Shown here piece by piece: positions 1-64,000 of a DNA stretch of 64,000 bases. The position numbers were made by a program, and so were the translations under genes. How positions within the stretch are numbered: position 1 is the first letter of the stretch; each line of letters starts with the position of its first letter. The notes under the pieces are model-generated. The model was not told where the DNA came from. It did not search any database and saw nothing but the letters and a program-made list of their open reading frames with translations. The DNA lies in assembly GCA_016874775.1 (NCBI GenBank), contig VGTJ01000002.1, positions 8,700 to 72,699 on the forward strand, read 5' to 3'. The DNA comes from Deltaproteobacteria bacterium (lineage in GTDB: Bacteria; Desulfobacterota; Binatia; Bin18).

Positions 1-460
1 GAATACCGGAATGGACGACTTCAGCAAAATGGGCGAAATTCACCGGATCTAAAACCGCAACCAGTGAAGCAACACGCACAAGCGGGAGGACCTCTTCTTT
101 CGTCGCTTGATCAATAAGCTCAATGGGGTCGGCCAGCCCGGTCGCTTCGATGAAAATCACATCAGGTTTGTACGCAACAACATCGACTAAGGCGAGTCCT
201 AGCGTTCCTCCGATCGTGCAACAGATACAACCATTGGTCATCTCACGGACTGTGTATCCCTGCCCACGCAAGAGTTCTCCATCGATGTTCACTTCGCCAT
301 ATTCGTTCATCATGATGGCAGGCTTACGCCCATGCGCCAGGCAATAGTCAAGCAGATTTTGCAGGAGAGTGGTTTTCCCACTGCCAAGAAATCCCGAGAT
401 CAGATGGACCGGAATGCGACCACCTTCCGAAAAGACAATACGCTCTTTCACCTCGTCCAT
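1..460 (-). CDS. CobW/YjiA-family (COG0523) metal-chaperone GTPase, partial; the C-terminal part lies beyond the window start
   Basis: Reverse-strand translation from the ATG at 460 gives MDEVKERIVFSEGGRIPVHLISGFLGSGKTTLL...GCICCT. This is a P-loop GxxGxGKT followed by the CxCC motif typical of COG0523 GTPases. The ORF has no stop before position 1, so the ORF track does not list it. The plus-strand ORFs 123..347, 332..550 and 487..687 are antisense artefacts. Confidence 0.75.
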   Translation of the reverse strand, partial: MDEVKERIVFSEGGRIPVHLISGFLGSGKTTLLQNLLDYCLAHGRKPAIMMNEYGEVNIDGELLRGQGYTVREMTNGCICCTIGGTLGLALVDVVAYKPDVIFIEATGLADPIELIDQATKEEVLPLVRVASLVAVLDPVNFAHFAEVVHSGI

Positions 461-637
461 AGCCTTATGTTGTACTGCATGAAAAGATGCAAAGAAAAGT
501 GGGGCAACAGTTCTTGTTTTTCTGCTTTGTCTTTTTTCCCTACAGCATGAAGCTTGTAGCCTCATGCCTCTCTTTCCCCTTTTACCATTTTCCCTTTTCC
601 GTTATTGTTCCTCCATCCTGTTTCCAGGAGTGGTGTG

Positions 638-2794
638 GTGAACGAAGATACGCGTCCGCAAAAGTATGTGCTAGAGTCCGAAACTGAATTAACCCAACCT
701 CGACGGTTTCTCATTGACTACCAGGCAGAACTGAATCCCTCACAATACGAAGCGGCAATTACCCATAAAGGTCCGATGCTCGTGCTCGCTGGCGCGGGGA
801 GTGGGAAAACTCGCACTCTTGTCTTTCGTGTTGCCCGCATGGTTGAGGAAGGAATTGATCCCTCATCAATCCTGCTGATGACGTTTACTCGTCGTGCAGC
901 CGAGGAAATGTTGGAACGCGCGGGAGCGTTACTGGGTGCGCAGTGTGATCGTGTTACTGGTGGCACCTTTCATTCGTTTGCTAATACCGTCTTGCGTCGT
1001 TACGCGCAGCTGCTCGGGTTCGCCAATTCTTTTACCATTTTAGATCGTGGCGATTCCGAGGATGTCATTAATCTCATCCGTTCTCGTCTTGGCCTAGAGA
1101 AAAAAGAGCGCCGCTTTCCCAAAAAGCAAACGATTATGGAAATTGTCAGCCTCTCGGCCAACAAGATGTGTAGTGTGGCCGAGACCCTGGATGATCAATA
1201 TCCCCACTTATTCTCTGAACTCGAAGAGTTGCAGCAAATTGACCGGATGTATCGTCAGTATAAACACGAGCGTAGCTTGCTGGATTATGATGACCTGCTG
1301 ACGAAGTTAAATGATTTGCTGCACAGTCACACCGAAGTCGCCGATCGCTTGTCGCACAGTTTTCGGTACATCATGGTCGACGAATATCAGGACACTAATC
1401 GCCTGCAGGCGGATATTATTCGTGCCCTTGCCCACGCTCATGACAATGTCATGGCCGTTGGTGACGATGCGCAGTCGATTTACAGCTTTCGTGGTGCGAC
1501 GGTGCGCAACATTCTCGAATTTCCCAAGCTCTTCCCTGGAGCCAAGATCGTTAAACTCGAAGAGAATTATCGCAGCACCCAGCCGATTCTTGATCTCTCC
1601 AATCAAATTATTGTTGGCGCGAAAGATCAATACACCAAGAATCTCTTCACTAAACGGGATAAAGGAGTGAAGCCGGTTCTGGTTGAAGCTGAGAGCGAGC
1701 GCTATCAGTCGCGCTTTATCGCGCAGAAAATTTTGGAATTGCGAGAACAAGGCGTACCGCTGACAGAAATGGCCGTGCTCTTTCGCTCGAGTTTTCATTC
1801 GTTCGATCTCGAATTAGAGTTAGCGAAACGTAATCTGCCATTCATCAAACGTGGTGGGTTCAAGTTTATTGAAACGACGCACGTAAAAGACGTGCTCGCC
1901 CATCTACGTATTATTGCCAATCCACAAGATGCAGTATCGTGGAACCGCGTGATTCTCTTACTTGAAGGGATTGGGCCGAAAGGCGCAGAGAAAATCTTAG
2001 CACACGTAACCGCCGGGGAGAGCCCTGCCCAACAGTTGGTGACCTATCCTGGTAAAGGAGTGATTGGCGACGAGTTGCGGAGGCTGTCGGATCTTCTTAT
2101 GGAAGTGAACGCGCCAGAGTCGAAACCAGCCGAACAAATGGAAGCGGTAGTGCGATACTACCAGCCGATTCTCAAACGCAATCATCGCGATGATGCCCCC
2201 AAGCGACAGAAAGACCTTGAGCATTTTATCGCCATCACTGAACGGTATACGAGTTTGGAGAAATTACTGGCTGACATGGCGTTGGAACCACCCAACAATA
2301 GCGTGGGAGATGTGCTCGCCACCGAACGTGAAGAAGAAGGGTTGCTCACGCTTTCCACTATCCACTCGGCAAAAGGTTTGGAGTGGCACTCAGTGTTTGT
2401 TATCTGGGCGACCGAAGGACGCTTTCCGTCGTTGTACAACAAAAACGATGATGAAATCGAAGAAGAGAGGCGTCTCATGTATGTAGCCGTGACGCGCGCG
2501 AAAGAGAAGCTGTTTATTTCCTATCCCATCAATGTCTTCGACAAAGCAACTGGCATGGTGTTGAGTAAACCGTCACGTTTTCTCGACGGTCTGTCGCGCA
2601 AAATCATCGAGCCGGTCTTCTTAATGGAAGACGATGACAGTCGCGACAACGCCTGGCGCTCCAATCGTTATGAAAACGGTGGAGGTGCAAACAGCCACTT
2701 TGGCAGCGGGAATCGTTTCGGCAACAATAACCGGGTTGGTTCAAGCCGACCAAGCGGCGGCAGTTGGCAACCGCCGCGCAAACGGACGTGGTAA
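638..2794 (+). CDS. UvrD/PcrA/Rep-family ATP-dependent DNA helicase with a Gly/Asn/Arg-rich C-terminal tail
   Basis: LNPSQYEAAITHKGPMLVLAGAGSGKTRTL matches helicase motif I. The protein also has DEYQDTN (motif II) and the remaining UvrD-like motifs, over about 690 aa. The ORF opens at 605 (TTG), but the GTG at 638 sits 7 nt after AGGAG (626-630) and is the likelier start. The last ~45 aa are low complexity (NGGGANSHFGSGNRFGNNNRVGSSRPSGGSW). Confidence 0.85.
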   Translation: MNEDTRPQKYVLESETELTQPRRFLIDYQAELNPSQYEAAITHKGPMLVLAGAGSGKTRTLVFRVARMVEEGIDPSSILLMTFTRRAAEEMLERAGALLGAQCDRVTGGTFHSFANTVLRRYAQLLGFANSFTILDRGDSEDVINLIRSRLGLEKKERRFPKKQTIMEIVSLSANKMCSVAETLDDQYPHLFSELEELQQIDRMYRQYKHERSLLDYDDLLTKLNDLLHSHTEVADRLSHSFRYIMVDEYQDTNRLQADIIRALAHAHDNVMAVGDDAQSIYSFRGATVRNILEFPKLFPGAKIVKLEENYRSTQPILDLSNQIIVGAKDQYTKNLFTKRDKGVKPVLVEAESERYQSRFIAQKILELREQGVPLTEMAVLFRSSFHSFDLELELAKRNLPFIKRGGFKFIETTHVKDVLAHLRIIANPQDAVSWNRVILLLEGIGPKGAEKILAHVTAGESPAQQLVTYPGKGVIGDELRRLSDLLMEVNAPESKPAEQMEAVVRYYQPILKRNHRDDAPKRQKDLEHFIAITERYTSLEKLLADMALEPPNNSVGDVLATEREEEGLLTLSTIHSAKGLEWHSVFVIWATEGRFPSLYNKNDDEIEEERRLMYVAVTRAKEKLFISYPINVFDKATGMVLSKPSRFLDGLSRKIIEPVFLMEDDDSRDNAWRSNRYENGGGANSHFGSGNRFGNNNRVGSSRPSGGSWQPPRKRTW

Positions 2795-2851
2795 TACAAC
2801 TTTAGAGTACAACCATTCGCCGATTCTCGATCCCGTTGCACTCCATCGAGG

Positions 2852-3676
2852 CTATATTGTCACAACCGATGCTCGCTGGGCATGCTGTTCCAGGAACGGA
2901 CGTAGCGCAGATTTGAACGCTTCGGGTTTTTCGATGTTGGTGAGATGTCCGGCTTGCGGGATTGTGACTAACTCTGCGCCACGAATATTGGCAACCAGAA
3001 AATCTGACGCTGGTGGTGGCGTGACGACATCTTCATCGCCGACAATAACCAAGGTCGGCACGGTGATCTTGGGCAACACCGAGCGGAAGTCGGTGGTAAC
3101 AATCGCATGTAGCGCTTGTTTGTACGGACCGGCTCGTAACGCAGAAAGTGAGGCGATAAGCTTCGCTCTTGCAGCTTCAGAGGCGCTTTTCCCCGCCAAG
3201 ACTTGTACGACACCAGGAGCGATATCTGCGGGAGTCATGCCCTTTTCTAGTGGATCGAGTCGACGAGCAAGGAAGTCGCGTTTGGCTTCTTCTGAGGCAA
3301 CACCAAAGCCCGCAGAGGTATCAACTAGTGATAACGTCGCGACCCGTTGTGAATAGCGATCATAGAAATCTTGGATAATCATCCCGCCCATCGACAAGCC
3401 AACCAGATGAGCGCGTTCAGCTTTGAAGTGATCCAGTAGACGATTGAGATCATCGGCATAATCGCTGAATTTCAAGGTTTGCGGAGGATCATCACTCGCG
3501 CCATAGCCACGTGCATCCCACGTCACTGCACAAAAGCGATCACCAAATTGATCAAGCTGTTCATACCAATTGGTACGATTCCCACCGATGCCGTGCAGAA
3601 ACACAACTAGCGGGCCGTTGCCGTGCTTTTCATAGGCTATCGATACAGGACCAGCGGTACGTTGTACTTGGCGCAT
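2852..3676 (-). CDS. alpha/beta-fold hydrolase (3-oxoadipate enol-lactonase-like)
   Basis: VVFLHGIGGNRTNW and the GLSMGG nucleophile elbow are present, and the length is 274 aa. A perfect RBS AAGGAGG precedes the ATG at 3676 on the minus strand. Confidence 0.8.
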   Translation of the reverse strand: MRQVQRTAGPVSIAYEKHGNGPLVVFLHGIGGNRTNWYEQLDQFGDRFCAVTWDARGYGASDDPPQTLKFSDYADDLNRLLDHFKAERAHLVGLSMGGMIIQDFYDRYSQRVATLSLVDTSAGFGVASEEAKRDFLARRLDPLEKGMTPADIAPGVVQVLAGKSASEAARAKLIASLSALRAGPYKQALHAIVTTDFRSVLPKITVPTLVIVGDEDVVTPPPASDFLVANIRGAELVTIPQAGHLTNIEKPEAFKSALRPFLEQHAQRASVVTI

Positions 3677-3773
3677 AGGGCCTCCTTTTTTCGTGGTGCG
3701 TCACGTATGTTGCGTATTGCGTGTTACGTGGACGATAAGACGCAACACGAATCACGCAACACGTTTCACGTTT

Positions 3774-5492
3774 TTACATCGTTTCCACCGTCTCAATCCC
3801 CAACAACTCTAGTCCTTTCTTAATGTAACGTGCCGTGAGATCGCAGAGGAGCAGCCGGGTAGGACGGACATCATCTGGAGCTTTGAGCACTGGGTGGGCT
3901 TGGTAGAACAAGTTGAACTTCGTCGCCAAGTCGAACAGGAAACCAGCGAGCATATTGGGCTTATAGGTACGCTCGACTTCCAGGAGTGTATCGCCAAAGC
4001 GGATCATCTGTTTGGCGAGGTCGAGTTCTTCTGGTGCGGTCAGTCGGACTTCCGTGTTCGGTTCTGGTTGCCATTGTTCAAGCTCGCCTCTGCGGAAGAT
4101 CGAGCGAATACGTGCGTAGACGTATTGCAGATACGGTGCGGTATTGCCTTCCAAGGCAAGCATCTTATCCCAACTAAAGCGATAATCAGCCGTGCGGTTC
4201 TGCATGAGGTCGGCGTACTTCACTGCACCGATACCAACCACACGGGCGATATGCGCTTGCTCTTCTTCCGACAGGCTGGGGTTTTTGTCGCGCACGACGG
4301 CCCGAGCACGCTCCTCTGCTTCATCAAGTAAGGCTTCGAGTTTGATTGGTTCACCTTCACGGGTTTTGATTGGCCTTCCGTCTTCACCCAAAATCGTCCC
4401 GAAGCCGACGTGTTCTAAGGTCATCGAGTAGCCCCAGCGTTTGGCGGCAGCAAAGAGCTGGCGGAAATGGAGTTGCTGGCGGCTATCGACAACATAGATA
4501 ATGCGATCAGGGTGAAAATTGTCCGCGCGGTATTTGATGGTCGCTAGATCGGTAGTGGCATAGAGAAAGGCCCCGTCTTGTTTCTGGATGAGAAAAGGCG
4601 TGCCGCTCAGTTCCGGGTCATCCGCATAGAAAATGCACATCGCGCCCTCACTGGGCTGGGCTAAGCCTTTGGCTTGTAAGTCTTGCACCACTTCTGGCAA
4701 AAGTGGATTGTAAAAGCTCTCCCCTAGCCAGTGATCAAATCGAATATGTAACCGTCCATAGACTCGCTCGAACACGGTACGCGAGACGGTAGAGAACTCT
4801 TTCCACAACGCCAGGTTGTCGGAATCGCCTTTTTGCAACTTTGCCAATTCTTCACGTGCTTGCTGAGCAACGGCTGGGTCAGCCTTGGCTTTCGCCTGAA
4901 TAGTTTTGTACACCCGTTCGAGTTCGGCGATCGGATCGCGTTCATAGGCCGCACGATCAAGCACGGTGCGATAACCAACGATCAACATGCCAAACTGAGT
5001 TCCCCAATCGCCCACATGATTATCAGTTACTACCCGATGACCAAGAAACGCAAACGTTTTTGCCAGTGCATCACCAATGATGGTCGAGCGAATATGACCA
5101 ACATGCATCGGCTTGGCAGTGTTCGGAGCACTGAAGTCAACGACAATCGTTTCTGAGTGAGCTGCTCGTTCGATCCCAAGGCGTTCATCTAAAGCTGTGG
5201 CGAACACCGTACGCTCAAGCCAGTGCGGATCAAGACGAAAGTTGATGAACCCAGGGCCAGCAATTTCGCAGGTGGCTGGTAATTCAGTCGGATGAAATGC
5301 AGCAATGACTTTCTGGGCCAATTCGCGCGGATTGACCTTGCGCGCTTTAGCAACGGCCATCACTCCGTTGGCTTGGTAGTCGCCAAACTGGGCATTGGCT
5401 GTGGGTTGAACTAAGGCTGGAGCGGACATGCCACTGGCAACTGCCAGTGCCGCCGAGGTTTTCTCCTCTAATAACTGGGTAATGGTTGGCAT
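3774..5492 (-). CDS. argS: arginine--tRNA ligase
   Basis: PNTAKPMHVGHIRSTIIGD is the class I HIGH region. The N-terminus MPTITQLLEEK...FGDYQANGVMAVAK and the C-terminal ...LGIETVETM are both typical of ArgS. The track ORF starts at 5603, but the first 37 codons are a non-homologous extension, so the true start is the ATG at 5492. Confidence 0.9.
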   Translation of the reverse strand: MPTITQLLEEKTSAALAVASGMSAPALVQPTANAQFGDYQANGVMAVAKARKVNPRELAQKVIAAFHPTELPATCEIAGPGFINFRLDPHWLERTVFATALDERLGIERAAHSETIVVDFSAPNTAKPMHVGHIRSTIIGDALAKTFAFLGHRVVTDNHVGDWGTQFGMLIVGYRTVLDRAAYERDPIAELERVYKTIQAKAKADPAVAQQAREELAKLQKGDSDNLALWKEFSTVSRTVFERVYGRLHIRFDHWLGESFYNPLLPEVVQDLQAKGLAQPSEGAMCIFYADDPELSGTPFLIQKQDGAFLYATTDLATIKYRADNFHPDRIIYVVDSRQQLHFRQLFAAAKRWGYSMTLEHVGFGTILGEDGRPIKTREGEPIKLEALLDEAEERARAVVRDKNPSLSEEEQAHIARVVGIGAVKYADLMQNRTADYRFSWDKMLALEGNTAPYLQYVYARIRSIFRRGELEQWQPEPNTEVRLTAPEELDLAKQMIRFGDTLLEVERTYKPNMLAGFLFDLATKFNLFYQAHPVLKAPDDVRPTRLLLCDLTARYIKKGLELLGIETVETM

Positions 5493-5657
5493 TATACAAA
5501 CTCTCAATCGTTTTAAGGTCAGGTCCACAGCTTTCAGGACAAGAGTACGAGAGTCAATAGATGGGAAAAACGAAGACACCAGCGTTTCTAGACACCCCAC
5601 CACTTCATGCTTAAATAGAGGCGGGACTATTCCTCAGAAGAAAAGGCAACAGGCACG

Positions 5658-6800
5658 ATGGGCGAAGGACTCGCAGGGAGAGATCTCTTGCAACAGTGGC
5701 GATATTGGCTTGCTCTTCGGTTGGTCCGTGGAGTAGGGAACGTCACATATCGCGAACTTCTTGAACGTTTTCAATCACCTGAAGTAATTTTGCGGACACC
5801 GGCTTCCGCACTGATCGATGCCGGCATTCACTCGACAGTTGCCCAGGCTATTGCCACCTTCGACCAATGGAAAACTGTTGATACCGAGCTGCAAAAACTT
5901 TCGCGGACCAACATACGGCTCGTAACCCGAGCCGATGATGCATATCCAATCAACTTGACCCATCTCCATGATCCTCCACCGTTCCCCTATATTGCTGGAG
6001 AACTGCTCCCAACCGATCGTTTAGCGATTGCAATTGTCGGATCACGATCTGCAAGCACTTATGGCAAAACAGTTGCCCGTGACTTGGCTCGTGGTTTGGT
6101 AGAAAAGGGTGTAACCGTCGTCAGTGGCTTAGCTCGTGGCATCGATGCCGAGGCACACCGTGCAACTCTCACCGTTGGCGGGAGAACATTCGCGGTATTG
6201 GGCTCGGGCGTTGATGTCATTTATCCCAGTGAACATCGAAGCCTCGCGCAGGAAGTGACAAAAAATGGAGCACTGATCTCCGAGTTTGCCCTGGGTAGTA
6301 AACCTGATGCCATGAATTTTCCTTATCGTAATCGGGTAATTAGCGGGCTGACGTTGGGGACGGTCGTAGTTGAAGCAGCGGAAAAGAGCGGATCACTGAT
6401 CACAGCACGTTGCGCATTGGAACAAAATCGGGAAGTATTTGCGGTACCGGGAAGTGTGACGTCAGATCGCAGCCGGGGACCGCACCGGTTGATTAAGGAA
6501 GGAGCAAAGCTAGTTGAAGGGGTAGAAGATATTTTGTCTGAAATTGCGCCCTCGCTTGTTTCTACTCCTGCGGCTCCGGTGACTCCGCCGCTACAACTTG
6601 AACCGCACGAAAAACAATTGATAGACTTGTTGAGGGATGATTCACTACATGTCGATGTGTTGATTAGTAAAAGTGGCTTGGGGGCCGCACGCGTGCTTGA
6701 GATTCTCCTCGCGTTAGAGCTAAAGGGTGGAGTAACGCAACTACCGGGAATGCATTTTGCGCTTGCCGGTACGCTCTTCAGTACAAAACAGAAAAGGTAG
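5658..6800 (+). CDS. dprA: DNA-processing protein DprA (Smf)
   Basis: VVSGLARGIDAEAHRATL and GSGVDVIYPSEH form the DprA Rossmann-like domain, and there is a C-terminal winged-helix region. The gene sits directly upstream of topA, which is the classic synteny. Confidence 0.85.
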   Translation: MGEGLAGRDLLQQWRYWLALRLVRGVGNVTYRELLERFQSPEVILRTPASALIDAGIHSTVAQAIATFDQWKTVDTELQKLSRTNIRLVTRADDAYPINLTHLHDPPPFPYIAGELLPTDRLAIAIVGSRSASTYGKTVARDLARGLVEKGVTVVSGLARGIDAEAHRATLTVGGRTFAVLGSGVDVIYPSEHRSLAQEVTKNGALISEFALGSKPDAMNFPYRNRVISGLTLGTVVVEAAEKSGSLITARCALEQNREVFAVPGSVTSDRSRGPHRLIKEGAKLVEGVEDILSEIAPSLVSTPAAPVTPPLQLEPHEKQLIDLLRDDSLHVDVLISKSGLGAARVLEILLALELKGGVTQLPGMHFALAGTLFSTKQKR

Positions 6801-6805
6801 TTGGG

Positions 6806-9118
6806 ATGGCAAAGAATCTGGTGATCGTTGAATCTCCGGCCAAAGCCAAGACCCTTGGGAAATACTTGGGCCGGAACTATCAAGTGAAAGCGTCAGTCGG
6901 GCACGTCGTTGACTTACCCAAGAGTAAGCTTGGCGTCGATGTCGAAAAAGGATTTGCTGCCGAATATCAAGTCATCAAGGGCAAGTCGAAAATCATCGAC
7001 GACCTGAAAAAGGCAGCAAAAGACAAAGAACACATATACCTTGCCTCGGATCCTGATCGTGAAGGTGAAGCAATCGCCTGGCATATCGCTGAGAAGCTCG
7101 ACAAAAAAGGTAAAAAGATTCACCGAGTGCTGCTGAACGAAATCACCAAAAAAGCCGTTCAGGAAGCCATTCAGAACCCAACCGATCTCAATCGTGACCG
7201 TTACGAAGCTCAGGCGACTCGTCGCATTTTGGACCGCCTCGTTGGATACCAAATCAGTCCGTTATTGTGGAAGAAAGTGCGACGCGGGCTTTCCGCTGGG
7301 CGCGTTCAGTCAGTCGCTGTCCGCATCATCACAGAACGAGAGCGCGAGATTCAAGCCTTCGTACCAGAAGAATACTGGTCGATTATCGCTAACCTCGAAG
7401 GGAAGGACCCACCGCCATTTGAAGCACGACTCGCAAAAGTTGCCGATAAACGCGTTGATAATAAAACCTTCCGTATTGGCAATGAGGCTGAGGCCAAAGA
7501 GATTCTCGAACATCTCGATAAAGCCGACTGGATTGTCAACAAGGTCGAAAAGCGCGACCGGCGACGCAACCCTGCACCTCCGTTTATCACCTCCCGATTG
7601 CAACAGGAGGCATCACGCAAACTTGGCTATTCTCCCAGCCGCACGATGGGAATCGCGCAACGACTCTATATGGGCGTCGAACTCGGAGACCAAGGCTCAG
7701 TCGGTTTGATTACCTACATGCGGACCGATTCACCACGGATTGCGCCGGAAATGATGACAGCCGCCCGAGGCTACATCAACGAGACATATGGTGAACAGTA
7801 CGTTCCAGAGAAGCCAAACACCTATCGTTCCTCTAAGAGTGCCCAGGAGGCCCATGAAGCCATTCGGCCAACGTCTTTAGAAAACACGCCAGAAAAAGTC
7901 GCACCGTACCTCAGCCGTGAAGAACTCAATTTGTATACATTGATCTGGAACCGTTTCATGGCTAGCCAGATGCCCCCTGCCCTGTTCGAGCAGACTAGCG
8001 CCGACATCGCAGCCAATGCTTGTACGTTCCGAGCCAGCGGACAAGTCATGCGCTTTGATGGGTTTCTGCGAGTGTACATGGAAGGCAGAGACGACAAAGC
8101 TGCCGATGACGACGATGACGACGAAAAGCAGCTTCCCCCTCTGAAGGAAGGGGACCGTCTACAATTATTGAAGCTGACGCCGAATCAGCATTTTACGCAG
8201 CCCCCGCCGCGCTTCACTCAAGCGACACTGATCAAAGAATTGGAAGAAAAAGGCATTGGACGACCGTCAACCTATGCCTCAATCGTGGGCACGATTATCA
8301 ACAAGGATTATGTCGAAGAAGACGAACAACGTCGCTTGCGCCCTACAAACCTCGGGATGCTCGTCACTGACCTCCTGGTCGAATCCTTCCCTGACATCCT
8401 CAATGCTGAATTCACCGCTGGCATGGAAGAAGTCCTCGACAAGATCGAAGACGGCCAGGAGGACTGGAAGAAGGCGATGGAACGGTTCTATCAGCCGTTC
8501 TCGGCTGATCTCGAACGTGCCGAAAAAGAAATGCGTGACGTCAAAGGGACAGGGGAAATGACCGATATCGCCTGTCCAAAGTGTGAAGATGGCAAGATGG
8601 CGATTCGCTGGGGCCGCAATGGAGAATTCCTCGCCTGCTCCAATTATCCCGAGTGTAAATCGACGAGCAACTTCACTCGTGACGACCAGGGCAACGTCAC
8701 TCCAACGAAGGAAGAAGAAGAAGCAACCAACGAAGTGTGCGAAAAATGCGGCAAACCTATGCAAGTGCGGTTTAGTCGTTACGGCAAATTCCTTGGTTGC
8801 TCTGGCTATCCGGAATGTAAGAACATCAAGAAAACTGGACAGGCTGCACCTATCTCTCTCGGAGTGACCTGTCCGGACTGCAATGAAGGCGACATCCAGC
8901 AAAAACGTTCACGACGAGGCAAGACCTTCTATAGTTGTAGTCGTTACCCCAAATGCGCATTTGCACTCTGGGATCGTCCGATTTCTGAACCCTGTCCGCA
9001 ATGCCAGGCGCCCTTCATCGTCGAGAAAACCACCAAACGTACAGGTACCACTCGGCGCTGTTTCCGTGAAGAGTGCGATTATCAAGAGGTAGTAGAACCG
9101 ATCGCGGAAGCAGGATAA
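6806..9118 (+). CDS. topA: DNA topoisomerase I
   Basis: MAKNLVIVESPAKAKTLGKYLG is the Toprim N-terminus. The Tyr active-site region and the C-terminal tandem Cys4 zinc ribbons (CPKCEDGKM..., CEKCGKPMQ..., CPDC..., CPQC...) are present. Confidence 0.95.
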   Translation: MAKNLVIVESPAKAKTLGKYLGRNYQVKASVGHVVDLPKSKLGVDVEKGFAAEYQVIKGKSKIIDDLKKAAKDKEHIYLASDPDREGEAIAWHIAEKLDKKGKKIHRVLLNEITKKAVQEAIQNPTDLNRDRYEAQATRRILDRLVGYQISPLLWKKVRRGLSAGRVQSVAVRIITEREREIQAFVPEEYWSIIANLEGKDPPPFEARLAKVADKRVDNKTFRIGNEAEAKEILEHLDKADWIVNKVEKRDRRRNPAPPFITSRLQQEASRKLGYSPSRTMGIAQRLYMGVELGDQGSVGLITYMRTDSPRIAPEMMTAARGYINETYGEQYVPEKPNTYRSSKSAQEAHEAIRPTSLENTPEKVAPYLSREELNLYTLIWNRFMASQMPPALFEQTSADIAANACTFRASGQVMRFDGFLRVYMEGRDDKAADDDDDDEKQLPPLKEGDRLQLLKLTPNQHFTQPPPRFTQATLIKELEEKGIGRPSTYASIVGTIINKDYVEEDEQRRLRPTNLGMLVTDLLVESFPDILNAEFTAGMEEVLDKIEDGQEDWKKAMERFYQPFSADLERAEKEMRDVKGTGEMTDIACPKCEDGKMAIRWGRNGEFLACSNYPECKSTSNFTRDDQGNVTPTKEEEEATNEVCEKCGKPMQVRFSRYGKFLGCSGYPECKNIKKTGQAAPISLGVTCPDCNEGDIQQKRSRRGKTFYSCSRYPKCAFALWDRPISEPCPQCQAPFIVEKTTKRTGTTRRCFREECDYQEVVEPIAEAG

Positions 9119-9202
9119 GGACAGAGCTGAGAAAAAACGTGATGCGTAAAATGTAACCTCTCCCTCCTCTTTTTACGTTTTACGATTTACGTTTTACGGA
9201 TT

Positions 9203-10567
9203 ATGCAATCAGTTACTGTCATTGGCGCTGGCTTAGCTGGTAGTGAGGCCGCTTGGCAACTTGCTCGCCGCGGTGTTGCGGCACGCCTCTATGAGATGCG
9301 CCCAGTGCGGGCAACTGAAGCGCATCACACCGACAGTTTTGCCGAATTGGTGTGTTCTAATTCACTGCGCAGTGCCTCGCTCGATACCGCGATTGGCCTG
9401 TTGAAAGAGGAAATGCGCCGGTTAGATTCGCTGGTCATGGCGGCCGCAGATGTCGCGCGGGTCCCGGCAGGAAGCGCGTTGGCAGTCGATCGCACGATCT
9501 TCTCGCAGTATATCACCGAGGCGTTAAGCCAACATCCACAGATTGAGATTCGTCGCGAAGAAGTACGCACACTGCCCAGTGAGGTCACTATCGTTGCGAG
9601 CGGCCCATTAACTTCTCCTGCGCTCTCGTCCCAACTCCGAGATTTATTCGGCAGTGAGTATCTGTACTTCTACGATGCTATTGCACCCGTAGTTACAACT
9701 GAGTCGATTAACACTGCTGTGGCATTTCGTGCGTCACGCTATGATCACGGCGACGACTATTTTAACTGCCCGCTCACACGCGAAGAATATTATCATTTTA
9801 TCGATCAACTGCTTGCCGCTGAAAAAGTCGCGGAAAAAGACTTTGAACGAGCGATCTATTTCGAAGGGTGTTTACCGATCGAGGAAATGGCTCGACGAGG
9901 GAAGGATACGCTTGCGTTTGGGCCGATGAAGCCTGTGGGGCTCACCGATCCTCGGACTGGTAACCGCCCCTACGCAGTCGTGCAACTACGGCAGGATGAC
10001 CGCGCGGGAACATTATGGAATCTCGTCGGATTTCAAACCAAGATGACGTACCCAGAGCAACGGCGAGTGTTTCGTATGATTTCCGGTCTAGAGAAAGCCG
10101 AGTTTGTTCGCCTAGGAAGTCTTCATCGCAATACGTTTATCGATTCGCCACGATTGTTGTTACCAACCTTACAGTTTAAGGACCGTCACAACCTGTTCTT
10201 TGCCGGGCAGATGATCGGGGTCGAAGGATACCTGGAATCTGCGGCTGCCGGATTGTTGGCAGGACTGAACGCTGGACGACTTGTGCAAGGACTCCCGCTA
10301 CGTACTGCGCCACCGACAACCGCTCTCGGTTCGCTGATCACCTATATTTCCAGTGATGAACGCCGCGATTTTCAACCGATGAATGCCAACTATGGGCTGT
10401 TTCCTCCACTCGAACGCCACATGCGTGGACGCGAGAAAAAAGCGGCATTGGCTGAGCGTGCCCTGCGCGACCTCACGATTTGGCAAACAACCTTGGCAAA
10501 AGATTCTCTGTCTGCAGTTCCTCCTCAGTCCGCAACCGCTAACCCACAATGGTCGAAGCCACTATGA
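9203..10567 (+). CDS. trmFO: methylenetetrahydrofolate--tRNA-(uracil-5-)-methyltransferase TrmFO (Gid)
   Basis: [21 protein letters not shown]...[17 protein letters not shown] is the FAD-binding TrmFO signature. It lies downstream of dprA-topA as in many genomes. Confidence 0.9.
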
Positions 10568-11019
10568 GATACTGGACCACGCTTTTCGCGCTCTGTGCGC
10601 TGTTATCGAGCTGCACCTCAACGACCACCAGCTCTCGATCTCTTGACATCTTTGGCAAGGCTTATACCCCTGTCGTTCTTTCCCAAGAATGTAAAGGACT
10701 ACAGGTGAAGTTCTCCTTTGAACGAAAGTCACAAACACTTGCGGCTTACTCGTTACACATTACCGATGAATTCGGACAACCATTGTCCAACATTACGCGC
10801 ATTATTCTGGCGTTTACGCCACTCGATCAAAATGACGACAATACCGTCACACTTGTTGCGCACCAGAATTTTCAAGATGCGACATTGTATGCCCCCAAAA
10901 GTACCTATGCCCCGAATCCAGGCTTATGGAAGGTCGAGGCTTGTGGTCCGCCGCGACCGAGCGAACGACACTCTGTGTACGTTCACCTCAAATCTCTAAT
11001 TGACAGCGTTGTTCCGTAG
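10564..11019 (+). CDS. hypothetical lipoprotein
   Basis: The start ATG overlaps the trmFO stop (ATGA at 10564-10567), which suggests translational coupling. The signal peptide [17 protein letters not shown] carries a lipobox (LSSC). I recognise no conserved domain. Confidence 0.5.
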
Positions 11020-11084
11020 GCCTTTCTTTTCTGTTCCCAACCTTGGTAAAGTGCGGGCGATTTTCGCTTGCGAAGGAACCTATT

Positions 11085-12251
11085 ATGGATTTTTCACTGC
11101 TCGAAGAACACCGCATGTTACAAGACACGGTCCGTCGCTTTGTCCGACAGGAACTCTTGCCACTTGAGCCTCTCGTGTTGCAACGTGACACCGAAGGGCA
11201 TACCGGAGAAGATATCCTGCCGCAGGATGTTGAAGAGAAGCTGCTGGTCAAAGCTCAAGAGGCCGGGCTCTGGGGACTCGACGTGCCAGAGGAATTTGGC
11301 GGCCTGAACTTGAGCGCATTGCCCAAATGTCTGGCGAACGAAGAGTTACATAAGACCGTAACGCCATTCATCTTCCCGCCCGATGCCCCCAACTTGCACA
11401 TGTTGATGCAAACCTGCACGCCGGAGCAGCGCGAACGTTATCTCATTCCGTATGCGCAGGGAACGAAGCGTTCGGCGATTGCCATCTCCGAACCAGGAGC
11501 TGGCTCTGACCCAGCAGGAATGCAAACCACTGCGGTCAAAAAAGGTGATCAGTGGGTCATCAATGGTCGTAAAATCTGGATCTCACGCGCCCATGTTGCA
11601 GACTTTATTATCGTCATGGCCGTGACCGACAAGGAGAAACGTGCACGAGGAGGGATCACCGCGTTTCTCGTCGACAAAGACACACCGGGATTGATTCTCC
11701 AACGCCAGATTCCGGTAATCGGTGGCCATGCTCCCTGGGAAATTGTCTTTGAAGATTTGACCCTGCCAGAATCTCAGATCCTTGGTCCCATCGGTCAGGG
11801 GTTCGCACCAATGCAACTGCGCTTGACCGTACGACGGTTAGAGATCGGCACCTGGTGTGTGGGTATGGCCCAGCGTGCGCTCGATATGATGATCGACTAT
11901 GCCAAACAACGAGTGACTTTTGGCCAACGTCTCGCTGACCGACAAGCGGTGCAGTGGTTTATTGCCGACTCAGCAACTGACATCTATGCCTCGCGATTGA
12001 TGACGCATCATGGAGCGTGGAAATTCGATCAAGGAGAAGACGTGCGCCAAGAAGCGTCGATGTTGAAGATTTTTGCGACCGAGATGGCGACCAGGGTTGT
12101 CGATCGTGCCATGCAGGTGCATGGGGGGATGGGAATGTCAAAGGATCTGCCGTTGGAGTTTATGTACCGTCGTCTACGACCGATGCGAATTTTTGAAGGG
12201 CCCACCGAGGTTCATCGCTGGGTGATCGCTCGTTCGCTGCTGAAAGACTAA
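11085..12251 (+). CDS. acyl-CoA dehydrogenase family protein
   Basis: It has the ACAD N-terminal, middle and C-terminal domain pattern. The C-terminus ...IFEGPTEVHRWVIARSLL is typical. The ATG at 11085 follows AAGGA, and the track ORF begins 14 codons upstream. Confidence 0.85.
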   Translation: MDFSLLEEHRMLQDTVRRFVRQELLPLEPLVLQRDTEGHTGEDILPQDVEEKLLVKAQEAGLWGLDVPEEFGGLNLSALPKCLANEELHKTVTPFIFPPDAPNLHMLMQTCTPEQRERYLIPYAQGTKRSAIAISEPGAGSDPAGMQTTAVKKGDQWVINGRKIWISRAHVADFIIVMAVTDKEKRARGGITAFLVDKDTPGLILQRQIPVIGGHAPWEIVFEDLTLPESQILGPIGQGFAPMQLRLTVRRLEIGTWCVGMAQRALDMMIDYAKQRVTFGQRLADRQAVQWFIADSATDIYASRLMTHHGAWKFDQGEDVRQEASMLKIFATEMATRVVDRAMQVHGGMGMSKDLPLEFMYRRLRPMRIFEGPTEVHRWVIARSLLKD

Positions 12252-12326
12252 TGCTCGTCTTCACTCGCAGGAACTTTTACGCGAAGATTACGTTAAATGA
12301 GAGAGCTTTCTACGAAAGGGATACGT

Positions 12327-12593
12327 ATGCAAAAAATCCTGCTGACCGTACTCGTCTTTGGAATACTCTCCACCACAGGCTGCACTGCGGCAAACTCGCA
12401 GAACGTCGCCCGGCAACAAGCGTCCACGTACTACGGTCGCTCCTATGAACAACTGACTCCCCAGGAAAAGATGCGCTTAGAAAACCACCTTTCCCGCCAA
12501 GACGCGGTGGCTTGGAACACAGGCGCGCATGTCGCGTCCGGTGTGGGACGCCTCCTACAAGGAGTCGGAGTGCTAATATGGAGCGTCAGGTAG
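12327..12593 (+). CDS. small secreted/lipoprotein, hypothetical
   Basis: MQKILLTVLVFGILSTTGC is a signal peptide ending in Cys. AAGGGA RBS precedes the ATG at 12327. The protein is about 88 aa with no recognisable domain. Confidence 0.45.
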   Translation: MQKILLTVLVFGILSTTGCTAANSQNVARQQASTYYGRSYEQLTPQEKMRLENHLSRQDAVAWNTGAHVASGVGRLLQGVGVLIWSVR

Positions 12594-12622
12594 AGATCGC
12601 GTACTGACTATTCAGCCCACCA

Positions 12623-12838
12623 TTACGGGTGGGCTTCGTTCTCAGCCAGTATCTCGATTTCATGCGGAAAGACTGGGACAGTGAATCCCTGATCCCAATC
12701 TACCATGACAAGGGTCCGCCCAAGGTTCTCCATTTCATAACGGATCGTCCCCATCGCGGTTCTGACTAAGTCTCCCTCCACCGTCCGAACGAGTTGGTTT
12801 GTCCGGCACCGCCTCCCAGCTTTGCTCCGATCGATCAT
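12623..12838 (-). CDS. small hypothetical protein (71 aa), possibly DUF4926-like
   Basis: A strong RBS AAAGGAG sits 6 nt before the ATG at 12838 on the minus strand. The sequence is MIDRSKAGRRCRTNQLVRTVEGDLVRTAMGTIRYEMENLGRTLVMVDWDQGFTV.... The longer track ORF, which runs to 12925, lacks an RBS. Confidence 0.4.
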   Translation of the reverse strand: MIDRSKAGRRCRTNQLVRTVEGDLVRTAMGTIRYEMENLGRTLVMVDWDQGFTVPVFPHEIEILAENEAHP

Positions 12839-13125
12839 ATAAACTCCTTTCTCGACCGTTGTTATATTTATACCACAGCAAATGACATACCAAAAGACCT
12901 CGTTTTGTTTCGAGAAAAAGCTCAATGAAATTGGAGTTTTTTTCGCCGCAGAGACGATGTTTTCCCAAGGGGCTAAAAAAATAGACAGCGGTGTCTCAAT
13001 TTTTGACAGCGGGGAGACCTAATTTGTCTCATGCTAGAGTTGCATGAGAGGAATTGACGAACTATTGTAATGCCCTTCTCCTTGTTGCGTTCATAGTTGA
13101 TCTTTATTGTAGGAGGGAGCCCATC

Positions 13126-13593
13126 ATGAAAGCTGTTTGTGTCTGGCTATCGTTATTCTGTGGGTTACTCGCACTGAGTTGTGCAGGGAGAATCTATCCA
13201 CCTATTGCGCTCACAAATCGGACCAACACCATTTATCCAGAGCCACGCCCAGAAAACTGCCGACTCACCATTTTGACCAGCCCGCCATCCGAGCCTCATG
13301 AATCTTTTGCGCACATCATTTCATACGCAGGCTCAGCAGAGATGGCCGAAAAGATGGAATCGCTTATCAAAGCCAAAGCGTGTGAGGAAGGCGCAGAGGC
13401 GATCATCCTTCTCCCATTGCAAAAAGTCGATCACGTCAACACTGACAGTATCTATCCCGACTGGGTGACAGTAGGACAATACAGTGATCAAGGTCAGCGG
13501 TTTCAACACTGGCAGGACAAACGGTATTCGGTTGCGCAACGAGCGATTGCGCTAGTGCGGAAACGTGAACCGGTAGCAGCGGAGAATAAGTAA
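13126..13593 (+). CDS. hypothetical lipoprotein
   Basis: AGGAGGGA RBS precedes the ATG at 13126. MKAVCVWLSLFCGLLALSCAG is a signal peptide with a Cys. No domain is recognised. Confidence 0.5.
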   Translation: MKAVCVWLSLFCGLLALSCAGRIYPPIALTNRTNTIYPEPRPENCRLTILTSPPSEPHESFAHIISYAGSAEMAEKMESLIKAKACEEGAEAIILLPLQKVDHVNTDSIYPDWVTVGQYSDQGQRFQHWQDKRYSVAQRAIALVRKREPVAAENK

Positions 13594-13708
13594 CGAGGAG
13601 TGAAAAATTCGCTCATGCCCGGAGCAAAACAGTCAGACACTTGACGATGAACCAAGGGTAACACAGCCAGGATCTTATCCTTGTACCTCTCAGTAGCGAT
13701 CTTGCTCT

Positions 13709-14584
13709 TTACGGCTCTCGTCCTGTTACATCTAGATCCACTTCCTGCACCCCGGTAATTGAAGCAAGCGAAAATAAAGTATCCGCAAGTACCGGATTCA
13801 TATCGACGCGTTCGTAGTAGATACCAACCTCTTGTCCACCTTGGAAATCAGTCAACACAATCTCAAAAGGGAACTCGTGTCCTTGCACGATGCGGTAATC
13901 GGCTAAGGACATCCGAGCAGACACCGTTCCGTCGCTGTTGAGAGTTTCCCAACGCAACAAGTGACGTTTCTTTGCATCGAACGTTAAGGTTTGACTGTTT
14001 CCCCCCTCGTCAGGCACTGAAAGAACATACCAGTCCCGATCGGCATCAAAGCGGACGTTGCTGTTCTCTTCTTGAGGTGTCGAGAGTGGTAGGCCGAACA
14101 ACAAACTCGCAATATCACTGGCAGAGAGCATAATCCGGAGGAAACGCGCAGCGTTTTCTGCACTCGCAGCTCCACGATAGATCGTCTTTTCTTTGGGGAA
14201 ATAGGCAGACAGTCGCTGGCCGTTCGTTGTCACCAAAGCGGCAATTCCGATCGGAGAAAAGAGTTCCACACGAGTGCGATCGGGAGCAACAACGGCAACG
14301 GCTTGTCGTGCCGTCCCCTTTTCCTCACGATCTTTGTAGGTCACTCGGGTTAAGCCTCGCAGGCTTGTCAATTGTTGTTGGCGCAAGCGTAACGGGGCAA
14401 GGAGCTGCGCTGCCGTTGGTATCCCTGAACCTGTAGGAGTTTCCCCTGACGTAACAGGTGGGGTCGAGGGAAGCGGTTGACGTGGGGCACAGCTGGTAAC
14501 AATGGCGAATAGGAAGAAACAAGCGACAGTAAACGTCCGAAGTCCAGAGTCCGAAGTCCAGGGGCGGCGAGAGAAAAGCGGCAT
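13709..14584 (-). CDS. lipoprotein, possibly LolA-fold (DUF4292-like), partner of the downstream TPR lipoprotein
   Basis: The signal peptide ends ...AIVTSC, with lipobox VTSC. The protein is about 290 aa. It lies immediately upstream of, and on the same strand as, the TPR lipoprotein gene. The family assignment comes from size and context only. Confidence 0.45.
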   Translation of the reverse strand: MPLFSRRPWTSDSGLRTFTVACFFLFAIVTSCAPRQPLPSTPPVTSGETPTGSGIPTAAQLLAPLRLRQQQLTSLRGLTRVTYKDREEKGTARQAVAVVAPDRTRVELFSPIGIAALVTTNGQRLSAYFPKEKTIYRGAASAENAARFLRIMLSASDIASLLFGLPLSTPQEENSNVRFDADRDWYVLSVPDEGGNSQTLTFDAKKRHLLRWETLNSDGTVSARMSLADYRIVQGHEFPFEIVLTDFQGGQEVGIYYERVDMNPVLADTLFSLASITGVQEVDLDVTGREP

Positions 14585-14660
14585 GAGATGTTAACGTGGC
14601 GTCGAACTTCCCACCCGTACCGAGTTCATCACGCGTGCAGCTCCTCGCCGGAACAGTCAG

Positions 14661-16442
14661 TTAGATTCCGTCACTGATGGCTTTTTTATCGCTCGCGATG
14701 GTATCGATTTTTCCTCGCAACCGTTGAGTTTGGCTTTCTTCTTTGGCGTGTGCGAGGGCTTCACGATATGCACGTGCAGCATCCATCGTGCGTCCGACTT
14801 TTTCGTACGCATCACCGAGATGCTCATTGACCGTTGGGTCCTGCCCCACAAGTTCAGCCGCCCGTTCTAACTGCTGGACAGCTTTGGCATACTCACCACG
14901 CTGGTAATACACCCACCCTAAGCTATCGATATAGAACCCGTCGTTAGGTTCTACCTGGAGTGCTTGGCGAATGAGTTTTTCCGCCTCATCGAGACGCACT
15001 CCTTGTTCAGCCCACGTATAGCCCAGATAGTTGAGGGCAGCCGCGTTTTTGGGATTCAACTTAATTGCCTGCTCCATATTGAGGATACAGTTCTGCTTAT
15101 CCTTCGTTTCATCGTACACAGCACCCAGAGTGAAATAAAACTGATCGTTCTCTGGGTTCAACGAGATCATATTTTTCAGAATCTCAATTGCTTTCTCACG
15201 ATCTCCCTTTTCTCGCTGGAGCGATGCCAAGAATCCCAAAAGATCAAGGTCATCTTTCTTCGCTGCAAGTGCTTTATCGGCTTCGCCGATTGCCTCATCC
15301 AATTTTCCCTGCCGTTGATACACATAACTGAGATACAGTCGTGCATCAGGGTAGTATTCCGATCCTGTAGCGATACGATTCAGTTCCGCAATCGCTTTGT
15401 CGTACTCTTTGCCTTCTGTGTAAACGACACCAAGAAAGTAACGTGCACGTTCATTGTCCGGCTGGGCGGCAAGGGCCAGGCTTAGTTCGGTCTCCGCCTT
15501 CTGATATTCCCCTTTCTCACGATAAATGAGGCCAATGCGGACTCTGGTTTCTTGCGGGTCGGCTTCAATTTTTTCGAGTTCGCGATACTGCAGCAGTGCA
15601 TCATCTAATTTCTTCTGCCCCACGTAAAACCCACCGAGTCGTTTGCGCACTTGCGCGCTTTGTGGGTTTAACGACAGCGCCTTCTGGTAGATCTCCATGG
15701 CCTTTTCTGGCTTTTTCTGTAACTCGTAGACCAATGCCAGATCGAGCATGACCAGTTCTGACTGAGGATTCAGCTTGAGCGCTCTTTGGTAGTAGGACTC
15801 TGCTTTGTCAAATTGATTAGCGGCAGCATGCACCTGGCCTAGATAATACAAGCCTAGGATCGATCGCGGGTGCACATCCATCAATTTATTGAGAACGGCG
15901 ATCGCTTTGTCAAATTTCCCTTGCTTGGCATAGAGAGTACCAAGATAGAGGTACGGCTCTTGGTTCCGTGGTGAACGTGCCAGGACAGCCTCGTACAACT
16001 TGGCAGCTTCCTCTTCTTGGTTCATGGAAGAGAGAAGTCCAGCCATTAGCAACTCAGCTTCAGCGTTGTTCGGGTCTTGTTCTCTCACCTTCCGACAATG
16101 CTCAAGCGCTTCCGCCAGCTTCCCTTTACGAACATAGAGTTTGGCAAGCTGTAAGCGCAGAAAGGTACTTGCCGGGTCATTAGTCACTGCTTGTTCAAAT
16201 GCCGGAAGTGCAACTTCAGAATCCCCTCGATCAAGCGCGACTTTCCCCTTGAGAAAATTTCCCAGGGCGCGGTCGGCTGGGGAGAGAACGACAGGCTCAC
16301 CAGGAATCTTGAAGACTGGAGGAGCGACAGGAGGAGGCGGGGGAGGAGGAGCCGGACGAAAGGCTGCACAGCCAGACACCGAAAGACCGACAAGGAAAGA
16401 AAAAACGACACGGCACATAACCGTGGCTGTCTTTACAAACAT
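14661..16442 (-). CDS. tetratricopeptide-repeat (TPR) lipoprotein
   Basis: The signal peptide MFVKTATVMCRVVFSFLVGLSVSGC has lipobox VSGC. A poly-Pro stretch (PAPPPPPPPVAPP) follows. Then come more than 12 TPR units, recognisable by the repeated (L/Y)G..Y...G.Y..A pattern. Confidence 0.85.
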   Translation of the reverse strand: MFVKTATVMCRVVFSFLVGLSVSGCAAFRPAPPPPPPPVAPPVFKIPGEPVVLSPADRALGNFLKGKVALDRGDSEVALPAFEQAVTNDPASTFLRLQLAKLYVRKGKLAEALEHCRKVREQDPNNAEAELLMAGLLSSMNQEEEAAKLYEAVLARSPRNQEPYLYLGTLYAKQGKFDKAIAVLNKLMDVHPRSILGLYYLGQVHAAANQFDKAESYYQRALKLNPQSELVMLDLALVYELQKKPEKAMEIYQKALSLNPQSAQVRKRLGGFYVGQKKLDDALLQYRELEKIEADPQETRVRIGLIYREKGEYQKAETELSLALAAQPDNERARYFLGVVYTEGKEYDKAIAELNRIATGSEYYPDARLYLSYVYQRQGKLDEAIGEADKALAAKKDDLDLLGFLASLQREKGDREKAIEILKNMISLNPENDQFYFTLGAVYDETKDKQNCILNMEQAIKLNPKNAAALNYLGYTWAEQGVRLDEAEKLIRQALQVEPNDGFYIDSLGWVYYQRGEYAKAVQQLERAAELVGQDPTVNEHLGDAYEKVGRTMDAARAYREALAHAKEESQTQRLRGKIDTIASDKKAISDGI

Positions 16443-16474
16443 GGAGAAACCCTAGCACGTCGAGAAATGTACGG

Positions 16475-18670
16475 TCAATGTATGAAACTGGTTCGTAACC
16501 CACGAGGGAACACCACCACGACAGTACAAGGGACTTGATTGACGATTTGCTCGGTTCCTTGACTCAATATCGTTCCGGCGCGGCCCGAGCGACTCTCTAC
16601 CCCCAAGACAACCAGGTCATAACTACCACTGCGAGCTTCCCGGAGAATCTCCTCAGTCGGGCGCGCCCCCTCAATCACTTTAGCTGCCAAGCGTAGTTCA
16701 GGTTTCACTCCTGTGGGGCGCATCTCCCACAGCATGGTGTCAGCCATCATTTTCAGGACATTTTCCTCAAGTCCGTCTTGTCTTCGGCGAAACCAGCGAA
16801 ATCGCTGCGGTTCTGGGGACGGCAAGACATGCAACAACGTCACTTGCGCGCCGACGTCTTCGGCATACATAGCAGCGAATTCGACCGCAAGCTGTGAATA
16901 GACGTCGTCAGCCGTAGGCACAAGAATATGCTCGTAGCGTGGCTTTTCATCTCGTGCTTTAACAATAGCAACATGCGTTGGTGGGTCTTTTAAAATCTCG
17001 CCAAGAAACTCTCCCCCTAGCGGATTCTGATATCCAGACGCTCCCAACAGGATCAAGTCGTATCCACGCTGAGCCTCACGTCGGACCAGTTCCCCTTCTC
17101 GCATGCCATCCGCCGAAATGACACGTTTCTCAATCGTCACGCCAAAATCCTGAGCTATGCGTTGCAACGCAAAGAGCGGCTCTCCTTCAACAGACGGGGC
17201 CCTCTCTCGCCACCATCGTCGCAGGACGCCAAAGCTCTGCGACGGATCTTTTCCGACGAACAAGGTTGTGATTCGCGCTTCGGCATTCGTTGCCAGCGGT
17301 GCAGCCATACGCATGGCGGTCTGGGCATTGGGTCCACCGGCTGCTGGAAGCAGCACGCGAAGCGTACGCTTGTTAAAAATTCCCCGTTGGACCGTCGTGA
17401 GTCCCAGCCGTTCTTGTTCTTCACTGGAGAGAGGGATGTGTTGCAGTGCCCATTGCAACAAAGGCGGAGCCATAAACGACGTCACCATCGCCATCAACAC
17501 AAGGCTGCTATAGACTTCTGGTCCAAGAATTCCCGCAGTCAGCCCAATCAACGCCACAATGAGTTCCATACCTCCGCGTGCATTCATGCCAATGCCGATC
17601 GAGAATGACTCCCACCACGGCAGGCGTCCTAACAACCCACCGAGGGTACAACCGATTAATTTCCCGGCGCAGGCAACTACAATAACGGCAACAATCAGGC
17701 CCCAATCGCTTAAGAGCGTGAGGTTCACCCGTAACCCGACAAAGGCAAAAAAGACCGGCGTAAATGCGCCATGTACGACACCAACTAACTTCTCCAGAGC
17801 ATTGGCACGTACACGCGGAGATTGCGCCAACATCACGCCAGCAACAAAAGCGCCAAAAACCGCATGGATGCCGATGGCTTCGGTAATTGCTGAACAGATC
17901 AACGTAACCACCAACACCGCAGTGATATGGCCTTCCTCGACGAGTACCCGTTCATCAACCCACCGCATCAGGCGACGGACAAGGTGTACCCCAAACACAA
18001 GCGCCACAAGCACAAAAACTGCAGTACTCCCAACGGCAACAGCCACATCGCGAAAATCGAGAACACCTTTCGTGGTCATGCCAATCAGAGTTGACAAGAT
18101 GAGCCATCCAGCGATGTCGTCAACGATGGCCGATCCCATAATAATCGCGCCGATATTGCGGCGCAGCATATTGAGGTCCATGAGAATCTTGGCAATCACC
18201 GGTACGGCAGAGATTGCCATCGCCGTTCCCATGAATAGATGAAAAACCACTCGCTGCTCTGGACGCGCAACCAGGCGGTCGGGGATCATGGTTCCGAGAA
18301 TGTAACCAAGAGTGAAAGGCAGAAGAATACCGAAGAGTGAGGCAAGTGCTGCTGGTCGGCCAAGTTTGCGTAGAATGGTGATATCGGTTTCAAGTCCAGT
18401 CAGCAGCAGCAGGAAAATCATGCCCAGCCAGGAGATCAATTCGAGCAGTTGATATTGCAACGCATCACGGGGAAAGAGCGCGAGAGAAACCTCGGGGAGC
18501 AGCCACCCCAACAAGGAAGGGCCAAGAACGATCCCAGCCAATAACTCACCAAAGACGGGTGGCTGGCCATAGCGCTTCATCATCTCACCGAACAAACGAG
18601 CGCTAGCCAACAATACAGCGAACTGCACAAGGAACAGAAAGATCTGATGCGCACTAATCGGAGCAATCAT
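16475..18670 (-). CDS. CPA2-family monovalent cation:proton antiporter (KefB/NhaP-like) fused to two C-terminal universal-stress-protein (USP) domains
   Basis: The N-terminal ~400 aa are polytopic membrane, with GELLAGIVLGPSLLG as the CPA2 signature. The C-terminal ~300 aa contain two USP-like alpha/beta units (VLLPAAGGPNA..., ILVPTADD...VVLGVESRSG). Confidence 0.8.
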   Translation of the reverse strand: MIAPISAHQIFLFLVQFAVLLASARLFGEMMKRYGQPPVFGELLAGIVLGPSLLGWLLPEVSLALFPRDALQYQLLELISWLGMIFLLLLTGLETDITILRKLGRPAALASLFGILLPFTLGYILGTMIPDRLVARPEQRVVFHLFMGTAMAISAVPVIAKILMDLNMLRRNIGAIIMGSAIVDDIAGWLILSTLIGMTTKGVLDFRDVAVAVGSTAVFVLVALVFGVHLVRRLMRWVDERVLVEEGHITAVLVVTLICSAITEAIGIHAVFGAFVAGVMLAQSPRVRANALEKLVGVVHGAFTPVFFAFVGLRVNLTLLSDWGLIVAVIVVACAGKLIGCTLGGLLGRLPWWESFSIGIGMNARGGMELIVALIGLTAGILGPEVYSSLVLMAMVTSFMAPPLLQWALQHIPLSSEEQERLGLTTVQRGIFNKRTLRVLLPAAGGPNAQTAMRMAAPLATNAEARITTLFVGKDPSQSFGVLRRWWRERAPSVEGEPLFALQRIAQDFGVTIEKRVISADGMREGELVRREAQRGYDLILLGASGYQNPLGGEFLGEILKDPPTHVAIVKARDEKPRYEHILVPTADDVYSQLAVEFAAMYAEDVGAQVTLLHVLPSPEPQRFRWFRRRQDGLEENVLKMMADTMLWEMRPTGVKPELRLAAKVIEGARPTEEILREARSGSYDLVVLGVESRSGRAGTILSQGTEQIVNQVPCTVVVVFPRGLRTSFIH

Positions 18671-18813
18671 GCTAGAGCGATTCCCACCTCGCCCTCCACC
18701 TTACACGGATGGGATACGCAATCAAAAGCCCCGTCATAAATTGTCTTGTCACATTCCGGCGGGTCACATCTGTCCCATGATTCACATCGTGGGCTGAAAT
18801 ATATCGTCATGCT

Positions 18814-19085
18814 CCACGGTTAACACCGTGGGCTATAATCTGCCGCCTCTCCGAGGCTCATGAAGAAGTGACAATTCACCAACGAGCCCCGTTAGGGGCG
18901 ACATAATGCAGCCCATAGCGTGAGCTATGGGGAATCGGCAAATGACACGATCGTCATTCTCGCCAACGCCCCCACGGTTAACACCGTGGGCTGTATAATG
19001 TCGCCCTTCCAGGGCTCAACGAACCTCGCTAGGGGTGACACAATACAGCCCACAGCGTGAGCTGTGGGTAACTGTGGGGAACCGT
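18814..19085 (+). repeat. two tandem copies (~157 bp each) of a hairpin-rich intergenic element, REP-like or a candidate structured RNA
   Basis: Copy 1 spans 18814-18970 and copy 2 spans 18971-19085. Each starts with the perfect palindrome CCACGGTTAACACCGTGG. Three further hairpins follow in each copy. Their stems differ between copies by compensatory changes: GCCTC/GAGGC versus GCCCT/AGGGC, and CCCATAGC-GTGA-GCTATGGG versus CCCACAGC-GTGA-GCTGTGGG. The GTGA loop is a GNRA tetraloop on the plus strand. Confidence 0.6.
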
Positions 19086-19089
19086 GAGA

Positions 19090-20223
19090 TTATTTCCCAG
19101 CCCGCACCGGTGCCGATGCGTTGACATCCACCGCAGTGCGACGTGGTTGCGGCGATGGTTTCCAACTCTTAATTTCTGGCCCGACTTCTTTGGCGAACAA
19201 CTTCATGCAGGCTTCAACTTGGTCGTACGGAATACTCTGGTAGCTGAAAGCACCGTTAACTTCAAAGTCACCAATCAGTTCACGGCGCTTGCGCAGCTTG
19301 GCAATAATCATGTCCGGGGTGCCCCACAGGTTGGCACTGAGAAAATCTTCAACTACTGCGTCTTGCCCTGCAGCCTTCATTGCCTCTGACGCTTTGGCAT
19401 AATGTTGGTATGAATTGCCAGTACCAGAGAAATGGTCACCGAGCATTTCGTAATGTTCCATGACACTGAAGTAGTAGCCAACGATCTTTTCGCGCGCGAC
19501 TTCTTCAGCTTTCTTCTTATCTGTGTAACAGGAGACGAAATCGGCAATGTGAATCGGTGGTGCTTCCTCACCATTATTCTTCTGGCGATATTCTTCGCGA
19601 TACGCCCAGATGACGTCCGCGACTTTTTCCCACGACATCTGCGAAAACAACATCGCGCCAAGACCGAGTGACGCCGCAACCGAGAATGACTCAGGCGACA
19701 TGCACACCATGTAACGACGACCTTTGAAGCTCTTGATCGGGCGTGGGCGCACTTCAATGCGGCTCTGGGGATAGTATTTGCCGTTCCCTTCAACAAAGCC
19801 AGTTTCCAAGCCTTTCACGATCATCTCAGAGGCCTCGTTAAAACGATCACGGGCTTCGGACATCTCGACACCCATGCCTCGATACTCACGACGGGCGAGG
19901 CCGCGCCCCAATCCCAGAACAGCACGACCATCAGATAGATGATCCAACAAAACCATTTTCTCGACCACGCGCATTGGATTGTTCCACGGCACGATAATGG
20001 CACCAGTCGCCAGTTCCATGCGCTCGGTCCGTGCCGCGATGTAGCTCAGATACTGCATGTTGTCCGGGCAAATTGAGTAATCAAAGAAGTGATGTTCCAC
20101 TGGCCACAGAATGTCGTAGCCCCAGCCTTCTGCTTCAATCGCTAGACGCAGCTCGTGCTTATACATCTCGCGGTCGGAGTAATCCTTGTGATTCTGGATA
20201 ACCATCTGAATGCCAACTCTCAT
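19090..20223 (-). CDS. LLM-class (luciferase-like) flavin-dependent oxidoreductase
   Basis: MRVGIQMVIQNHKDYSDREMYKHELRLAIEAEGWGYDILWPVEHHF is the typical bacterial luciferase-like monooxygenase TIM-barrel N-terminus. Confidence 0.8.
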   Translation of the reverse strand: MRVGIQMVIQNHKDYSDREMYKHELRLAIEAEGWGYDILWPVEHHFFDYSICPDNMQYLSYIAARTERMELATGAIIVPWNNPMRVVEKMVLLDHLSDGRAVLGLGRGLARREYRGMGVEMSEARDRFNEASEMIVKGLETGFVEGNGKYYPQSRIEVRPRPIKSFKGRRYMVCMSPESFSVAASLGLGAMLFSQMSWEKVADVIWAYREEYRQKNNGEEAPPIHIADFVSCYTDKKKAEEVAREKIVGYYFSVMEHYEMLGDHFSGTGNSYQHYAKASEAMKAAGQDAVVEDFLSANLWGTPDMIIAKLRKRRELIGDFEVNGAFSYQSIPYDQVEACMKLFAKEVGPEIKSWKPSPQPRRTAVDVNASAPVRAGK

Positions 20224-20334
20224 GTCGATTCCTTTCGTGTCACTCCGCGCGAGGCTTTAGCAGGATACCAGGCGGGAGCAGAAGAATTTCTGGGAAGGCT
20301 ACCTTAATCAGATAGCGAGAGCAAGAAGAAGCGC

Positions 20335-21222
20335 TTATGCTACACGATACCGCTCTCCCTCCTGCACCACCCTTCCCTCCTGTATCAGTTTTTGGAGATG
20401 AAACTGCATCGAATTCTTCTCGACCGCATCAATCCAGACGACGTTATTGTAATCTTTGCGGTAGACGATTCGCTTCTTAATGATCTCGGTCAACGTGCGT
20501 GGTTGGGCAAGAAACTCCAGCAACATCTGCTCACGTTCATAGACGATATCCAGATAACTTTGCACTATTGCCGCTTGATCCTTCTCGCAAATCCCGACGT
20601 GATGGAAACTGACCAACGTGTTCGTACTGAGGGCACGAATCTGCTCTAGCGATGCGATGGTAGCAATAAGATCAGAGGTGGCATCGCCATACACCGGGCC
20701 AAATTTGGTCAGATCCCAATCTCCTAAGAACAGCAACCCTTCGTTCTCAAAAAAGAAACAGCAATGTCCGCCCGTATGACCGGGCGTATGCAGCACGCGC
20801 ATACGCGTGTGCCCGAAGTCATACACCTGACCATCGTGGAAATGCACCATCTGTTCGCGTGACTTATAGTGATACTTCTTGAGCAAAACTGGTCGCCACA
20901 CGTCATTCGACGCTTCATCCATACCATAGTAGTCCAGAAGCGTTTCCAACGAGCGCATCGCTGGCGCATCGAGTGCGTGGATGTGGAGCGGTACCTCGGG
21001 GAACCAATGACTGCCGATCCAGTGGTCTTCGTGGTAGTGGCTGTTGAGCAGCATATCCACCGGTCGGCCTGTCACCTTTCCTTGCATTTCATACACTGTC
21101 TGTGATGGGTCGATCAGCGCGGTCACATCATCTTCGACCAGGATCGAGTTACCGTGCGGATACTTGCCGTTTTTCTCACCGATAATGACTTTGACGCGAC
21201 CGAAACTACGCACCTCTGCCAT
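20335..21222 (-). CDS. MBL-fold metallo-hydrolase with a C-terminal winged-helix-like domain
   Basis: The HxHxDH motif (SHYHEDHWIGSHWF) is present, followed by downstream His/Asp ligands. GGAGG RBS precedes the ATG at 21222. The track ORF extends 122 codons further upstream (to 21588) with no homology, so I treat that extension as spurious. Confidence 0.75.
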   Translation of the reverse strand: MAEVRSFGRVKVIIGEKNGKYPHGNSILVEDDVTALIDPSQTVYEMQGKVTGRPVDMLLNSHYHEDHWIGSHWFPEVPLHIHALDAPAMRSLETLLDYYGMDEASNDVWRPVLLKKYHYKSREQMVHFHDGQVYDFGHTRMRVLHTPGHTGGHCCFFFENEGLLFLGDWDLTKFGPVYGDATSDLIATIASLEQIRALSTNTLVSFHHVGICEKDQAAIVQSYLDIVYEREQMLLEFLAQPRTLTEIIKKRIVYRKDYNNVVWIDAVEKNSMQFHLQKLIQEGRVVQEGERYRVA

Positions 21223-21367
21223 GAGTCCTCCGTGTATTACTGGTTGAGAAAGCGAAGTTATATACCGAATCCAGTTAATCAAGTAGGGAAGCGGCAGAAT
21301 GAATTGACCGACTATTGCAGGTGTGTATATTGAGGAAGAAATTTCCACACGTGGAGAAGCAAGCAGT

Positions 21368-21592
21368 ATGCGCACCTCTGGAACCCTGGCGAGAAAAAAT
21401 TTTATGGTCAATGAAGAAGACGTTCGTATGCTAAAGCGTGTCTTGCAAGTCGCCACTGAATCAGAAGCAGTCCGTATTGCCGTACGAGACCGACTTGCGC
21501 TTGAAAAAGCCCAAACCGCTTTTCGCCGCATCCGTGCACGCGGCGGTATTGAGGATGTTTTCCATCGGAGCGCCCCAGACTCGCGCAAATAA
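21368..21592 (+). CDS. vapB: type II antitoxin, VapB-like (DUF2191-like)
   Basis: MRTSGTLARKNFMVNEEDVRMLKRVLQVATESEAVRIAVRDRLALEKA has the ribbon-helix-helix-like pattern. Its stop lies 5 nt before the PIN-domain gene. Confidence 0.55.
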   Translation: MRTSGTLARKNFMVNEEDVRMLKRVLQVATESEAVRIAVRDRLALEKAQTAFRRIRARGGIEDVFHRSAPDSRK

Positions 21593-21597
21593 CCCCG

Positions 21598-22245
21598 ATG
21601 ATTGCTTTGCCTGTTATCTTCGATACTTCGATTTACATCCCATACCTCCGAGAAGAGGCATATACGGATCTTATAGAAAGCATGATCCGCACGGCTCGCG
21701 TTCGTCTCAGTACTGTCGTATTGAGTGAACTTTACGCTGGAACACGTTCTGCCCGGGATAAAGTGGATTTAGATGTAATTTATCGTACATATCAGTACTT
21801 CAGACACTTTTTCGGCGGAACATTTCTATAAAATCAGAAGGTTACGGCTACAAAATCGAATAAAAGCAAAGTTAGCATGCTCCCTGACTTGCATTTAATT
21901 CTCTGATCTCAAAGAAGTCGGCCATTTACGAATCGTCTATCTCCAAAAAGTGTCTACAGTATTGGTACATATCAGACATTGGGTTTTCTCGTGGTACCGA
22001 CCGCAGAAGATTGGATACGGGCAGGTCAAGGGATTCGCCACTACAGTCGGCTTTATGGGAATATTGAACCTCGAGAACATGTCAATGACATCCTCATTTT
22101 GCTCGCCGGTGCAGCGATTGGAGCTGAAGTTGTCACTGAAAACGCAAAGCACTTCACACGTTGGGCATTCTTATTACGGCGTATGGGATTCTCCACACGT
22201 GTGAGAGAAGTGCGTCGGAACGAGCATCTAGATCGGAATAGGTAA
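21598..22245 (+). pseudogene. vapC: PIN-domain toxin gene vapC split by a 169-bp insertion
   Basis: The N-terminal half (21598-21795, MIALPVIFDTSIYIPYLREE...DVIYRTYQ) continues in frame with the C-terminal half (21976-22245, TLGFLVVPTAEDWIRAG...DILILLAGAAIGAEVVTENAKHF) only once the element at 21796-21964 is removed. Both track ORFs (77 and 88 aa) are fragments of a single PIN domain. Confidence 0.7.
21796..21964. mobile_element. MITE-like non-autonomous insertion (169 bp) with terminal inverted repeats and an 11-bp target-site duplication
   Basis: The direct repeat GTACATATCAG occurs at 21785-21795 and again at 21965-21975. The element ends are TACTTCAGACACTTTTTCG (left) and, reverse-complemented, TACTGTAGACACTTTTTGG (right), matching at 17 of 19 positions. 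The interior is AT-rich with no ORF. Precise excision would restore an intact vapC reading frame. Confidence 0.6.
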
Positions 22246-22250
22246 CCACC

Positions 22251-23222
22251 ATGCCCATCTTGGGTCAGGCAATTTACGATCTCACACGCCTCTTTGGCTT
22301 ACGAGAAGCCGTAGACACACTCGACCTTGTTGCTCCTCCGACCGTCCGACTTGTTGCTCCTCACACCGCACCATCGCTCCGTCGTGTCGGAATCCTGTGC
22401 GGGTCATTCAATCCTCTCACTTTCGCCCACACGACCTTAGCAGAAAAAGCAATCGAAGCCTTTACCCTCGATCAGGTCTTCTTTACCCTTGCTAAAGTGA
22501 CAGTTGATAAAGAGCAAGTAACAGGCATGAGCTTAGAAGATCGTCTGTTGTCACTCTCGCTCTATGTTGAGCAACATCACAACCTCGGCGTCGCCCTCGT
22601 CAATCGTGGACTCTATTTCGAGCAAGCACAAGCATTTCACTCATTGTTTGGCAATCAGGTAGAGCTGAATTTCCTCATCGGCATGGACAAGTTGTTACAG
22701 ATTTTTGACCCGCGTTACTATCAAGATCGGGACGCAGCGCTACAACAACTCTTCAGTCTTACCTCACTTATTGTTGCCAATCGTGGCGATATGGATGAGC
22801 AGAGCTTTTCCCAATTATTCGACCAGCCTGAGAATCATCCGTTTCGTCAACACGTGCATTTCTTCACTCTCCCCGCAAATATCACCGACTTATCGGCGAC
22901 ACAGGTCCGTCACAACCTTGCGACCGAGCAACCCATCTCAGCGTATGTCCCTCCAGCAGTAGAAGAATTCATCAACGAGACTCGTGCGCATCATCCTCCG
23001 CAACAATGCGGCGAAGAACAGCTCTACGCTTATGCCGTTCGTCAAGCACTGCTCGCGTTACTGTTCACTGAACGTTCCTGGACAGAGCAAGAAATCGATT
23101 TTCAACGCCTGATGACTGCAGCGCTTTCACCAGATGCTCACGGTCGAGCACTACGCCAAGCGGGGAGTGGAAAGGATATCGGAGAGTCCATTGCCATCTT
23201 CCCCCTAAAGCCTGAAGCCTAA
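22251..23222 (+). CDS. NadD-like nucleotidyltransferase (nicotinate/nicotinamide-nucleotide adenylyltransferase family) with a ~130-aa C-terminal extension
   Basis: VGILCGSFNPLTFAH is the (H/T)xGH-type motif. The block order FTLAKVTVDKEQ...SLEDRLLSL...FLIGMDKL parallels NadD (FLP..PPHK, HRLAML, FIIGAD). Confidence 0.6.
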   Translation: MPILGQAIYDLTRLFGLREAVDTLDLVAPPTVRLVAPHTAPSLRRVGILCGSFNPLTFAHTTLAEKAIEAFTLDQVFFTLAKVTVDKEQVTGMSLEDRLLSLSLYVEQHHNLGVALVNRGLYFEQAQAFHSLFGNQVELNFLIGMDKLLQIFDPRYYQDRDAALQQLFSLTSLIVANRGDMDEQSFSQLFDQPENHPFRQHVHFFTLPANITDLSATQVRHNLATEQPISAYVPPAVEEFINETRAHHPPQQCGEEQLYAYAVRQALLALLFTERSWTEQEIDFQRLMTAALSPDAHGRALRQAGSGKDIGESIAIFPLKPEA

Positions 23223-23318
23223 AGGCTGGCCTTCGCCCAAGCCGATAGCTTTTTTCCCACGGTCCCTTGCGCCAGGCTGCCATAGCTCTCGCGCGATGAA
23301 GTTTATATAATACAGAGC

Positions 23319-24215
23319 ATGGATCAGCCAACGACAACTCTCGCCATTCTCTTTGCCGATATCAGTGGAAGTACCCGCCTGTATGAGACCTTGGGTGACG
23401 CACTCGCGCGGCAGAAGGTTGCGGATTGTTTATCGGTGCTCAGCGAAGCGATTCAGCAACGTGGAGGTACAGTCATCAAAACTATCGGTGACGAAGTGAT
23501 GAGTACATTTCCCAGTGCTGAAGTTGCGGTCCAGGCGGCCTGTGCGATGCAGGAATCGTTGGCCGAACGTGCGGCCTTGAGTAAAAGCCCGCTCACCATT
23601 CGGGTGGGTTTACATTATGGCCCAGCTTTGGTCGAAGCAGCGGATGTTTTTGGCGATGCCGTCAACCTGGCTGCCCGTATCGTCGGCCTGGCAAAAGCGA
23701 ATCAGATTCTTACTTCCCGTCAAACTGTCGACACACTCCCCACCTCGCTGCAAACCATGACACGACATGTCGACCGTGCCCCGCTCAAGGGAAAACAAGA
23801 AGCCGTTGATATTTATGAAGTCATCTGGCGTGAGGATGAACTCACCCGCATGGAAGGGCCTAGCCTTGCTCCACTTCCCACAGCACATTCCGCGCGATTA
23901 CGCCTGAGCTTTGGTGAGCAAGCGGTAGAAGTTACCCCATCTCGTCCGTCGGTTTCTATCGGCCGCGGACAAGAGAATGACCTCGTGATCGCTGATGAAT
24001 TCGCCTCACGGCTGCATGCGCGGGTCGAGTTGCGTCGTGGAAAATTCGTCCTTCTCGACCAAAGCACCAATGGGACTTTCGTCATCATTCAGAACGAAAA
24101 GCCGTTGCACCTCCACCGCGAAGAACTGCTCCTGCAGGGAACAGGAGTCATCAGCCTTGGTCGCCCGTTGGATGGAAATCCGCCAACCCTGATTCATTTC
24201 GTCTGCGAACCATAA
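23319..24215 (+). CDS. class III adenylyl/guanylyl cyclase (CHD) fused to a C-terminal FHA domain
   Basis: TLAILFADISGSTRLYE...GGTVIKTIGDEVMSTF is the cyclase homology domain. The C-terminal VSIGRGQENDLVIADEFASRLHARVELRRGKFVLLDQSTNGTFV is a canonical FHA domain, with the GR...SR.H...NGT pattern. Confidence 0.85.
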   Translation: MDQPTTTLAILFADISGSTRLYETLGDALARQKVADCLSVLSEAIQQRGGTVIKTIGDEVMSTFPSAEVAVQAACAMQESLAERAALSKSPLTIRVGLHYGPALVEAADVFGDAVNLAARIVGLAKANQILTSRQTVDTLPTSLQTMTRHVDRAPLKGKQEAVDIYEVIWREDELTRMEGPSLAPLPTAHSARLRLSFGEQAVEVTPSRPSVSIGRGQENDLVIADEFASRLHARVELRRGKFVLLDQSTNGTFVIIQNEKPLHLHREELLLQGTGVISLGRPLDGNPPTLIHFVCEP

Positions 24216-24526
24216 TTTCGCCAGATTTGGTTCACCTGCGTGCGAGAAATTTCCCCCATGAGGGAAATTTCGTACCTTCCTCAGGCTGTTTCTGTATAGA
24301 CATCTCCCCCCTCTCCCGCCATCGTCTCTCTCCGAGGCCGTTGAAACGGAGAGACTCGCTCATACATCGAATATGAATAAGGGGACATTTGACATTACGA
24401 AGCGTGGTTTAGTAAGTTAACAAAGGGACACCCAACAACCTGTTTCTCCTTCCTCTTGGTCCCAGCCCGTACTTCATCCCGCTACTCTGCTTCGGAGTGT
24501 AACAGGGAGTTAATAAGGAGAAACGC

Positions 24527-25360
24527 ATGCACGACAGTGAGCAGCTTACCCGGCTGCGCGAAAAGGCCCAACACATCCGTCGGTCGATCATCGAAATGTT
24601 GGCTGCTGCCGGCTCAGGCCACCCAGGAGGGAGCCTCTCGGCGACTGACCTTGTTACCTGCTTGTACTTCCAGGTCATGCGCCATAGGCCGACCGATCCC
24701 ACGTGGCAGGATCGCGACCGCTTCATTCTCTCGAAAGGTCATGCCTGTCCGGTGTTGTACGCCGCGCTGGCCGAAGCCGGATACATTACCCCAGATCTAT
24801 TAACCTCGTTGCGGCGCTTTGGCAGCCCACTCCAAGGGCATCCTGACCGGCGCAAATTTGGCCTTATGGAGGCCTCGACGGGATCGCTGGGCATCGGCCT
24901 CTCACTCGGTGTGGGGATGGCTCTTGCCGCTCGTCTGCGTAACAGCCCTTCTCGCATCTACGTCATGCTTGGCGACGGAGAGTGCGAAGAAGGGCAAATT
25001 TGGGAAGCGGCGATGTGGGCAGCGCATCAGAAGCTCGACAATCTCTGCGCTATCGTCGATTACAACCGCCTGCAGCTCGATGCCAGCGTCGAGGAAATTA
25101 CTAGCCTCGAACCATTGGCCGAGAAATGGCGTGCTTTTCAATGGAACGTGCAGGAAATCGACGGGCACAATTACGAACACATCCTCAGCGCCTTTACACA
25201 TGCCGAACAGACCAAAGGGAAACCTACAGTTTTGGTTGCCACTACGGTGAAGGGAAAAGGCGTGTCATACATGGAGAACCAGATCAAGTTTCACGGCAGT
25301 GTCCCCGAAAAAGCTGAACAAATCCAGCAAGCCTTGCAAGAAATCACCACCGGGAGATAA
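24527..25360 (+). CDS. tktA-N: transketolase, N-terminal (TPP-binding) subunit of a split transketolase
   Basis: GHPGGSLS, the GDGE TPP-binding motif (LGDGECEEGQIWEA) and the 277-aa length point to the split transketolase N-terminal section. AAGGAG RBS is present. Confidence 0.9.
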   Translation: MHDSEQLTRLREKAQHIRRSIIEMLAAAGSGHPGGSLSATDLVTCLYFQVMRHRPTDPTWQDRDRFILSKGHACPVLYAALAEAGYITPDLLTSLRRFGSPLQGHPDRRKFGLMEASTGSLGIGLSLGVGMALAARLRNSPSRIYVMLGDGECEEGQIWEAAMWAAHQKLDNLCAIVDYNRLQLDASVEEITSLEPLAEKWRAFQWNVQEIDGHNYEHILSAFTHAEQTKGKPTVLVATTVKGKGVSYMENQIKFHGSVPEKAEQIQQALQEITTGR

Positions 25361-25365
25361 GCGCC

Positions 25366-26355
25366 ATGATCAAACGCTGGCCGACACAATGGGAACTGGG
25401 GATGGCGACACGCGAGGCATACGGTCACGCGTTAGCACAATTGGGAGAAGAGAATTCTAAAGTTGTGGTCCTTGATGCTGACCTGTCGAAGTCGACTTTC
25501 ACTTCGCTGTTTGGCAAAAAATTTCCGGCGCGCTTTTTTGATGTGGGGATCGCCGAGGCCAATATGTGTTCTATCGCCGCCGGACTCGCCTCTGACGGCT
25601 TTATTCCGTTCGCTTCGAGTTTTGCCTCGTTCCTCTTATGCAAAGGCTATGAACAACTCCGTATCTGTTGCTCGTACATGGAAATGAATGTCAATTTCGT
25701 TGGCTCACACGGTGGAATCAGCTTAGGGGAAGATGGCCCATCGCAGCAGTCGATCGAAGATATTGCGCTGGCGTGCAGCCTCCCAGGCTTCACGGTTGCC
25801 ATGCCCGCGGACGAGGTGGCCACACGCGAATTGGTCCAAGCCGCGGCTGCCCATTACGGTCCGGTCTACCTTCGTGTCAGCCGCCCACGCGCGCCCAAAA
25901 TTTATCCTGCCGGAGAACGGTTTGCTTTCGGTCGTGCCAAAACACTCTCAGATGGTGACGACGTCACTGTCATCGCCAATGGCCTGATGGTTGCCCTGGC
26001 GTGCCAGGCAGCAGAATTAGCGGAACGCAAAGGCATTCACACGCGGGTGATCGATCTCCATACGGCGAAGCCGTTGGACGAAGCGACGATCGAGATTGCC
26101 GCGCGTGATACCGGAGCGTTAGTCGTAGTTGAAGAGCACTTAAGCCGCCCAGGGCTAGGCTCGCTTGTCGCTCAAGTAGTCGTCAATCGCTGTCCAGTCC
26201 CGATGGAGTTTGTTGGTTTGCCCGACAGTTTTGCCGAGTCTGGCACCCCGCAAGAACTTTTCCGCGCCTATGGTCTGACAGTTGAACATGTGCTGGGCGC
26301 TATCCAACAGGTTGTTCGGCGCAAAGACAAACGTCAAGTAGCCTCAGCTCGTTAG
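25366..26355 (+). CDS. tktA-C: transketolase, C-terminal (pyrimidine-binding) subunit
   Basis: Immediately downstream of the N-terminal subunit gene. It carries the Transket_pyr domain and the C-terminal domain, 329 aa. Confidence 0.9.
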   Translation: MIKRWPTQWELGMATREAYGHALAQLGEENSKVVVLDADLSKSTFTSLFGKKFPARFFDVGIAEANMCSIAAGLASDGFIPFASSFASFLLCKGYEQLRICCSYMEMNVNFVGSHGGISLGEDGPSQQSIEDIALACSLPGFTVAMPADEVATRELVQAAAAHYGPVYLRVSRPRAPKIYPAGERFAFGRAKTLSDGDDVTVIANGLMVALACQAAELAERKGIHTRVIDLHTAKPLDEATIEIAARDTGALVVVEEHLSRPGLGSLVAQVVVNRCPVPMEFVGLPDSFAESGTPQELFRAYGLTVEHVLGAIQQVVRRKDKRQVASAR

Positions 26356-26369
26356 AAGGGGAAGCCACG

Positions 26370-29240
26370 ATGGCAAACCAAATATTCGATCTCCGCCAGT
26401 ATGGTCAAAGTGTGTGGTATGACTTTATCAGTCGCCAACTCCTCGCATCTGGCGAGTTATTACGCATCATCAACCGAGACGGCGTCTCCGGCGTCACCTC
26501 AAACCCCAGTATTCTTGAACAGGCGATCAACAAAACCGATGCCTACGACGAGGAAATGGCCATCCTCGCTCGTCATGGTTTGTCTGCTGAAGACATTTAT
26601 ACGCGTGTCGCCGTGCAAGATATTACCGAAGCTGCAGATATTCTGCAGACTGTCTCTGTCGCGACCAATGGCGGCGATGGCTATGTCAGTCTCGAAGTTT
26701 CTCCACGTTTAGCTGATGATGCCGAGGGAACGATCGCCGAAGCGCATCGCCTGTGGCAACAGATCCGACGCGATAACGTGATGATCAAAGTCCCTGGTAC
26801 GCCAGCCGGATTTCGCGCGGTACGCAAACTCATCAGCGACGGCATCAACGTCAACATCACCCTCCTCTTCTCGATCGCCGACTATGAAGCTGCTGCGCAG
26901 GCATATATTGGTGGACTCTCTGACCGTTTGAATAAAGGCGGAGACATCAGTCGTGTCGCCTCAGTCGCGAGCGTCTTCGTGAGCCGGATTGACTCTCTCG
27001 TCGACAAACTCCTCGATCAAGCGCTGGCTACCACCCGTGACAGCGAAGCACGCCAAGGCATCGAAAACTTGAAAGGCAAGGCCGCCATCGCCAATTCCAA
27101 ATTGGTGTATCAGCGCTTCAAAGCGCTCTTCTCTAGCAGTGAGTGGCAAAGACTAGAAGAGCACGGAGCCCGTCGCCAGCGTCCACTGTGGGCTTCCACT
27201 GGCACGAAAAATCCCAAATATAGCGACGTCCTCTACATCGAAGAACTTGTCGGCCCGGACACGGTGAATACGGTTCCTCCTGGTGCACTTGCGGCGTTTC
27301 GCGATCATGGCCGTGCGCGCCCCACGATCGAACTCAACACGCAAGAGGCACAAAATGCGTTTGATCGCCTTGGCGAATTGGGTGTCGACATGACCAAGGT
27401 CCACGGGCAACTCAAAGAGGAAGGGCTCCAAGCTTTCGCTGATTCGTTTGACACCCTTCTTTTAGGAGTCGATACCAAACGCAAAGCCGCACTGTTGAAA
27501 GGCCGCTATCAGATTGCTGGCGCCAAATTGGGTGACGCGCTCGACCGCTACAATATCGACCTGCAACTCCAAGACTATGTCGAAGGCATGTGGAGCAAAC
27601 GCGCGGAACTGTGGTCAGACGATCCGACGGAACAAAAACGGATCGCGAATCGCTTAGGGTGGTTGGATTCACCTGAAGTGATGGCAAAAGCGCTCCCGCG
27701 GCTGAAGCGCTTTGCTGCCGCTGTCCGTCATGACGGTATCAAACACGTGGTCCTGCTTGGCATGGGGGGCTCAAGCCTCGCCCCAGAGGTGATGCGGGCG
27801 ATCCTCGGGGTGCAGCCTGGGGCTCCAACGTTCACGATGCTTGACTCGACTGACCCTGGATCCATCAAGGCAATTACTGATCGCATATCACTGAAAGAGA
27901 CGATCTTCCTCATTGCCAGTAAGTCCGGCACAACGATCGAACCCAACACTTTGTCGGCCTACTTCTGCCAGCTGTTGAAAAACGCCGGGATTGCGAATCC
28001 TGCTCGTCACCTCGTCGCGATTACCGACGAAGGAACTGCACTCCATGAACAGGCGCAACACGATCATTATCGCGAGATCTTCGTGAACCCGTCAGACATT
28101 GGTGGCCGCTATTCCGCTCTATCTTTCTTTGGATTCGTGCCAGCCGCACTCATGGGGATTGATTTGGTCGACCTCCTGGCCTGGGGGCGGGGAATGGCAC
28201 TCTTATGTGGTCCAACCAACGCCATCGCCCAGAACCCTGGCGTCGCCTTAGGTATCGCAATGGGTGCGGCTGCCCGTACTGGCCGCGATAAGTTGACGCT
28301 CGTTACTGGCCCACATCTGCGTCCATTTGGCTTGTGGATTGAACAGCTTATCGCTGAGTCCACGGGGAAAAAGGGGACAGGCATTGTTCCCATTGTTGGT
28401 GAGCCACTCGGACTGCCAGAGGTGTATGGAGGCGATCGGTTGTTTGTCCGCTTGCGACTCCATGGCGGCGATCCTGAAGAACATGATCGAGACGGCAAAA
28501 TGGAGCGACTGCGAGCAGCGGGGTTTCCCATTATCACGATCAGTATGCATGCTCCTGCCGCAATTGGTGCAGAGTTCGTACGTTGGGAGATCGCCACCGC
28601 TACCGCCGGTGCCATCTTGGATATCAACCCGTTCGATGAACCAAATGTTCAACAAGCAAAAGATGCGACAAAAGCGTTGTTGCGACGATTCACCACCGAG
28701 GGAAAGCTCCCTGTTCCCACACCCCAGGTACCAATACACGGCACCTCGTTGACCTGTGATCAGGCCAGTTGGGAAAAGATCAAAGCCAGTGGTAACGATG
28801 TGTCTCGCCCTCTCAGTGCGCTGGCAGAGTTTCTGCGCACGGTGGAGAAAGGCGATTACCTCGGACTGCTTGCCTATCTGCCAGTCAACGACAAGATTGA
28901 AGCATCATTGCAGCGTGTCCGTAGCCAACTGCGCGACCTGTGCCGTGTAGCAACGATGGGCGGTTACGGCCCTCGCTATCTCCATTCAACCGGCCAGTTA
29001 CACAAAGGTGGTCCGAATAGTGGTGTGTTTATCGTGCTTACAGCAACACCGCAGGAAGACCTGGCCATTCCAGGTGAGCCCTTCTCCTTTGCCACTTTGG
29101 AATTGGCGCAGGCACTAGGCGATGTTGCTTCACTTGAAGCGACCGGGCGACGGGTGGTGCATGTGCACCTCGACTCCCCAGACCCAGGACACGTTGAGCG
29201 AGTGTGCGATCTCATAGCAGGAGCGGCGGCAAAACAGTGA
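26370..29240 (+). CDS. tal-pgi: bifunctional transaldolase / glucose-6-phosphate isomerase fusion
   Basis: The N-terminal ~370 aa are a transaldolase TIM barrel (NPSILEQAI..., active-site Lys region). The C-terminal ~580 aa are a PGI SIS-domain fold (VVLLGMGGSSLAPEV, ...GGRYSALS...). Confidence 0.85.
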   Translation: MANQIFDLRQYGQSVWYDFISRQLLASGELLRIINRDGVSGVTSNPSILEQAINKTDAYDEEMAILARHGLSAEDIYTRVAVQDITEAADILQTVSVATNGGDGYVSLEVSPRLADDAEGTIAEAHRLWQQIRRDNVMIKVPGTPAGFRAVRKLISDGINVNITLLFSIADYEAAAQAYIGGLSDRLNKGGDISRVASVASVFVSRIDSLVDKLLDQALATTRDSEARQGIENLKGKAAIANSKLVYQRFKALFSSSEWQRLEEHGARRQRPLWASTGTKNPKYSDVLYIEELVGPDTVNTVPPGALAAFRDHGRARPTIELNTQEAQNAFDRLGELGVDMTKVHGQLKEEGLQAFADSFDTLLLGVDTKRKAALLKGRYQIAGAKLGDALDRYNIDLQLQDYVEGMWSKRAELWSDDPTEQKRIANRLGWLDSPEVMAKALPRLKRFAAAVRHDGIKHVVLLGMGGSSLAPEVMRAILGVQPGAPTFTMLDSTDPGSIKAITDRISLKETIFLIASKSGTTIEPNTLSAYFCQLLKNAGIANPARHLVAITDEGTALHEQAQHDHYREIFVNPSDIGGRYSALSFFGFVPAALMGIDLVDLLAWGRGMALLCGPTNAIAQNPGVALGIAMGAAARTGRDKLTLVTGPHLRPFGLWIEQLIAESTGKKGTGIVPIVGEPLGLPEVYGGDRLFVRLRLHGGDPEEHDRDGKMERLRAAGFPIITISMHAPAAIGAEFVRWEIATATAGAILDINPFDEPNVQQAKDATKALLRRFTTEGKLPVPTPQVPIHGTSLTCDQASWEKIKASGNDVSRPLSALAEFLRTVEKGDYLGLLAYLPVNDKIEASLQRVRSQLRDLCRVATMGGYGPRYLHSTGQLHKGGPNSGVFIVLTATPQEDLAIPGEPFSFATLELAQALGDVASLEATGRRVVHVHLDSPDPGHVERVCDLIAGAAAKQ

Positions 29241-29374
29241 AGCATTGAGAATGCACGATGAAGATGATGAACATTGCAAATGGCACGCGACAAAATCTCA
29301 CATGCGGTTATCTATATTCTTCATTTGGCATTCTCCATTCTTAATTCATAAATTTTTTAATGAGGAGGCATCAT

Positions 29375-30271
29375 ATGCAATTAGGATTCATTGGCTTGGG
29401 ACGTATGGGTGGCAACATGGTTCGGCGTTTATTGCAAGGTGGGCATCAAATCATTGCCTACAATCGTAGCCCAGAACCAACTCGTGAAGTGGAAAAACTC
29501 GGGGCTACGGCTGCTTTCTCGATTGAAGAGCTAGTCAAAAAGCTTCCCGCCCCTCGGACCGTATGGGTCATGGTCCCGTCAGGAAAGGCGACGACTGACA
29601 ACATCAATACCTTGGCAGGCCTTCTCAGCGCTGGAGACACAGTCATTGAAGGTGGCAATTCTCATTACAAAGATGACGTAGCCAACGCAGCCATGCTGAA
29701 GCAAAAAGGTATTCATTATCTTGATGCCGGTACCAGCGGCGGTATTTGGGGACTCAAAATCGGTTACTGCATGATGGTTGGCGGTGACCGCGAAGTGTTC
29801 AACAAACATGAGCCCATTTTCAAAACGCTTGCACCGGAGAACGGCTACGGCTACATGGGCGGACACGGCTCTGGCCACTACGTCAAGATGATTCACAACG
29901 GCATCGAGTATGGCATGATGCAAGCGTACGCCGAAGGGTTCGAGCTGATGCAAAAAAGCGATTTTAAACTCGACCTCCCCTTCATCGCCAATATGTGGAT
30001 GCAGGGCAGCGTTGTTCGTTCGTGGCTCTTGGACCTCGCCGCCAGTGCCTTGAGTAAAGATCCACAACTGGCAAAGATTCAAGGCTACGTCGAGGATTCA
30101 GGCGAAGGTCGATGGACAATTCTTGACGCGATCGAGAAAGATGTTCCGGCCCCTGTGATTACCCAATCCTTGTACACCCGTTTTCGTTCGCGACAGGCGG
30201 AGTCGTTTGGCGAGAAGGTACTCGCGGCGTTACGTAATGAGTTTGGTGGGCATGCGGTGAAGGCGAAGTAA
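29375..30271 (+). CDS. gnd: 6-phosphogluconate dehydrogenase (decarboxylating), short-form Gnd
   Basis: MQLGFIGLGRMGGNMVRRLL is the NAD(P)-binding Rossmann N-terminus. The 6PGD C-terminal domain follows. GAGGAGG RBS sits 6-7 nt upstream of this ATG. Confidence 0.85.
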   Translation: MQLGFIGLGRMGGNMVRRLLQGGHQIIAYNRSPEPTREVEKLGATAAFSIEELVKKLPAPRTVWVMVPSGKATTDNINTLAGLLSAGDTVIEGGNSHYKDDVANAAMLKQKGIHYLDAGTSGGIWGLKIGYCMMVGGDREVFNKHEPIFKTLAPENGYGYMGGHGSGHYVKMIHNGIEYGMMQAYAEGFELMQKSDFKLDLPFIANMWMQGSVVRSWLLDLAASALSKDPQLAKIQGYVEDSGEGRWTILDAIEKDVPAPVITQSLYTRFRSRQAESFGEKVLAALRNEFGGHAVKAK

Positions 30272-30304
30272 ACACGTCCGTCTTCGCTCTGGCAATAGCA
30301 GAGA

Positions 30305-30412
30305 ACTGGCACCCCAGAATTGTCCCCCTGAACGAGGTGAAGGGTCTCTCCTAGAGAATTCTTCACTCCGCTCAGAATGACAATGGCGAATAGGTACCGC
30401 GGAAGGTGTACG
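30305..30412 (+). repeat. copy A of a ~110-bp conserved intergenic element with an internal hairpin, upstream of zwf; copy B is at 53806-53914
   Basis: ACTGGCACcccaGAATTgtcCCCCTGAACgAgGTGAAGGGTCTCTCctAGAGAaTTCTTCaCtcCGCTCAGAATGACA...AAGGTGTACG aligns at about 80% identity with 53806-53914. The GAAGGGTCTCTC...GAGA(A)TTCTTC hairpin is conserved in both copies. It uses G-U wobble pairs that only work as plus-strand RNA. Confidence 0.5.
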
Positions 30413-30428
30413 AATTTTGTGACGTCTG

Positions 30429-30460
30429 GTATTGGGAGGTGCCGAGGCACCTCCCAATAC
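30429..30460. promoter_or_regulatory. perfect 14-bp inverted repeat (hairpin or operator-like palindrome) in the zwf 5' region
   Basis: GTATTGGGAGGTGC-cgag-GCACCTCCCAATAC has a 14-bp perfect stem and a 4-nt loop, with no U-tract after it. It lies 52 nt upstream of the zwf start. Confidence 0.4.
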
Positions 30461-30511
30461 GCGGCGCCCGGGATACCGTGCTCCGACATGTAAATCATAA
30501 GAGGACATACT

Positions 30512-32113
30512 ATGGACAGCGCAGGCGAAGTCAAAACATCGGTCACAGGAAACCGCGACACAGGAGTTGAGGTAGGAGACGAGGTCTTTCGCGCCAAAGA
30601 TCCTGTTACCATTGTCATCTTTGGTGCGTCTGGCGATCTCAGTAAGCGCAAGCTCATCCCTGCGCTCTATCAGTTGCAAAGGGCCGGGTACCTGCCAGAG
30701 CGATACGCCGTAGTCGGTTTCTCACGTACCTCGATGAGCGATGAAGCCTATCGCGAAAACATGCGTACTGCGTTGCAAGAACAACTGGCAAGTGAAGGGC
30801 ATACTGTCACTGCCGACAACCAACTCGTGCAAGCGTTGCACTATCACCCAGGTAGTAACGATGATCTGGCTTCGTTCAAAGCGTTGAAAGAAAAACTCGA
30901 ACAGCTCGATCGGGAGCGGAATCTGCCTGGAAACAGGCTGTTTTATCTCTCGGTTTCACCAGAGTTTTTTACCGTCATTATTCAGAACCTGTGCGCTGCA
31001 GGCTTGATTTGTGGACGCCAAGATAAGACGTGGTCGCGCGTGATTATCGAAAAGCCGTTCGGTAGAGACCTCACCAGTGCCCGGCAATTGAATACGGATG
31101 TCACCGCACTCCTCGACGAGAGTCAAATTTACCGTATCGACCATTACCTCGGCAAAGAGACGGTACAGAATATTTTGAGCTTCCGTTTTGGCAACTCGAT
31201 TTTCGAGCCGCTGTTCAACCAAAAATATGTCGACAACGTGCAGATCACTGTCGCCGAAACCCTCGGCATGGAAGGCCGACGTGGTGCGTACTATGACACC
31301 TCTGGAGCGATGCGTGACCTGGTGCAGAACCACATGCTGCAATTACTGTGTCTCCTCGCCATGGAGCCACCAGCCGCACTCGAAGCACGTGCCATTCGTG
31401 ATGAGAAAGTAAAAGTGCTGCGTGCCATACTCCCACTCTCGCGCAAAGAGGTCGCGGCCAATACAGTGCGTGGTCAGTACGGTGTCGGAGAAAACAACGG
31501 CACGATTGTCAAAGGGTATCGACAAGAAGAAGGCGTGAATCCGAAGTCCATCACCGAAACCTATGTTGCTATGCGTCTGAAGATCGACAACTGGCGCTGG
31601 GCCGGTGTCCCGTTTTTGTTGCGCACGGGCAAACGCTTGCACAAGCGCGTGTCGGAAATCGCGGTAGAATTTAAACATCCCCCGCTCCATTTGTTTGGCC
31701 AACTCGAAAACAATGGCAACGAAGATGTCTCCCGGTCAAAATCGAATGTGCTGGTTCTGCGGATTCAGCCTGACGAAGGCATCAATCTCTCATTCGCCTG
31801 CAAACAGCCAGGAATGCGTATTCATCTTGAAGATGTCCACATGGATTTCTTCTATAACAAAGTATTCCAGCAACGCTCACCCGAAGCCTACGAACGGCTC
31901 TTACTCGATGCGTTGCGTGGTGACGCCTCGTTGTTCACGCGTTCGGATGAAGTCGAGTATGCCTGGCGCGTTATCTCATCAATTCATGATGGCTGGGCAA
32001 ATCTTCCTTCCCCGACTTTTCCCAACTATTACCCATTTACCGATGGGCCGGATGAAGCGCAGAAGTTATTCGACGGGACACAAGCACAGTGGCGATCGAT
32101 TCGTGACATGTAG
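30512..32113 (+). CDS. zwf: glucose-6-phosphate 1-dehydrogenase
   Basis: VIFGASGDLSKRKLIPALYQL..., RIDHYLGKE and the EKPFG motif are all present. The length is 533 aa. Confidence 0.9.
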   Translation: MDSAGEVKTSVTGNRDTGVEVGDEVFRAKDPVTIVIFGASGDLSKRKLIPALYQLQRAGYLPERYAVVGFSRTSMSDEAYRENMRTALQEQLASEGHTVTADNQLVQALHYHPGSNDDLASFKALKEKLEQLDRERNLPGNRLFYLSVSPEFFTVIIQNLCAAGLICGRQDKTWSRVIIEKPFGRDLTSARQLNTDVTALLDESQIYRIDHYLGKETVQNILSFRFGNSIFEPLFNQKYVDNVQITVAETLGMEGRRGAYYDTSGAMRDLVQNHMLQLLCLLAMEPPAALEARAIRDEKVKVLRAILPLSRKEVAANTVRGQYGVGENNGTIVKGYRQEEGVNPKSITETYVAMRLKIDNWRWAGVPFLLRTGKRLHKRVSEIAVEFKHPPLHLFGQLENNGNEDVSRSKSNVLVLRIQPDEGINLSFACKQPGMRIHLEDVHMDFFYNKVFQQRSPEAYERLLLDALRGDASLFTRSDEVEYAWRVISSIHDGWANLPSPTFPNYYPFTDGPDEAQKLFDGTQAQWRSIRDM

Positions 32114-32145
32114 ATCATGCACAGGGAGAGAGCAACGAGGCACGC

Positions 32146-33144
32146 ATGGCACAGTATATATTGGCTGGTGATATTGGTGGTACCAAGACGAACCTGGCGA
32201 TCTACGCAGTCGAGCGACCTGCGCACGTTACCCTTGTCCGCGAGTCCTCCTTTTCCAGTCGACAACACGATGGATTGGAATCAGTGCTGGGTGAGTTCCT
32301 CAAGGAAGGCCGAGAACACGTCTCCGCCGCTGCCTTTGGTATAGCCGGGCCGGTGCTCGATGGCGTCGTGTTGGCCACGAACCTGCCGTGGAAGGTAGAA
32401 ACTGACCGCATTGCCAAAGCACTCGATTGTTCGCGCATTCAGCTGATGAATGATCTGGAAACAACGGCCTATGGGTCGCTGTTCCTTCCACCCCAGGAAA
32501 TCCAGATTCTCCACGAAGGGAAAACACGCAACGGTCACCGCGTCGTCATAGCGGCCGGGACCGGTCTGGGGCAAGCGTTCTTGATGTGGGATGGTACCCG
32601 CTATCGGCCAATTGCCACCGAAGGAGGCCATGCCGATTTTGCTCCTCGGACAGAAAAAGAAGTCGAGTTACTCCATTTTCTCAGAAGGAGTTACCCGCAC
32701 GTATCGTACGAGCGTCTCCTGTCAGGCCCTGGGCTCGTCAATATCTTCAACTTTCTCGATCAGCATTTGCATCAGCCCGTCGCTCCTATCGTTCGCCAAC
32801 GTCTGGTCAACGAGGACCCAGCTGCAGTCATCGGCCAGGCAGGCGTCGAGGATCTCTGCTCGACGTGCGCCGAGGCAGTCGACATTTTTTTTGGCGTGTA
32901 TGGTGCCCAGGCTGGCAATCTCGCACTGACAATCATGGGGCTCGGCGGTGTGTACATAGGTGGTGGCATCATTGTAAAGCTGCTTGCGAAAGCTATCTCC
33001 GGCGCGTTTATGGATGCTTACCTGGCAAAGGGACGTTACGCCTCGTTCATGGCTGACATTCCCGTACGGATCATTCTTAATGCCAAGGCCTCACAGTTTG
33101 GTGCCGCCCATGCTGCTCGCGAATTATTAGCTGAGAACCACTAG
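32146..33144 (+). CDS. glk: glucokinase
   Basis: [20 protein letters not shown] is the ROK/glucokinase N-terminal ATP-binding motif. The 332-aa length and the location next to zwf support the call. Confidence 0.85.
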
Positions 33145-33160
33145 AACGGAACCGCTACAC

Positions 33161-35872
33161 ATGGCCAAACGAGCGAAGGCTCCACGAAAAACAGTCACTG
33201 TAGAAGCCAAACGGCTTGCCGAAGACGCCCGAGGCAAAGCGTCCTGGAAACGTTGGGGACCGTATGTCAGCGAACGGGCCTGGGGCACGGTTCGTGAAGA
33301 CTACAGCCCCTACGGTACAGCCTGGGATTACTTTCCTCATGATCATGCGCGATCTCGCGCGTACCGCTGGGGGGAAGATGGCCTCGCCGGAATTTGCGAT
33401 CGGTACCAACTGTTAGTGTTTGCGCTCGCACTGTGGAATAGGAAAGATCCTATTCTCAAAGAGCGGGCGTTTGGCCTGGTCCCGACTGAAGGAAATCATG
33501 GCGAGGACGTGAAAGAGTACTTCTTCTATCTCGACTCTACCCCTACGCACTCGTACATGAAGTACCTCTACAAGTATCCGCACGCGACGTATCCCTACGT
33601 GCAACTGATAGAGGAAAATCAGCGACGACAAGGAACTGGGGAGACTGAATACGAACTCCTCGATACCGGCATCTTCGACGAGAACCGTTACTTCGATGTC
33701 TTTGTTGAATATGCCAAAGCTGGACCAGACGACCTGTGCATTCGCATTGAGGTGTGCAACCGCGGCCCAGAAGCAGCACCGGTTCATATTATCCCACAAC
33801 TCTGGTTCCGTAATCGCTGGGCCTGGGACCCCACGGCAAAGCCCGAACCTGTGATTGAGGTCGGCCCGCGTGGGAAAAACTTCCTGAGCCTTCGCGCCAA
33901 TGACTCTGCTGCTGAACCACTCACCAACTTGTTGACGTCCTATCAGCTCGGGCCACGGTATTTGTATGGCGAAGCTGGGGCCCAACTGCTGTTCACCAAC
34001 AATGAGACCAATGCAGAACGGGTGTGGGGTCCACAGGTGCAATCCCGTAGCCCGTATGTCAAAGATGCCTTTCATCGCCATATCATCAACGGTGAAGATT
34101 GTCTCAACCCTAAGCAAATTGGTACCAAAGCCGGGTTCCACTATGCAAACCTCACTGTTCCTGCTCATGGGTCAGTGGTGGTCCGCCTCCGTTTAACGGA
34201 TACGAAACTTGCGAGTCCGCTTGCTGAAGTGGACACCATTGTCAAAGAGCGGAAAAAAGAAGCTGATGCCTTTTACCGCTCGATTCATCCTGAGAACGCC
34301 ACTGAAGATGAATGTCTGATTCAACGCCAGGCCCTCGCCGGCATGCTGTGGAACAAGCAGAGTTATTTATATGATGTGAACGTGTGGCTGCACGGTGACA
34401 ACCCGCAATGGCCACCCCCAGAATCACGCCACCACATTCGGAACGTCCACTGGCGACATTTGAATTCACAGCGCATCTTGTCCGTGCCAGACAAATGGGA
34501 ATTTCCTTGGTTCGCCGCCTGGGATCTCGCGTTTCATTGCCTCCCGCTGGCCCTCGTTGATCCTGCATTTGCCAAGGAACAACTCTGGTTGTTACTCTTC
34601 GAGCAGTTTCAACACCCGAACGGGCAGATCCCTGCGTACGAATGGGAATTCTCTGACTTAAACCCTCCAGTCCAAGCATGGGCAGTGTGGCGGGTGTACA
34701 ACATGGACCGTGTCCGCTCCGGCAGTGCCGACCGCCAGTTTTTAGAGCAGTGTTGTCACAAATTGTTGTTGAACTTCACCTGGTGGGTCAATAAAGTCGA
34801 TAGTGAAGGGAATAACGTATTCGAGGGTGGCTTTCTCGGCTTGGACAACATCACCGTGATCGACCGCAGCCATGAGAAACCCCACGGCGCCAAGCTCGAA
34901 CAATCTGACGCAACCGGCTGGATGGGCATGTTCTGTCTCAATATGATGCGTATTGCCTTGGAATTGGCCAAAGAGAACAAAACCTACGAGGCCTTAGCCA
35001 CGAAATTCTTCGAGCACTACGTCTATATCGGCGCGGCGATGAAGAACATGGGGAGCCGCGACTACCAGCTCTGGGATGAAAAAGACGGATTCTTTTACGA
35101 CGTCTTACGTTACCCGAACGGTGAGTTTCACAAATTCCGCGTGCGTTCCCTGGTGGGGTTGATTCCTTTATATGCGATTGAACGCCTCGAAGAAGAGTGG
35201 ATTGTGCCCTTCGCAGATTTCCGTGCCAACCTGCACTGGTTTTTACGCAATCGCCAAGATTTAGTGCAACAGTGTGTCACGACCGTACAACAGGACGGGC
35301 AACAGGTTCATGTTCTCGCCATCATGAATCCTGAGCAGATCCGCCAGCTCCTGCAGCGAGTATGGGATCCACAGGAGTTTCGCTCGCCGTTTGGGGTTCG
35401 TAGCCTTTCCAGGTATCACGAGCAGCATCCGTTTACCTTCGGCAACGACGGAGTGGAGTATGAGCCCGGCGAATCCCGAGCCATGCATAAAGGCGGGAAC
35501 TCGAATTGGCGCGGACCGGTCTGGTTGCCAACGACGTTTCTCCTGATCGAATCCTTGCGCAAACTTCGGAAAGCCTACGGGGCTGCATTGACGATTGCTG
35601 ACCCTACAAATCCTGCCAAGCAAGTCACTCTCGATGAGTTAGCACGTGGGCTTGCCAATGGTCAGATCAATTTGTTTACTCGCAATGAACGCGGGGAACG
35701 TCCAGTCCACGGGGCAGCTCAGAAGTTTCGTGATGACCTCTACTGGCGTGATTGTCTGCTCTTTTACGAACATTTCCATGCTGATACCGGGCGGGGCCTC
35801 GGCGCCTCTCATCAAACCGGCTGGACCGGTCTGGTAGCTTCATTGATTGATGAATGGAGACGAGACGAATAA
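33161..35872 (+). CDS. GH63-like (alpha/alpha)6-barrel glycoside hydrolase, MGH/YgjK-like glucosidase family
   Basis: The protein is 903 aa. The N-terminal [21 protein letters not shown] motif and the large acidic catalytic-barrel C-terminal half resemble bacterial GH63 and mannosylglycerate-hydrolase-like enzymes. The assignment is from memory of the family and not from a database hit. Confidence 0.55.
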
Positions 35873-35917
35873 ACGCGGCTGTGAAGTCTACAGCCTATGG
35901 CTTACTTTTTATAACCT

Positions 35918-36673
35918 ATGACAAACCTTCACATATACCAGGATACCCAAGAGTTATATTCCGAAGCCGCGGCCCTGTTCACACGCTTGGCGAACGAGGC
36001 CATTGCCAGCCAAGGACGCTTTACGGTCGCCTTCTCTGGAGGATCCACTCCCAAAAGCGTCTACACTTTGCTTGCTCACGGTAATCCTCGCATGCAACCG
36101 ATCGCCTGGCCCTACGTGCATGTGTTCTGGGGTGACGAACGTTGTGTGCCACCAACGCATCAAGATAGCAACTATCACATGGCAAACGAGGCGTTACTCG
36201 CGCACGTTCCTATTCCCCCGGAGAATATCCATCGCATTCAGGCAGAACTGGAGCCGCTTGAGGCAGCCTATAACTACGAGCGAAAACTCCGAGAGGTATT
36301 TTCACTGCCATCCGACGGCACCCCGTGCTTTGACCTCGCACTCCTCGGGATGGGGCCTGACGGCCACACCGCGTCCCTCTTTCCTGGAACAAGTGGCTTA
36401 CAGGAAAAAACCCGCCTCGCCGTCGCCCATTACGTCGAAAAACTCTCAAGCTGGCGTGTCACACTCACGGCAAAAGTCTTCAATGCTGCTGCGCACGTCG
36501 CTTTTCTCGTTGCCGGAGCAGATAAAGCACTGACGTTAAAAGAAGTGCTCGAAGGTCCGTTTCAACCCGACCGCCTTCCTTCACAACTGATTCAACCCGC
36601 ACCGGAAAGCCTCCAGTGGTTGGTGGAGGCAACGGCAGCAAGCGGTCTCACACACCGCCCCAGCGACACGTGA
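35918..36673 (+). CDS. pgl: 6-phosphogluconolactonase
   Basis: FSGGSTPKSVYTLLA..., the ...ALLGMGPDGHTASLFPG motif and the ~250-aa length match NagB/Pgl-family lactonases. The gene sits within the zwf/gnd cluster. Confidence 0.8.
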   Translation: MTNLHIYQDTQELYSEAAALFTRLANEAIASQGRFTVAFSGGSTPKSVYTLLAHGNPRMQPIAWPYVHVFWGDERCVPPTHQDSNYHMANEALLAHVPIPPENIHRIQAELEPLEAAYNYERKLREVFSLPSDGTPCFDLALLGMGPDGHTASLFPGTSGLQEKTRLAVAHYVEKLSSWRVTLTAKVFNAAAHVAFLVAGADKALTLKEVLEGPFQPDRLPSQLIQPAPESLQWLVEATAASGLTHRPSDT

Positions 36674-36721
36674 CACGTACCATGCAGCACAACACACACA
36701 TCACAAGTAAGTGAGGAACCT

Positions 36722-37492
36722 ATGCCTAGTAATTATGTCATCGATATGGACGGGGTGATTTATCTTGGTAACGAACTCATTCCCGGCGCAAAGCACTTTA
36801 TTGACCGCCTCACGAAGGGAAACCATCGGTTTCTTTTTCTCACCAACAGTTCAAATCTGACGCCGCCGGACTTACAGCGCAAACTCAGCAAAATGGGAAT
36901 CGAGGTCAGCGAACATCATTTTTTCACCTCAGCCATGGCCACCGCTGATTTCCTCAACAACCAGTTGCCCAATGGCCGTGCGTTCATCATCGGCGGAGAA
37001 GGGCTACGCGAAGCGCTCCTCGCCGTAGGATACACAATTACCGAAGATCGCCCCGACTACGTCATCGTCGGCACCACCCGGACATATGACTATGACCGCA
37101 TGGAAAAAGCTGTAGCTCTCGTTCGTGGTGGAGCACGGCTTATCGGGACCAATCCCGATGTCACTGGCCCATCTGATCATGGAATTATTCCAGCGTGCGG
37201 CGCATTGGTTGCACCTATTCAGCTCGTGACCGGAGCCCATCCCTATTTTGTCGGTAAGCCAAATCCGTTGATGATGCGCACAGCCCTGCGTCGGTTACGT
37301 GCGCATTCAGGAGATACCTTTATGGTTGGGGATCGTATGGATACGGATGTCATCGCTGGCACTGAAGCGGGTATGCGTACGATTCTCGTGTTATCCGGCG
37401 TCACCAGACGTGAAGACATCTCCACGTATGCCTTCCGTCCGCATTATGTGTTCGATACAGCTGGTGATATTCCAGTTGATGAGCTAAATTAA
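36722..37492 (+). CDS. HAD-IIA family sugar-phosphate phosphatase (NagD-like)
   Basis: VIDMDGVIY is the DxDG motif I. FLTNSS (motif II) and the C-terminal GDRMDTDVIAG (motif IV) are present. Confidence 0.8.
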   Translation: MPSNYVIDMDGVIYLGNELIPGAKHFIDRLTKGNHRFLFLTNSSNLTPPDLQRKLSKMGIEVSEHHFFTSAMATADFLNNQLPNGRAFIIGGEGLREALLAVGYTITEDRPDYVIVGTTRTYDYDRMEKAVALVRGGARLIGTNPDVTGPSDHGIIPACGALVAPIQLVTGAHPYFVGKPNPLMMRTALRRLRAHSGDTFMVGDRMDTDVIAGTEAGMRTILVLSGVTRREDISTYAFRPHYVFDTAGDIPVDELN

Positions 37493-37601
37493 CTTTAATC
37501 ACAACGACGAAAATGAAGACGTTCTCTTTTGCACACTTGAGATCGTAAATGTCTCTTGTTACGTTAGGGCGCTTCCTTCATTTTCCTCAACGGTAGAACA
37601 T

Positions 37602-39170
37602 ATGCCATTTACTGAATCTGCTGGGCAGCATCGCCCGATATTTTATCATCCCTCTGGTGACACCGCGCGCCAGATTACCCTGAACGCGCGGGAAAAACTG
37701 GATTATTTTACCCGCCTGCCAATCTTTGGCGATGTGCTTGATGAACTTTTTGAAAAGATGCGTCCTGTCCTCATGCCTGACGGTAGCAAACAGCGACGTG
37801 ACATTTACGTCCGGGACGCGCTGGTTGAGAATGCCGATTTCTACGAAGTGCCAGCAGGGACGGTCATCTTTCAGGAGGGAAGCTTCGGCGAGCATCTCTT
37901 CATCGTCCTCAAAGGAACGGTACGCACCAACACCAGCGTCTCGTTAGATAACGAACGTAAAGCAATGGTTCCGCTCGAAGACCTCAAAGACGGGCACTTC
38001 TTTGGTGAGATGTCTGCGCTCTCCATGAATTCCCATCTCATCACGGCTGAGGCGGTGACGCCGACACTGTTGCTCCTGGTGCCGCAGTTTATCGTTCAAG
38101 AACTCGCAAAAACTCAAGATGCGTTCCGTGGCCCGATCATGCAAGAGTATGTACGACGAGCAGTGCTCACCCTGCTTCGTCGTATTCCGATGCTGCGTTT
38201 CACCTCCGACAACGACATCACACGTCTCCTAGAGAAAGTGGAGTTGAAGACGTTTGAAGCTGGCGACATCATCTTTGAAGAAGACGATCCACCAGACGAC
38301 TTGTATGTCATCCATCAAGGGTTCGTCAAAATCTCGAAGCGCGGCGAAGCCCGACAGCGCATTCTCAGCTATCTCAGTGAAGGCGATTGCTTCGGCGAAA
38401 TCGGCGTCCTGAACAATGCCCCACGCGCAGCAAGTGCGACAGCCATGAGCCGTACGGAGTTGCTGGTCGTGCCAGGTCCACAGTTCCAAATACTGGTCAA
38501 TGCCAACCCACAAGCGATCCAGGAAAGTCGCGGCGTTGCCAATCTACGTCGGTTAGATGCCGACATGGCACAAGACGTGACATTTATTGGTGCACGGTTG
38601 CAGTTCAAAGCCGAGGTGATGCCGAACCTGGATGTTCTCGCCATCGATGAAACCCTCTGCGTTCGTTGCGATAACTGCGTAAAGTCGTGTGCCGCCGCTC
38701 ACGATGATGGCATCTCTCGCCTTATTCGTAAGGGAACGATCTTTCAGGAGATGCTGTTACCCACAGCGTGTCGGTTCTGCCAGGATCCCGTGTGCCTCTT
38801 GTGCAAGTCAGGTGGTATCAAACGCGACAAAGACGGAGATATCTACTTCACCGATAGTTGTATTGGTTGCAGCGGGTGTGCGCAACGCTGCCCGTACGGC
38901 AACATTATTATGGTCGACATCGAAGAGTTGGAGCATTTGACACCACCGACCTTAGCGGATCAGCTTTTTCATATCGCTGCCCACAAACGCGGCGAAACCG
39001 TTGGGGCTGAGCAACGCCCACGGTTGAAAAAGGTGCCGGTCAAGTGTGACCTCGATAAGGGCCACCTCTTTCCCGCGTGTGTGAACAACTGCCCAACCCA
39101 AGCCATTCGGCGCTACCGGGCCGATGAACTTGACGTCATCATCACTGGACAACGTAACAAGAAGTCTTAA
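37602..39170 (+). CDS. tandem cyclic-nucleotide-binding (CAP-effector) domains fused to a C-terminal multi-[4Fe-4S] ferredoxin-like domain
   Basis: The first cNMP domain is ...FGEHLFIVLKGTV...GHFFGEMSAL...ITAEAV. The second is DIIFEEDD...GDCFGEIGVLNNAPRAASATA, carrying the FGE...R(S/A)A phosphate-binding cassette. Four Cys clusters follow: CVRCDNCVKSC, CRFCQDPVCLLC, CIGCSGCAQRCP and C...CVNNCP. Confidence 0.75.
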   Translation: MPFTESAGQHRPIFYHPSGDTARQITLNAREKLDYFTRLPIFGDVLDELFEKMRPVLMPDGSKQRRDIYVRDALVENADFYEVPAGTVIFQEGSFGEHLFIVLKGTVRTNTSVSLDNERKAMVPLEDLKDGHFFGEMSALSMNSHLITAEAVTPTLLLLVPQFIVQELAKTQDAFRGPIMQEYVRRAVLTLLRRIPMLRFTSDNDITRLLEKVELKTFEAGDIIFEEDDPPDDLYVIHQGFVKISKRGEARQRILSYLSEGDCFGEIGVLNNAPRAASATAMSRTELLVVPGPQFQILVNANPQAIQESRGVANLRRLDADMAQDVTFIGARLQFKAEVMPNLDVLAIDETLCVRCDNCVKSCAAAHDDGISRLIRKGTIFQEMLLPTACRFCQDPVCLLCKSGGIKRDKDGDIYFTDSCIGCSGCAQRCPYGNIIMVDIEELEHLTPPTLADQLFHIAAHKRGETVGAEQRPRLKKVPVKCDLDKGHLFPACVNNCPTQAIRRYRADELDVIITGQRNKKS

Positions 39171-39193
39171 CGCCAGCAGGAGACGAGAAGCGT

Positions 39194-40267
39194 ATGCGGT
39201 CACCCGCACGTTGGTATGTTATCGCTACCATATTAGTAGCTCTGGTCAACATCGCGTATTACGATCACTATACGGCACACTTGGTCGGGCCGCCGTCGGG
39301 CCGCACGTTTGAAGGGCTCGTTCTGGGGAATCTCGGGTTTGCGGCCATGATCGGTGCGCTGCTGTATAGTGTCCGCCGTCGCTTTCTCAGTCGCGCAATG
39401 AACGCGATCCGCGTTGATCCAGATGTACGACGGAAGATTAAAGAAGGCGAGCGCACCGCACTTGAACAGCTGCAAAACTTGCAACGCCAGGTCATGCAGA
39501 ATGCCTCACTGACGGTTTCCGCAGTTCGTCGTCAAGCGAGCGCCATCCTGCGACAAACCGGGATGAAACGTTTTCTCTATGCCCAAGTGGATGCCGGTCC
39601 AGGCGGACGTGGTGTACGGTTGGCCATTGGTCGACGCGAGTGGGGAGGCCGTTTACAGACCTGGTATTACTGGCACTTGATGCTTGGCCTCCTCTCGATC
39701 TTGCTCATTCTGACGCACGCGGGTTTTCGTTTCGGTAATCTGGTCGCCGTCCTCGCTCTCATCTGCCTGATTGGCGTCGTAGCGACAGGGACTTGGGGCT
39801 ACATCATTTATCAACTTGTTCCCACGGCCTTGACCAAGGTGGAAGAACGAGTCGAAAAAACGCCAGAAGAGTTGCGCGATGAGTTACAAGAAGTGACCCA
39901 AGAGTTAGAAACGATTATCCAAGGCAAATCCCAACTGTTCAATGAAATCTATCAACAGGAAACCGCTATCCCTGGGGTGAGTCTCAAGCCATCGTGGCGT
40001 TGGTTGTGGGCACCAGCAGAAATTGCCCGCGATACGACCCGTCCGGATCGTCTACGTCTGATCGTCAAAGAAATTCCCGGCACCGAACAAGAAGATTTCC
40101 GCCAGATGGTGCGGTTACTCTTCCAGAAAGAGAAACTTGAAGTCTCACTTTACCCGCAGTTGCGGTACGACTATCTGCTGAAGATCTGGCTCAGTTTGCA
40201 TATTCCGTTAACCGCTGGGCTGATGATCTTTTCACTCATTCACATTGTCTCGATCCTCTACTACTAA
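39194..40267 (+). CDS. polytopic membrane protein with two H-x13-H transmembrane pairs, candidate di-haem b-type cytochrome
   Basis: Four or five hydrophobic helices are visible. Helix 3 reads WHLMLGLLSILLILTH and helix 5 reads LHIPLTAGLMIFSLIH. Each has His-x13-His, the spacing that ligates two b haems in a four-helix bundle (as in cytochrome b of the bc1 complex). Helix 1 ends with HYTAH. A ~90-aa cytoplasmic coiled region lies between helices. Confidence 0.5.
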   Translation: MRSPARWYVIATILVALVNIAYYDHYTAHLVGPPSGRTFEGLVLGNLGFAAMIGALLYSVRRRFLSRAMNAIRVDPDVRRKIKEGERTALEQLQNLQRQVMQNASLTVSAVRRQASAILRQTGMKRFLYAQVDAGPGGRGVRLAIGRREWGGRLQTWYYWHLMLGLLSILLILTHAGFRFGNLVAVLALICLIGVVATGTWGYIIYQLVPTALTKVEERVEKTPEELRDELQEVTQELETIIQGKSQLFNEIYQQETAIPGVSLKPSWRWLWAPAEIARDTTRPDRLRLIVKEIPGTEQEDFRQMVRLLFQKEKLEVSLYPQLRYDYLLKIWLSLHIPLTAGLMIFSLIHIVSILYY

Positions 40268-40287
40268 ACGCAGAAGGAATAGCGGCC

Positions 40288-43200
40288 ATGATCAAGCTCA
40301 CGGTACAGACCGGAACAGAAACAGGGAAAGAGATCTCCCCCTCAAGCGATCCGATTATTCTCGGACGGAGTAGCACCTGTACGGTCGTGCTCCATGATGC
40401 CGCAGTGTCTCGTCGCCATTCCAGCATTGAACGGCGCGGTAACGACTATATCTTGACCGATCTCCAAAGTGGCAACGGGACGTTTGTCAACTCACAAGGA
40501 ACGCGCATTACCGAGCCCTATACGCTGAAAGACGGCGATGAAATCCTCATCGGGAAAAGTCGTATCCGTGTAGACCTGTCGCTGCAGTCGCAGGAAAGTC
40601 CGGGGCCGCGCAACACTGCCAGTGCAGGACAACCCGCGGCTGCGACAGACGAATCCACTCGTATTGCCCAAGCACCGCCACCGGTCAGCCCAACCCCACC
40701 GGTCAGTCCAACGCCGCCGACTGCAACGGACGGTCTCAATGCCGTTCATCAACCAGACGTGCCGATCGTTGTGACTATCGTTGGTGGCCCAAACCGCGGC
40801 ATGGTTTACTCTCCGGCACGAGAGGTTATTTCCATCGGTCGTGCAACAACATGTGACATTGCCGTCAATGACTCTACCGCTTCTCGGGTGCATGCCACGA
40901 TTAAGCGGGAGGCAGGGAAATACCGCCTGTATGATAACAATAGTGTCAATGGTGTGTATTTAAGCACCCCGCAAACTCGCGTCTATCAAACCGACCTCGC
41001 TGATGGAGATACATTTTTCGTTGGCCAGAACCAATTTCGCGTCGAAATCCATCTTACGCATCCCCCTGTATCCTTAGAAGTTGGCAGTGAAGAAGCCATG
41101 CGCATTACTGGAACCGTCGGCGGCAAAAACTTTACTTTCACCCTGAGCGCGCTCAGCGGCGGCACACGAGCAACGCAGATAGTGCCAACCGATGAAGCAA
41201 CTCGCGTTGCGATGGCACAAAGCAGTACCCCACCTCTTGATGAAGCAACCCGTTTTGTTAGGCAACCTGCGGTTCCACCAAAGCAACCGACGAGCGCGGC
41301 TCCGGCTGGTCCTAAAATTTCCCTACGGGTGATCGAAGGAGCAGATCAAGGGACGGTTTTCACTCCTCTTCCTGGTGTGGAACGTTACACCATCGGTCGT
41401 GGCGAACAAGCAACGTTTCGTCTGCAAGATCGCGGAGCATCACGTATTCACTGCGCAATCGAGATTTCCCCCGCTGGGTTTTTCCTAGTCGATGATGGAA
41501 GCCTGAACGGGACGTTTATCGGACAGAACACCGAGCGTATTACTCGTGTGGCTCTCAAGGGCGGCGAAGAAGTCTTGCTGGCAGACACTCGGTTCAAGGT
41601 TGAGATCACCCTTCCTGAAGGTGCCGCAGCCGCCGCTGAGGGTGCCGATGAAAAGACCTCGTATGTTCCCTATCATGCGCCAACTCCACCAGCCGCAACA
41701 CCGGATGCACCAGTACCTGTGGTCGTTGAGCAGCCCGCCACCGAGAATGTCAGGTCACGTTCGGCGGCGTTCAAAGATCGTTTAGCTATTATCGCTCGGC
41801 AAAGTGGAGTGACGTTACGACCGTTCACAGTTCCCGGCACTCCTCGACAGTGGGCCACATTTGCCTTGATGTTGGTTGCAGCCCTGAGTTCGTATGGCTT
41901 CGCGGTGCTCGGACGGTCTGACTATTTTGCCGGTGGTCCAATTTCAGAAAGTCACGCCAAGCTAGAGAACGGCACCTTTGAACAGCGCTGTACAGCGTGC
42001 CATCCCACTTGGGGTCTTCAACCAGTCAATGCCACCTGCGCCGCCACGGACTGTCACGCTGATGTATTGAAAGTGAGAGACGACCGGCGTGACGATTGCG
42101 TCAGTTGTCATACTGAACACCGAGGCCGGACCTTCGCGATCAAAGGCGGAAAAGAGCAATGTTGGAGTTGTCATGAAGCAGGCATGAACGTCCGTGCGTA
42201 TGCCTCACGTCCGATGGGAGTGTATCACACGCAAGTCTTTTCTGTCGCTGAACAGCTGATCCCACAACCCGGAAAAGTGCCGACGCAAGGGATACAACCG
42301 GCAGCACTCTCCACCGCACGAGAGACCTGGCAGAAAGATTTCTCTGCGCAGCCGACTGGGCTCAAGTATGCACACGCTCTCCACAGCGCGCAGGTGTTAG
42401 AGAAAAACAAGAAGCAGGAGCAATGTTTGGATTGCCACGTCAAGTTATTAGACGGGCAGTTTGCGCCATTCCCCACACATGCTCAGTGTATCGATTGTCA
42501 CAAAGAGGTTGCCAACGTCGATCCCCAGATCGCCAAGAAGAGCGCCTCGAAAGATTGTGAGTTGTGCCACACCCAGGCCGACGGGGGTGTGACCCATGTC
42601 GCACGAAATATCAACTACGTCGTCTTTCAGCATAACGATCATGGGCAAATGCGCTGTGTTCAGTGTCATGCGGTTGTGACAAGCGAGACTGAGTATCGCC
42701 CGGTCCTCCGCTCTTCAGCAGCATATCCGATGCCGATGGACGCCTGCTATTCGTGTCATGAAGAGAAGAAAGTAACGATCGCCTGCTTAGATTGCCATCG
42801 ACAACATCACAGTTATCCATCGACGACCGAATTGGCTTGGGGTTGGTTTGGTGGTCTGTCATTGAACGGCGTGCTTCTTTCTATGCTTGGACTCGTAGGT
42901 GCGACCGGTGCCTATATCTACGCAGACATGCGCCTCGCTCGACGATGGCTGGCGTCATTAGAAACGGCTACGCCACCCCCCGCAAACGAAGCGGCACCAG
43001 CAGCAGCAGGACACGACGGGCATGAGGGAGAAGCGGCACCAGCAGCAGCGGCACCAGCAGCGGCGATCCCACCACCTACTCCGAGTAGTGAGGGAGCCCT
43101 GTACCCCTATCCGACAATTGACTCCGACGCCTGTCTGCCATGCGGTACCTGTTATGACTCATGTCCCGGAAAAGTACTGGCACTGTCTCCAGCGACACAC

Positions 43201-44280
43201 AAGGCTGCGGTTGTCACTCCTGGTGCATGTCGGTCACTCACCGAAGGCTGTACCATTTGTCATGAGAACTGCCCGACCGGCGCGATCCGTATCTCGCCTG
43301 TGCCGATCGTCAGAAAATCTGAACGACCGGATATTGACCCCAACAGCGAAAGTCACAATGTTCCGGGCATCTTTTTGGGCGGAGAAATTCTGGGCAACGC
43401 TCTCATCAAAAAGGTCGTCAATCAGGGCGGACAAATTGTTCGTTACATCGATACTCGTAAACCGCGGATTCCTGAAGCCCAGTACGACGTTATCATCGTC
43501 GGTGCTGGTCCTTGTGGACTCGCTGCCGGTCTCGAAGCCAAACAACGTGGTCTTCGGTACGTGGTGCTTGAACGCGAGAGTTTGGCGAATACGATCCAGA
43601 ACTACCCACGAGATAAAGCCGTGCTCGCCGAACCAGTGCAGATGGCAGTCTACGGCTTGTTACCGATGAAAGATGCAACCAAGGAAGACCTCGTCGCACT
43701 GTGGGAAGACATTGTCCGCAAGGAAAGCTTGCACGTGAATACCCACGAAGAGGTCAGCGAAGTCAAGAAGAACGGCAACGTGATAACCGTCACCACGAAT
43801 AAAGGCACCTATCAGACCGGGTATGTGATTCTCGCCTTAGGTGCGCGGGGCAACCCTCGCAAACTCGGTGCAGCGGGTGAGGATCTTCCTAAAGTATCGT
43901 ATAACCTCAACGACCCTGCAGAATGGCAAGGGAAGCACGTGCTGGCCGTCGGTGGCGGTGACAGCGCCATTGAGGCGGCAGTAGCGATCTCCAAACAGCC
44001 AGGGGCCACGGCGACAATCTCGTATAGAAGCGGGGCTTTCTCGCGCGCGGCAGCACGAAACGTCGAAGCCATTAAAGAACAAGAAAAAGCCGGAAAACTG
44101 AAAGTGTTATTGAATTCTAACGTCACAAAAATCGAAGAGAAACGGGTCTCAATCAAAGCAGGGAACGAAGTCCACGAACTCGACAATGACGCCGTGTTTG
44201 TCCTCATCGGTGCTGATCCACCAAAGGCCTGGCTGGAAAAAATGGGGATAAAATACGTGATTGTTGAGAAAACGATCTAA
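40288..44280 (+). CDS. 1330-aa multidomain fusion protein: three FHA domains, TM helix, periplasmic ~10-haem cytochrome c, TM helix, 2x[4Fe-4S] ferredoxin, FAD/NAD(P)-binding pyridine-nucleotide oxidoreductase
   Basis: The three FHA domains are ILGRSSTCTVVL...SRRHSSI...NGTFVN, ISIGRATTCDIAV...SRVHATI...SVNGVYL and YTIGRGEQATFRL...SRIHCAI...SLNGTFIG. Pro-rich linkers join them (PPVSPTPPVSPTPP). TM1 is WATFALMLVAALSSYGFAVLG. Nine CxxCH motifs plus one Cx4CH (CAATDCH) follow. TM2 is GLSLNGVLLSMLGLVGATGAYIYA. Then come CLPCGTCYDSCP plus C...CTICHENCP, then YDVIIVGAGPCGLAAG and VLAVGGGDSAIEAA Rossmann motifs. The reading frame is uninterrupted throughout. Confidence 0.8.
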   Translation: MIKLTVQTGTETGKEISPSSDPIILGRSSTCTVVLHDAAVSRRHSSIERRGNDYILTDLQSGNGTFVNSQGTRITEPYTLKDGDEILIGKSRIRVDLSLQSQESPGPRNTASAGQPAAATDESTRIAQAPPPVSPTPPVSPTPPTATDGLNAVHQPDVPIVVTIVGGPNRGMVYSPAREVISIGRATTCDIAVNDSTASRVHATIKREAGKYRLYDNNSVNGVYLSTPQTRVYQTDLADGDTFFVGQNQFRVEIHLTHPPVSLEVGSEEAMRITGTVGGKNFTFTLSALSGGTRATQIVPTDEATRVAMAQSSTPPLDEATRFVRQPAVPPKQPTSAAPAGPKISLRVIEGADQGTVFTPLPGVERYTIGRGEQATFRLQDRGASRIHCAIEISPAGFFLVDDGSLNGTFIGQNTERITRVALKGGEEVLLADTRFKVEITLPEGAAAAAEGADEKTSYVPYHAPTPPAATPDAPVPVVVEQPATENVRSRSAAFKDRLAIIARQSGVTLRPFTVPGTPRQWATFALMLVAALSSYGFAVLGRSDYFAGGPISESHAKLENGTFEQRCTACHPTWGLQPVNATCAATDCHADVLKVRDDRRDDCVSCHTEHRGRTFAIKGGKEQCWSCHEAGMNVRAYASRPMGVYHTQVFSVAEQLIPQPGKVPTQGIQPAALSTARETWQKDFSAQPTGLKYAHALHSAQVLEKNKKQEQCLDCHVKLLDGQFAPFPTHAQCIDCHKEVANVDPQIAKKSASKDCELCHTQADGGVTHVARNINYVVFQHNDHGQMRCVQCHAVVTSETEYRPVLRSSAAYPMPMDACYSCHEEKKVTIACLDCHRQHHSYPSTTELAWGWFGGLSLNGVLLSMLGLVGATGAYIYADMRLARRWLASLETATPPPANEAAPAAAGHDGHEGEAAPAAAAPAAAIPPPTPSSEGALYPYPTIDSDACLPCGTCYDSCPGKVLALSPATHKAAVVTPGACRSLTEGCTICHENCPTGAIRISPVPIVRKSERPDIDPNSESHNVPGIFLGGEILGNALIKKVVNQGGQIVRYIDTRKPRIPEAQYDVIIVGAGPCGLAAGLEAKQRGLRYVVLERESLANTIQNYPRDKAVLAEPVQMAVYGLLPMKDATKEDLVALWEDIVRKESLHVNTHEEVSEVKKNGNVITVTTNKGTYQTGYVILALGARGNPRKLGAAGEDLPKVSYNLNDPAEWQGKHVLAVGGGDSAIEAAVAISKQPGATATISYRSGAFSRAAARNVEAIKEQEKAGKLKVLLNSNVTKIEEKRVSIKAGNEVHELDNDAVFVLIGADPPKAWLEKMGIKYVIVEKTI

Positions 44281-44309
44281 GGCCTCGCCACCTCCCCCGT
44301 ACAAATGCC

Positions 44310-44337
44310 GTAGGGACGTCGCAGACGACGCCCCTAC
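44310..44337 (+). terminator. GC-rich hairpin downstream of the fusion gene, possible terminator lacking a U-tract
   Basis: GTAGGGACGTCG-caga-CGACGCCCCTAC begins 30 nt after the stop at 44280. The stem is 12 bp with one mismatch. Confidence 0.35.
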
Positions 44338-44421
44338 AGTACCCACCGTCTGACAATAAAATACTTCTAGAATAGGCCGATAAAGTAGGGTACAGTAATT
44401 TGCAGTACAAAGAGGTATCGT

Positions 44422-44919
44422 ATGAACCTGTACCGGATCGCCACTCTTGTTATCGTGCCGTGGTTGGGCCTTTTGACAGCGACATCCTCTTCGTTCGGGG
44501 AAACATCACAGCCTGCTACGGTTATTGCAGCCTCACCAGAACAGGCCCAACAACAAGCTCCATTATTCACCTTTTTGCAGGGCTATTTCTCGTCGTTAGC
44601 CCAAGGCGAGGTGAATAAACTGGCCCAGTACCACCCCACCCTGACGACAGAGCAACTTTCTACTTTGCAAGGCTATTTTTCTCACACGATTCGTGACTTA
44701 CACATCGATGTGCGCAATGTACAAGTCCAGCTCACGGCGAATACCGCTACGGTCTCGTTTTTCCGCACCGATCGTTTTATTGATCGCCTCACAGAACGAC
44801 AGATCGAAAAGAGTATTCAATTGTCGACTGTTCTTGAATATGGTGCAAATGGGTGGCGGCTCGGCGGCCTTGATCAGGTCGCGTTTGCCTTAGTGCCGCG
44901 CACCACTCAGGCGGGGTAG
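44422..44919 (+). CDS. small secreted NTF2-like/SnoaL-like protein, paralogous to the C-terminal domain of the adjacent Ser/Thr kinase
   Basis: The signal peptide is MNLYRIATLVIVPWLGLLTATSS. The core LQGYFSHTIRDLHIDVRNVQVQLTANTATVSFFRTDRFIDR resembles the kinase C-terminus LEGYKSYSVSFRDVSVRNEGNRAVVRFIRVDTIDGK. Confidence 0.5.
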   Translation: MNLYRIATLVIVPWLGLLTATSSSFGETSQPATVIAASPEQAQQQAPLFTFLQGYFSSLAQGEVNKLAQYHPTLTTEQLSTLQGYFSHTIRDLHIDVRNVQVQLTANTATVSFFRTDRFIDRLTERQIEKSIQLSTVLEYGANGWRLGGLDQVAFALVPRTTQAG

Positions 44920-44929
44920 ACAAAAAAGC

Positions 44930-47900
44930 CTATCGCGTGCGAGCAACACGCCCGCCATTACTTTTTTCTAACTTGACTTCTTTCGGTGGCAGGGCAAGAG
45001 TCTTGCCATCTATCGTGTCAACTCGGATGAAGCGGACCACCGCACGGTTCCCTTCGTTGCGGACGCTCACATCCCGGAACGATACACTGTAGCTTTTGTA
45101 CCCCTCCAGGATCCCACGAAGTCTGGTCGCGTCCTGTGCTGAGATTTCGCCGAGCTGCACCAGGGCATCCGTATTTTTGTTTTCCCATGCCGGGCGATAG
45201 ATGGTTTCCAGCCAGTTCATGGCTTCTCTATCACTGGGAGGTCCGGCTTCCTTTGCCCGTTCAGTTTCTTCGCGTTGGACCTTCGCCAATCGTTCCTCTT
45301 CCGCCAGTCTCGCGGCTTCTGCTTTCCGCCGCTCTTCCTCTGCAGCTCTCTGGCGAACGGCCTCTTCTGCTCTGCGCCGTTCCTCTTCCGCTCGTGCAGT
45401 TTTCTCTTGTTCAGCTCTCAAGCGCTCAGCTTCTGCCTTTGCTGCCTTCTCTTGTTCCGCTTTCAACCGATCGGCCTCCGCCTTTGCCGCTTTCTCTTGA
45501 TCCGCCTTGAGCTTTTCAGCTTTGGCTTGTTCGGCTTTCACACGATCGGCTTCCGCTTTTGCCGCCTTTTCTTGTTCAGCTTTGAGTCGTTCCGCCTCGG
45601 CCCGTAGGGTCTTTTCTTGTTCAGCTTTTAGGCGGTCAGCTTCCGCTTTTGCCGCTTTCTCTTGGTCCGCCTTAAGCTTCTCAGCTTTGGCTTGTTCGGC
45701 TTTCACACGATCGGCTTCCGCTTTTGCTGCTTCCGCCTTTCGCCGATCTTCCTCTGCTTTCTGAGCTTTGGCTACTTCTTCAGCTTTGCGGCGATCGTCT
45801 TCTGCCTTTTGGGATTTAGCTACCTCCTCGGCCTTACGACGTTCTTCCTCTGCTTTCAATTGGTCGGCTTTGGCTTGTTCAGCTTTCAGACGCGCCTCTT
45901 CTTCTTGTGCTGCATTCGCTTGGGCGGCCTTTCGGGCTTCTTCCTCCTGCGCCTGCTGAGTCGACGGTTTCTGCGGGTTAACTGACTCTCCTCCTCGGCT
46001 GAAATAAAACCCTAAGGCAGCAACAACGACAAACGCGGCGATACCTGCGACAACTGGCGAAGATTGACGCGCAGGAGAAGGGGCATCCACGGGAACGGGA
46101 CGACTGGTACGCTCGCCTTCCGTTGTTGGCCCCTGATCAAGCAGCGGATGGACTTCTGTTTCTTGCTGCTGCAATGCGGAGAGAAGTGCAGAGGCTTCAT
46201 TATAGCTCGCGAGCGCTTGTGGGTAGCGTTTTTGCTGAAACGACTGATCGCCTGTAGTGATAAACTTCTCAGCTGACTTTTTCTGTTTCCCTTTCGCAGT
46301 CTGCGTTTGTTGTCGCAGCTCGTACGCGCGAGTTCTTGCACCCTCGGCTTCATGCTTTTGCCATGCAACCTCAGACTCTTGGCGAATCTGTTTCCAGCGC
46401 GAAACATTACGGTCAAACTGGTCTCGTGCCGCATCAAACTTTTCGTCGGCAAGCGCCTGCTCTGCCTTATGCAACTCAGACATCGCCTCGACATGTTGAC
46501 CAGGAAGAAATTCTTCACTCCTGACCGCCTGGGCCTCTGCCTGGGCTGCAACGGCCCGTTTCTGCGACTCTGTCGCGGCTTGCTTCGCTCGGGCAAGCCG
46601 GGCAATTCCCAATGCCTGACCAAACAACTCTCCTGCTTGCGCTGAGAGCGTAACCGATTCCTCGAATTGCTTTGCAGCTAACGCAGCCTCCGCCTGCTCT
46701 CGCACTTCCTGTGCTTGTCGATAGAGGTCTGCAGCATATTGTGGAGCATGCACGGCGTCAGCTTCGCGTTGACGTCCTTTCGCTTCTTGATTAGCCAAGA
46801 GGGCACGTTGCTGCTGCTCCTCTACTTCAGCTTCAGCTTGCGCGTACTCATAGATCTGTGCAGCCTGCGCATAATGCGCGCGGGCTTGCTCATACGCCTG
46901 TGCCTGCCACGCTTTCTCACCTTCGGTCTCGGAGGTTTGCGCTTCTTTCCACCGGGCTGCGGCAAAACGAGGAGCTAGGGTGCTGGCCGCTTGTTTTGCC
47001 TGTGCGGCTTGCTGCCGCACAACATCGGCCTCTTCCTGAGCAATTTGTTGCTGCACCGCCTGAACGAGCTTGATAAACTGTTGTTGCGCTTGTTCGTAAT
47101 TCTGGCGGGCTGTAGTGAAGTCATCTTTTTTTTGCGCAGCCTGGCCACGTTCGAAAAGTCCTCGAACCTGAGCAAACTCGCGCGGGAAACGTTGCTCGGC
47201 AGAACTCTGGGTTGCGGCAGATCCTGCTTCTTCTGCACGTTGCAGAGCAGCAAGCATTTCCTGCTTAGCGTACTCATGCTGTGCCGTACCCTTCGCCTGC
47301 ACAAAGAGTTCTTCTGCGTGGCGATACTCACGTGTAGCTTGACTAAATTTTTGCTGTCGTTGGTGGCGACTCGCTTCATCGAGAGCCGCCGCCGCCTGGT
47401 TAAAATCCGTGGCCGCATAGCGTGGGGCATCAACTTCTTCGGCTTGCTTCTTCGCAGTACCAGCCTGTTTTTCTGCCGCAGCGGTTTCTTGTCGGAGTCG
47501 TTCCTGTTCTCCTGCTGTCGCTGCCGTCGTGTATAACTGCGCCGTCTGTGTGTACTGCGCCAGTGCGTTTTCGTAGTCTTGGTCTGAGAACGCTCGCTCG
47601 GCATCGGCTTCTTGCTTCTGCGCGGCCTCCCATTGTGCGTTGGCCCATTGTTTCAGCTCACTCGCGTTCTCTTTCGCCTGCAGCATCTGTTGGCGCGCCG
47701 CTGCAGCGTCTTCGCGTGCAGCCTCAACGTCTGCGTCACGACGAAGACGCAACAGTTGCTGACGAGCCTGTTCGTATAAATCACTCGCTTGGGAGAAGTC
47801 TTGTTGTGTTTCCGCTTGTTGTCCCCGGACAACTACCTGTTGAGCACGAGCAAACTCTTGTGCGAAGCGTGAGTGGACTGCCGCTTCAGTGGCTGCAACC

Positions 47901-50900
47901 TGAGCAGCTTCCAATCGCTGACGCAGGGCAATGACAGCCTGCCGCGCTCTTTCTTGTTGTGCATCGTGCGCAGCTTGTGACCACAGTGACCGTGCTTGTG
48001 CAAACGCTTGGCTGGCATCGTTCCAGTGCTGGGCGTGCATCTGTTGTTCGGCCTGTTGAGCAGTCTGCGCCCCTTGCTGAAAGAGCGCCGTAGCGTACCT
48101 TTCCGCCTCAGCTCGTTGCGCTTCAGCGCGAGCTTCTTCCGCTTGTTGCTGCGCATCGAGTGCGCGGCGTCGCTGCCGCTCGATCTCAGCTGCGTGTCGA
48201 GCCTTCTCGGCCTCTGTTCGCGCTTCTATGTAACGTTGCGTGACGCGATCATACGCTTCTGCTGCTTTCGCATACTGCTGGGCTTCCCAGGCGGCGTTCG
48301 CTTCAGCTTCTGTTCGTTCCGCGTCAGCCCATTTCGCTCCGCGCCATTCAGTGAGCCCCGCCAATCCATTCCTAGATTCAGCCGCACGTTTCCGTGCGGC
48401 TTCCGCCTTTTCCTTCTCAGCTTGCCGAAAGGCTTCGCCCCCAAGACGCTCCCAGAGTTGACGTGCTTGCTGATAGGCCTCGCTTGCCTGAGAGAAATTC
48501 TCTTGCGTTTCCGCTTGGGCCGCTTGCTCAACAAGGTGTGAGGCTTTAGCAAAATCCGTGGCAAAGCGTTGTGCAGCCCCGGACTTCTCGGCAATCTGCC
48601 GTGCTTCCGTTGTACGTTGTCGAGCGCTTACGGCTTCCTGTCTGTGACGTTCCCGTTGCGCATCGTCAGCAGCTTTCGCCAGCAGCTCTGCCGCGCGCCA
48701 ATAGCGTTGAATCGCCGCCCGCAATTCTTTGGTGCGAATCTGTTTTTCAGCGTCGCTCAGTGCAGCAAGCCCATCGCGCCACAACTCAGCAGCGTAACGC
48801 GTTGCTTCGCGTTGTTCAGCGCGCGTTTTTGCAGACTGCGCTTGCTGCTGTGCATCACGGACTTCCTGTTGTAATTGTTCTTGCTCAGCGTTAGTGCGTG
48901 CTTGGGTATAAGCCTTCGCAGCCTGAGTGTAGAGATCCGTAGCACTGCGATATTCTTGCTTCTGGTAGGCCTGGTCCGCACGCTGCACACGTTCACGCGC
49001 CTGCGCCCAGTTCTCCTTAGCCCAGGCCTGCAGGGGCTCACTCCCCTGCACCACTTCTGCCATTTTCTGCCGCGCGGTATCAGCCTGCTCACGGGCAGCA
49101 AGCACGGCACATTCACGCGCGAGTTGTTGAAAGCGCTGGGCGGCCTCTGTATAGCGGTGGCGAGATTCGCGATATTGCTCTCGCTTTTCGTGCTCTTGTC
49201 CCTCGGCAACCAAGCGTTGAATCTGTTGGTAGGAGGAAGCCGCGCGTTCCTTTGCTTCCGCTTGGTCAGCTTGCACTTGGGCTTGTTGCAGCTGTTGCCG
49301 GACTGCAGCAGTAGCCTGTCGATCTTGTTCGGTAGCGGCTTCTTGGGTGGCTTGCTCATAGCGATCGCGCGCCTGCAGATACGCCTGCTTGGCCTTGTCA
49401 TACGCCTTCGCTTGCAACTGCGTGTCACCTTGCTTCTGGAACAAGGTAGCTTGCTGATACAACGGAGAGGCAAGATCGCGCGCCTGCGCGTCTTCAGCTT
49501 GACGCTGTGCTTCTTTGGCTTGTTGTTGGACGGCGACGGTTTCTAACCGTTGCTGTTCATTGACTGCCTCTTGTTGCGCACGCTCATATTTTTGCGCAGC
49601 AGCAAGATATAACTCACGCGCTTGGGTAAATTCTTCATGCGTGATTGCTGCACTTGCCCGTTGTTCTTGATCTGCAGCTTCACGAAAGAGGTTAGCGGCA
49701 AGTCGTGTCGCACCTTGCTCTTCCGCCGCCGCTTTTGCAGCGGTCGCCCGCGCATGCGCTTTCTCTGCTTCGTCTTTTAGGGTCTCACGGTACGCTTGCT
49801 CGCGAGCATCAGCGAAGGAACGTGCAGCTTCACTATAGCCGTGCGCCGCGTGCTGAAAATCACCTTTCTCAAGAAATTCATCAGCTTGCGATTCCAGGGT
49901 GAGGGCACGCGCGTATCGCGTGCGCGCGTGCCCTCGTGCGCCGTAGTGCTCAGCCTCTTCCTTGGCGGCGGCCATGTTACCCCGTGCCTGCTCGGCTTTC
50001 CGTTTGGCTGCTGCGGTTTGCGCTTCTGCGGCTGCCTGGGTGAAGATCTGGATGGCCTCATCGAATGCTTGTTGAGCTGCGGTAAAGTCCTTGTCCCGTA
50101 AGCTCTTCGCACCGTGTCCTTCCGCCGTCATTCCTTGCTGAAGCAAGGTGGCAGCCCATTCTGACGCACCGTCACGAGTCGCGCGTTCGCGTGCCTCACG
50201 CGCTTGCGTCTGGAGCGACAAAATACGACGACGCTCCCGTTCTTCTTCAAGTTTGCGGATCTGGTCTTCGATATCGTCGTCAGCCTGTGCCTCTTGCTTT
50301 TTCTCTTCTTTTTTTCCCAGCCCAGAGAGAATCAGCGTACCGGTGTCTTCTCCATCAGCGCTCAAATTCCGACAGCTCTCTAGCGCTTGCAGTAGTTCCC
50401 GCATGCTGTGGTAGCGATGGGCACGATTTTTCGCGATCGCCCGCGTCAACAGGTCAGCAAACGCGGCAGGCGTTGGGCGATCAAAGTGCGGCTCGTTCTC
50501 TTTGGTATCGTACAAGACCTTGCCCAGCACGGCATGTTCATCGAGCCCGCCGAAGAATTGCCTACCGGTGCACATCTCATACATCACCATACCCAGCGAA
50601 TAGACATCCGCTCCACCGTCAAGCTGCTCATGGCGCAGTTGCTCAGGCGAGGCATATTTCAAGGTCCCGATCACCATGCCGGTCTTGGTGGAATCGCCAT
50701 CGCCCAGTTCCTTGGCGATGCCAAAGTCCATCACCACCACGCGTGACGAATGGTCCTCAATCATGATGTTGGCGGGTTTGATGTCACGATGGATGATCGG
50801 CGGGGTATGGCCGTGGGCATAGCCTAGGGCTTCAGCGACCTGGCGCGAGATACGCAGAATTTCCGGCAGCGGCAACGGGCCTTTTTCACGGATGTATTTT

Positions 50901-51199
50901 CCAAGCGTCACCCCCTCGATGTACTCCATGACAAAGTAGTAGAGGTTCAGAGTCTCATCGCGCTCGATATCAAGGACACGAACGATATTGGGATGGTTAA
51001 GCCGAGCCATGACGCGCGCTTCCCGATAGAAGCGGTTCACCATGTCTTCGTTTTCCATCAAATACGCAGGCAGGACCTTGAGGGCAGAGATGGTGTCGAG
51101 GGCGGTGTGGCGAACTTTATACACCAGCCCCATGCCACCTTGACCCAGTTGGCCAACAACCTCGTACTTGCGGGAAATCACCATCGGCTTAGTTGCCAT
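44930..51199 (-). CDS. giant (2089-aa) Hanks-type Ser/Thr protein kinase: N-terminal kinase domain, a ~1100-aa degenerate helical repeat region, TM helix, a ~300-aa K/E/A-rich TolA-like spacer, C-terminal NTF2-like domain
   Basis: The kinase domain has GQGGMGLVYKV, the K in ALKVL, HRDIKPANIMI, DFGIAKE and GTLKYASPEQ. Repeated W..A..W...Y..A..Y and RFA.EFA blocks follow. The TM helix is VVAGIAAFVVVAALGFYF. Then come KAEQEKAAKAEADRLKAEQ repeats, and then the NTF2-like domain. Confidence 0.9.
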   Translation of the reverse strand: MATKPMVISRKYEVVGQLGQGGMGLVYKVRHTALDTISALKVLPAYLMENEDMVNRFYREARVMARLNHPNIVRVLDIERDETLNLYYFVMEYIEGVTLGKYIREKGPLPLPEILRISRQVAEALGYAHGHTPPIIHRDIKPANIMIEDHSSRVVVMDFGIAKELGDGDSTKTGMVIGTLKYASPEQLRHEQLDGGADVYSLGMVMYEMCTGRQFFGGLDEHAVLGKVLYDTKENEPHFDRPTPAAFADLLTRAIAKNRAHRYHSMRELLQALESCRNLSADGEDTGTLILSGLGKKEEKKQEAQADDDIEDQIRKLEEERERRRILSLQTQAREARERATRDGASEWAATLLQQGMTAEGHGAKSLRDKDFTAAQQAFDEAIQIFTQAAAEAQTAAAKRKAEQARGNMAAAKEEAEHYGARGHARTRYARALTLESQADEFLEKGDFQHAAHGYSEAARSFADAREQAYRETLKDEAEKAHARATAAKAAAEEQGATRLAANLFREAADQEQRASAAITHEEFTQARELYLAAAQKYERAQQEAVNEQQRLETVAVQQQAKEAQRQAEDAQARDLASPLYQQATLFQKQGDTQLQAKAYDKAKQAYLQARDRYEQATQEAATEQDRQATAAVRQQLQQAQVQADQAEAKERAASSYQQIQRLVAEGQEHEKREQYRESRHRYTEAAQRFQQLARECAVLAAREQADTARQKMAEVVQGSEPLQAWAKENWAQARERVQRADQAYQKQEYRSATDLYTQAAKAYTQARTNAEQEQLQQEVRDAQQQAQSAKTRAEQREATRYAAELWRDGLAALSDAEKQIRTKELRAAIQRYWRAAELLAKAADDAQRERHRQEAVSARQRTTEARQIAEKSGAAQRFATDFAKASHLVEQAAQAETQENFSQASEAYQQARQLWERLGGEAFRQAEKEKAEAARKRAAESRNGLAGLTEWRGAKWADAERTEAEANAAWEAQQYAKAAEAYDRVTQRYIEARTEAEKARHAAEIERQRRRALDAQQQAEEARAEAQRAEAERYATALFQQGAQTAQQAEQQMHAQHWNDASQAFAQARSLWSQAAHDAQQERARQAVIALRQRLEAAQVAATEAAVHSRFAQEFARAQQVVVRGQQAETQQDFSQASDLYEQARQQLLRLRRDADVEAAREDAAAARQQMLQAKENASELKQWANAQWEAAQKQEADAERAFSDQDYENALAQYTQTAQLYTTAATAGEQERLRQETAAAEKQAGTAKKQAEEVDAPRYAATDFNQAAAALDEASRHQRQQKFSQATREYRHAEELFVQAKGTAQHEYAKQEMLAALQRAEEAGSAATQSSAEQRFPREFAQVRGLFERGQAAQKKDDFTTARQNYEQAQQQFIKLVQAVQQQIAQEEADVVRQQAAQAKQAASTLAPRFAAARWKEAQTSETEGEKAWQAQAYEQARAHYAQAAQIYEYAQAEAEVEEQQQRALLANQEAKGRQREADAVHAPQYAADLYRQAQEVREQAEAALAAKQFEESVTLSAQAGELFGQALGIARLARAKQAATESQKRAVAAQAEAQAVRSEEFLPGQHVEAMSELHKAEQALADEKFDAARDQFDRNVSRWKQIRQESEVAWQKHEAEGARTRAYELRQQTQTAKGKQKKSAEKFITTGDQSFQQKRYPQALASYNEASALLSALQQQETEVHPLLDQGPTTEGERTSRPVPVDAPSPARQSSPVVAGIAAFVVVAALGFYFSRGGESVNPQKPSTQQAQEEEARKAAQANAAQEEEARLKAEQAKADQLKAEEERRKAEEVAKSQKAEDDRRKAEEVAKAQKAEEDRRKAEAAKAEADRVKAEQAKAEKLKADQEKAAKAEADRLKAEQEKTLRAEAERLKAEQEKAAKAEADRVKAEQAKAEKLKADQEKAAKAEADRLKAEQEKAAKAEAERLRAEQEKTARAEEERRRAEEAVRQRAAEEERRKAEAARLAEEERLAKVQREETERAKEAGPPSDREAMNWLETIYRPAWENKNTDALVQLGEISAQDATRLRGILEGYKSYSVSFRDVSVRNEGNRAVVRFIRVDTIDGKTLALPPKEVKLEKSNGGRVARTR
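45420..45770. repeat. near-identical in-frame tandem DNA repeats (165-bp period with ~82-bp sub-period) inside the kinase gene
   Basis: The unit starting TCAGCTTTGGCTTGTTCGGCTTTCACACGATCGGCTTCCGCTTTTGCCGC at 45516 recurs at 45681 with only 1-2 mismatches. The repeats encode the duplicated ...AKAEADRVKAEQAKAEKLKADQEKAAKAEADRLKAEQEK... segment. Confidence 0.7.
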
Positions 51200-51214
51200 G
51201 GGTGGACTTCCGAG

Positions 51215-52000
51215 TTAGCCAGCTACGGTTGGATCTTCAATGTACGACAGAATGATGATCGTACTGTTATCTCGGCCCCCACGTTCATTGGCGAGATTGA
51301 CCAGCGCATCACACGATTTTTCGAAATCTGGAGCGGTCTCGTTAATGATACGAAGCATGTCGCTATCTTCAACCACCCCATGAATCCCGTCACTACACAA
51401 GAGGTAAATATCTCCGGATTGGGGCCGTTCGAGCCGCACTGAAGGTTGGACAAGTGGACTCACCCCAACGGCTTGTGTCAACACATGACGGTGCGGAAAT
51501 GTCTTGACTTCTGTTGGTCCGATTTTGCCTTCACGGAGTAACTGCTGCACAAGCGAATGATCTTCCGTGAGGAGCTCAATCGTACCATCACGAACGCGAT
51601 AGACGCGAGAATCGCCAACATGACAAATCCCGGCAACGCTTTCGTGCTCATCAAACAAGACAGCAGCCACCGTTGTCCCCATGCCATTGAGGGCCGGGTC
51701 CTGCTGGCTCATCTCGAAAACTTTGTTATTTGCTCCCTGGATTGCGAGGAAAAGACGACGACCAGCGACCGACGACCAGCCATTCTCGGTTGTGATGGGC
51801 GTCAGATCTTCTCCCTCAGTTTCCTGGAGAACCCCATGCATCGTTTCTACAGCTAAGGCACTTGCGCGCTCTCCCCCGAGATGCCCCCCCATCCCATCCG
51901 CCACGATATAAAACGCCGCCTCGGGAAAGAATCCGGAGGAGTCCTCGTTTTTCACACGCACCTTACCCGTGTCGGTTTTAACTGCGCCACAGATGGACAC
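51215..52000 (-). CDS. PP2C-family Ser/Thr protein phosphatase
   Basis: It uses a GTG start with AAGGAG RBS. VKTDTGKVRVKNEDS...ADGMGGHLGGERAS is the PP2C metal-binding motif set. It ends 15 nt upstream of the kinase gene on the same strand, in the PstP-PknB-like arrangement. Confidence 0.85.
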   Translation of the reverse strand: MSICGAVKTDTGKVRVKNEDSSGFFPEAAFYIVADGMGGHLGGERASALAVETMHGVLQETEGEDLTPITTENGWSSVAGRRLFLAIQGANNKVFEMSQQDPALNGMGTTVAAVLFDEHESVAGICHVGDSRVYRVRDGTIELLTEDHSLVQQLLREGKIGPTEVKTFPHRHVLTQAVGVSPLVQPSVRLERPQSGDIYLLCSDGIHGVVEDSDMLRIINETAPDFEKSCDALVNLANERGGRDNSTIIILSYIEDPTVAG

Positions 52001-52228
52001 GGAACGCTCCTTTCACAACAATACCAGTATTTTTGAGGAATCGGCTGTTTCTATCCTTTTTTTTAGCCCCCTCAGTCAGTTTTAGCAAATACATTTTACT
52101 CTTTGCAAAATAAGAGATTTTTCATACCACAGAAGGTCCCATACACTAAGTACAAACACGGAGTCTGTAGTAGCGCGTGCCATGCGCACAAATTATGACG
52201 CTGAATGGCAGCGTGCACGCAGCGCCCG

Positions 52229-53752
52229 CTACACTGTGGAGCTTTGGCTTCTATCTTCTCTACCGTCAAACGTATACCCCATCCCCCCAGATGGAATAAA
52301 ATCAGCCCGGAAGCCATCGTCATTAAGAGGCATAATAGCGCCAAAAAAGATTGACCCCGAGACCCCCAACACGTAACGCAGACCAAAAGAGATGTCGATG
52401 ACATCATTGCGTTTGAACTTAAAGGGAAAACGGAAGGGAGGGCTGTCGCCGAGGGTACAGGGGTTCGCTTGTGAGCACGATGAAGCCGGACGGGAGAGAG
52501 AAAATCCGGCAAGCCCACTGCCTTTGCCAGGTTGCAGCCGACCAAAATCGCTCCTGCCAATAATATCGATCCCCGCGCCGAGCCGTTTCCATACAAGCGC
52601 GGCAACACCGACAGAGTAGAGGAATGCACTGCGATCCATATTCTTAGTGTTAAAATCCACCCCCAGATTCACATGTGGTTCAATGCGATCCCACATCACT
52701 TGCGACAAATAAATAAACGGGCTTACGTGCGTTTCACCGGTACCATGAAAGTTGTCCTCGTCTCCACTCGGGAGGCGCAGTTCCAAGCCCGCTGCGGCAC
52801 CACCTTGTTCCCCACCCCAGAGCCGGTATTTCGTTCGCAGCGAAATATCACCGACCCCGGTCGCACTTCCCGCCACCTTGGTTAATGTTCGTCGTCCGCG
52901 ATTGGCAGCAAAAAAGCGGGCTTGGGTCAGGTCAACTGGTTGGAGAGAAGAATTGAGTAACGCAAGGTTGACATTCCCTTGTCGGTCGACATTCGACACG
53001 AGAAACGCATCGGCCGTTATAGCTACGGGAATGAGATCATGGCGCACCCGTAAGAAGGTATTCACTATGGGGATAGAAATGCCAACGTCCCAGTTCTCCG
53101 TGAGTCCGTAGCGGAAGGTAGGCACGGCCAGATGCGTCTGAATATGCATCCGGGTGCGGACCGAAGAAAGTCCAAGGGCAGCAATCCTCAGCAACGATCC
53201 ATCATCGAGAAATCGCCCGCACAGTGGATCAAGGAACAACGGCAATCCAGCCGTAGATGGGCAAAACGCTTCGAGCAGTAATGGACTACGCTTGTTCTGC
53301 AAGCTCCCGCCGTTGACGTCATCCAAACCGACATAGGAATAGCCAATACCGAAGTTGAGTTGCCCTTTCCCAAGGGTGAGCGCGCGCTCGCTAAAAAGGG
53401 GACCAGGCACACTGGTGGAGCGTTCAAACACACTCAACGAGGGGATGTAACGATAACTGAAAGCAGGGGCAACTGACGCCAGTGGGGATTGTTGCGTCAC
53501 AGCTTGCGCAACTGCAGCGGAAAGCGCTGGAGCTAACCCCTGCCCTGCGGTGGAGAAGGCAAAAAAATCCGCCCTTCCATCAGCGGCAGTAGGGAATACC
53601 AGGTTCGTAATCAGGAGTGGATTTCGTGGAATCAGATCAAACCCTTCACCGAGCACCGTTGTTAAGTTGCGTGCCTCACTCCGCGACCACGCCCCCCACG
53701 CAACTATTTGCACCACAATGAGAACGATCACACAGCGGTTGAAACATTTCAT
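52229..53752 (-). CDS. outer-membrane beta-barrel protein candidate, paralogue of 54205..55584
   Basis: GGAGG RBS precedes the ATG at 53752. The signal peptide is MKCFNRCVIVLIVVQIVAWGAWS. The sequence has alternating amphipathic strands and is aromatic-rich with Phe/Tyr near the C-terminus. The block SVFERSTSVPGPLFSERALTLGKGQLNFGIGYSY also occurs in the divergent neighbour. Confidence 0.5.
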   Translation of the reverse strand: MKCFNRCVIVLIVVQIVAWGAWSRSEARNLTTVLGEGFDLIPRNPLLITNLVFPTAADGRADFFAFSTAGQGLAPALSAAVAQAVTQQSPLASVAPAFSYRYIPSLSVFERSTSVPGPLFSERALTLGKGQLNFGIGYSYVGLDDVNGGSLQNKRSPLLLEAFCPSTAGLPLFLDPLCGRFLDDGSLLRIAALGLSSVRTRMHIQTHLAVPTFRYGLTENWDVGISIPIVNTFLRVRHDLIPVAITADAFLVSNVDRQGNVNLALLNSSLQPVDLTQARFFAANRGRRTLTKVAGSATGVGDISLRTKYRLWGGEQGGAAAGLELRLPSGDEDNFHGTGETHVSPFIYLSQVMWDRIEPHVNLGVDFNTKNMDRSAFLYSVGVAALVWKRLGAGIDIIGRSDFGRLQPGKGSGLAGFSLSRPASSCSQANPCTLGDSPPFRFPFKFKRNDVIDISFGLRYVLGVSGSIFFGAIMPLNDDGFRADFIPSGGMGYTFDGREDRSQSSTV

Positions 53753-53805
53753 ACGATTGCACCTCCAGAGAAGACTCACATTCCCCGCACTCAATCAGAA
53801 CAGCA

Positions 53806-53914
53806 GACTGGCACACCGGAATTAGCACCCTGAACAAAGTGAAGGGTCTCTCAGAGAGATTCTTCGCTGCGCTCAGAGAATGACACACTCGAAAGGTCAG
53901 AGCGTAAAGTGTAC
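53806..53914 (+). repeat. copy B of the conserved intergenic element (see 30305-30412)
   Basis: About 80% identical to copy A. Its hairpin GAAGGGTCTCTC-aga-GAGAGATTCTTC has an 11-bp stem that includes two G-U pairs. It sits in the divergent promoter region between the two OMP paralogues. Confidence 0.5.
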
Positions 53915-54204
53915 GCATACCCCCTGTTTCGATTTTCGCGAGCCCAACATAAGCGTAATCAAACTGTATAATCCCCTTCGTCAAGAAGAAAGGTCGTACC
54001 GCACACGATAGGGCTACGTCAATCGGTAGAGTTTGTGTGGAATTTTTATGGATTTTTCTTGTATAGCCAAATACTCTTGACGGTAGGAACGTAAGTAGGA
54101 TAGTTACAGGAAGTTACTCACTCGGGGTGCCATTCGCCTTCGCTCGACAATTTTGTTACGATCACATCCTGTTGCGCCGTCTGCCGTTTGGAAGGAGGAG
54201 GAGC

Positions 54205-55584
54205 ATGAAGAAAATACTGTTGGCTATCGGGGTGGTGCTCGGCGCTGTACTTCTCACCGCTCCGGCGTTTGCTCGCAACTTACGGTCCTCATTGGAGAAC
54301 TCCCTCTTTGGTGGCTCACAATCGATTTTTCTTACTGTTCGCAACCAGGCATTTTTCACTGGTTCTGATTTGCCCGACTCGCTCGTATTACTTTCGGCGG
54401 ACCGCAACTCCAAAAGTTTTGGTCGACCGATCCAAACTGCAGGCCCTGGCGGTATCGCCCGCCTTTTTTCGCGCGGCTTGAGCGGAAACATCCTCACTGA
54501 GAGTGCAGTAATTCCGCTTCCCTCTGGGAGTGCGGGTTTTGAATATACGTTTAACCCGACCTTGAGTGTGTTCGAGCGGAGTTCGATTGGACTCGGTGCC
54601 ATCTTTAGTGAGCGCGTGAATACCCTCGGGAAAGGGGTGTTCGCTTTTGGAGTCTCTTATGTTCGACAAGACTTCGACACCTTCAACGGACAGCCATTGT
54701 CGCGATTACAGTTAAATAACAAGCTGTTTCCTGGTCAAGATTCCCTCGGCCCCTTTTTAGACACCGGCATTGTCCAAGGACAAGTCAATCTCAAGGTCAA
54801 AACCAATTCCGTCGCTATCTACGGCATTTACGGGATCACCGATTGGATCGATGTGAGCCTCTTACTACCACTCACGGAGATCTCGTTACGCGCGAGGTCG
54901 ACACTGCAGCAGGGCAGTCAGACACTCCGAGATGACTTTGCAGCGTTCCTGCCAGATCCACGGTGCGGCATCGATCGCGCCAAAGCCAACCAATGCCGCA
55001 TTTCTGATTTTATTATTCTCCGTGGCTCACCAAGGGAAGGCGTGGGTACTCGTTTTTCATTCCTTCAACGGACCCAGCGCAACACCGTCGATAAGAGCCG
55101 CTTTGGGGTGGGAGATTTGCTGATCCGAGCAAAAGCGCGGTTGCTGGACAGTTACTGGGGATCATTCGGGAGTTTAGCCGAGCTGACTTTTCCTACTGGG
55201 AATAAGAACAATTTTCTTGGCGACGATGCCTTCAAAGCGCGCTTTTTGATCCTCTATTCGAAGAACTTGTTTGCCAATCGCCTCAATTTTCATCTCAACG
55301 GTGGTGGAAAGATTACAACCCAATCATCCAACAAAAACACGCTCGAATACGCTACTGCCGTCGATTTCATGGTTACGCCTCGCTTCTCGTTAGTAGCAGA
55401 AATGTTGGGTTCGTGGCGTGTGGACCCGGAAGGATTGCCGCGTCATTTCTTGGATGGAGCCTTTGGTTTTAAGGTGAATCCGTTTGCGGGTCTCATCCTC
55501 AACGCCAGCTTCCGTCTTCCCGTTACCAATGACGGACTCCGCTCCGATCTCGTCTATCTGGCGGGATTGGAGTACGACTTTTAA
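54205..55584 (+). CDS. outer-membrane beta-barrel protein candidate, paralogue of 52229..53752
   Basis: GGAGGAGGA RBS precedes the ATG at 54205. The signal peptide is MKKILLAIGVVLGAVLLTAPAFA. The C-terminal ...YLAGLEYDF ends in Phe, a classic OMP beta-signal. The shared block is SVFERSSIGLGAIFSERVNTLGKGVFAFGVSY. Confidence 0.55.
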   Translation: MKKILLAIGVVLGAVLLTAPAFARNLRSSLENSLFGGSQSIFLTVRNQAFFTGSDLPDSLVLLSADRNSKSFGRPIQTAGPGGIARLFSRGLSGNILTESAVIPLPSGSAGFEYTFNPTLSVFERSSIGLGAIFSERVNTLGKGVFAFGVSYVRQDFDTFNGQPLSRLQLNNKLFPGQDSLGPFLDTGIVQGQVNLKVKTNSVAIYGIYGITDWIDVSLLLPLTEISLRARSTLQQGSQTLRDDFAAFLPDPRCGIDRAKANQCRISDFIILRGSPREGVGTRFSFLQRTQRNTVDKSRFGVGDLLIRAKARLLDSYWGSFGSLAELTFPTGNKNNFLGDDAFKARFLILYSKNLFANRLNFHLNGGGKITTQSSNKNTLEYATAVDFMVTPRFSLVAEMLGSWRVDPEGLPRHFLDGAFGFKVNPFAGLILNASFRLPVTNDGLRSDLVYLAGLEYDF

Positions 55585-55608
55585 AAATACTTTTTAGTTA
55601 AGTTGAGG

Positions 55609-55680
55609 CATTACCCTCACCCGTACTCGCTCCGCTCGTACTGCCCTCTCCCTGGCAGGGAGAGGGATAGGGTGAGGGTC
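55609..55680 (+). terminator. compound GC-rich hairpin downstream of the OMP gene
   Basis: The outer arms CCCTCACCC...GGGTGAGGG enclose an inner hairpin, CCCTCTCCC-tggca-GGGAGAGGG. It starts about 25 nt after the stop at 55584 and lacks a clear U-tract. Confidence 0.4.
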
Positions 55681-55817
55681 GTAAGTGGAGGTCCTATGGT
55701 AGGTTCAATCGCAAATTGCTCTAGCCTTTGCCATTTTCCCTTTCTGGGGCCCCGCCTTTGCGGGAATGACATGGGAGACAATCTACGACAAACAAGATCG
55801 CACCAAGGAGAACGCTC

Positions 55818-56426
55818 ATGAAGAACACTCTGCGACTCTTAGGCTCTTTCCTAACCGCGCTGCTGTTCGTGACTCGTACCGACGCCGTCATGGTCACGCC
55901 GTTCAACATCGAAGAACTGACGCAACGCGCGGACAAAGTCTTTGTCGGCACCTGTACCAAGGTCTCCCGCAGCGTGAACGCGCAGGACATTCCAGTGCTG
56001 GAAGTCACGTTCACTGTGACCGAAGCTGTGAAAGGCGACGTCGGTCAAACAGTCACCTTCCAGCAACTTGACCCCCAAGGGCAGAGCCTGCCGACAACAA
56101 AACCACACCCAGACGAACGCATCAGTGAAGCGCCTCTGGGTATTTTCTCTGCGGCCAAGATTGCTGGCCTACCAACCTACAGTGTAGGCGAAGAAGCGGT
56201 GGTGTTTCTTGCCGCACCAGGCAAGCTCGGGTTAACCACACCGATTGGCCTCACTCAAGGGAAGTTACCAGTGACTACGCTTGCCTCTGGTCAAAAAGTC
56301 GTCACCAACAGCAGCTTACGCAAAAGCGCTCTCACCGACAGTGCTCTCCCAGAGCCTGGCAAGGAAGCACGGTATGAACGCTTCTTGACTGTTCTACGCA
56401 CGATCGCAGGCTCACGGCAGCAGTAA
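55818..56426 (+). CDS. secreted hypothetical protein, co-oriented with and sharing a duplicated 5' leader with the downstream metalloprotease gene
   Basis: AAGGAGAACGC RBS precedes the ATG. The signal peptide is MKNTLRLLGSFLTALLFVTRTDA. No domain is recognised. Confidence 0.5.
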   Translation: MKNTLRLLGSFLTALLFVTRTDAVMVTPFNIEELTQRADKVFVGTCTKVSRSVNAQDIPVLEVTFTVTEAVKGDVGQTVTFQQLDPQGQSLPTTKPHPDERISEAPLGIFSAAKIAGLPTYSVGEEAVVFLAAPGKLGLTTPIGLTQGKLPVTTLASGQKVVTNSSLRKSALTDSALPEPGKEARYERFLTVLRTIAGSRQQ

Positions 56427-56451
56427 GGAGAACCATAAAAGGAGAACGCAC

Positions 56452-58617
56452 ATGCAAAAAATACTGAGGCTCTTAGGCGCTTTCTGGACTGCCTTGCTAC
56501 TGCTGGTCCTGAACCTTTGCACTCTGCTCAGCCAAGCCCATGCTGGAGCACCGTTGTTTTACAATGAATCCACTGGGCAACCCTTTTCCTGGGTTGATGG
56601 CCGTGCCTTCTATGTGGTGGAGACTGGCGATCTCGGTACAATTGGTAATCTTCAGGCAAGAGAGATCGTCGACCGCGCATTTCAGCGCTGGGTGACCCTT
56701 CCAGGGGTGGTCCTACAGGCCGACAATTTAGAACGCATTCTCCCTCCCCTTCCACCTGCCGTACTCGCGCCGTTCCAACGTGATCTCACAATCGAGGACT
56801 TCACTACCATGGTGCCATGTCAAGTTTTTGGGAGCGACGGTCCTGATCGTCAGCGTACTCGTTTCGCTTGTGATGTCCGCAAAGCGTGCCTCGATCAAAA
56901 TCTTATAAACTGCCCCAGTCCCATTGTCTTCGACAACGATGGACAAATCATCGAGCTTATATTCGGAAAAGATAGCGGGGTCGTTGGTGTTTCTGGTCCC
57001 GAATTATTCATCCCGTCCGCAAGTGCTATCATTGGCGGCTCTGCAGTGATCAATGGCGCCGAGTTTACTGCTAAAGCTGAGCAGGCACGGATAGCAAATG
57101 AACCAGCTGATACCAATGTAAATTTTCTTGAAAGCGTGCTGGTCCATGAGATCGGTCATTTCCTTGGTATCGGCCATGGATCGGTGAACGGCGACACCGC
57201 CCTCTTGAATCCTTCAGTGCGCCGCCTGGCCACACAAGTAGCACCGGTAGCCCCAAGCACACTCATCTTTGCACCCGTCGATCAATTGTCGGCAGTCAAT
57301 GCCATCCACGTTGAGACAATGTATCCTACGCTCCTGAGCGGTAACCAGTTCAGCACTCCAGAACGCGATGATGAAAGTGCACTGGCAACACTGTACCCCT
57401 GCACCCCTAAGGCTGCAGCCAGTCAGCGCTGCTCGCGCCCGACCTCGTCGACCGGAACGATTGCCGGTCGTGTCTTCATCCCCGATCCGAACATGCCTGG
57501 TCAGTTGAAACCCGCACAAGGCGTCTTGGTTGTTGCCCGGAAAATCGATCCAGGAGACACGTTTGGCAGTTTGCGCGAAGCAGTTTCGCAGATCACAGGC
57601 AGTTCTTTTGCCCCAAGCCGCTGTAATGGTGTCCTTTTCAGTGACGACAACAACGACAACCAACCTGGTGCTGATGAAGTGCAGTTTCGTGGCCTCTTCG
57701 GCGCATGCTCGCGAAACGATGACCCATTCGGCGCTGGAGTAGAGGAGTGTAAAACGCAATTGAACGGGAAATTTCCTTCGGCTGCCTATCGTTTCCGCGG
57801 CTTCTGCGGCTTCTTGAAGCTTGGCTTCGGCTTGCCCCGCCCAGTGGGAGCACCAGAAGAAAATACGTATACGTTGGCAAACCTCACTCCTGGCAAGTAC
57901 CTGATCCACGCTACCCCGGTTTTTCAAGGCGGATTTTCATCTCCGGTGCGCAGCACTTCAGGGCTCATTGGCTTAACCGGTCAGTTAGATCCTGTGATCA
58001 ACACGGATGACAACACCAAGTTTGCCTTCTTTCCCAACCCACAGATCGGTGAATTCTACAACGGTCCGATAACAGGCTGTGGTTCCGACATCACTGTCTG
58101 TGGGGACGAAAAGCCGAACGCCACCGATAACCCTTTTGTATACTCGTTGATCGATGTCAAACCCGGAGAGCGAGTCAGCAACATCAATATTTTGATGAAC
58201 ACGTCGGAAGTGGACTTTTTACGCGATCCTGGCTTTCAGCTGTGCACCGTCGGAGATGTCAACAGCGACAAGTTGGTCAATCGGGACGACGTGCTCGCGG
58301 TACTCAAAGAAACAGACAAGTCCGAGAGAGGGAAGAAGTTCAACCAGAAGGCTGATCTGAATCAGGATGGGAAAGTCACGTTTTTTGACGTCGATCTCAT
58401 CACCGACGTTGTGACCCTTCCCCGTCTCACACCTGACGCCACGCAGCAAGAATTGAAACGAGCGATTGCCCCATTCGATGCTATTTGCCGCGCGGCGGCA
58501 AGCGGCGATTGCGCAATCGAAGCCCCAGCCTCGGATATTCAGGAGGACGGCAAAGCAAGCGAAGCGACCTGCACCCGGGCAAAAGAACTTGGCTGTCGCG
58601 TGATCGACTGTCCGTAA
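56452..58617 (+). CDS. secreted metzincin-type zinc metalloprotease with a C-terminal dockerin-like (type I) Ca-binding module
   Basis: The signal peptide is MQKILRLLGAFWTALLLLVLNL.... HEIGHFLGIGHG matches the HExxHxxGxxH motif. The C-terminal paired loops GDVNSDKLVNRDDVLAV and DLNQDGKVTFFDVDLI form the dockerin repeat signature. The RBS and leader are nearly identical to those of the upstream gene. Confidence 0.75.
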   Translation: MQKILRLLGAFWTALLLLVLNLCTLLSQAHAGAPLFYNESTGQPFSWVDGRAFYVVETGDLGTIGNLQAREIVDRAFQRWVTLPGVVLQADNLERILPPLPPAVLAPFQRDLTIEDFTTMVPCQVFGSDGPDRQRTRFACDVRKACLDQNLINCPSPIVFDNDGQIIELIFGKDSGVVGVSGPELFIPSASAIIGGSAVINGAEFTAKAEQARIANEPADTNVNFLESVLVHEIGHFLGIGHGSVNGDTALLNPSVRRLATQVAPVAPSTLIFAPVDQLSAVNAIHVETMYPTLLSGNQFSTPERDDESALATLYPCTPKAAASQRCSRPTSSTGTIAGRVFIPDPNMPGQLKPAQGVLVVARKIDPGDTFGSLREAVSQITGSSFAPSRCNGVLFSDDNNDNQPGADEVQFRGLFGACSRNDDPFGAGVEECKTQLNGKFPSAAYRFRGFCGFLKLGFGLPRPVGAPEENTYTLANLTPGKYLIHATPVFQGGFSSPVRSTSGLIGLTGQLDPVINTDDNTKFAFFPNPQIGEFYNGPITGCGSDITVCGDEKPNATDNPFVYSLIDVKPGERVSNINILMNTSEVDFLRDPGFQLCTVGDVNSDKLVNRDDVLAVLKETDKSERGKKFNQKADLNQDGKVTFFDVDLITDVVTLPRLTPDATQQELKRAIAPFDAICRAAASGDCAIEAPASDIQEDGKASEATCTRAKELGCRVIDCP

Positions 58618-58652
58618 CCGTTGTACCAGGGCATCCCCGTAGTTGTTCACGT

Positions 58653-58686
58653 GAGGGCCAGGCAGTTCCTGAGCCCTCTTTTTTTC
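58653..58686 (+). terminator. rho-independent terminator
   Basis: GAGGGCCAGG-cagtt-CCTGAGCCCTC is followed by TTTTTTT, and starts 36 nt after the protease stop. Confidence 0.6.
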
Positions 58687-58894
58687 TTCGTTCGCCTCGT
58701 TTCATAAAATTCCATAAAAATTCTCAGAAGGGAAACCGAAAGCCACGAGACTTTTTGCACGCAGGATGATAGGAGCTGGAAGCGCTAGAGAAAAAGAGCT
58801 GTTGACCCTTGCATCACGGATTGTATTTGTGTGACAATCTTCCCCAGGGGGCTGCTCATCACTACCTGTCGTCGCTTCTGTGCAGCAATGGAAT

Positions 58895-60160
58895 ATGAGA
58901 CACTTGCTTTTTGCCTTGGTGTGCGCCGTTACGATGGTCTGGGGCTCAGTGGTCATCGCACAAGATGACAAAGGCTCTCAGACCGCTCTTCCTGTATCCA
59001 CTGCTCATGAGTTGTTTGGCAAGCAGTGTGGGCTGTGTCACGAACCGTTCAAAGGAGCCCCGGAACAACTGTGCATCAAGTGTCATGCGGGCCCACTGCA
59101 TGCCGCAACACAGACCGTGACCCCACCGTGCATTTCTTGCCACGTCGAACACAAAGAACAGAAAAAGCTCGCGGCGGTGACCAACGAACAGTGCGTGACC
59201 TGCCATAAAGACCTGAAGGTAAAAGATAGTGCGCCAACCTTTGCGAAAAAAGTCACGAGCTTCGCGAGCGATCACCCTGAGTTTGCCATTTCACTCAAAA
59301 GTGGCATCGGGATAAAACGGGTACGCCTGAACGAAGCAGGTGGGAACCAAAGTGACCGCACGACATTGACGTTCCCCCATGATGAACATCTTAAAGCGGA
59401 CCTCAAAAGCCCCAAGGGTCAGGTGACATTAGCGTGTAAAGATTGCCATGCCACGGCAGATGACGGGAAACAAATTGCTCCGATCGTCTATGAAAAGCAC
59501 TGCAAAAGCTGCCATGAATTGGTGTTCCCTGGCATGCAGAACAATCGGCCTGCACCTCACGCTGAGCCCTCCATCGTGCACGGTTTCTTAGTCGTAACCT
59601 TTGCAGAACGGCGGGCGGATACTCCTCCCCCCTCCCCTTCTACTCCGCCGCTGCTCCTTTCTCCTGGGCGGCTCACGCGACCGGTGGAATCGGTGTCACC
59701 TGTAGTGACGGCCCCGACTTCAGGCCAGTCGGTGGCTGCGGCAGAAAAACATTTGTACACGATCACCTGCAATTTCTGCCATGCGGTAGAAAATCCGCAG
59801 GCACGCATTCCGACCATTGCACGCGTTGCTATTCCGAAGGTGTGGCTCCCTTATGGCCTCTATCCCCATAGAGATCACCGACTGTTAGAGTGCGCCGCAT
59901 GTCATACCGATATGGCGAAGAGCAAATCCGCGAAAGACGTCAACCTGCCCAGCATTAAAGTCTGCCAACAGTGTCATCGCGCGGATGTACAAGTGGCGAC
60001 GGCCACCTCGTCGTCGCAACACACTGCGACGACGAATTGTGTTTCCTGCCATCTGTATCACGATAAGACGAAAGATATCGATTGGTTAGGGAATTTCACC
60101 GTGCAGCGAGTCTTAACTGAAGGAGACGACCCCAAAGCAGTAGGGCAAACGAAAAAATAG
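58895..60160 (+). CDS. secreted decahaem c-type cytochrome
   Basis: The signal peptide is MRHLLFALVCAVTMVWGSVVIAQD. There are ten CxxCH motifs: CGLCH, CIKCH, CISCH, CVTCH, CKDCH, CKSCH, CNFCH, CAACH, CQQCH and CVSCH. The track ORF starts at a GTG five codons upstream. Confidence 0.85.
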   Translation: MRHLLFALVCAVTMVWGSVVIAQDDKGSQTALPVSTAHELFGKQCGLCHEPFKGAPEQLCIKCHAGPLHAATQTVTPPCISCHVEHKEQKKLAAVTNEQCVTCHKDLKVKDSAPTFAKKVTSFASDHPEFAISLKSGIGIKRVRLNEAGGNQSDRTTLTFPHDEHLKADLKSPKGQVTLACKDCHATADDGKQIAPIVYEKHCKSCHELVFPGMQNNRPAPHAEPSIVHGFLVVTFAERRADTPPPSPSTPPLLLSPGRLTRPVESVSPVVTAPTSGQSVAAAEKHLYTITCNFCHAVENPQARIPTIARVAIPKVWLPYGLYPHRDHRLLECAACHTDMAKSKSAKDVNLPSIKVCQQCHRADVQVATATSSSQHTATTNCVSCHLYHDKTKDIDWLGNFTVQRVLTEGDDPKAVGQTKK

Positions 60161-60327
60161 TAAGCGCAAGAGTTCACGGAACACTTTCGACTCTTCATTC
60201 TCGACAACCACACTTCAGGCAATTCCCTGAGTGCTCCACAGGCCGAGTTGACCGACTTTACGACAGTTCACCACTTGTGCTACTCTACGTTGATCAGCGC
60301 ATCGGGTGGGTAGGAAGGACAACACGT

Positions 60328-62022
60328 ATGCTGAGAATACGACTCTCGACTGGAGTGCTATTTGTACTGCTTTCTGTATCTAGCTTCAGTCTCCCCTCTT
60401 TTACAGCCGCACAGGCGTGTAACCCAGCAACCCCTCCGCTGTGCGCTAGTGAGGTCCAGGCTATTATTGACACAGCCATCGCGGTCACTGACCAGCCTCT
60501 GGTCGTGGCTGTCGTCGATCGGGTCGGGAATCCGCTCGCAGTATTCCGTAAGAGTGGAGCGCCGACACAGGTTGCAGGAAACTTCTCGGGTGAGGCGTTG
60601 CTCAGTAATCCACGCTATGACGCTGCAGAAGTTGCGCTTTCTCTTGCGCGAACAGGAGCGTTTTTTAGCCACAACCAAGCACCACTGTCATCGCGTACCG
60701 TCCGCTTCATCAGCGGCATCCATTTTCCCCCTGCAGTCAGATTCACTCCCAACGCCGCCTTGTACGGCATCGAAAATACCAATCGCGGGTGTGAATTTAA
60801 CGCCACGTTTAATGACGGCAAAGAGGTTCCGCGTGCCAAGGCACTCAGTGGTCTCTCGTGCAATAGTAGTGATCGTCGTGGCTGTAGTCTTGGTATTACC
60901 ACAGGAAAATTGAATTTCTTTGACAAAGACCCTGTCGACGAAGACATCGTCGCCGTCAATGGCGGCGGCATTCCCTTATTCAAAGGCAACACCGCTGTAG
61001 GCGGAGTCGGGGTCGTCGGAAATTTTTCTCCCAATCTCAATGCATCGAATGATTTCGCTGAACTGGTCGCTTTCCTCGCTGCCTTTCAGCCGAAGAAGAC
61101 GGGCGTGCTTCCCGTACCTGCATTTTTTGTCAGAGATTTGCGCGAGCGTGTGTTCATTGATGGGATTCGACTCCCATTCGTGAATCGCGATGTGGCCAAT
61201 CTCGCTGTCAAAGGTAAACTGCCCAAAGCGATCAACCCAGACCCAGCTCCAACTGGAGAACTCATCTTCCCTGCGCAAGGTGGTCCGCGCGACGGTCAGT
61301 GTTTTGATCGCGACGAGAATAATGGTGTGTGTCGCGCTGCGCCTGAAGGGTATTTGATTGGCCCCAAAGCTGGCTCGAAACTCTCGGTCGAGGAAGTCGA
61401 CCGCATCGTACAGAATTCGCTGCGGACCGCAAATGAGACACGCGCCGCCATCCGTTTTCCACGTGGGCAAAAAACCAAGATGATGATCTCGGTGGCTGAT
61501 GTAGATGGTAGTCTCCTTGCCGTCTTCCGCATGCCGGATGCGACAATTTTTAGCATTGATGTGGCAACGGCCAAGTCACGCAATGTGATCTATTTTAGTG
61601 GTGCTGACGCTAATGTCCGAGATGACCTTCCTGGGGTACCGCAAGATACGTCCATTAGTAATCGCACGCTCAGTTTCGGCAGCCAACCCCTCTATCCACC
61701 TGGCATCGATACCGGTGGCGAAGGACCATTTTTCCGCTCTTTATATATCCCAGACACCATCACCCCGTGTACACAAGGAACACAGGCGCCGAATCCGAAT
61801 CAGAGTGGCATTGTCTTCTTCCCAGGGAGTCTGCCGTTATACAGGAACGGAGAGATTATCGGTGGTCTGGGAATCAGTGGTGACGGAGTTGAACAAGATG
61901 ACTTTGTCACGGCTGCGGGAGCAGTTGGATTCGAACCACCGGATAAGATCCGAGCGGATCAGTTCTTTATTCGGGGTGCCCGTCTCGCCTATCTCAAGTT
62001 CCCAAGAAACGCCACGAAATAA
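60328..62022 (+). CDS. secreted protein with two DUF336/GlcG-like (HbpS-like haem-binding/degrading) domains
   Basis: AGGAAGGA RBS precedes the ATG at 60328. The signal peptide is MLRIRLSTGVLFVLLSVSSFSLPSFTAAQA. The first domain is ...PLVVAVVDRVGNPLAVFRKSGA...ALSLARTGAFFS. The second is ...KMMISVADVDGSLLAVFRMPDA...ATAKSRNVIYFS. Both match the conserved Vxd..G.l.A.F.R...A....s..KA.T.A.F pattern of the GlcG family. Confidence 0.45.
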   Translation: MLRIRLSTGVLFVLLSVSSFSLPSFTAAQACNPATPPLCASEVQAIIDTAIAVTDQPLVVAVVDRVGNPLAVFRKSGAPTQVAGNFSGEALLSNPRYDAAEVALSLARTGAFFSHNQAPLSSRTVRFISGIHFPPAVRFTPNAALYGIENTNRGCEFNATFNDGKEVPRAKALSGLSCNSSDRRGCSLGITTGKLNFFDKDPVDEDIVAVNGGGIPLFKGNTAVGGVGVVGNFSPNLNASNDFAELVAFLAAFQPKKTGVLPVPAFFVRDLRERVFIDGIRLPFVNRDVANLAVKGKLPKAINPDPAPTGELIFPAQGGPRDGQCFDRDENNGVCRAAPEGYLIGPKAGSKLSVEEVDRIVQNSLRTANETRAAIRFPRGQKTKMMISVADVDGSLLAVFRMPDATIFSIDVATAKSRNVIYFSGADANVRDDLPGVPQDTSISNRTLSFGSQPLYPPGIDTGGEGPFFRSLYIPDTITPCTQGTQAPNPNQSGIVFFPGSLPLYRNGEIIGGLGISGDGVEQDDFVTAAGAVGFEPPDKIRADQFFIRGARLAYLKFPRNATK

Positions 62023-62061
62023 GGTCATGTCACTAGCTGTGGGGAAATGAGGGGGGTCGTC

Positions 62062-64000
62062 ATGCGTACAAGCACATTCAGAAAAATGAAACGGAAGCGA
62101 GCATTGATTGCAGCCCTTTCGCTTCTCATCGTCACTGCGACCCACCAGAGCTGGGGCGCAGAGGCTGGAACACCCACACTCGCGATCAATCGCGGCTTAC
62201 CAATCTACACGTCCGATGTGTCTCCTCGTCTTCACGGTACGTCGACCGCGCCCCAAGGGTCACGCGTTATAGCGGTGATCGGGAAGACCACCGCCTCGAC
62301 GATCGTGCTCCCTGGAGGCACCTGGATTATCGATTGGCCGGAACGGCTCGCACCGGGCAATTACAAACTGACAGTGACGGTGAGTGACGTACAAGGAGCG
62401 AGTTCGAGCGCGGTACAAACTGTCACCATCAGTCCTCCAGGCACTGCGGTTCGGCGCCCGCTCCTCTCCCCTCCCGATGAGTTCAAACCCGTGCCGCTGG
62501 AGGAATCCGCAGAGGCAGAGTTCCAAGCCACAACAGACCGCTGGCGTATTACCCCGCCACCGTACGAAGTGAACGTCAAAGGCAGTCTGTGGGATCCCTA
62601 TAATCAGAACGTCTTGAAAGGCGACTATCCGATCTGGGGAACACAAGATGTGTTTTTGAACCTTACTGGTGCCTGGGATACGCTGACCGAGGTCCGCAAG
62701 ACACCGGTCCCAAGCGGCCCTAGTAGTGAACGCCCAGGCAGCGCACAGTTCCTTGGCAACGACACCCAATTCCTCCTGAATCAGAATTTCATTTTGTCGG
62801 CGGATCTGTTCAAGGGCGATACCGCTTTCAAACCGTTTGATTGGCGCGCGAAATTCACTTTCATTGGCAACCTTAACTATGCGTTAGTCGAAGAGCGCGG
62901 CGCCCTCTTCCCTGGCGTACGAAGAGGCACGACCCGCACCGACGGGCACCCAGCTTTACAAGAAGCCTTTGTGGAAGCCAAATTGGCCGACCTCAGCCCC
63001 AATTACGATTTCATTTCGATACGCGCAGGTATTCAGCCGTTTAACAGCGATTTCAAGGGCTTCGTCTTTTCCGATACGACCCTCGGGGTGCGGTTGTTTG
63101 GCAATTACAATAACAATTTAGATCAATACAACCTGGTGTATTTTGATCGGTTGGAGAAAGATACCAACAGCGGATTGAACCGCTATCGTCTGCGTGACCA
63201 AAAACTCTTGATTGCCAACTACTACCGGCAAGATTTTCTCGTGAAAGGGTACACGACCCAGTTTAGTGTCCATCATCTGTGGGAAGGGAAATCATTTCAC
63301 TTCGATCAAAATGATTTCTTAGTACGCCCAGACCCAGTGGGATCCTTTCGCCCACATTCCCTCAATGCGACATATTTAGGCTGGACCAGTTTTGGCCACT
63401 ATGAACGCATCAATATCGACTCGGCCTTCTACTATGTTCTTGGGCGCGACACGCGTAACCCCATTGCCGGTCGTAGTATTAACATTGCCGCGTATATGGG
63501 TGCCCTCGAACTCTCGATTGATCGCGATTGGTTACGTCCGAAGATTTCGTATTTCCACGCTTCTGGTGACGGTGACCCTCTCGACGGCAGAGGGACTGGT
63601 TTTGACGCAATTTTTGACAACCCAGCTTTTGCTGGCGGCGGATTCAGCTACTGGAACCGCCTCGGCGTGAAACTCACCGGCACCGGCGTCAATCTCGTCA
63701 ATCGCGGCAGCCTGCTACCTGATCTACGGAGTAGCAAAGATGAAGGACAGCCCAATTTCGTCAATCCCGGTATTCACCTGTTCAACGTCGGCCTCGACAC
63801 CGAGTTCACTCCAAAAGTCAAAGGCATCTTTAATGTGAACTACATGGTCTTCGACACAACCAAACCGCTCAAGTTTCTGCTGTTTCAGAAGCGGGTCGGA
63901 GACGAGCTTGGGTGGGATTTCAGTGCAGGGTTACGATACCGGCCGTATCTTAATAACAACGTCATCATTCTTGTTGGAACGGCGGTGTTTCTCCCCGGCG
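62062..64000 (+). CDS. outer-membrane protein, partial (3' end beyond the window): signal peptide, Ig-like domain, beta-barrel, possibly alginate-export (AlgE)-like family
   Basis: GAGGGGGG RBS is present. The signal peptide is MRTSTFRKMKRKRALIAALSLLIVTATHQSWGA. The beta-rich Ig-like segment is ...NYKLTVTVSDVQGASSSAVQTVTISPPG. Alternating strands follow, rich in Tyr/Phe/Gly/Asn (GDGDPLDGRGTGFDAIFDNPAFAGGGFSYWNRL). The family call is tentative. Confidence 0.4.
   Translation, partial: MRTSTFRKMKRKRALIAALSLLIVTATHQSWGAEAGTPTLAINRGLPIYTSDVSPRLHGTSTAPQGSRVIAVIGKTTASTIVLPGGTWIIDWPERLAPGNYKLTVTVSDVQGASSSAVQTVTISPPGTAVRRPLLSPPDEFKPVPLEESAEAEFQATTDRWRITPPPYEVNVKGSLWDPYNQNVLKGDYPIWGTQDVFLNLTGAWDTLTEVRKTPVPSGPSSERPGSAQFLGNDTQFLLNQNFILSADLFKGDTAFKPFDWRAKFTFIGNLNYALVEERGALFPGVRRGTTRTDGHPALQEAFVEAKLADLSPNYDFISIRAGIQPFNSDFKGFVFSDTTLGVRLFGNYNNNLDQYNLVYFDRLEKDTNSGLNRYRLRDQKLLIANYYRQDFLVKGYTTQFSVHHLWEGKSFHFDQNDFLVRPDPVGSFRPHSLNATYLGWTSFGHYERINIDSAFYYVLGRDTRNPIAGRSINIAAYMGALELSIDRDWLRPKISYFHASGDGDPLDGRGTGFDAIFDNPAFAGGGFSYWNRLGVKLTGTGVNLVNRGSLLPDLRSSKDEGQPNFVNPGIHLFNVGLDTEFTPKVKGIFNVNYMVFDTTKPLKFLLFQKRVGDELGWDFSAGLRYRPYLNNNVIILVGTAVFLPG

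What the first reader, a model, noticed from the sequence alone, without database searches (positions are those of the whole stretch)
39194..40267. Membrane protein with two His-x13-His helices, a di-haem b signature, between the Fe-S sensor and the cytochrome fusion
Helix 3 (WHLMLGLLSILLILTH) and helix 5 (LHIPLTAGLMIFSLIH) each carry two His exactly 13 residues apart. That geometry is what cytochrome b-type four-helix bundles use to ligate a high- and a low-potential haem across the membrane. The gene sits between the cNMP/Fe-S gene and the cytochrome-fusion gene. That placement suggests it is the quinone- or membrane-coupling subunit of the module. I recognise no other family motif in it.
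Basis: partly seen in the sequence, partly recalled or inferred. Interest (0 to 1): 0.6.

Follow-up and report, generated by a model that had tools for sequence, protein, structure and literature searches.

The report
PtdF-like di-haem membrane cytochrome
This is a real, conserved five-helix membrane protein whose four invariant histidines most likely hold two haems that carry electrons across the inner membrane, from a cytoplasmic NAD(P)H/iron-sulfur module to periplasmic multihaem cytochromes. Its family was recently named PtdF, but nobody has tested it.

Summary
ORF 39194-40267 (+, 357 aa) has only six His. Four of them form two H-x13-H pairs, in TM3 (H161/H175) and TM5 (H336/H350). All four are invariant in 27 relatives, and 322 of 325 full-length family proteins carry two H-x13-H motifs.

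No Pfam or NCBIfam model reaches its threshold. Family members repeatedly give sub-threshold hits to three families, DUF4405, prokaryotic cytochrome b561 and the ferric-reductase domain, which I know as His-ligated b-haem membrane families. Foldseek found no solved fold for two confident models.

The gene always sits after a gene for cNMP-binding domains plus a HycB/NrfC-type Fe-S wire. It sits beside NAD(P)H flavoproteins and multihaem cytochromes c. A 272-aa short form sits at the PtdF position of ptdABCDEFG-type loci, an operon named in a 2024 preprint that calls PtdF "ferric reductase-like" and its function unknown.

The window carries a Binatia-specific long form with a ~95-aa cytoplasmic insertion. 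Its partner is a 1330-aa fusion of three FHA domains, a TM helix, about 10 haems c, a second TM helix, Fer4 and a flavoprotein. That fusion has no cofactor ligand in its own TM helices.

Best reading: a NOX-like, split, regulated electron exporter with this protein as the transmembrane di-haem step. Haem binding and haem geometry remain untested. Quinone coupling has no support.

The parts
39194..40267 (+). PtdF-like membrane protein, long (Binatia) form, 357 aa, five predicted TM helices; putative di-haem b cytochrome
   Evidence: ORF. A 100% identical 'hypothetical protein' exists in an NCBI MAG. The family profile finds 3297 cluster representatives at E<=1e-3. Model pLDDT is 81.7.
39662..39727 (+). 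TM3 (about residues 157-178), carrying W157, H161 (39674-39676), G165 and H175 (39716-39718), the first H-x13-H pair. R179 and N182 follow in the short outer loop.
   Evidence: These columns are invariant. Hydropathy. Predicted helix 151-176.
40175..40261 (+). TM5 (about residues 328-356), carrying K330, W332, H336 (40199-40201), P338 and H350 (40241-40243), the second H-x13-H pair. It shows the same W-x3-H-x13-H pattern as TM3.
   Evidence: These columns are invariant. Hydropathy. Predicted helix 296-356.
39731..39823 (+). TM4 (about residues 180-210) with invariant G199 and G202. It has no His. I infer that it packs against the haems.
   Evidence: Invariant Gly columns. It has the highest hydropathy of the protein.
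39374..39661 (+). Cytoplasmic insertion of about 95 aa between TM2 and TM3 (residues 61-156; 21 K/R against 7 D/E). It is specific to the long form and absent from the 272-aa short form.
   Evidence: The alignment with P0072 and P0073 shows a gap here. Profile hits of the short form begin at query position about 150. Charge count.
39824..40174 (+). Helical cytoplasmic domain between TM4 and TM5 (residues 211-327), present in both forms. I infer that it is the docking platform for the Fe-S partner.
   Evidence: Conserved columns. Predicted helices.
37602..39170 (+). PtdE-like protein, 522 aa: two cNMP-binding domains plus a C-terminal HycB/NrfC-type Fe-S domain with 15 Cys in four groups. It has no obvious signal peptide, so I infer that it is cytoplasmic.
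   Evidence: Pfam hits. Cys positions. PDB sequence match 7qv7_A (HycB3) at 1.8e-15 over the full length, and also NrfC, PsrB, NarH and FdnH. It lies immediately upstream of the PtdF-like gene in every long-form locus where the contig reaches, and next to or within a few kb of it in the distant loci read.
40288..44280 (+). 1330-aa fusion protein: 3x FHA, TM helix (residues 523-541), 9 CxxCH plus 1 CX4CH (residues 568-837), TM helix (854-872), Fer4, and a YpdA/TrxR/FNR-type flavoprotein (about 1065-1325). Neither TM helix contains a His.
   Evidence: Pfam and NCBIfam hits. Motif and TM positions. PDB sequence hits to Bdr/YpdA, TrxR and TrxR-type FNR. It follows the PtdF-like gene in every long-form locus where the contig reaches.
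58880..60160 (+). Ten-haem cytochrome c (426 aa), a likely accessory periplasmic partner.
   Evidence: 10 CxxCH. Pfam cytochrome c3/c7. It is 47% identical to the gene directly downstream of the fusion gene in L003. Homologues also lie near the trio in L016 and L017.
60277..62022 (+). HbpS-like protein (581 aa), paired with the ten-haem cytochrome.
   Evidence: Pfam PF03928. Syntenic with the trio in L003, L004, L017 and L020.
52229..53794 (-). Putative outer-membrane beta-barrel (Phenol_MetA_deg family), a possible porin partner.
   Evidence: Pfam hit. Homologues flank the trio in L015 and L016.
44930..52000 (-). Ser/Thr protein kinase (2089 aa, 44930-51199) and PP2C phosphatase (51215-52000), candidate regulators of the three FHA domains.
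   Evidence: Pfam hits. A kinase homologue lies near the trio in L017. The regulatory link is an inference.

Best explanation
The gene encodes a b-type, two-haem transmembrane electron carrier. It is a divergent long form of the PtdF family.

Topology (inferred): N-terminus inside, five TM helices, both large loops cytoplasmic, C-terminus outside. TM3 and TM5 run parallel from inside to outside. H161 and H336 would therefore ligate a haem near the cytoplasmic face, and H175 and H350 a haem near the periplasmic face. Fourteen residues of helix span about 21 A. The invariant Gly of TM4, the Trp four residues before each inner His, and R179 and K330 at the membrane boundaries fit haem packing and propionate binding.

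Proposed path (inferred): NAD(P)H -> FAD of the flavoprotein at the C-terminus of the 1330-aa fusion -> its Fer4 -> the multi-cluster Fe-S wire of the cNMP-binding protein, docked on the cytoplasmic helical domain -> inner haem b -> outer haem b -> the roughly ten-haem periplasmic domain of the same fusion -> further cytochromes and an unknown acceptor.

The fusion protein has redox modules on both sides of the membrane but no cofactor ligand in its own two TM helices. A separate transmembrane carrier is therefore required, and this gene is the only candidate in the operon.

The cNMP-binding domains (on the Fe-S wire) and the FHA domains (on the reductase) probably gate the flow of electrons.

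What is shown: the sequence features, their conservation, the gene linkage and the domain identities. What is inferred: haem binding, topology, docking, direction of flow and regulation.
For: - Four invariant His as two H-x13-H pairs in TM helices. The chance of such a pattern is 0.2% even before conservation is considered.
- Other invariant residues cluster around them: W157, G165, R179, N182, G199, G202, K330, W332, P338.
- Sub-threshold Pfam hits are dominated by three families I know as b-haem membrane families. In 78 full-length members: DUF4405 34, Ni_hydr_CYTB 23, Ferric_reduct 14. In 30 loop-deleted TM cores: 22, 20 and 10, with best E-values of 8e-7 and 6.5e-7.
- The window's own core aligns end to end with Ferric_reduct: core residues 8-123 against profile positions 1-119 of 121.
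- A DUF4405 protein (Oscillospiraceae) and the related FezC were purified and shown to bind haem b, and DUF4405 has four central His (PMC11334425).
- The gene trio is conserved in all long-form loci.
- The short form sits in ptdABCDEFG-type loci between the cNMP/Fe-S gene and a decahaem gene, with an FNR-like NAD(P)H reductase nearby.
- The reductase is replaced by a non-homologous one (FNR-type versus TrxR/YpdA-type) while the PtdE-PtdF pair stays constant.
- The Fe-S domain matches electron-wire subunits such as HycB, NrfC, PsrB and NarH.
- In the fusion protein the haem c motifs lie between two TM helices that lack His.
Against: - There is no experimental evidence of haem for any family member.
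- No curated model reaches its threshold for the window protein.
- Foldseek of two confident models against the PDB gave no cytochrome hit.
- Profile comparisons with E. coli MsrQ and YodB were not significant.
- A profile search of PDB sequences found nothing.
- The protein has five helices and long cytoplasmic inserts, unlike any solved di-haem b protein.
- The direction of electron flow and the terminal acceptor are unknown.
Confidence: 0.6

Rival explanations
1. It is a quinone-coupled cytochrome b. The protein would be a quinol dehydrogenase or quinone reductase anchor, like NarI, FdnI or CbcL, exchanging electrons between the quinone pool and the Fe-S or multihaem partners rather than passing them straight through.
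For: It has the same di-haem signature. Its partner is an Fe-S protein of the NarH/FdnH/NrfC/PsrB class, which classically docks on quinone-reactive anchors. It shows remote similarity to Ni_hydr_CYTB, the family I know to include FdnI and HyaC.
Against: I identified no quinone-site motif. The Fe-S partner is cytoplasmic and fused to cNMP domains, not Tat-exported. Every locus variant carries its own NAD(P)H flavoprotein, which makes a quinone donor unnecessary. The His arrangement is two plus two on two helices, unlike FdnI and b561, where it is 1+1+2 (established knowledge; YodB His positions).
Confidence: 0.15
2. It is a haem-based redox or gas sensor. The haems would sense membrane or periplasmic redox state and pass a conformational signal through the large cytoplasmic helical domain to the cNMP, FHA, kinase and phosphatase signalling proteins. 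They would not conduct a metabolic electron current.
For: The neighbourhood is unusually rich in signalling domains: 2x cNMP, 3x FHA, a Ser/Thr kinase and a PP2C phosphatase. The top, non-significant Foldseek hits of the short-form model are sensor helical bundles such as TorS, McpS, NarQ and PilJ.
Against: Those fold hits have E above 0.28. The conserved partners are bulk redox modules: a multi-cluster Fe-S wire, NAD(P)H flavoproteins and cytochromes with 4, 5 and 10 haems, plus a porin in the ptd loci. The signalling domains are fused to the redox proteins, which suggests they regulate those proteins.
Confidence: 0.08
3. The His do not serve electron transfer. They would bind a metal (as in CopD-like proteins) or handle haem for maturation of the adjacent c-type cytochromes (as in CcsA or CcmF).
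For: Six of 78 members give weak Cytochrom_C_asm hits, best E 0.0025. The gene is always next to multihaem cytochrome c genes.
Against: There is no Trp-rich periplasmic WWD loop: the outer loops are only about 6-15 residues. Hits to the three b-haem families are far more frequent and stronger. Linkage is tightest to the cytoplasmic Fe-S protein, with overlapping stop and start codons in the short form.
Confidence: 0.05

Closest known systems
PtdF of the ptdABCDEFG cluster (bioRxiv 10.1101/2023.11.21.568154)
   Same: It is homologous: the 272-aa short form matches at E 1e-7 and 30% identity over the TM3-TM5 core, and profile hits reach 1e-46. The four His and the W-x3-H pattern are the same. 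Its position directly after the cNMP + 4Fe-4S gene (PtdE) is the same, as is its association with an NAD(P)H flavoprotein and multihaem cytochromes. The preprint calls PtdF 'ferric reductase-like' and the function 'completely unknown'.
   Different: The window protein carries a ~95-aa cytoplasmic insertion between TM2 and TM3. PtdC, PtdD and PtdG are replaced by one 1330-aa fusion whose flavoprotein is TrxR/YpdA-type rather than FNR-type. The window has no pentahaem PtdA or PtdB porin. The long form is confined to Binatia-type MAGs, not the marine Alpha-/Gammaproteobacteria, Nitrospirales and Planctomycetes MAGs that the preprint lists.
DUF4405 (PF14358) cytochromes and FezC (PMC11334425)
   Same: Both have four centrally placed TM His. 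This is the most frequent remote Pfam hit of the family (34 of 78 full-length members, 22 of 30 cores). A DUF4405 protein was shown to bind haem b.
   Different: The window protein scores about 15 bits against a 26.7-bit cut-off. DUF4405 proteins are described as six-TM and linked to ApbE flavinylation. The window protein has five TM helices, large cytoplasmic helical inserts, and Fe-S and multihaem partners.
Ferric-reductase domain superfamily (PF01794: NOX, FRE, MsrQ/YedZ)
   Same: Both have bis-His pairs on TM3 and TM5, with the loops before each of those helices on the cytoplasmic side. The loop-deleted core aligns end to end with the Pfam profile. The overall logic is also shared: NAD(P)H -> flavin -> two stacked haems b -> an acceptor outside. 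MsrQ TM5 shows a similar W-x3-H-x12-H pattern.
   Different: The score is below threshold (16.3 against 28 bits). Comparison with E. coli MsrQ is not significant. The window protein has five helices, not six. The spacing is 13/13, whereas NOX has 13/12 (from memory). The flavin domain is not fused to it, and an Fe-S wire is interposed. The acceptor is a multihaem cytochrome rather than O2, Fe(III) or MsrP.
Prokaryotic cytochrome b561 / Ni-hydrogenase and formate dehydrogenase cytochrome b (PF01292) with their Fe-S beta subunits (FdnH-FdnI, NarH-NarI type modules)
   Same: Both pair a four-cluster-type Fe-S subunit with a di-haem b membrane subunit. Members give remote hits up to 29.7 bits against a 30.1-bit cut-off. 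One helix carries H-x13-H, as in E. coli YodB (H138/H152).
   Different: In b561 and FdnI the other two ligands come from two different helices. Those anchors are quinone-reactive. Comparison with YodB is not significant. Here the Fe-S subunit is cytoplasmic and fused to cNMP domains.
Cytochrome b of bc1 / b6f
   Different: No sequence or fold similarity was detected: there were no Pfam hits and no PDB sequence or Foldseek hits. There is no sign of Q-cycle partners.

Membership tests
PtdF (ptd operon) | Sequence homology to the membrane protein encoded between ptdE and ptdG | tested here: met
   P0072 lies in a locus with the layout 5-haem / porin-sized gene with no haem motif / FNR / 4-haem / cNMP-FeS / this protein / cytochrome. 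It matches the window protein at E 1e-7 and aligns with all four His. I did not compare sequences with the preprint's own accessions.
PtdF (ptd operon) | Gene immediately downstream of a cNMP-binding + 4Fe-4S gene (PtdE) | tested here: met
   37602-39170 precedes 39194-40267 with a 23-nt gap. The same order holds in all long-form loci and in the short-form loci.
PtdF (ptd operon) | Cluster also encodes an FAD/NAD(P) oxidoreductase plus tetra- and decahaem cytochromes as separate proteins | tested here: not met
   The functions are present but fused into one 1330-aa protein, with a different flavoprotein family.
PtdF (ptd operon) | Pentahaem PtdA and porin PtdB in the cluster | tested here: not met
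   Only two ORFs in the window carry two or more CxxCH motifs, and each has 10. An unrelated Phenol_MetA_deg-type barrel lies at 52229-53794.
Ferric_reduct (PF01794) | Pfam gathering score (28 bits) | tested here: not met
   The full-length protein gives no hit. The loop-deleted core scores 16.3 bits at E 0.01, although it aligns end to end.
Ferric_reduct (PF01794) | Two bis-His pairs on TM3 and TM5 | tested here: met
   H161/H175 lie on TM3 and H336/H350 on TM5. The spacing is 13/13.
Ferric_reduct (PF01794) | Six TM helices | tested here: not met
   Five helices are predicted, and the protein ends right after TM5.
DUF4405 (PF14358) | Pfam gathering score (26.7 bits) | tested here: not met
   The score is 15.0-15.1 bits at E 0.03-0.04. 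34 of 78 relatives give hits with E up to 0.1, the best at 1.6e-4.
Ni_hydr_CYTB (PF01292) | Pfam gathering score (30.1 bits) and the 1+1+2 His ligand pattern | tested here: not met
   The window core scores 12.9 bits. The best relative scores 29.7 bits. The His pattern here is 2+2.
Any di-haem b cytochrome | Binds two haem b through bis-His ligation, with the imidazole pairs facing one another | not testable with these tools
Cytochrome b (bc1/b6f) and NarI | Detectable sequence or fold similarity | tested here: not met
   There were no Pfam, PDB sequence or Foldseek hits.

The most novel reading that the evidence does not exclude
PtdE, PtdF and their reductase and cytochrome partners form a previously uncharacterised class of regulated, quinone-independent electron exporter. 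It would be a 'split bacterial NOX' in which cytoplasmic NAD(P)H is wired through a cyclic-nucleotide-gated Fe-S chain and a dedicated five-helix di-haem b protein, of a fold with no solved relative, directly onto periplasmic or extracellular multihaem cytochromes. Ser/Thr phosphorylation, read by FHA domains, would act as a second switch. The Binatia version condenses donor and acceptor modules into one polypeptide that straddles the membrane.
Probability: 0.35. Interest if true: 0.8.

Novelty: new variant of a known kind. Interest (0 to 1): 0.55.

Why it matters
Known routes that deliver respiratory electrons to periplasmic or extracellular multihaem cytochromes (CymA, ImcH, CbcL, NetBCD) start from the quinone pool. 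This point rests on my own knowledge, not on a tool result.

A widespread module that takes electrons straight from NAD(P)H across the membrane would be a different solution. The family has 3297 cluster representatives at 50% identity. Members were found in Planctomycetes, Rhodospirillales, SAR324, Magnetococcales, Verrucomicrobia-type and Binatia MAGs, and the preprint adds Nitrospirales. The module also carries built-in cNMP and phospho-threonine control.

Such a system would bear on iron, manganese or nitrogen cycling in oxygen-deficient waters and soils. It would also give function to a large protein family that has no Pfam model.

The four invariant His make the central claim directly testable by mutagenesis and spectroscopy.

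Tried and rejected
- **Foldseek against the PDB.** I searched with the window model (pLDDT 81.7) and the short-form model (pLDDT 91.7). No hit had E below 0.28. The top hits were generic long-helix bundles.
- **Profile hmmsearch of PDB sequences.** The full-length family profile hit only coiled-coil noise from the cytoplasmic domain. The loop-deleted TM core hit nothing relevant.
- **hhalign and hmmsearch of the family profile against E. coli MsrQ and YodB.** Neither was significant. There is only a motif-level resemblance between the PtdF TM3 region (W-x3-H-x13-H) and MsrQ TM5 (W-x3-H-x12-H).
- **Mean-field DCA on 319 family sequences to test TM3-TM5 packing.** The result was dominated by N-terminal gap artefacts (Meff 245). 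I discarded it.
- **Fusion partners.** Three longer family members (P0144, P0189, P0214) had no Pfam domains.
- **Promoter and terminator scan of 37300-45100.** The counts did not differ from shuffled sequence, so it was uninformative.
- **Cytochrome c maturation or haem-handling role.** I rejected this because there is no WWD-type periplasmic loop.
- **Genome-wide locus search with the broad alignment A3.** It failed because no stretch was conserved enough. I used the long-form alignment A1 instead.
- **Third homology search.** I ran no further search on building an FRD or b561 profile. That profile-profile test remains open.
Full report
**1. Observation**

The ORF 39194..40267 (+) is real. 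It has a GGAG about 11 nt upstream of its ATG. Its N-terminus is shared by its homologues. An identical protein is deposited as 'hypothetical protein FJ147_00670' from a 'Deltaproteobacteria bacterium' MAG.

The 357-aa product has six His. H161 and H175 lie in WHLMLGLLSILLILTH. H336 and H350 lie in LHIPLTAGLMIFSLIH. Random placement of six His gives two or more such pairs in 0.2% of trials.

Hydropathy and an AlphaFold2 model (mean pLDDT 81.7) place the pairs inside helices 151-176 and 296-356. These are the third and fifth of five membrane helices.

The loop between TM2 and TM3 has 21 K/R against 7 D/E. From the positive-inside rule I infer the following topology: N-terminus inside, both large loops (residues 61-156 and 211-327) cytoplasmic, and TM3 and TM5 parallel from inside to outside. 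H161 and H336 then sit near the inner face, and H175 and H350 near the outer face.

**2. Conservation**

A word-indexed search found 73 relatives. All are annotated 'hypothetical', and those that carry an organism name are mostly Candidatus Binatia MAGs. They include two 272-aa proteins at about 30% identity.

In a 27-sequence alignment all four His are invariant. So are W157, G165, R179, N182, G199, G202, K330, W332, P338 and others.

An exhaustive profile search found 3297 cluster representatives at E<=1e-3 and 1236 at E<=1e-10. Most are about 272 aa long and match query positions of about 150-356.

In 78 of these representatives (31% mean column identity), H74, H88 and H247 (P0072 numbering) are invariant, together with W70, G113, G116 and W243. 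H261 is present in at least 90%. In a 57-sequence alignment of short and long forms all four His are invariant. 322 of 325 family proteins of at least 240 aa carry two or more H-x13-H motifs.

Both His-bearing helices show W-x3-H-x13-H. The helix between them carries two invariant Gly and no His. I read this pattern as haem ligation plus haem packing. That reading is an inference from what is known of di-haem b proteins.

**3. Relation to known families**

No Pfam or NCBIfam model reaches its cut-off for the window protein. The sub-threshold hits are not random, however.

| Set scanned | DUF4405 | Ni_hydr_CYTB | Ferric_reduct |
|---|---|---|---|
| 78 full-length members | 34 | 23 (best 9.9e-8) | 14 |
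| 30 loop-deleted cores (TM2-TM4 joined to TM5) | 22 (best 8.1e-7) | 20 (best 6.5e-7) | 10 |

No other family is hit by more than six members in the first set.

The window's own core aligns end to end with Ferric_reduct: core residues 8-123 against profile positions 1-119 of 121, 16.3 bits, E 0.01. From my own knowledge, all three families are His-ligated b-haem membrane domains. A DUF4405 protein was purified and shown to bind haem b, and has four central His (PMC11334425).

The protein is therefore at most a remote relative of the di-haem b families. It is not a member of any curated family, and its overall architecture has no solved counterpart. That architecture is five TM helices, with TM4 and TM5 extending into a cytoplasmic helical domain.

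**4. Context**

The three genes 37602-39170, 39194-40267 and 40288-44280 are separated by 23 nt and 20 nt.

*Upstream gene.* It has two cNMP-binding domains. By my reading of the phosphate-binding cassette, the second has a canonical FGE...PRAASATA motif and the first is degenerate. Its C-terminal Fe-S domain has 15 Cys in four groups. This domain matches HycB3 of the hydrogen-dependent CO2 reductase over its full length (1.8e-15). It also matches formate-hydrogenlyase HycB, ArrB, NrfC/PsrB, NarH and FdnH. These are electron-wire subunits rather than sensors.

*Downstream gene.* It encodes 1330 aa in this order: three FHA domains, a TM helix (523-541), nine CxxCH plus one CX4CH (568-837), a second TM helix (854-872), a Fer4 domain and a flavoprotein. 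The flavoprotein's closest solved relatives are YpdA/Bdr, thioredoxin reductases and TrxR-type ferredoxin-NADP reductases. This polypeptide therefore has an NAD(P)H/FAD/Fe-S module inside the cell and about ten haems c outside. It has no His in either TM helix, so it cannot move electrons across the membrane by itself.

*Conservation of the trio.* The trio is present in every long-form locus where the contig reaches. These are 13 hits in a scan of 185,579 species-representative genomes, two of them fragments from one MAG, plus loci from the contig look-ups. All are Binatia-type MAGs, though a few carry doubtful labels.

*Variable companions.* A ten-haem cytochrome (window 58880-60160), an HbpS-like protein (60277-62022) and an outer-membrane barrel (52229-53794, minus strand) lie close to the trio in other Binatia loci.

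**5. The short form is PtdF**

Locus L005 encodes, in this order:
- a five-haem protein;
- a 498-aa protein with no haem motif and a hydrophobic N-terminus;
- an FNR-like NAD_binding_1 + Fer2 protein;
- a four-haem protein;
- a cNMP + Fer4_11 protein;
- the 272-aa homologue, whose start overlaps the preceding stop codon;
- another cytochrome.

L006 and L008 add a ten-haem protein directly after the homologue, and a five-haem protein and a porin-sized gene further downstream.

This is the layout of the ptdABCDEFG operon named in bioRxiv 10.1101/2023.11.21.568154. [quoted passage not shown] The preprint says the function 'remains completely unknown'. No other paper in the library mentions it.

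In L006 the FNR-like reductase itself carries an FHA domain. FHA on the reductase and cNMP domains on the Fe-S wire are thus recurrent features. The flavoprotein family, in contrast, has been swapped between the short-form systems (FNR-type) and the long-form systems (TrxR/YpdA-type). A constant PtdE-PtdF core with interchangeable NAD(P)H donors and multihaem acceptors is what one expects if that core is the transmembrane step of an electron-export chain.

**6. Mechanism proposed**

This section is inference throughout. The proposed path is: NAD(P)H -> FAD -> Fer4 of the fusion protein -> Fe-S wire of the PtdE-like protein, docked on the cytoplasmic helical domain of the PtdF-like protein -> haem b ligated by H161/H336 -> haem b ligated by H175/H350 -> the multihaem domain -> further cytochromes and an unknown acceptor.

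Outward electron flow is favoured by the membrane potential, and the reverse direction would be uphill. Cyclic nucleotides, together with Ser/Thr phosphorylation, probably gate the flux. The kinase at 44930-51199 and the PP2C phosphatase at 51215-52000 are nearby.

The rival readings are a quinone-coupled anchor, a haem-based sensor, and a non-redox His function. They are set out in their own section. None is excluded, but each fits the conserved partners less well.

**7. Comparison and novelty**

The system works like a NOX or MsrQ-Fre system split into separate proteins, or like an Fe-S beta subunit plus di-haem gamma subunit of the molybdoenzyme respiratory complexes. By homology and synteny it is a member of the PtdF family. 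It fails the Pfam thresholds for Ferric_reduct, DUF4405 and Ni_hydr_CYTB.

Three things appear to be undescribed:
- the long form with its ~95-aa insertion;
- its restriction to Binatia;
- its pairing with a single membrane-straddling fusion of FHA domains, multihaem cytochrome, ferredoxin and flavoprotein.

The general idea that PtdF is ferric-reductase-like is already in a preprint. I therefore rate this a new variant of a known (but uncharacterised) kind.

**8. Limits**

Haem binding, stoichiometry, topology, docking, direction of flow and the acceptor are all untested. I could not measure the His geometry, because model coordinates are not exposed by the tools. A coevolution analysis failed for lack of sequence depth.

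Noticed in passing
window 44930-51199 (-) and 51215-52000 (-): A 2089-aa Ser/Thr kinase has a very long Ala/Glu/Lys/Gln-rich repetitive region (KAEQEKAAKAEADRLKAEQ-type repeats near its C-terminal part). A PP2C phosphatase lies next to it. This region shows the strongest AT-skew excursion of the window (-0.22 to -0.32). Together with the three FHA domains of the fusion protein it forms a kinase/phosphatase/FHA triad.
   Followed up: partly
window 58880-60160 (+) and 60277-62022 (+): A ten-haem cytochrome c and a 581-aa HbpS-like protein form a pair. In other Binatia loci (L003, L004, L017) the pair lies directly downstream of the fusion gene. Here it is displaced by about 14 kb.
   Followed up: partly
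window 52229-53794 (-): A 521-aa Phenol_MetA_deg-type putative outer-membrane barrel. Homologues flank the trio in L015 and L016. It could play the porin role that PtdB has in the ptd clusters.
   Followed up: partly
L002 9951-11201, compared with L001: Two assemblies hold the same Binatia-type region. In L002 a DDE_Tnp_1 transposase gene splits the fusion gene between its FHA part and its cytochrome/flavoprotein part. In L001 the gene is intact (1010 aa, two FHA, 7 CxxCH).
   Followed up: no
L007 3856-6538: In a short-form locus, IS-type genes (rve, HTH_Tnp_1) separate the cNMP/Fe-S gene from the PtdF gene. More IS copies and a phage integrase follow the decahaem gene.
   Followed up: no
L013 and L016 (record titles): Two TPA MAGs titled 'uncultured Enterobacteriaceae bacterium' carry the Binatia-type trio at 57-68% identity. 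Their taxonomic labels look wrong.
   Followed up: no
window 44422-44919 (+): A 165-aa ORF with a hydrophobic N-terminus and no Pfam hit follows the fusion gene. It is 85% identical to an ORF about 1.2 kb downstream of the fusion gene in L010.
   Followed up: partly
window 37602-39170, residues 134-160 and 264-285: By my reading of the phosphate-binding cassette, only the second cNMP-binding domain keeps the canonical FGE...PR(A)A motif with the phosphate-binding Arg. The first reads FGEMSALSMNSHLITAEA and lacks the Arg.
   Followed up: no
window 33161-37492: The genes upstream of the module appear unrelated to it. They are a 903-aa ORF that I take to be a glycoside hydrolase, an ORF that looks like a 6-phosphogluconolactonase, and a HAD/NagD-type phosphatase-like ORF. 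I judged these from the translations only and did not search them.
   Followed up: no

Follow-up and report, generated by a model that had tools for sequence, protein, structure and literature searches.

We analysed a 64,000-nt stretch of DNA (the window) and found that a 1330-residue gene within it, here called the main ORF, is real and conserved. It is the last gene of a three-gene operon, and its product is most likely the largest subunit of an uncharacterised membrane complex; gene order and gene fusions lead us to infer that the three proteins associate physically. For this complex we lean, with some reserve, towards a role as a signal-regulated inner-membrane exporter that would pass electrons from NAD(P)H to the extracytoplasmic side, where we infer the flow direction, the cofactors and the regulation.

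The main ORF is a single conserved gene

40288..44280, + strand: main ORF, one intact ORF of 1330 aa, comprising three FHA domains, a TM helix, a decahaem c segment, a second TM helix, a 2x[4Fe-4S] domain and an FAD/NAD(P)H flavoprotein

The ORF starts with ATG, with AAGGA 11 nt upstream. Pfam searches returned the three FHA domains (E 1.1e-48) and Pyr_redox_3 over residues 1069-1322 (E 1.1e-47); Cytochrome_C7 and Paired_CXXCH_1 were barely over their cut-offs, and Fer4_21 (residues 943-1001, E 1.6e-5) fell under the gathering cut-off. The ORF, the Pfam matches and the motif count bear out the order of modules in one polypeptide proposed by the first-pass annotation.

If the ORF were an assembly or annotation artefact, a frameshift, an overlooked stop codon or a chimeric contig would have joined at least two genes, and Acidobacteriota do carry both halves as separate genes. 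Against this, the identical 1330-aa product is encoded in three independent assemblies (a JGI metagenome contig, the Logan assembly of SRR7053297 and the NCBI MAG contig). The same unbroken architecture was found in 13 full-length homologues from Candidatus Binatia (1285-1337 aa, 47-77% identity), which come from different samples, and further fused forms occur among more distant relatives (P0093, P0094, P0109, P0115 and others). The artefact reading, with a negligible remaining probability, is effectively refuted already: the earlier view of a real gene without a frameshift fusion stands, and the sequence evidence, as far as it reaches, excludes a chimeric assembly or a frameshift. The first-pass annotation knew of no described protein with this architecture, and our literature search likewise found no published description; the architecture is not unique, as Binatia database entries carry it under generic names and many Acidobacteriota encode it in split genes.

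Predicted cofactor-binding and phosphothreonine-reading modules

40357..40554, + strand: FHA domain 1, aa 24-89 (Pfam), conserved G26-R27, S41/R43/H44 and N63-G64
40825..41052, + strand: FHA domain 2, about aa 180-255 (Pfam), invariant G184-R185, S199, H202 and G222
41389..41601, + strand: FHA domain 3, about aa 368-438 (Pfam), invariant G370-R371, S385-R386-x-H388 and N407-G408-T409
41953..42810, + strand: extracytoplasmic decahaem segment, aa 556-841, nine CxxCH and one Cx4CH (Pfam, alignment)
43114..43290, + strand: ferredoxin-like 2x[4Fe-4S] domain, aa 943-1001, C949xxC952xxC955xxxC959P and C981x6C988xxC991xxxC995P
43483..44256, + strand: YpdA/Bdr-like (TrxR-fold) FAD and NAD(P)H flavoprotein, aa 1066-1323 (Pfam, alignment, structure-database match)

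The alignment of 14 full-length proteins (the window protein and its 13 homologues) revealed canonical pThr-binding residues in all three FHA domains. In the linkers, the reported exact duplicate of DEATR is present at residues 302 and 318 and is an instance of a recurring motif, [DE][DE]xT[RS], in close homologues. A duplication reported as two copies of PPVSPTPP is also present, but it consists of overlapping PVSPTP units from an 18-nt tandem repeat (40678-40712) and is not conserved.

All 20 haem-motif cysteines, all 10 proximal histidines and all 8 Fe-S cysteines are invariant across the 14 proteins, in agreement with the ferredoxin-like clusters and the ten haem motifs claimed earlier. 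The latter lie within residues 568-837 and include the atypical Cx4CH (C584-AATD-C589-H590). An eleventh match to the regular expression, C988-TIC-H, lies within the second Fe-S motif and was rejected as a haem site because its histidine is Q in 8 of 13 homologues (H in the other 5). Ten candidate distal haem ligands were found, namely eight further invariant histidines, the invariant M817 and the near-invariant H785. The segment weakly resembles QrcA and the c7-like cytochrome of PDB entry 8k9e.

The flavoprotein domain contains the FAD motif GAGPCG, the NAD(P) motif GGGDSAIEAA and invariant Y1246-R1247 and R1253, a pattern that suggests NADPH as the donor. Among solved structures the best relative is Bdr (7a7b, E 1e-36), a bacillithiol disulfide reductase of the YpdA family, which shares the Y-R motif after GGGxSA and whose depositors reportedly describe NADPH dependence; TrxR-type ferredoxin-NADP reductases also match. 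The label thioredoxin-reductase-like holds for the fold but not for the redox disulfide: the domain has no CxxC, and its sole cysteine, C1076, is replaced by G or A in 8 of 13 homologues, the other 5 retaining it. This bears on whether the protein is a membrane-tethered YpdA/Bdr-like reductase of bacillithiol-type, low-molecular-weight thiol disulfides, with the haem and Fe-S modules as accessories. YpdA/Bdr proteins are the top NCBIfam and PDB matches, JGI labels relatives 'putative YpdA family bacillithiol system oxidoreductase', and C1076 in GAGPCG falls at what we take to be the position of the conserved YpdA cysteine. However, that residue is mostly lost, TIGR04018 scores 182.7 where its cut-off lies at 339.9, and thiol reduction has no use for the Fe-S, b-haem and c-haem modules to which the domain is obligatorily fused or adjacent, which makes such an activity very improbable.

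Membrane topology

41851..41913, + strand: TM helix 1, aa 522-542, WATFALMLVAALSSYGFAVLG (hydropathy, alignment)
42847..42924, + strand: TM helix 2, aa 854-879 (hydropathy), followed on the cytoplasmic side by D-M-R-L-A-R-R-W

Hydropathy analysis identified exactly two TM segments in the main ORF, and no signal peptide was found ahead of the FHA domains. The first helix is unusually conserved, with invariant W522, M528, L529, S534, Y536, G537, F538 and G542. In 14 of 14 homologues, the cytoplasmic flanks carry net positive charge and the periplasmic ones are neutral or acidic, following the positive-inside rule. Stand-alone relatives of the Fe-S/flavoprotein half begin with an uncharged N terminus, a hydrophobic helix and an Arg/Lys cluster, which by sequence is an N-out/C-in anchor and not a Sec or Tat signal; this charge pattern supports a cytoplasmic flavoprotein. 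The split genes of Acidobacteriota agree: there the multihaem half terminates on the outer side of the membrane, and an N-terminal membrane anchor of two hydrophobic segments places the Fe-S and flavin domains of the flavoprotein half inside. The absent signal peptide, the two conserved helices, the charge bias and the split halves together support the in/out/in topology deduced earlier, and the predicted arrangement of the main ORF fits them. Since each half is suitably placed as a separate adjacent gene in Acidobacteriota, their fusion requires no topological rearrangement. The AlphaFold model of residues 490-1330 had a pLDDT of 34.

Neither TM helix of the main ORF contains a histidine or other cofactor ligand; therefore, this polypeptide cannot by itself carry electrons across the membrane, and it probably does not work alone.

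A candidate di-haem b partner in a three-gene operon

37602..39170, + strand: 522-aa protein with two cNMP-binding domains and a HycB-type four-cluster [4Fe-4S] module, 23 nt before the next gene
39194..40267, + strand: 357-aa inner-membrane protein, candidate di-haem b cytochrome, stop codon 20 nt before the main ORF

The gaps within the trio are 23 and 20 nt, and the three genes are neighbours at all homologue loci examined, with identities as low as 47%. The second cNMP domain of the 522-aa protein carries a phosphate-binding cassette resembling that of PKA, GEIGVLNNAPRAAS. The 357-aa protein contains W157x3H161x13H175 (TM3), T198-G-x-x-G202 (TM4) and W332x3H336x13H350 (TM5), and its family is marked by two invariant W-x3-H-x13-H motifs, the four invariant histidines forming two H-x13-H pairs on parallel helices. 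Family members weakly match the Pfam entries DUF4405 (18/20), Ni_hydr_CYTB (9/20) and Ferric_reduct (3/20); the window's own protein is below every Pfam cut-off. The signature is identical to that of the 'conserved inner membrane protein' (IMP) of hypothetical PCC3/PCC4 porin-cytochrome clusters (PMC5566968), and DUF4405 proteins with the same histidine pattern have been shown to bind haem b (PMC11334425). Judging from these motifs and matches, the protein is likely a di-haem b cytochrome and probably completes the trans-membrane wire. It had been overlooked in the first-pass annotation.

Module rearrangements across bacteria

Homologues of the modules do occur as separate genes elsewhere. In about 70 species of Acidobacteriota, adjacent genes encode cNMP-FeS-cyt b, FHA-TM-multihaem and TM-FeS-flavoprotein, and the single polypeptide of Binatia would have arisen through fusion of two of these. 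A search with the Fe-S/flavoprotein half (E<1e-30) returned 646 representative clusters. Among the best 150, whose architectures were taken, this half is joined to the same di-haem b domain (TM-FeS-Flav; e.g. P0164), occurs as cNMP-FeS-Flav-cyt b (P0104, P0182), precedes a TM helix and then 20-34 haems with MtrC-like domains (P0162), or forms TM-haems-TM-FeS-Flav with or without 1-4 FHA domains. Stand-alone TM-FeS-Flav genes of Gammaproteobacteria and Acidobacteria adjoin such an IMP and cytochromes of 6-21 haems.

Signalling and NADPH genes in the neighbourhood

23319..24215, + strand: class III nucleotidyl cyclase with a fused FHA domain, retained close to homologues in L001, L005, L006, L008 and L011
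29360..33144, + strand: oxidative pentose-phosphate genes gnd, zwf and glk, upstream and co-directional with the main ORF
35918-36673: pgl, upstream and co-directional with the main ORF
44930..51199, - strand: 2089-aa Ser/Thr protein kinase, convergent with the main ORF
51215..52000, - strand: PP2C-type protein phosphatase, conserved at homologue loci
52229..53794, - strand: outer-membrane beta-barrel candidate with a weak Phenol_MetA_deg match, retained next to the kinase/phosphatase pair

The kinase comprises an N-terminal catalytic domain, a long helical region, a TM helix (aa 1712-1736) and an extracytoplasmic tail. It lies beside main-ORF homologues in L003, L005, L009, L011 and L013 and about 7 kb away in L006, and it is absent within 10 kb of the homologue in L001. 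The cyclase-FHA protein is the likely source of a cNMP signal. The gnd, zwf, glk and pgl genes are a possible NADPH supply, and the same arrangement recurs in L001, L006, L008 and L009; this synteny is confined to close relatives, 68-71% identical to the window protein, and may reflect a gene order retained by descent.

Direction of electron flow and proposed function

In sulfate reducers, Tmc- and Hmc-type complexes bring electrons in from the periplasm, a precedent for uptake by the window's complex. Its ten-haem domain could take electrons from Fe(II), Mn(II), a reduced shuttle or, via cytochromes, a hydrogenase or formate dehydrogenase, and pass them through the haems c, the b-cytochrome and the Fe-S flavoprotein to NAD(P)+ or another cytoplasmic acceptor. 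The first description of the IMP signature came from PCC3/PCC4 clusters in bacteria that oxidise Fe(II), for which inward flow to the quinone pool was hypothesised (PMC5566968), and a PCC3 IMP gene was upregulated in iron-oxidising Sideroxydans cells. Inward movement, however, opposes the membrane potential, and Fe(II) and most periplasmic donors would have to reduce NAD(P)+ (-320 mV) against a steep potential gradient. The domains of the ORF and its neighbourhood include no visible module for energy coupling, be it a proton channel or a bifurcating flavin pair. The carriers are mostly soil Acidobacteriota (Pyrinomonadaceae) and Binatia, not known iron oxidisers, and NADPH-generating genes are adjacent, so we consider uptake unlikely.

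FHA proteins are usually adaptors, and the density of signalling at this locus is unusual (three FHA domains, the giant kinase, PP2C, cyclase-FHA and cNMP domains). The protein might then be a redox sensor or signalling scaffold, in which the haems sense periplasmic redox state, the flavoprotein monitors the ratio of NAD(P)H to NAD(P)+ and the three FHA domains recruit phosphoproteins, with no bulk electron transfer. Ten haems and at least two Fe-S clusters exceed the needs of a sensor, though, and the Fe-S flavoprotein, di-haem b IMP and multihaem c modules are widespread without any signalling domain and are fused to 20-34-haem wires and MtrC-like domains. This argues for a catalytic electron-transfer core to which signalling was added in two phyla, and a purely sensory role seems doubtful.

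At about -320 mV, NAD(P)H is a stronger reductant than typical haems b and c, and electron export runs with the membrane potential; both would favour outward flow. In the export scheme that we prefer, NAD(P)H, probably NADPH, would reduce FAD in the cytoplasm, and electrons would pass to the fused Fe-S clusters, perhaps also to the four clusters of the cNMP-binding protein, then to the cytoplasmic-side haem b of the 357-aa partner, its outer haem b, the ten c-haems and a periplasmic or extracellular acceptor. The proposed design is NOX-like or MsrQ/Fre-like, with the multihaem outlet as a feature of the window's complex. It is apparently under phosphothreonine and cyclic-nucleotide control: the adjacent giant kinase and PP2C would set a threonine phosphorylation state read by the FHA domains, with the conserved acidic-Thr linker motifs as candidate sites, and cAMP or cGMP from the nearby cyclase-FHA protein would be bound by the cNMP domains. 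Both inputs would control electron flux or assembly of the complex.

The predicted conduit protein is a single conserved polypeptide

The conduit ORF (window 40288-44280, + strand) is one ATG-initiated frame of 1330 codons with a ribosome-binding site, AAGGA, 11 nt upstream. Scans for promoters and terminators in the vicinity of the operon gave only background signal. The identical 1330-aa product is present in three assemblies: a JGI metagenome contig, a Logan assembly from another sequencing run, and an NCBI contig from a MAG that carries the label "Deltaproteobacteria bacterium" (locus tag prefix FJ147). When 5.8 billion proteins were searched, 13 full-length homologues (1285-1337 aa, 47-77% identity) were recovered. 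Their named sources are Candidatus Binatia, and their only database annotations are "NAD(P)-binding domain-containing protein" or "thioredoxin reductase." In the alignment of these 13 proteins with that of the window, from which all conservation figures for the conduit protein were taken (14 full-length sequences), the 20 haem-motif Cys, the 10 proximal His, and the 8 Fe-S Cys are invariant. The first-pass annotation had argued for a real gene rather than a frameshift fusion and had raised the possibility of a chimeric assembly. Because the same ORF lies on three separately assembled contigs and all cofactor ligands are kept in 13 full-length homologues, both frameshift and chimera were set aside, and an assembly or annotation artefact is excluded.

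Three stretches of the conduit protein matched the Pfam FHA family (PF00498; 163.9 bits versus a cut-off of 20.7, E 1.1e-48), in line with the three FHA domains claimed earlier. The phosphothreonine-binding residues are intact in all three and are invariant or nearly so in the 14 sequences.

Phosphothreonine-binding residues of the FHA domains
FHA1: G26-R27, S41/R43/H44, N63-G64
FHA2: G184-R185, S199/H202, G222
FHA3: G370-R371, S385-R386-H388, N407-G408

Similarity to NCBIfam FHA regulators was strong, with FhaB/FipA scoring 151 bits against a cut-off of 125, and with OdhI and TagH.

Two linker repeats had been pointed out. The first, described as two copies of PPVSPTPP, is a genuine duplication, but its units are overlapping PVSPTP strings that arose in the linker between FHA1 and FHA2 through an 18-nt tandem duplication in perfect register (window 40678-40712; 1.9 copies, 94% match). 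The homologues do not have the duplication, which is therefore a recent slippage event, and we rejected the repeat as a functional element. The second, DEATR, is exactly repeated and belongs to a set of acidic Thr motifs, [DE][DE]ATR[IVF], found 2-7 times per protein in the linkers of the clade with at least 68% identity. GarA and OdhI carry self-binding phospho-sites, and by analogy these motifs are candidate phospho-acceptor sites of the same type.

Ten haem motifs lie between two membrane helices

Direct counting located nine CxxCH motifs and one Cx4CH motif (C584-AATD-C589-H590) between residues 568 and 837, all invariant in the alignment, so that the ten-haem segment with one atypical site was recovered as described. 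A Cx4CH site is a typical feature of class III cytochromes. Eight additional invariant His, the invariant M817, and the near-invariant H785 make up ten candidate distal ligands. Pfam matches of the conduit protein were marginally above the cut-off for Cytochrome_C7 (25.2 versus 24.8) and Paired_CXXCH_1 (22.5 versus 20.6) and below it for Cytochrom_CIII (20.1 versus 22.9). Residues 685-838 are weakly similar to the menaquinone reductase cytochrome QrcA (E 1.4e-13), but the protein is not a member of that family (NF041781; 50.8 bits versus an equivalog cut-off of 180). A sequence search of the PDB with the haem segment gave only a weak match, to the c7-like cytochrome 8k9e (E 0.0025). An eleventh haem at C988-TIC-H was rejected, because the string belongs to the second Fe-S motif and its His is variable, being Gln in 8 and His in 5 of the 13 homologues.

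Hydropathy analysis placed exactly two membrane-spanning segments, at residues 522-542 and 854-879, and the N-terminus, which begins with the FHA domains, has no signal peptide. In all 14 sequences, the residues next to both helices carry a net positive charge where they are proposed to face the cytoplasm, and those on the haem side are neutral or acidic. In stand-alone relatives of the C-terminal half, a short uncharged N-terminus is followed by a hydrophobic helix and then an Arg/Lys cluster. This is the charge pattern of an N-out/C-in anchor, suggesting that the Fe-S/flavoprotein module is cytoplasmic with its N-terminus facing the periplasm, so that a haem domain located there could be joined to it. 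The charges come after the hydrophobic helix, not before it, and export of the flavoprotein half by the Tat or Sec route was rejected on that ground. Together, these data support the topology predicted in the first-pass annotation, with the FHA domains inside, the decahaem segment outside, and the Fe-S/flavoprotein half inside.

The first helix is strikingly conserved (W522, M528, L529, S534, Y536, G537, F538, and G542), as would be expected of a helix-helix interface. Neither helix contains a His or another plausible cofactor ligand, and the conduit protein therefore probably needs a partner. An AlphaFold2 model of residues 490-1330, built from a 7-sequence alignment, had a pLDDT of 34 and gave no usable inter-domain geometry.

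An Fe-S module precedes a thioredoxin reductase-fold flavoprotein

The ferredoxin-like Cys clusters claimed for the C-terminal half correspond to two four-Cys motifs ending in CP, C949xxCxxCxxxC959P and C981x6C988xxCxxxC995P, with all eight Cys invariant. The spacing at the first Cys of the second motif is non-canonical. Pfam Fe-S matches fell below the gathering cut-off (Fer4_21, residues 943-1001, 25.4 versus 35; Fer4_7, 20.5 versus 27); the homologous modules of relatives pass it.

The flavoprotein domain matched Pyr_redox_3 (163.2 versus a cut-off of 30; residues 1069-1322, E 1.1e-47) and Pyr_redox_2 (83.1 versus 26.1) and carries the FAD motif GAGPCG and the NAD(P) motif GGGDSA, the glycines of which are invariant. 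Among solved structures, the bacillithiol disulfide reductase Bdr of the YpdA family is its closest relative (7a7b, E 1.2e-36), and the two have in common a Tyr-Arg motif after GGGxSA; R1247 and R1253 are invariant. Bdr is reportedly NADPH-dependent, according to the paper of its structure's depositors. Matches to TrxR-type ferredoxin-NADP reductases were also obtained. The earlier description as thioredoxin reductase-like thus holds for the fold and the FAD/NAD(P) motifs but not for the redox centre: the domain has no CxxC and only one Cys, and it scored 77.9 against a cut-off of 343.45 for low-Mr thioredoxin reductase (TIGR01292). The YpdA/Bdr family model TIGR04018 gave 182.7 against 339.9. 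Of the 13 homologues, 8 have Gly or Ala at the position of the single Cys, C1076 of the GxGPCG motif. Together with the missing CxxC, this argues that the flavoprotein is not a disulfide reductase.

Two upstream genes encode a cNMP-Fe-S protein and a putative di-haem cytochrome b

The conduit ORF is the last gene of a tight three-gene array with gaps of 23 and 20 nt.

Genes upstream of the conduit ORF
37602-39170: cNMP-Fe-S protein; two cNMP-binding domains, then 16 Cys as in four-cluster HycB-type ferredoxins
39194-40267: inner membrane protein (IMP); 357-aa membrane protein with no Pfam assignment

The second cNMP domain of the 37602-39170 product has a PKA-like cassette, GEIGVLNNAPRAAS. An AlphaFold2 model and a hydropathy plot both gave the IMP five long hydrophobic helices. 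W157/H161/H175 on TM3 and W332/H336/H350 on TM5 form two W-x3-H-x13-H motifs that are invariant in 20 sequences, and H161/H175 and H336/H350 are the only invariant His among these homologues, which range down to 29% identity. TM4 carries T198-G199-x-x-G202, with both Gly invariant and Thr in place of Ser in most members. The IMP scored below the Pfam cut-offs for DUF4405 (PF14358; 15.0 versus 26.7) and Ferric_reduct (PF01794). Weak matches extend across the family, to DUF4405 in 18 of 20 sequences (best 5.3e-6), to cytochrome b561 in 9, and to ferric reductase in 3. The protein is also homologous to Gammaproteobacterial IMPs encoded beside 20-21-haem cytochromes (E 3e-12).

For the hypothetical porin-cytochrome clusters PCC3 and PCC4, He et al. 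(2017; PMC5566968) proposed that the "conserved inner membrane protein" holds two b-haems and has quinone as its partner. The same study reported this IMP signature in "multihaem cytochrome + IMP + redox protein" clusters of Fe(II)-oxidiser genomes, the "other redox protein" of the clusters being 412-425 aa long. DUF4405 proteins with the same four-His arrangement have been purified and bind haem b (PMC11334425). We therefore regard the 357-aa IMP as a putative di-haem b cytochrome, and the conduit protein probably does not work alone.

Relatives occur in fused and split forms

An exhaustive profile search with residues 500-1330 retrieved 646 representative clusters at E<1e-30, the best 150 of which were classified by a domain and motif scan and spot-checked with Pfam. 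The commonest form among these best 150 is a protein of ~440 aa consisting of the membrane helix, the ferredoxin, and the flavoprotein alone (TM-FeS-Flav).

Fused forms among the relatives, with representative proteins
TM-FeS-Flav plus a membrane domain homologous to the 357-aa IMP, both hydrophobic H-x13-H kept: P0164, P0149, P0188, and others
cNMP-FeS-Flav-membrane domain: P0104, P0182
TM-FeS-Flav-TM followed by 20-34 haem motifs, single polypeptides with similarity to MtrC/MtrF domain II/IV: P0162, P0147, P0113, P0124
TM-haems-TM-FeS-Flav without FHA: P0092, P0100
TM-haems-TM-FeS-Flav with 1-4 FHA: P0093, P0094, P0109, P0115, and others

When one genome per species was scanned for the layout of the locus, the gene order of the window was found in seven Binatia-type loci. 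About 70 Acidobacteriota species (Pyrinomonadaceae, Blastocatellia, and Chloracidobacterium) have the same modules partitioned differently, as cNMPx2-4x[4Fe-4S]-cytochrome b (~825 aa), FHA-TM-seven haems (~500 aa), and TM-FeS-Flav (~520 aa). Locus L028, on a complete Acidobacteriota chromosome, has two tandem copies of this three-gene set (7370-13102 and 13702-19479). Compared with this partition, the second and third genes are fused in the conduit ORF, and the first is split into the two upstream genes of the window. The modules thus do occur as separate genes elsewhere, a check that had been proposed with the original annotation, both in this split set and as stand-alone TM-FeS-Flav. In Gammaproteobacteria and Acidobacteria, the stand-alone genes adjoin IMPs of 290-320 aa and cytochromes with 6-21 haems. 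These separate fusions and neighbourhoods strongly indicate that four components make up one functional unit: the Fe-S flavoprotein, the putative di-haem b protein, the cNMP-Fe-S protein, and the multihaem cytochrome c.

Two large proteins without a Pfam match are encoded beside the Gammaproteobacterial and Acidobacterial clusters of stand-alone flavoprotein, IMP, and multihaem genes, at loci L090 (842-3172, - strand; 776 aa) and L091 (2520-4172, + strand; 550 aa). One of them ends in an aromatic residue, as in outer-membrane barrels, and both are possible porins of PCC3-like conduits.

The gene neighbourhood is conserved

The conduit ORF and the genes for the cNMP-Fe-S protein and the IMP lie side by side and run in the same direction at all homologue loci examined. 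Convergent downstream genes for a Ser/Thr kinase (2063-2221 aa), a PP2C phosphatase, and a barrel candidate are found in the window and at loci L003, L005/L011, L009, and L013. The ORF for the candidate outer-membrane barrel encodes 521 aa, matches Phenol_MetA_deg weakly, and is kept beside the kinase/PP2C pair. A nucleotidyl cyclase-FHA fusion is encoded nearby in the window and at L001, L005, L006, L008, and L011.

The oxidative pentose-phosphate genes gnd, zwf, glk, and pgl lie directly upstream in the window and at L001, L006, L008, and L009. In the window, they belong, with a HAD phosphatase gene, to a long co-directional sugar-phosphate cluster (24527-37492, + strand) that ends 109 nt before the redox operon.

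Further members of the sugar-phosphate cluster
24527-26355, + strand: split transketolase
26370-29240, + strand: transaldolase-phosphoglucose isomerase fusion, 956 aa
33161-35872, + strand: GH63/MGH1-like glycoside hydrolase, 903 aa

Several other features of the window were recorded. Just downstream of the conduit gene, a 165-aa ORF with a signal peptide-like N-terminus (44422-44919, + strand), also present at L009, L087, and L088, is weakly similar to the giant kinase's extracytoplasmic C-terminal domain (pairwise, 32% over 66 aa, E 5e-4). The kinase itself (44930-51199, - strand; 2089 aa) contains ~1400 aa of Ala/Gln/Glu/Arg-rich helical sequence and one TM helix (aa 1712-1736); 45-48-nt tandem units at 45401-45857 encode KAEQ/EERRKAEE repeats in its extracytoplasmic, coiled-coil-like region. 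A second decahaem cytochrome c, 14 kb downstream (58880-60160, + strand; 426 aa, 10 CxxCH), has c3/c7-type Pfam matches and a weak MtrC-like match and is a possible periplasmic partner of the conduit. It is followed by a gene for a 581-aa protein with an HbpS-like haem-degrading domain (60277-62022, + strand). Three copies of the Acido-Lenti-1 RNA motif (RF01687; 40-51 bits versus a gathering score of 37) occupy 18813-19016 on alternating strands; they lie in intergenic DNA flanked by genes for a Na+/H+ exchanger-Usp protein and a luciferase-like monooxygenase.

Discussion

Judged by the published signature (five TM helices, [S/T]GxxG on TM4, and W-x3-H-x13-H on TM3 and TM5; PMC5566968), the window's IMP resembles those of PCC3/PCC4. 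Like them, it is associated with multihaem cytochromes c and has a candidate outer-membrane barrel kept nearby; an Fe-S gene of the Fer4_11 type upstream of the IMP is a further likeness, to PCC4 subgroup II. Unlike in PCC3/PCC4, the multihaem cytochrome is held in the membrane and shares its polypeptide with FHA domains and an Fe-S flavoprotein, the cluster has no large extracellular cytochrome, and the carriers are Binatia and Acidobacteriota instead of Proteobacteria. The fusions described here also indicate an NAD(P)H flavoprotein as the partner of the IMP, in place of the quinone proposed for PCC3/PCC4.

The predicted order, from a cytoplasmic NAD(P)H flavoprotein through two stacked b-haems (His pairs on TM3 and TM5) to the outside, is that of NOX/FRE and MsrQ-Fre, and natural fusions of flavoprotein and b-haem domains occur in the window's family (P0164 and P0182). 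Eukaryotic NOX enzymes are also under phosphorylation control. The dehydrogenase differs, being a TrxR-fold protein with a 2x[4Fe-4S] ferredoxin and not of the FNR type (FAD_binding_8/NAD_binding_6). The membrane domain has five helices instead of six and scores below the Ferric_reduct cut-off, and the outlet is a ten-haem c wire instead of O2, Fe(III), or MsrP. With the Tmc/Hmc/Qrc complexes of sulfate reducers and ActA of alternative complex III, the system shares a periplasmic c3/c7-type multihaem module combined with membrane and cytoplasmic Fe-S subunits. It differs from them in having no HdrD/CCG-type or NrfD-type subunit, in its NAD(P)H flavoprotein as the cytoplasmic end, and in carrying periplasmic and cytoplasmic modules on one polypeptide. 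The flavoprotein has the two-Rossmann-domain fold and the FAD/NAD(P)H motifs of YpdA/Bdr and TrxR-type ferredoxin-NADP+ reductases but, unlike these enzymes, always follows a membrane anchor and a ferredoxin domain. As with the regulators GarA/OdhI, FhaA/FhaB, and TagH, the FHA domains are canonical and kinase and PP2C genes are adjacent; the difference is that here a redox enzyme itself carries the three FHA domains. The literature searched offered no example of an electron-transfer protein with an FHA domain.

From the observed domain content, ligand conservation, gene linkage, and fusions, we infer an electron path in which FAD would be reduced by NAD(P)H and electrons would pass through the fused 2x[4Fe-4S] module, possibly also through the four clusters of the cNMP protein, before crossing the membrane via two b-haems and entering the ten-haem c wire. 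Candidate acceptors are the second decahaem cytochrome, the outer-membrane barrel, metals, quinone-like shuttles, and O2. The locus also encodes four FHA domains, three on the conduit and one on the cyclase, as well as a giant kinase that spans the membrane, a PP2C phosphatase, and the two cNMP domains of the Fe-S subunit, and their presence together suggests that phosphorylation and cAMP/cGMP may gate the assembly or flux of the conduit. Most relatives of the core are without these signalling parts, which are thus accessory.

Three points favour outward flow: NAD(P)H is the most reducing component of the chain, the membrane potential would assist export, and genes that generate NADPH lie next to the operon. 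Inward electron uptake has been proposed for the PCC3/PCC4 IMPs of iron oxidisers (PMC5566968); with NAD(P) at the cytoplasmic end and no coupling module, it would be energetically adverse here, and we consider it thermodynamically unfavourable. A protein that serves purely as a sensor or scaffold is hard to reconcile with a core that is widespread without signalling domains and fused to wires of 20-34 haems. A YpdA-like thiol reductase, to which the Bdr match might point, is rejected on the TIGR04018 score and for want of a conserved Cys. A more far-reaching reading is tentative, and we hold it to be possible rather than probable: an NADPH-driven exporter, running from Fe-S flavoprotein to di-haem b to decahaem c and switched in its assembly or flux by phosphothreonine bound to its own FHA domains and by cAMP/cGMP on the Fe-S subunit, would be the first conduit gated directly by cell signalling, and the long-sought cytoplasmic partner of PCC3/PCC4-type IMPs would be an NAD(P)H flavoprotein, not the quinone pool.

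The literature searched held no description of this architecture (combinations of FHA, multihaem, 4Fe-4S, and YpdA-TrxR), as had been surmised from the sequence, the only related description being that of the PCC3/PCC4 IMP. The flavoprotein and IMP families have generic database names only, and neither these names nor the literature yielded a characterised member. All of the domains are known, and the design of dehydrogenase, di-haem b, and extracytoplasmic acceptor is the principle of NOX/FRE, MsrQ-Fre, and Tmc/Hmc. What is new is, first, the type of dehydrogenase, a TrxR-fold flavoprotein with a ferredoxin domain; second, that this dehydrogenase is covalently joined, across the membrane, to a multihaem c wire; and third, the placement of FHA and cNMP sensor domains directly on redox subunits.

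In many extracellular electron-transfer pathways, PCC3/PCC4 included, the crossing of the inner membrane is the step understood least, and PCC3/PCC4 clusters serve as marker genes for iron cycling. The fusions offer a testable answer to how PCC-type conduits are linked to cytoplasmic metabolism: they tie a widespread cytochrome b family to a widespread, unnamed family of NAD(P)H Fe-S flavoproteins, in a testable wiring diagram that bypasses the quinone pool. The FHA and cNMP domains on redox subunits suggest that electron export may be switched post-translationally by a kinase and a second messenger, which to our knowledge is undescribed for bacterial respiratory or extracellular electron-transfer proteins. 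Binatia and Pyrinomonadaceae are abundant, mostly uncultured bacteria of soils and sediments, and in these hosts the system could be relevant to redox balance, to the reduction of metals, or to the production of superoxide outside the cell.

Follow-up and report, generated by a model that had tools for sequence, protein, structure and literature searches.

A 2089-residue bacterial kinase with a long helical rod and a periplasmic NTF2-like ending points to a possible envelope-spanning receptor of a kind not described before

A large kinase gene and its neighbors

The window (the whole 64,000-nucleotide stretch of DNA that we analyzed) contains a large kinase gene at 44930..51199 on the minus strand. 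The list of open reading frames and their translations show that the gene is intact, with a single uninterrupted reading frame that encodes 2089 amino acids. By exact-sequence look-up, the product is MBM4254393.1, which is labelled "hypothetical protein" by NCBI. The host is an uncultured soil bacterium. From the N- to the C-terminus, the protein has a Hanks-type kinase domain, a rod of 18 units, one transmembrane (TM) helix, a spacer rich in K, E, and A, and an NTF2-type domain. A sequence-only reading of this DNA had proposed that this architecture was unusual for a bacterial kinase, and it is indeed seldom seen: when 185,579 species genomes were scanned for a pattern, just two close relatives were identified.

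A PP2C-type Ser/Thr phosphatase (51215..52000, minus strand; Pfam PP2C_2, E = 8.5e-12) is encoded 15 nt upstream of the kinase gene and on the same strand, and the two genes probably form an operon. The phosphatase is 87-91% identical, and its position is kept, in loci L001, L008, L009, and L016. On the plus strand, 40288..44280 encodes a 1330-aa redox protein, as judged from Pfam matches, CXXCH motifs, and TM positions. It has, in this order, three FHA domains, one TM helix, nine CXXCH heme motifs, and a second TM helix, which are followed by a ferredoxin-like 4Fe-4S dicluster region and a pyridine-nucleotide-disulfide oxidoreductase domain. It is probably the phosphothreonine reader or a substrate. 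The sequence-only reading did not mention the phosphatase, the triple-FHA protein, the barrel genes that we describe below, or the wide spread of the NTF2-type ending.

The kinase domain and the cytoplasmic rod

The cytoplasmic kinase domain (residues 12-271; 50387..51166, minus strand) is a canonical Hanks kinase, as had been thought (Pfam Pkinase, E = 1.4e-50). By eye, the catalytic motifs in the translation are complete (GQGGMG, K41, E59, HRD, N143, DFG, and SPE), and the kinase appears to be active. The kinase domain and the juxtamembrane region resemble the PASTA kinases PknB and Stk1 (NCBIfam NF033483 or PknB_PASTA_kin, E = 5.7e-88), with a score of 296 that lies below the cut-off of 450. 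Both kinds of protein have one TM helix and an extracytoplasmic sensor at the C-terminus, but the window's kinase has no PASTA repeats, and a 1350-aa rod takes the place of the short linker that joins the kinase to the membrane in PknB.

The rod (residues 345-1690; 46130..50167, minus strand) is larger and more regular than had been described. Instead of roughly eight repeats of about 130 aa that extend over about 1100 aa, we found 18 full units with a period of 76 aa, in a repeat region of about 1350-1390 aa. In a comparison of the protein to itself, the offsets were multiples of 76 aa (76, 152, 226-233, 302, 380, 459, and so on to 912). An HMM that was trained on the protein itself identified the 18 full units at residues 353-1637 (i-Evalue 1e-10 to 1e-19 each), as well as partial units at residues 300-341 and 1642-1682; the array closes with a truncated unit (residues 1632-1690). 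From residue 723 onwards, the units (the last 12 full ones) fall into four clean triplets of about 228 aa each, made up of W-type, RYA-type, and RFA-type units. Two motifs that had been picked out by the earlier reading (W..A..W and RFA.EFA) are real and mark the starts of two of these three types.

Each unit has a 19-aa helix and a 45-47-aa helix. The units are three-helix bundles similar to DUF4398 (PF14346; PA2901, PDB 4fm3), and the long helix continues into the next bundle, as in the topology of spectrin. However, single units match DUF4398 only at E = 0.21 and 2.5, well under the Pfam threshold, and 4fm3 is a lone 95-residue chain rather than an 18-fold cytoplasmic tandem array. Spectrin's unit is also longer (about 106 aa instead of 76 aa). 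We found no sequence similarity between the rod and spectrin repeats, EzrA, or the N-terminal domain of BB0323, and in a Foldseek search of the PDB, a model of six units had no significant match (best E = 0.57).

The length of the rod is strictly conserved in orthologues, with 0-1 gapped positions over 1346 aa, and the rod and the NTF2 domain are 59-67% identical in orthologues, as compared to 27-51% for the spacer. Among homologues more broadly, the number of copies varies from 0 to 18, which implies that the basic logic of signalling does not depend on the rod. Judging by its secondary structure, a straight rod would measure about 60-70 nm. Its most likely role is that of a rigid scaffold or ruler for placing the head, and it may dock partners.

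A single TM helix and a periplasmic spacer

The TM helix lies at about residues 1712-1736 (45992..46066, minus strand). The Kyte-Doolittle hydropathy (19-residue average) reaches a maximum of 2.3 at residues 1716-1734, with no comparable peak elsewhere in the protein, and homologues have a TM helix at the equivalent position. This agrees with the single TM helix of the earlier reading, as does the spacer that follows it, which had been likened to that of TolA. The spacer is a helical stretch of 240 aa (about residues 1746-1985; 45245..45964, minus strand) that is rich in K, E, A, and R (for residues 1746-1990, A 27%, E 23%, K 15%, and R 11%) and has tandem repeats of 45 and 48 nt, or 15 and 16 aa (TRF). 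In the orthologues, this stretch is replaced by proline-rich sequence (PEPPKPE) and PKD/Ig domains, while the rest of the protein is collinear. The interchangeable type of spacer, the PKD/Ig domains in the orthologues, and the signal peptide of a paralogue of the terminal domain (see below) all suggest that the C-terminus is periplasmic. If the spacer is one continuous helix, it would extend for about 35 nm.

In domain II of TolA and in the proline-rich spacer of TonB, a long low-complexity stretch also follows a single N-in TM helix and reaches towards the outer membrane with a small domain at its C-terminal end. The window's spacer is of the K/E/A helical type, as in TolA, while the orthologues' spacers are of the Pro-Glu/Pro-Lys type, as in TonB. 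Because these likenesses are compositional only, they cannot show homology. Furthermore, the terminal domain is NTF2-like, unlike TolA-III or the C-terminal domain of TonB, and we found no gene for an ExbBD- or TolQR-type motor near the kinase locus.

An NTF2-like ending shared by many signalling proteins

The predicted periplasmic domain at residues 1989-2089 (44933..45235, minus strand) is NTF2-like, of the SnoaL_3/DUF4440 type, which bears out the earlier suggestion of an NTF2/SnoaL-like domain. An AlphaFold2 model of the C-terminal ~100 aa (pLDDT 93.7) has three helices and then four strands. Almost all of the 50 PDB matches listed by Foldseek are NTF2-like, including SnoaL2, polyketide cyclases, ketosteroid isomerase, the CaMKII hub, and the NTF2 domains of Bd1075, Pgp2, and Csd6; the likeness is at the level of the fold, with E values of only about 1e-3 and identities of 8-16%. 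We also built a profile of the family, which includes 490 cluster representatives. SnoaL_3 is found in 37 of the 56 complete members and DUF4440 in 20, while the window's own two copies have no Pfam match at E up to 1. The arginine and the aspartate of a strand motif (FTRxD) are invariant across the family.

Family members are single-pass proteins that have this domain at their C-terminus and a variety of heads. Among the 56 complete members, the heads include Pkinase (8), TIR_2 (7), Peptidase_C14, or caspase (7), Guanylate_cyc (6), CHAT (4), and AAA_22 (2). In locus L004, a TIR head replaces the kinase and the rod, TM helix, spacer, and NTF2 domain are all retained; in L019, the NTF2-ended protein has a kinase head and no rod. 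Compared to SnoaL_3 and DUF4440 domains, the kinase's domain is short (about 95 aa), and it is distinctive in being the extracytoplasmic end of single-pass signalling proteins. We found no description in the literature of NTF2-like domains that end such proteins outside the cytoplasm.

The same fold occurs as an accessory domain in the periplasmic L,D-carboxypeptidases Bd1075, Pgp2, and Csd6, and the NTF2 domains of Pgp2 and Bd1075 have a reported role in peptidoglycan binding or localisation. This raises the prospect that the NTF2 domain is a tether that anchors the protein to peptidoglycan or to a barrel, so that a spectrin-like rod beneath the membrane would be tied to the wall and would localise the kinase or another enzyme head. 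The NTF2 domains of Bd1075, Csd6, and PBP5/PBP2a are among the top TM-scores in the Foldseek list (0.57-0.62; Pgp2 is in the same list with TMq = 0.50), and a strictly conserved rod length would be expected of a structural element. ExeA has a peptidoglycan-binding domain, and at that very place, the ExeA/GspA-like AAA_22 proteins of L020 and P0116 have the NTF2 domain. Also, a spectrin-like scaffold that is anchored in the membrane has a precedent in EzrA (PMC4243239), albeit with 5 repeats instead of 18. Nevertheless, resemblance at the fold level, with such modest E values and identities, is uninformative as to the ligand; the pairing of kinase and PP2C genes and the FHA reader point to regulated signalling; and a tether would not explain the free secreted paralogue that is encoded tail-to-tail with the kinase. 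We consider a purely structural role to be quite improbable.

A free secreted paralogue

The adjacent gene on the plus strand (44422..44919) is convergent with the kinase gene, and the two stop codons are 10 nt apart. It encodes a 165-aa protein with a signal peptide (about residues 1-26) and an NTF2 region (about residues 47-160). The sequence-only reading proposed that this is a secreted paralogue of the kinase's terminal domain, and both parts of that proposal held up: the N-terminus is hydrophobic, and the two domains are similar by BLASTP (E = 1e-4) and by profile comparison (hhalign E = 4.5e-5 over 82 columns, probability 69%) and are collinear in a joint MAFFT alignment. We identified 54 homologues of the small protein (47-82% identity). 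The tail-to-tail pairing, with about 10-30 nt between the genes, is found at about 15 distinct loci, and with one exception, it is kept wherever a related locus has DNA beyond the end of the large gene. Within the Binatia clade, all loci with DNA there have the paralogue, including the TIR-headed L004 and the rod-less L019. This conserved pairing strengthens the idea that the small protein may be a partner module of the kinase's sensor, whether as a carrier, a decoy, or a structural partner. The free paralogue is absent from distant members, and from most of the family, so it is a clade-specific addition and not part of the core.

The small gene also begins 142 nt downstream of the FHA redox gene and is on the same strand, at the end of a string of genes (cNMP-Fer4, 4-TM, FHA-redox). 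In principle, it could belong functionally to this redox operon, and its adjacency to the kinase could be incidental. The FHA gene and the small gene are syntenic in five loci of the kinase clade (L003, L006, L009, L015, and L018), and in L006, as in L007, this arrangement is seen with no kinase gene less than 7 kb away. However, in L004 and L019, a barrel gene rather than an FHA gene is upstream of the small gene, and the convergent arrangement with the NTF2-ended protein is nonetheless kept. A merely incidental position would leave unexplained why the small protein is paralogous to the kinase's terminal domain, and the pairing persists with a TIR head. This makes the redox-operon explanation very unlikely. 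The FHA adjacency itself, which is seen only in fairly close relatives, could be plain synteny.

Outer-membrane barrels at the locus

Beyond the phosphatase, 52229..53794 (minus strand) encodes an outer-membrane beta-barrel of the Phenol_MetA_deg type (E = 1.4e-8) with a signal peptide; the true start is probably a methionine that lies 14 codons further downstream than the start codon in the list. Homologues of this barrel adjoin the NTF2-ended gene in L001/16, L004, L019, L020, L021, L022, L025, and the P0170 locus, and overall, a barrel of this type lies beside NTF2-ended genes with seven types of head in 10 of 11 informative loci. A second outer-membrane barrel (54127..55584, plus strand), which we recognized from its signal peptide, its C-terminal ...YDF, and BLASTP, is paralogous to the first (27% identity, E = 1e-24), and its orthologue adjoins the PP2C gene in L009. 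The free paralogue and the barrel are both kept alongside the NTF2-ended gene even in loci with another cytoplasmic head.

These barrels could instead point to a sensor of small molecules: a compound of hydrophobic or aromatic character would be imported by the barrel, bound by the free NTF2 protein in its cone-shaped pocket, and shuttled to the NTF2 domain of the kinase, much as periplasmic binding proteins feed chemoreceptors, and occupancy would set the output of the kinase. NTF2/SnoaL/ketosteroid-isomerase folds, which are the top Foldseek matches, typically have a deep pocket for hydrophobic ligands; the invariant arginine and aspartate would suit a specific ligand; and Phenol_MetA_deg-type barrels are annotated in aromatic-compound contexts, as the family's name indicates. 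Also, degradation of alkanes and methylated compounds has been described for the Binatota (PMC8262859). But the kinase's NTF2 domain is minimal, with four strands, and may have too shallow a pocket; genes for the catabolism of such compounds are not found next to the locus; most of the family lacks the free paralogue; and TIR, caspase, and CHAT heads would be odd outputs for nutrient sensing. On balance, we think that this explanation is rather unlikely.

A proposed trans-envelope receptor kinase

With middling confidence, we propose instead that the protein is a trans-envelope receptor that is activated by induced proximity. The spacer would hold the NTF2 domain across the periplasm, in the zone of the outer membrane and peptidoglycan, where the gene neighborhood suggests that it might pair with the free paralogue, the barrel, or both. 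A ligand, the loss of a partner, or damage to the envelope would change this pairing and alter the oligomeric state of the NTF2 ends, so that the cytoplasmic heads would be brought together and switched on. The phosphatase would reset the signal, and the triple-FHA redox protein would be the probable reader of phosphothreonine.

NTF2 domains are common modules for dimerisation or oligomerisation, and dimerisation is the accepted model for the activation of PASTA receptor kinases. Activation by proximity is suggested by the heads: every head that we found is of a type (Hanks kinase, TIR, caspase, CHAT, or class III cyclase) that is known to be activated by dimerisation or oligomerisation, or is presumed to be (AAA_22). 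An allosteric signal that passes along a ~35 nm spacer, a TM helix, and a 60-70 nm rod seems implausible. Coupling by proximity would also be weak over this distance unless the rods pair lengthwise.

The proposed receptor resembles the threonine phosphorylation pathway of the H1 type VI secretion system of Pseudomonas aeruginosa (PpkA-PppA-Fha1 and TagQRST). In each case, a Hanks kinase of the inner membrane that has a periplasmic domain is accompanied by a cognate PP2C phosphatase, an FHA reader, an accessory protein in the periplasm, and a component in the outer membrane, and each system would relay signals from the envelope into the cell. In contrast, PpkA's periplasmic domain is of the von Willebrand A type, and PpkA has neither a helical rod nor a paralogous free sensor domain; TagQ is not a barrel but a lipoprotein; and the window's FHA protein is a membrane redox enzyme. 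There are no type VI secretion genes in the window.

In summary, the NTF2 module is found widely at the C-terminus of single-pass signalling proteins of many kinds, and the 2089-aa kinase that bears it here suggests a kind of envelope-spanning receptor that has not been described before.

A receptor-like kinase with one membrane-spanning helix

The gene at 44930-51199 (- strand) is an uninterrupted open reading frame that translates to 2089 amino acids. It converges on an open reading frame for a 165-aa protein (44422-44919, + strand), with 10 nt between the two stop codons. A sequence look-up identified the larger protein as MBM4254393.1, "hypothetical protein FJ147_00685", from a MAG labelled "Deltaproteobacteria"; its homologues carry the label Candidatus Binatia. 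The annotation says only "hypothetical protein", despite a kinase-domain E value of 1e-50.

Residues 12-271 match the Pfam kinase family PF00069 (172.6 bits, E = 1.4e-50; gathering score 31.7). The catalytic motifs can all be read in the translation: a Gly-rich loop (GQGGMG, 18-23), K41, E59, HRD (136-138), N143, DFG (157-159), and SPE. Because these are all present, the kinase looks catalytically competent, and the canonical Hanks kinase domain that had been read from the sequence is borne out. This domain was the sole match when the whole kinase and the small protein were searched against Pfam and NCBIfam. We rejected a Stk1/PknB kinase with PASTA domains: the NCBIfam model NF033483 scored 296.3 bits (cut-off 450) over residues 5-401 only, and there was no PASTA match.

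The kinase has just one strongly hydrophobic segment (Kyte-Doolittle 19-residue maximum of 2.3 at residues 1716-1734), in agreement with the single transmembrane helix proposed earlier. The ~245 aa after this helix are 27% Ala, 23% Glu, 15% Lys, and 11% Arg, and are partly made of 45- and 48-nt tandem repeats. The proposed likeness of this spacer to those of TolA or TonB is one of composition and position; the low-complexity sequence gives no usable alignment. Residues 1734-1990 had no match in Pfam, and there were no TolQR/ExbBD motor genes among the neighbours scanned.

The terminal domain and the adjacent protein are NTF2-like paralogues

An AF2 model of the C-terminal 103 aa of the kinase, built from an alignment of 28 sequences, had a pLDDT of 93.7 and a pTM of 0.83. 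The model has three helices (4-20, 24-29, and 35-46) and then four strands (51-63, 66-77, 80-93, and 99-101), which is the alpha+beta cone of the NTF2-like superfamily (three helices and a curved antiparallel sheet). Almost all of the 50 PDB matches listed by Foldseek were NTF2-like (probability 0.97-1.0, E about 1e-3, query-normalised TM-scores of 0.36-0.62). They include SnoaL2, polyketide cyclases, ketosteroid isomerase, the CaMKII hub, and designed NTF2s, as well as accessory NTF2 domains of Bd1075, Pgp2, Csd6, and PBP2a/PBP5. The fold and these matches confirm the NTF2/SnoaL-like terminal domain of the sequence-only reading.

That reading also held that the small protein is a paralogue of this domain, and profile methods did find the similarity. 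BLASTP aligned the two at 32% identity over 66 aa (E = 1e-4); profile-profile comparison with hhalign gave E = 4.5e-5 (probability 69%) across 82 columns, which is essentially the entire C-terminal domain; and in a joint MAFFT alignment the two are collinear and have an F.R.D strand motif in common. The small protein has a hydrophobic N-terminus and no lipobox Cys. Its homologues (n = 54) are 47-82% identical, and it is a conserved secreted protein.

Neither the kinase's NTF2 domain nor the small protein matched Pfam at E up to 1, including the models for SnoaL_3 (PF13474) and DUF4440 (PF14534), and PDB sequence searches with each copy alone returned nothing meaningful. A homologue of the small protein (P0022) does carry a precomputed match to PF13474. 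Because it is relatives and not the window's copies that match the Pfam models, membership of these copies in SnoaL_3/DUF4440 is indirect.

The rod has 18 units of 76 amino acids

Between the kinase domain and the membrane, the sequence-only reading described a region of ~1100 aa built of about eight repeats of ~130 aa. This is wrong: the period is 76 aa. A self-BLAST of the whole region returned the identity match alone, and the offsets came from fragmented queries. When fragments of the rod were compared by BLASTP to the whole, the offsets were multiples of ~76 aa (strongest at 226-233 and 459, with E values to 8e-19). An HMM iterated on the kinase itself found 18 full units, from 353 to 1637, and a partial unit at each end. 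The consensus of the unit is A.RYA..lf.qA......A..A....q.F.qA...Y.QA.qlf..A..eA..E...q.A..A.q.A..A. From residue 723, the units form four triplets (W-type, RYA-type, and RFA-type) of ~228 aa each, which accounts for the motifs quoted in the earlier reading.

We modelled six units (residues 1029-1492) with AlphaFold2 from 17 aligned segments, paralogous and homologous, and the model was very confident (pLDDT 94.2). Six times over, a helical turn of four residues leads to a 19-aa helix, and a loop of three residues connects this to a 45-47-aa helix. The rod unit has the three-helix-bundle fold seen in PDB 4fm3 (DUF4398, PF14346). Because 93 residues are aligned, more than the 76 aa of a unit, each bundle probably combines the short helix with half of each long helix beside it: the C-terminal half of the preceding one and the N-terminal half of the one that follows. 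Judging from the model, the bundles would be chained as in spectrin, and the rod would be ~60-70 nm long.

By sequence, the rod unit lies outside the recognised families. DUF4398 scored 12.5 bits (E = 0.21) and 9.1 bits (E = 2.5) against single units (gathering score 27.9), although the best units cover profile positions 12-77 of 78. A single unit matched MIT at E = 0.014; the rod-unit profile matched the MIT domains of VPS4 at E of about 2e-3 and the TPR motifs of Hop at a summed E of 1.2e-8 (best single stretch, i-E = 0.024). Foldseek found no significant match in the PDB to the six-unit model (best E = 0.57). A TPR solenoid, with its 34-aa units, is ruled out by the 76-aa period and the 45-47-aa second helix. 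Pfam's TPR_11 matched the kinase at E = 0.16, the resemblance to TPRs sits in the first 35-40 positions of the unit, and no TPR proteins were among the top structural matches. The spectrin repeat has a continuous joining helix and a unit of about 106 aa, in contrast to 76 aa here. Among bacterial proteins, BB0323-N has been placed in the spectrin-repeat family (PMC12758692), and EzrA has five linear spectrin-like repeats of a triple-helical bundle (PMC4243239).

Orthologous rods share 59-66% identity, and over 1346 aa their alignments have 0-1 gapped positions. Within this clade the rod is as conserved as the sensor domain and free of indels, which argues for a rigid ruler or a docking scaffold rather than a floppy linker. 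The rod is probably dispensable for signalling, as many members of the wider family lack it. With 18 units and essentially no indels between orthologues, it would be among the longest bacterial arrays of spectrin-like type to be described, and it would give the DUF4398 fold a first role in architecture.

Related loci exchange the spacer and the head

We gathered related loci from other genomes (labelled L001 to L026) via the small protein and via the C-terminal domain. The productive routes to relatives were an exhaustive profile search and scans of loci; word-indexed searches gave at least 3 matches with the C-terminal 120 aa, missing the query protein itself, and at least 3 with 464 aa of rod.

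In all Binatia-clade loci whose DNA extends to that side (~15 distinct loci), the small gene is convergent with, and immediately adjacent to, a gene whose product ends in the NTF2 domain. A less likely rival account is that the small gene lies beside the kinase incidentally. The free paralogue was absent from the distant family loci that we examined. A scan for promoters and terminators at the convergent gene ends found nothing beyond chance. A PP2C gene (51215-52000, - strand, in the window) is directly upstream of the kinase gene in L001, L008, L009, and L016 as well (87-91% identity).

The periplasmic spacer is exchangeable among loci: the window, L001, and L003 have a K/E/A-rich type; L008, L009, and L013 a Pro-rich type with three PKD/Ig-like domains; and L004 and L019 a P/S/K-rich type. 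Among orthologues the spacer is 27-51% identical, as compared to 61-67% for the NTF2 domain and 85-87% for the kinase domain. The PKD domains in orthologous spacers, together with the kinase domain and the paralogue's signal peptide, imply that the protein is oriented N-in, C-out. (In L009, the kinase frame is broken at 8783-10001, between the transmembrane region and the PKD/NTF2 part, by a frame change and an in-frame stop near 9125; either the gene is split or the assembly is wrong here.)

The cytoplasmic head (the N-terminal domain) is exchangeable too. L004 (7029-11186, - strand) and also L005 encode a protein of 1385 aa whose N-terminal domain is TIR_2. It shares the 76-aa rod units and the NTF2 end with the kinase and has one transmembrane helix and, before the NTF2 end, the P/S/K-rich spacer. 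The small gene is again convergent in L004, with a barrel gene directly upstream of it and no PP2C. In L019 (2-1210), a kinase without a rod is fused straight to the transmembrane helix, spacer, and NTF2 domain. In L020 (909-2807), an ExeA/GspA-like AAA ATPase is followed by a transmembrane helix, a PKD-like domain, and NTF2; this gene is directly convergent with a barrel gene, and there is no free paralogue. ExeA has a peptidoglycan-binding domain at the position that NTF2 takes in L020, and an alternative role for the NTF2 end would be to anchor the protein to peptidoglycan or the outer membrane.

We used the joint alignment to search 1.84 billion cluster representatives exhaustively at the profile level. 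At a threshold of E = 1e-3 there were 490 matching proteins, of which 135 also passed 1e-10, and the NTF2 domain lies almost always at their extreme C-terminus. Seed searches among the best 146 picked out kinases both with a rod (11, of 2-18 units) and without one (9), as well as TIR (7) and AAA (3) proteins. Among 56 complete members of 280-1000 aa, Pfam identified SnoaL_3 in 37 (best E = 1.9e-8) and DUF4440 in 20; the heads were Pkinase (8), TIR_2 (7), Peptidase_C14 (7), Guanylate_cyc (6), CHAT (4), and AAA_22 (2).

Outer-membrane barrels accompany seven types of head

Beyond the PP2C gene, the window encodes two Phenol_MetA_deg-type barrels with signal peptides, at 52229-53794 (- strand; Pfam E = 1.4e-8) and at 54127-55584 (+ strand; 27% identical to the first, and ending in ...YDF). 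Only the first reaches Pfam's threshold, over profile positions 63-149 of 242. The two are side-by-side, divergent paralogues, each roughly twice as long as the Pfam model.

Barrel homologues adjoin the gene for the NTF2-ended protein in L001/L016 and L009 (kinase with rod), L004 (TIR with rod), and L019 (kinase without rod). They are also found in L020 (AAA; directly convergent), in L021 (TIR-SnoaL_3; convergent), and at the locus of another kinase, P0170. In L022/L023 (caspase-SnoaL_3) the barrel is the next gene in the operon (E = 5.5e-52 against the barrel HMM), and in L025/L026 (CHAT-SnoaL_3) it is in the same operon (E = 1.6e-68). Within the stretches fetched, L008 was the only locus without a barrel. 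Linkage to a barrel is the most general feature of the system and spans seven types of head.

We considered a third conserved partner, of ~500-550 aa, near the barrels in L021, L022, and L025, and rejected it because these proteins share no detectable similarity. The divergent upstream neighbours of the caspase-SnoaL_3 gene of L022 (4893-5822, - strand, 309 aa) and of the CHAT-cyclase-SnoaL_3 gene of L024 (4934-5908, - strand, 324 aa) are homologous (35% identical). In L024, the latter is followed by a gene for a zf-HC2 (anti-sigma-like) protein (4071-4937, - strand). These upstream neighbours may be a transcriptional arm of the caspase and CHAT-cyclase variants.

A triple-FHA redox protein and other neighbours

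A gene for a 1330-aa protein (40288-44280, + strand) ends 142 nt before the start of the small gene. From Pfam, motif, and transmembrane positions, this protein contains, in order, three FHA domains, a transmembrane helix, nine CXXCH motifs, a second transmembrane helix, a ferredoxin-like 4Fe-4S dicluster, and a pyridine-nucleotide-disulfide oxidoreductase. Upstream of it are genes for a protein with two cNMP-binding domains and 4Fe-4S motifs (37602-39170) and for a protein with at least 4 transmembrane helices (39194-40267). This string of genes recurs with the small gene in L003, L009, L015, and L018, and it recurs without the kinase in L006. It looks like a transmembrane electron conduit that is regulated by phosphothreonine and cyclic nucleotides, which is unusual in itself. 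FHA domains bind phosphothreonine, so the triple-FHA protein would be the obvious reader of the kinase's output, judging by adjacency among fairly close relatives.

More distant neighbours are genes of the pentose-phosphate pathway, an M10 protease, and a multihaem cytochrome. The protease (56452-58617, + strand) is 721 aa and has M10 (matrixin) peptidase and dockerin domains; the cytochrome (58880-60160, + strand) is a 426-aa multihaem protein of the c3/c7 type, and the next gene (60277-62022) is HbpS-like.

Two known systems were rejected. The PpkA/PppA/Fha1 pathway of type VI secretion (T6SS) has only its kinase, PP2C, and FHA logic in common with this locus: no T6SS families were found among the 26 neighbouring proteins scanned, and the kinase has no vWA match. 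For known anti-phage systems, PADLOC-DB 2.0 gave generic matches to kinase (PD-T4-6, mad6), TIR, and caspase domains only, and nothing for the small protein or the barrels.

A proposed mechanism and its implications

Given this domain order, these folds, the conserved gene partnerships, and the exchange of heads and spacers, we propose that the spacer, which would span ~35 nm if it is a single helix, takes the NTF2 domain across the periplasm. There the domain would engage the free paralogue, the barrel, or both. Altered engagement would change NTF2 oligomerisation and drive the heads together; PP2C would reset the kinase; and the triple-FHA redox protein would read the phosphothreonine.

It is established that Hanks kinases, TIR domains, caspases, and class III cyclases switch on when they dimerise or oligomerise. 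All of the heads on the NTF2 module are of such types (AAA_22 presumably), which favours induced proximity, as does the implausibility of allostery over more than 100 nm. A less likely rival is that the system is a ligand-shuttle sensor.

The kinase would fall within the receptor Ser/Thr kinases, and each of its parts has a known counterpart. The kinase, PP2C, and FHA proteins correspond to Hanks kinase signalling as in PpkA/PppA/Fha1; the rod unit to the DUF4398 fold, with spectrin-like chaining; the spacer to those of TolA or TonB, by composition and position only; and the terminal domain to SnoaL_3-type NTF2 domains. In literature searches on the domain combination, DUF4398, Phenol_MetA_deg, and Binatota kinases, we did not find the whole assembly described. 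In the searchable literature we likewise did not find the 18-unit rod, the free paralogue, or the coupling of an NTF2-ended single-pass protein with swappable heads to a Phenol_MetA_deg-type barrel.

It may be right to treat the wider NTF2 module as a separate class. Most of what is known of bacterial receptor Ser/Thr kinases concerns PASTA, PknD-type, and PpkA-type sensors, to which this family adds an extracytoplasmic NTF2 (SnoaL_3-type) module. One module is common to kinases, TIR, caspases, CHAT, cyclases, and AAA_22, and is tied genomically to one family of barrels; such swapping with one genomic partner usually marks a common input mechanism. We suggest, tentatively, that the NTF2-ended proteins and their cognate barrels could be a widespread new class of envelope-surveillance receptors. 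The NTF2 domain would report on conditions in the periplasm or at the outer membrane, such as damage, attack by phage, or a ligand that is being transported, and then switch on a proximity-activated head (a kinase, TIR NADase, caspase/CHAT protease, or cyclase). The Binatia version of this possible class would add the free NTF2 paralogue and the length-conserved spectrin-like rod of ~65 nm. There, the haem, iron-sulfur, and flavin neighbour with three FHA domains hints that the output may be direct phospho-control of an electron-transfer conduit. If such a class exists, it would be a bacterial counterpart of death-receptor-type signalling, and if the NTF2 module is an induced-proximity sensor, it would provide a handle on how outer-membrane events are coupled to cytoplasmic signalling and cell-death effectors in diderms.
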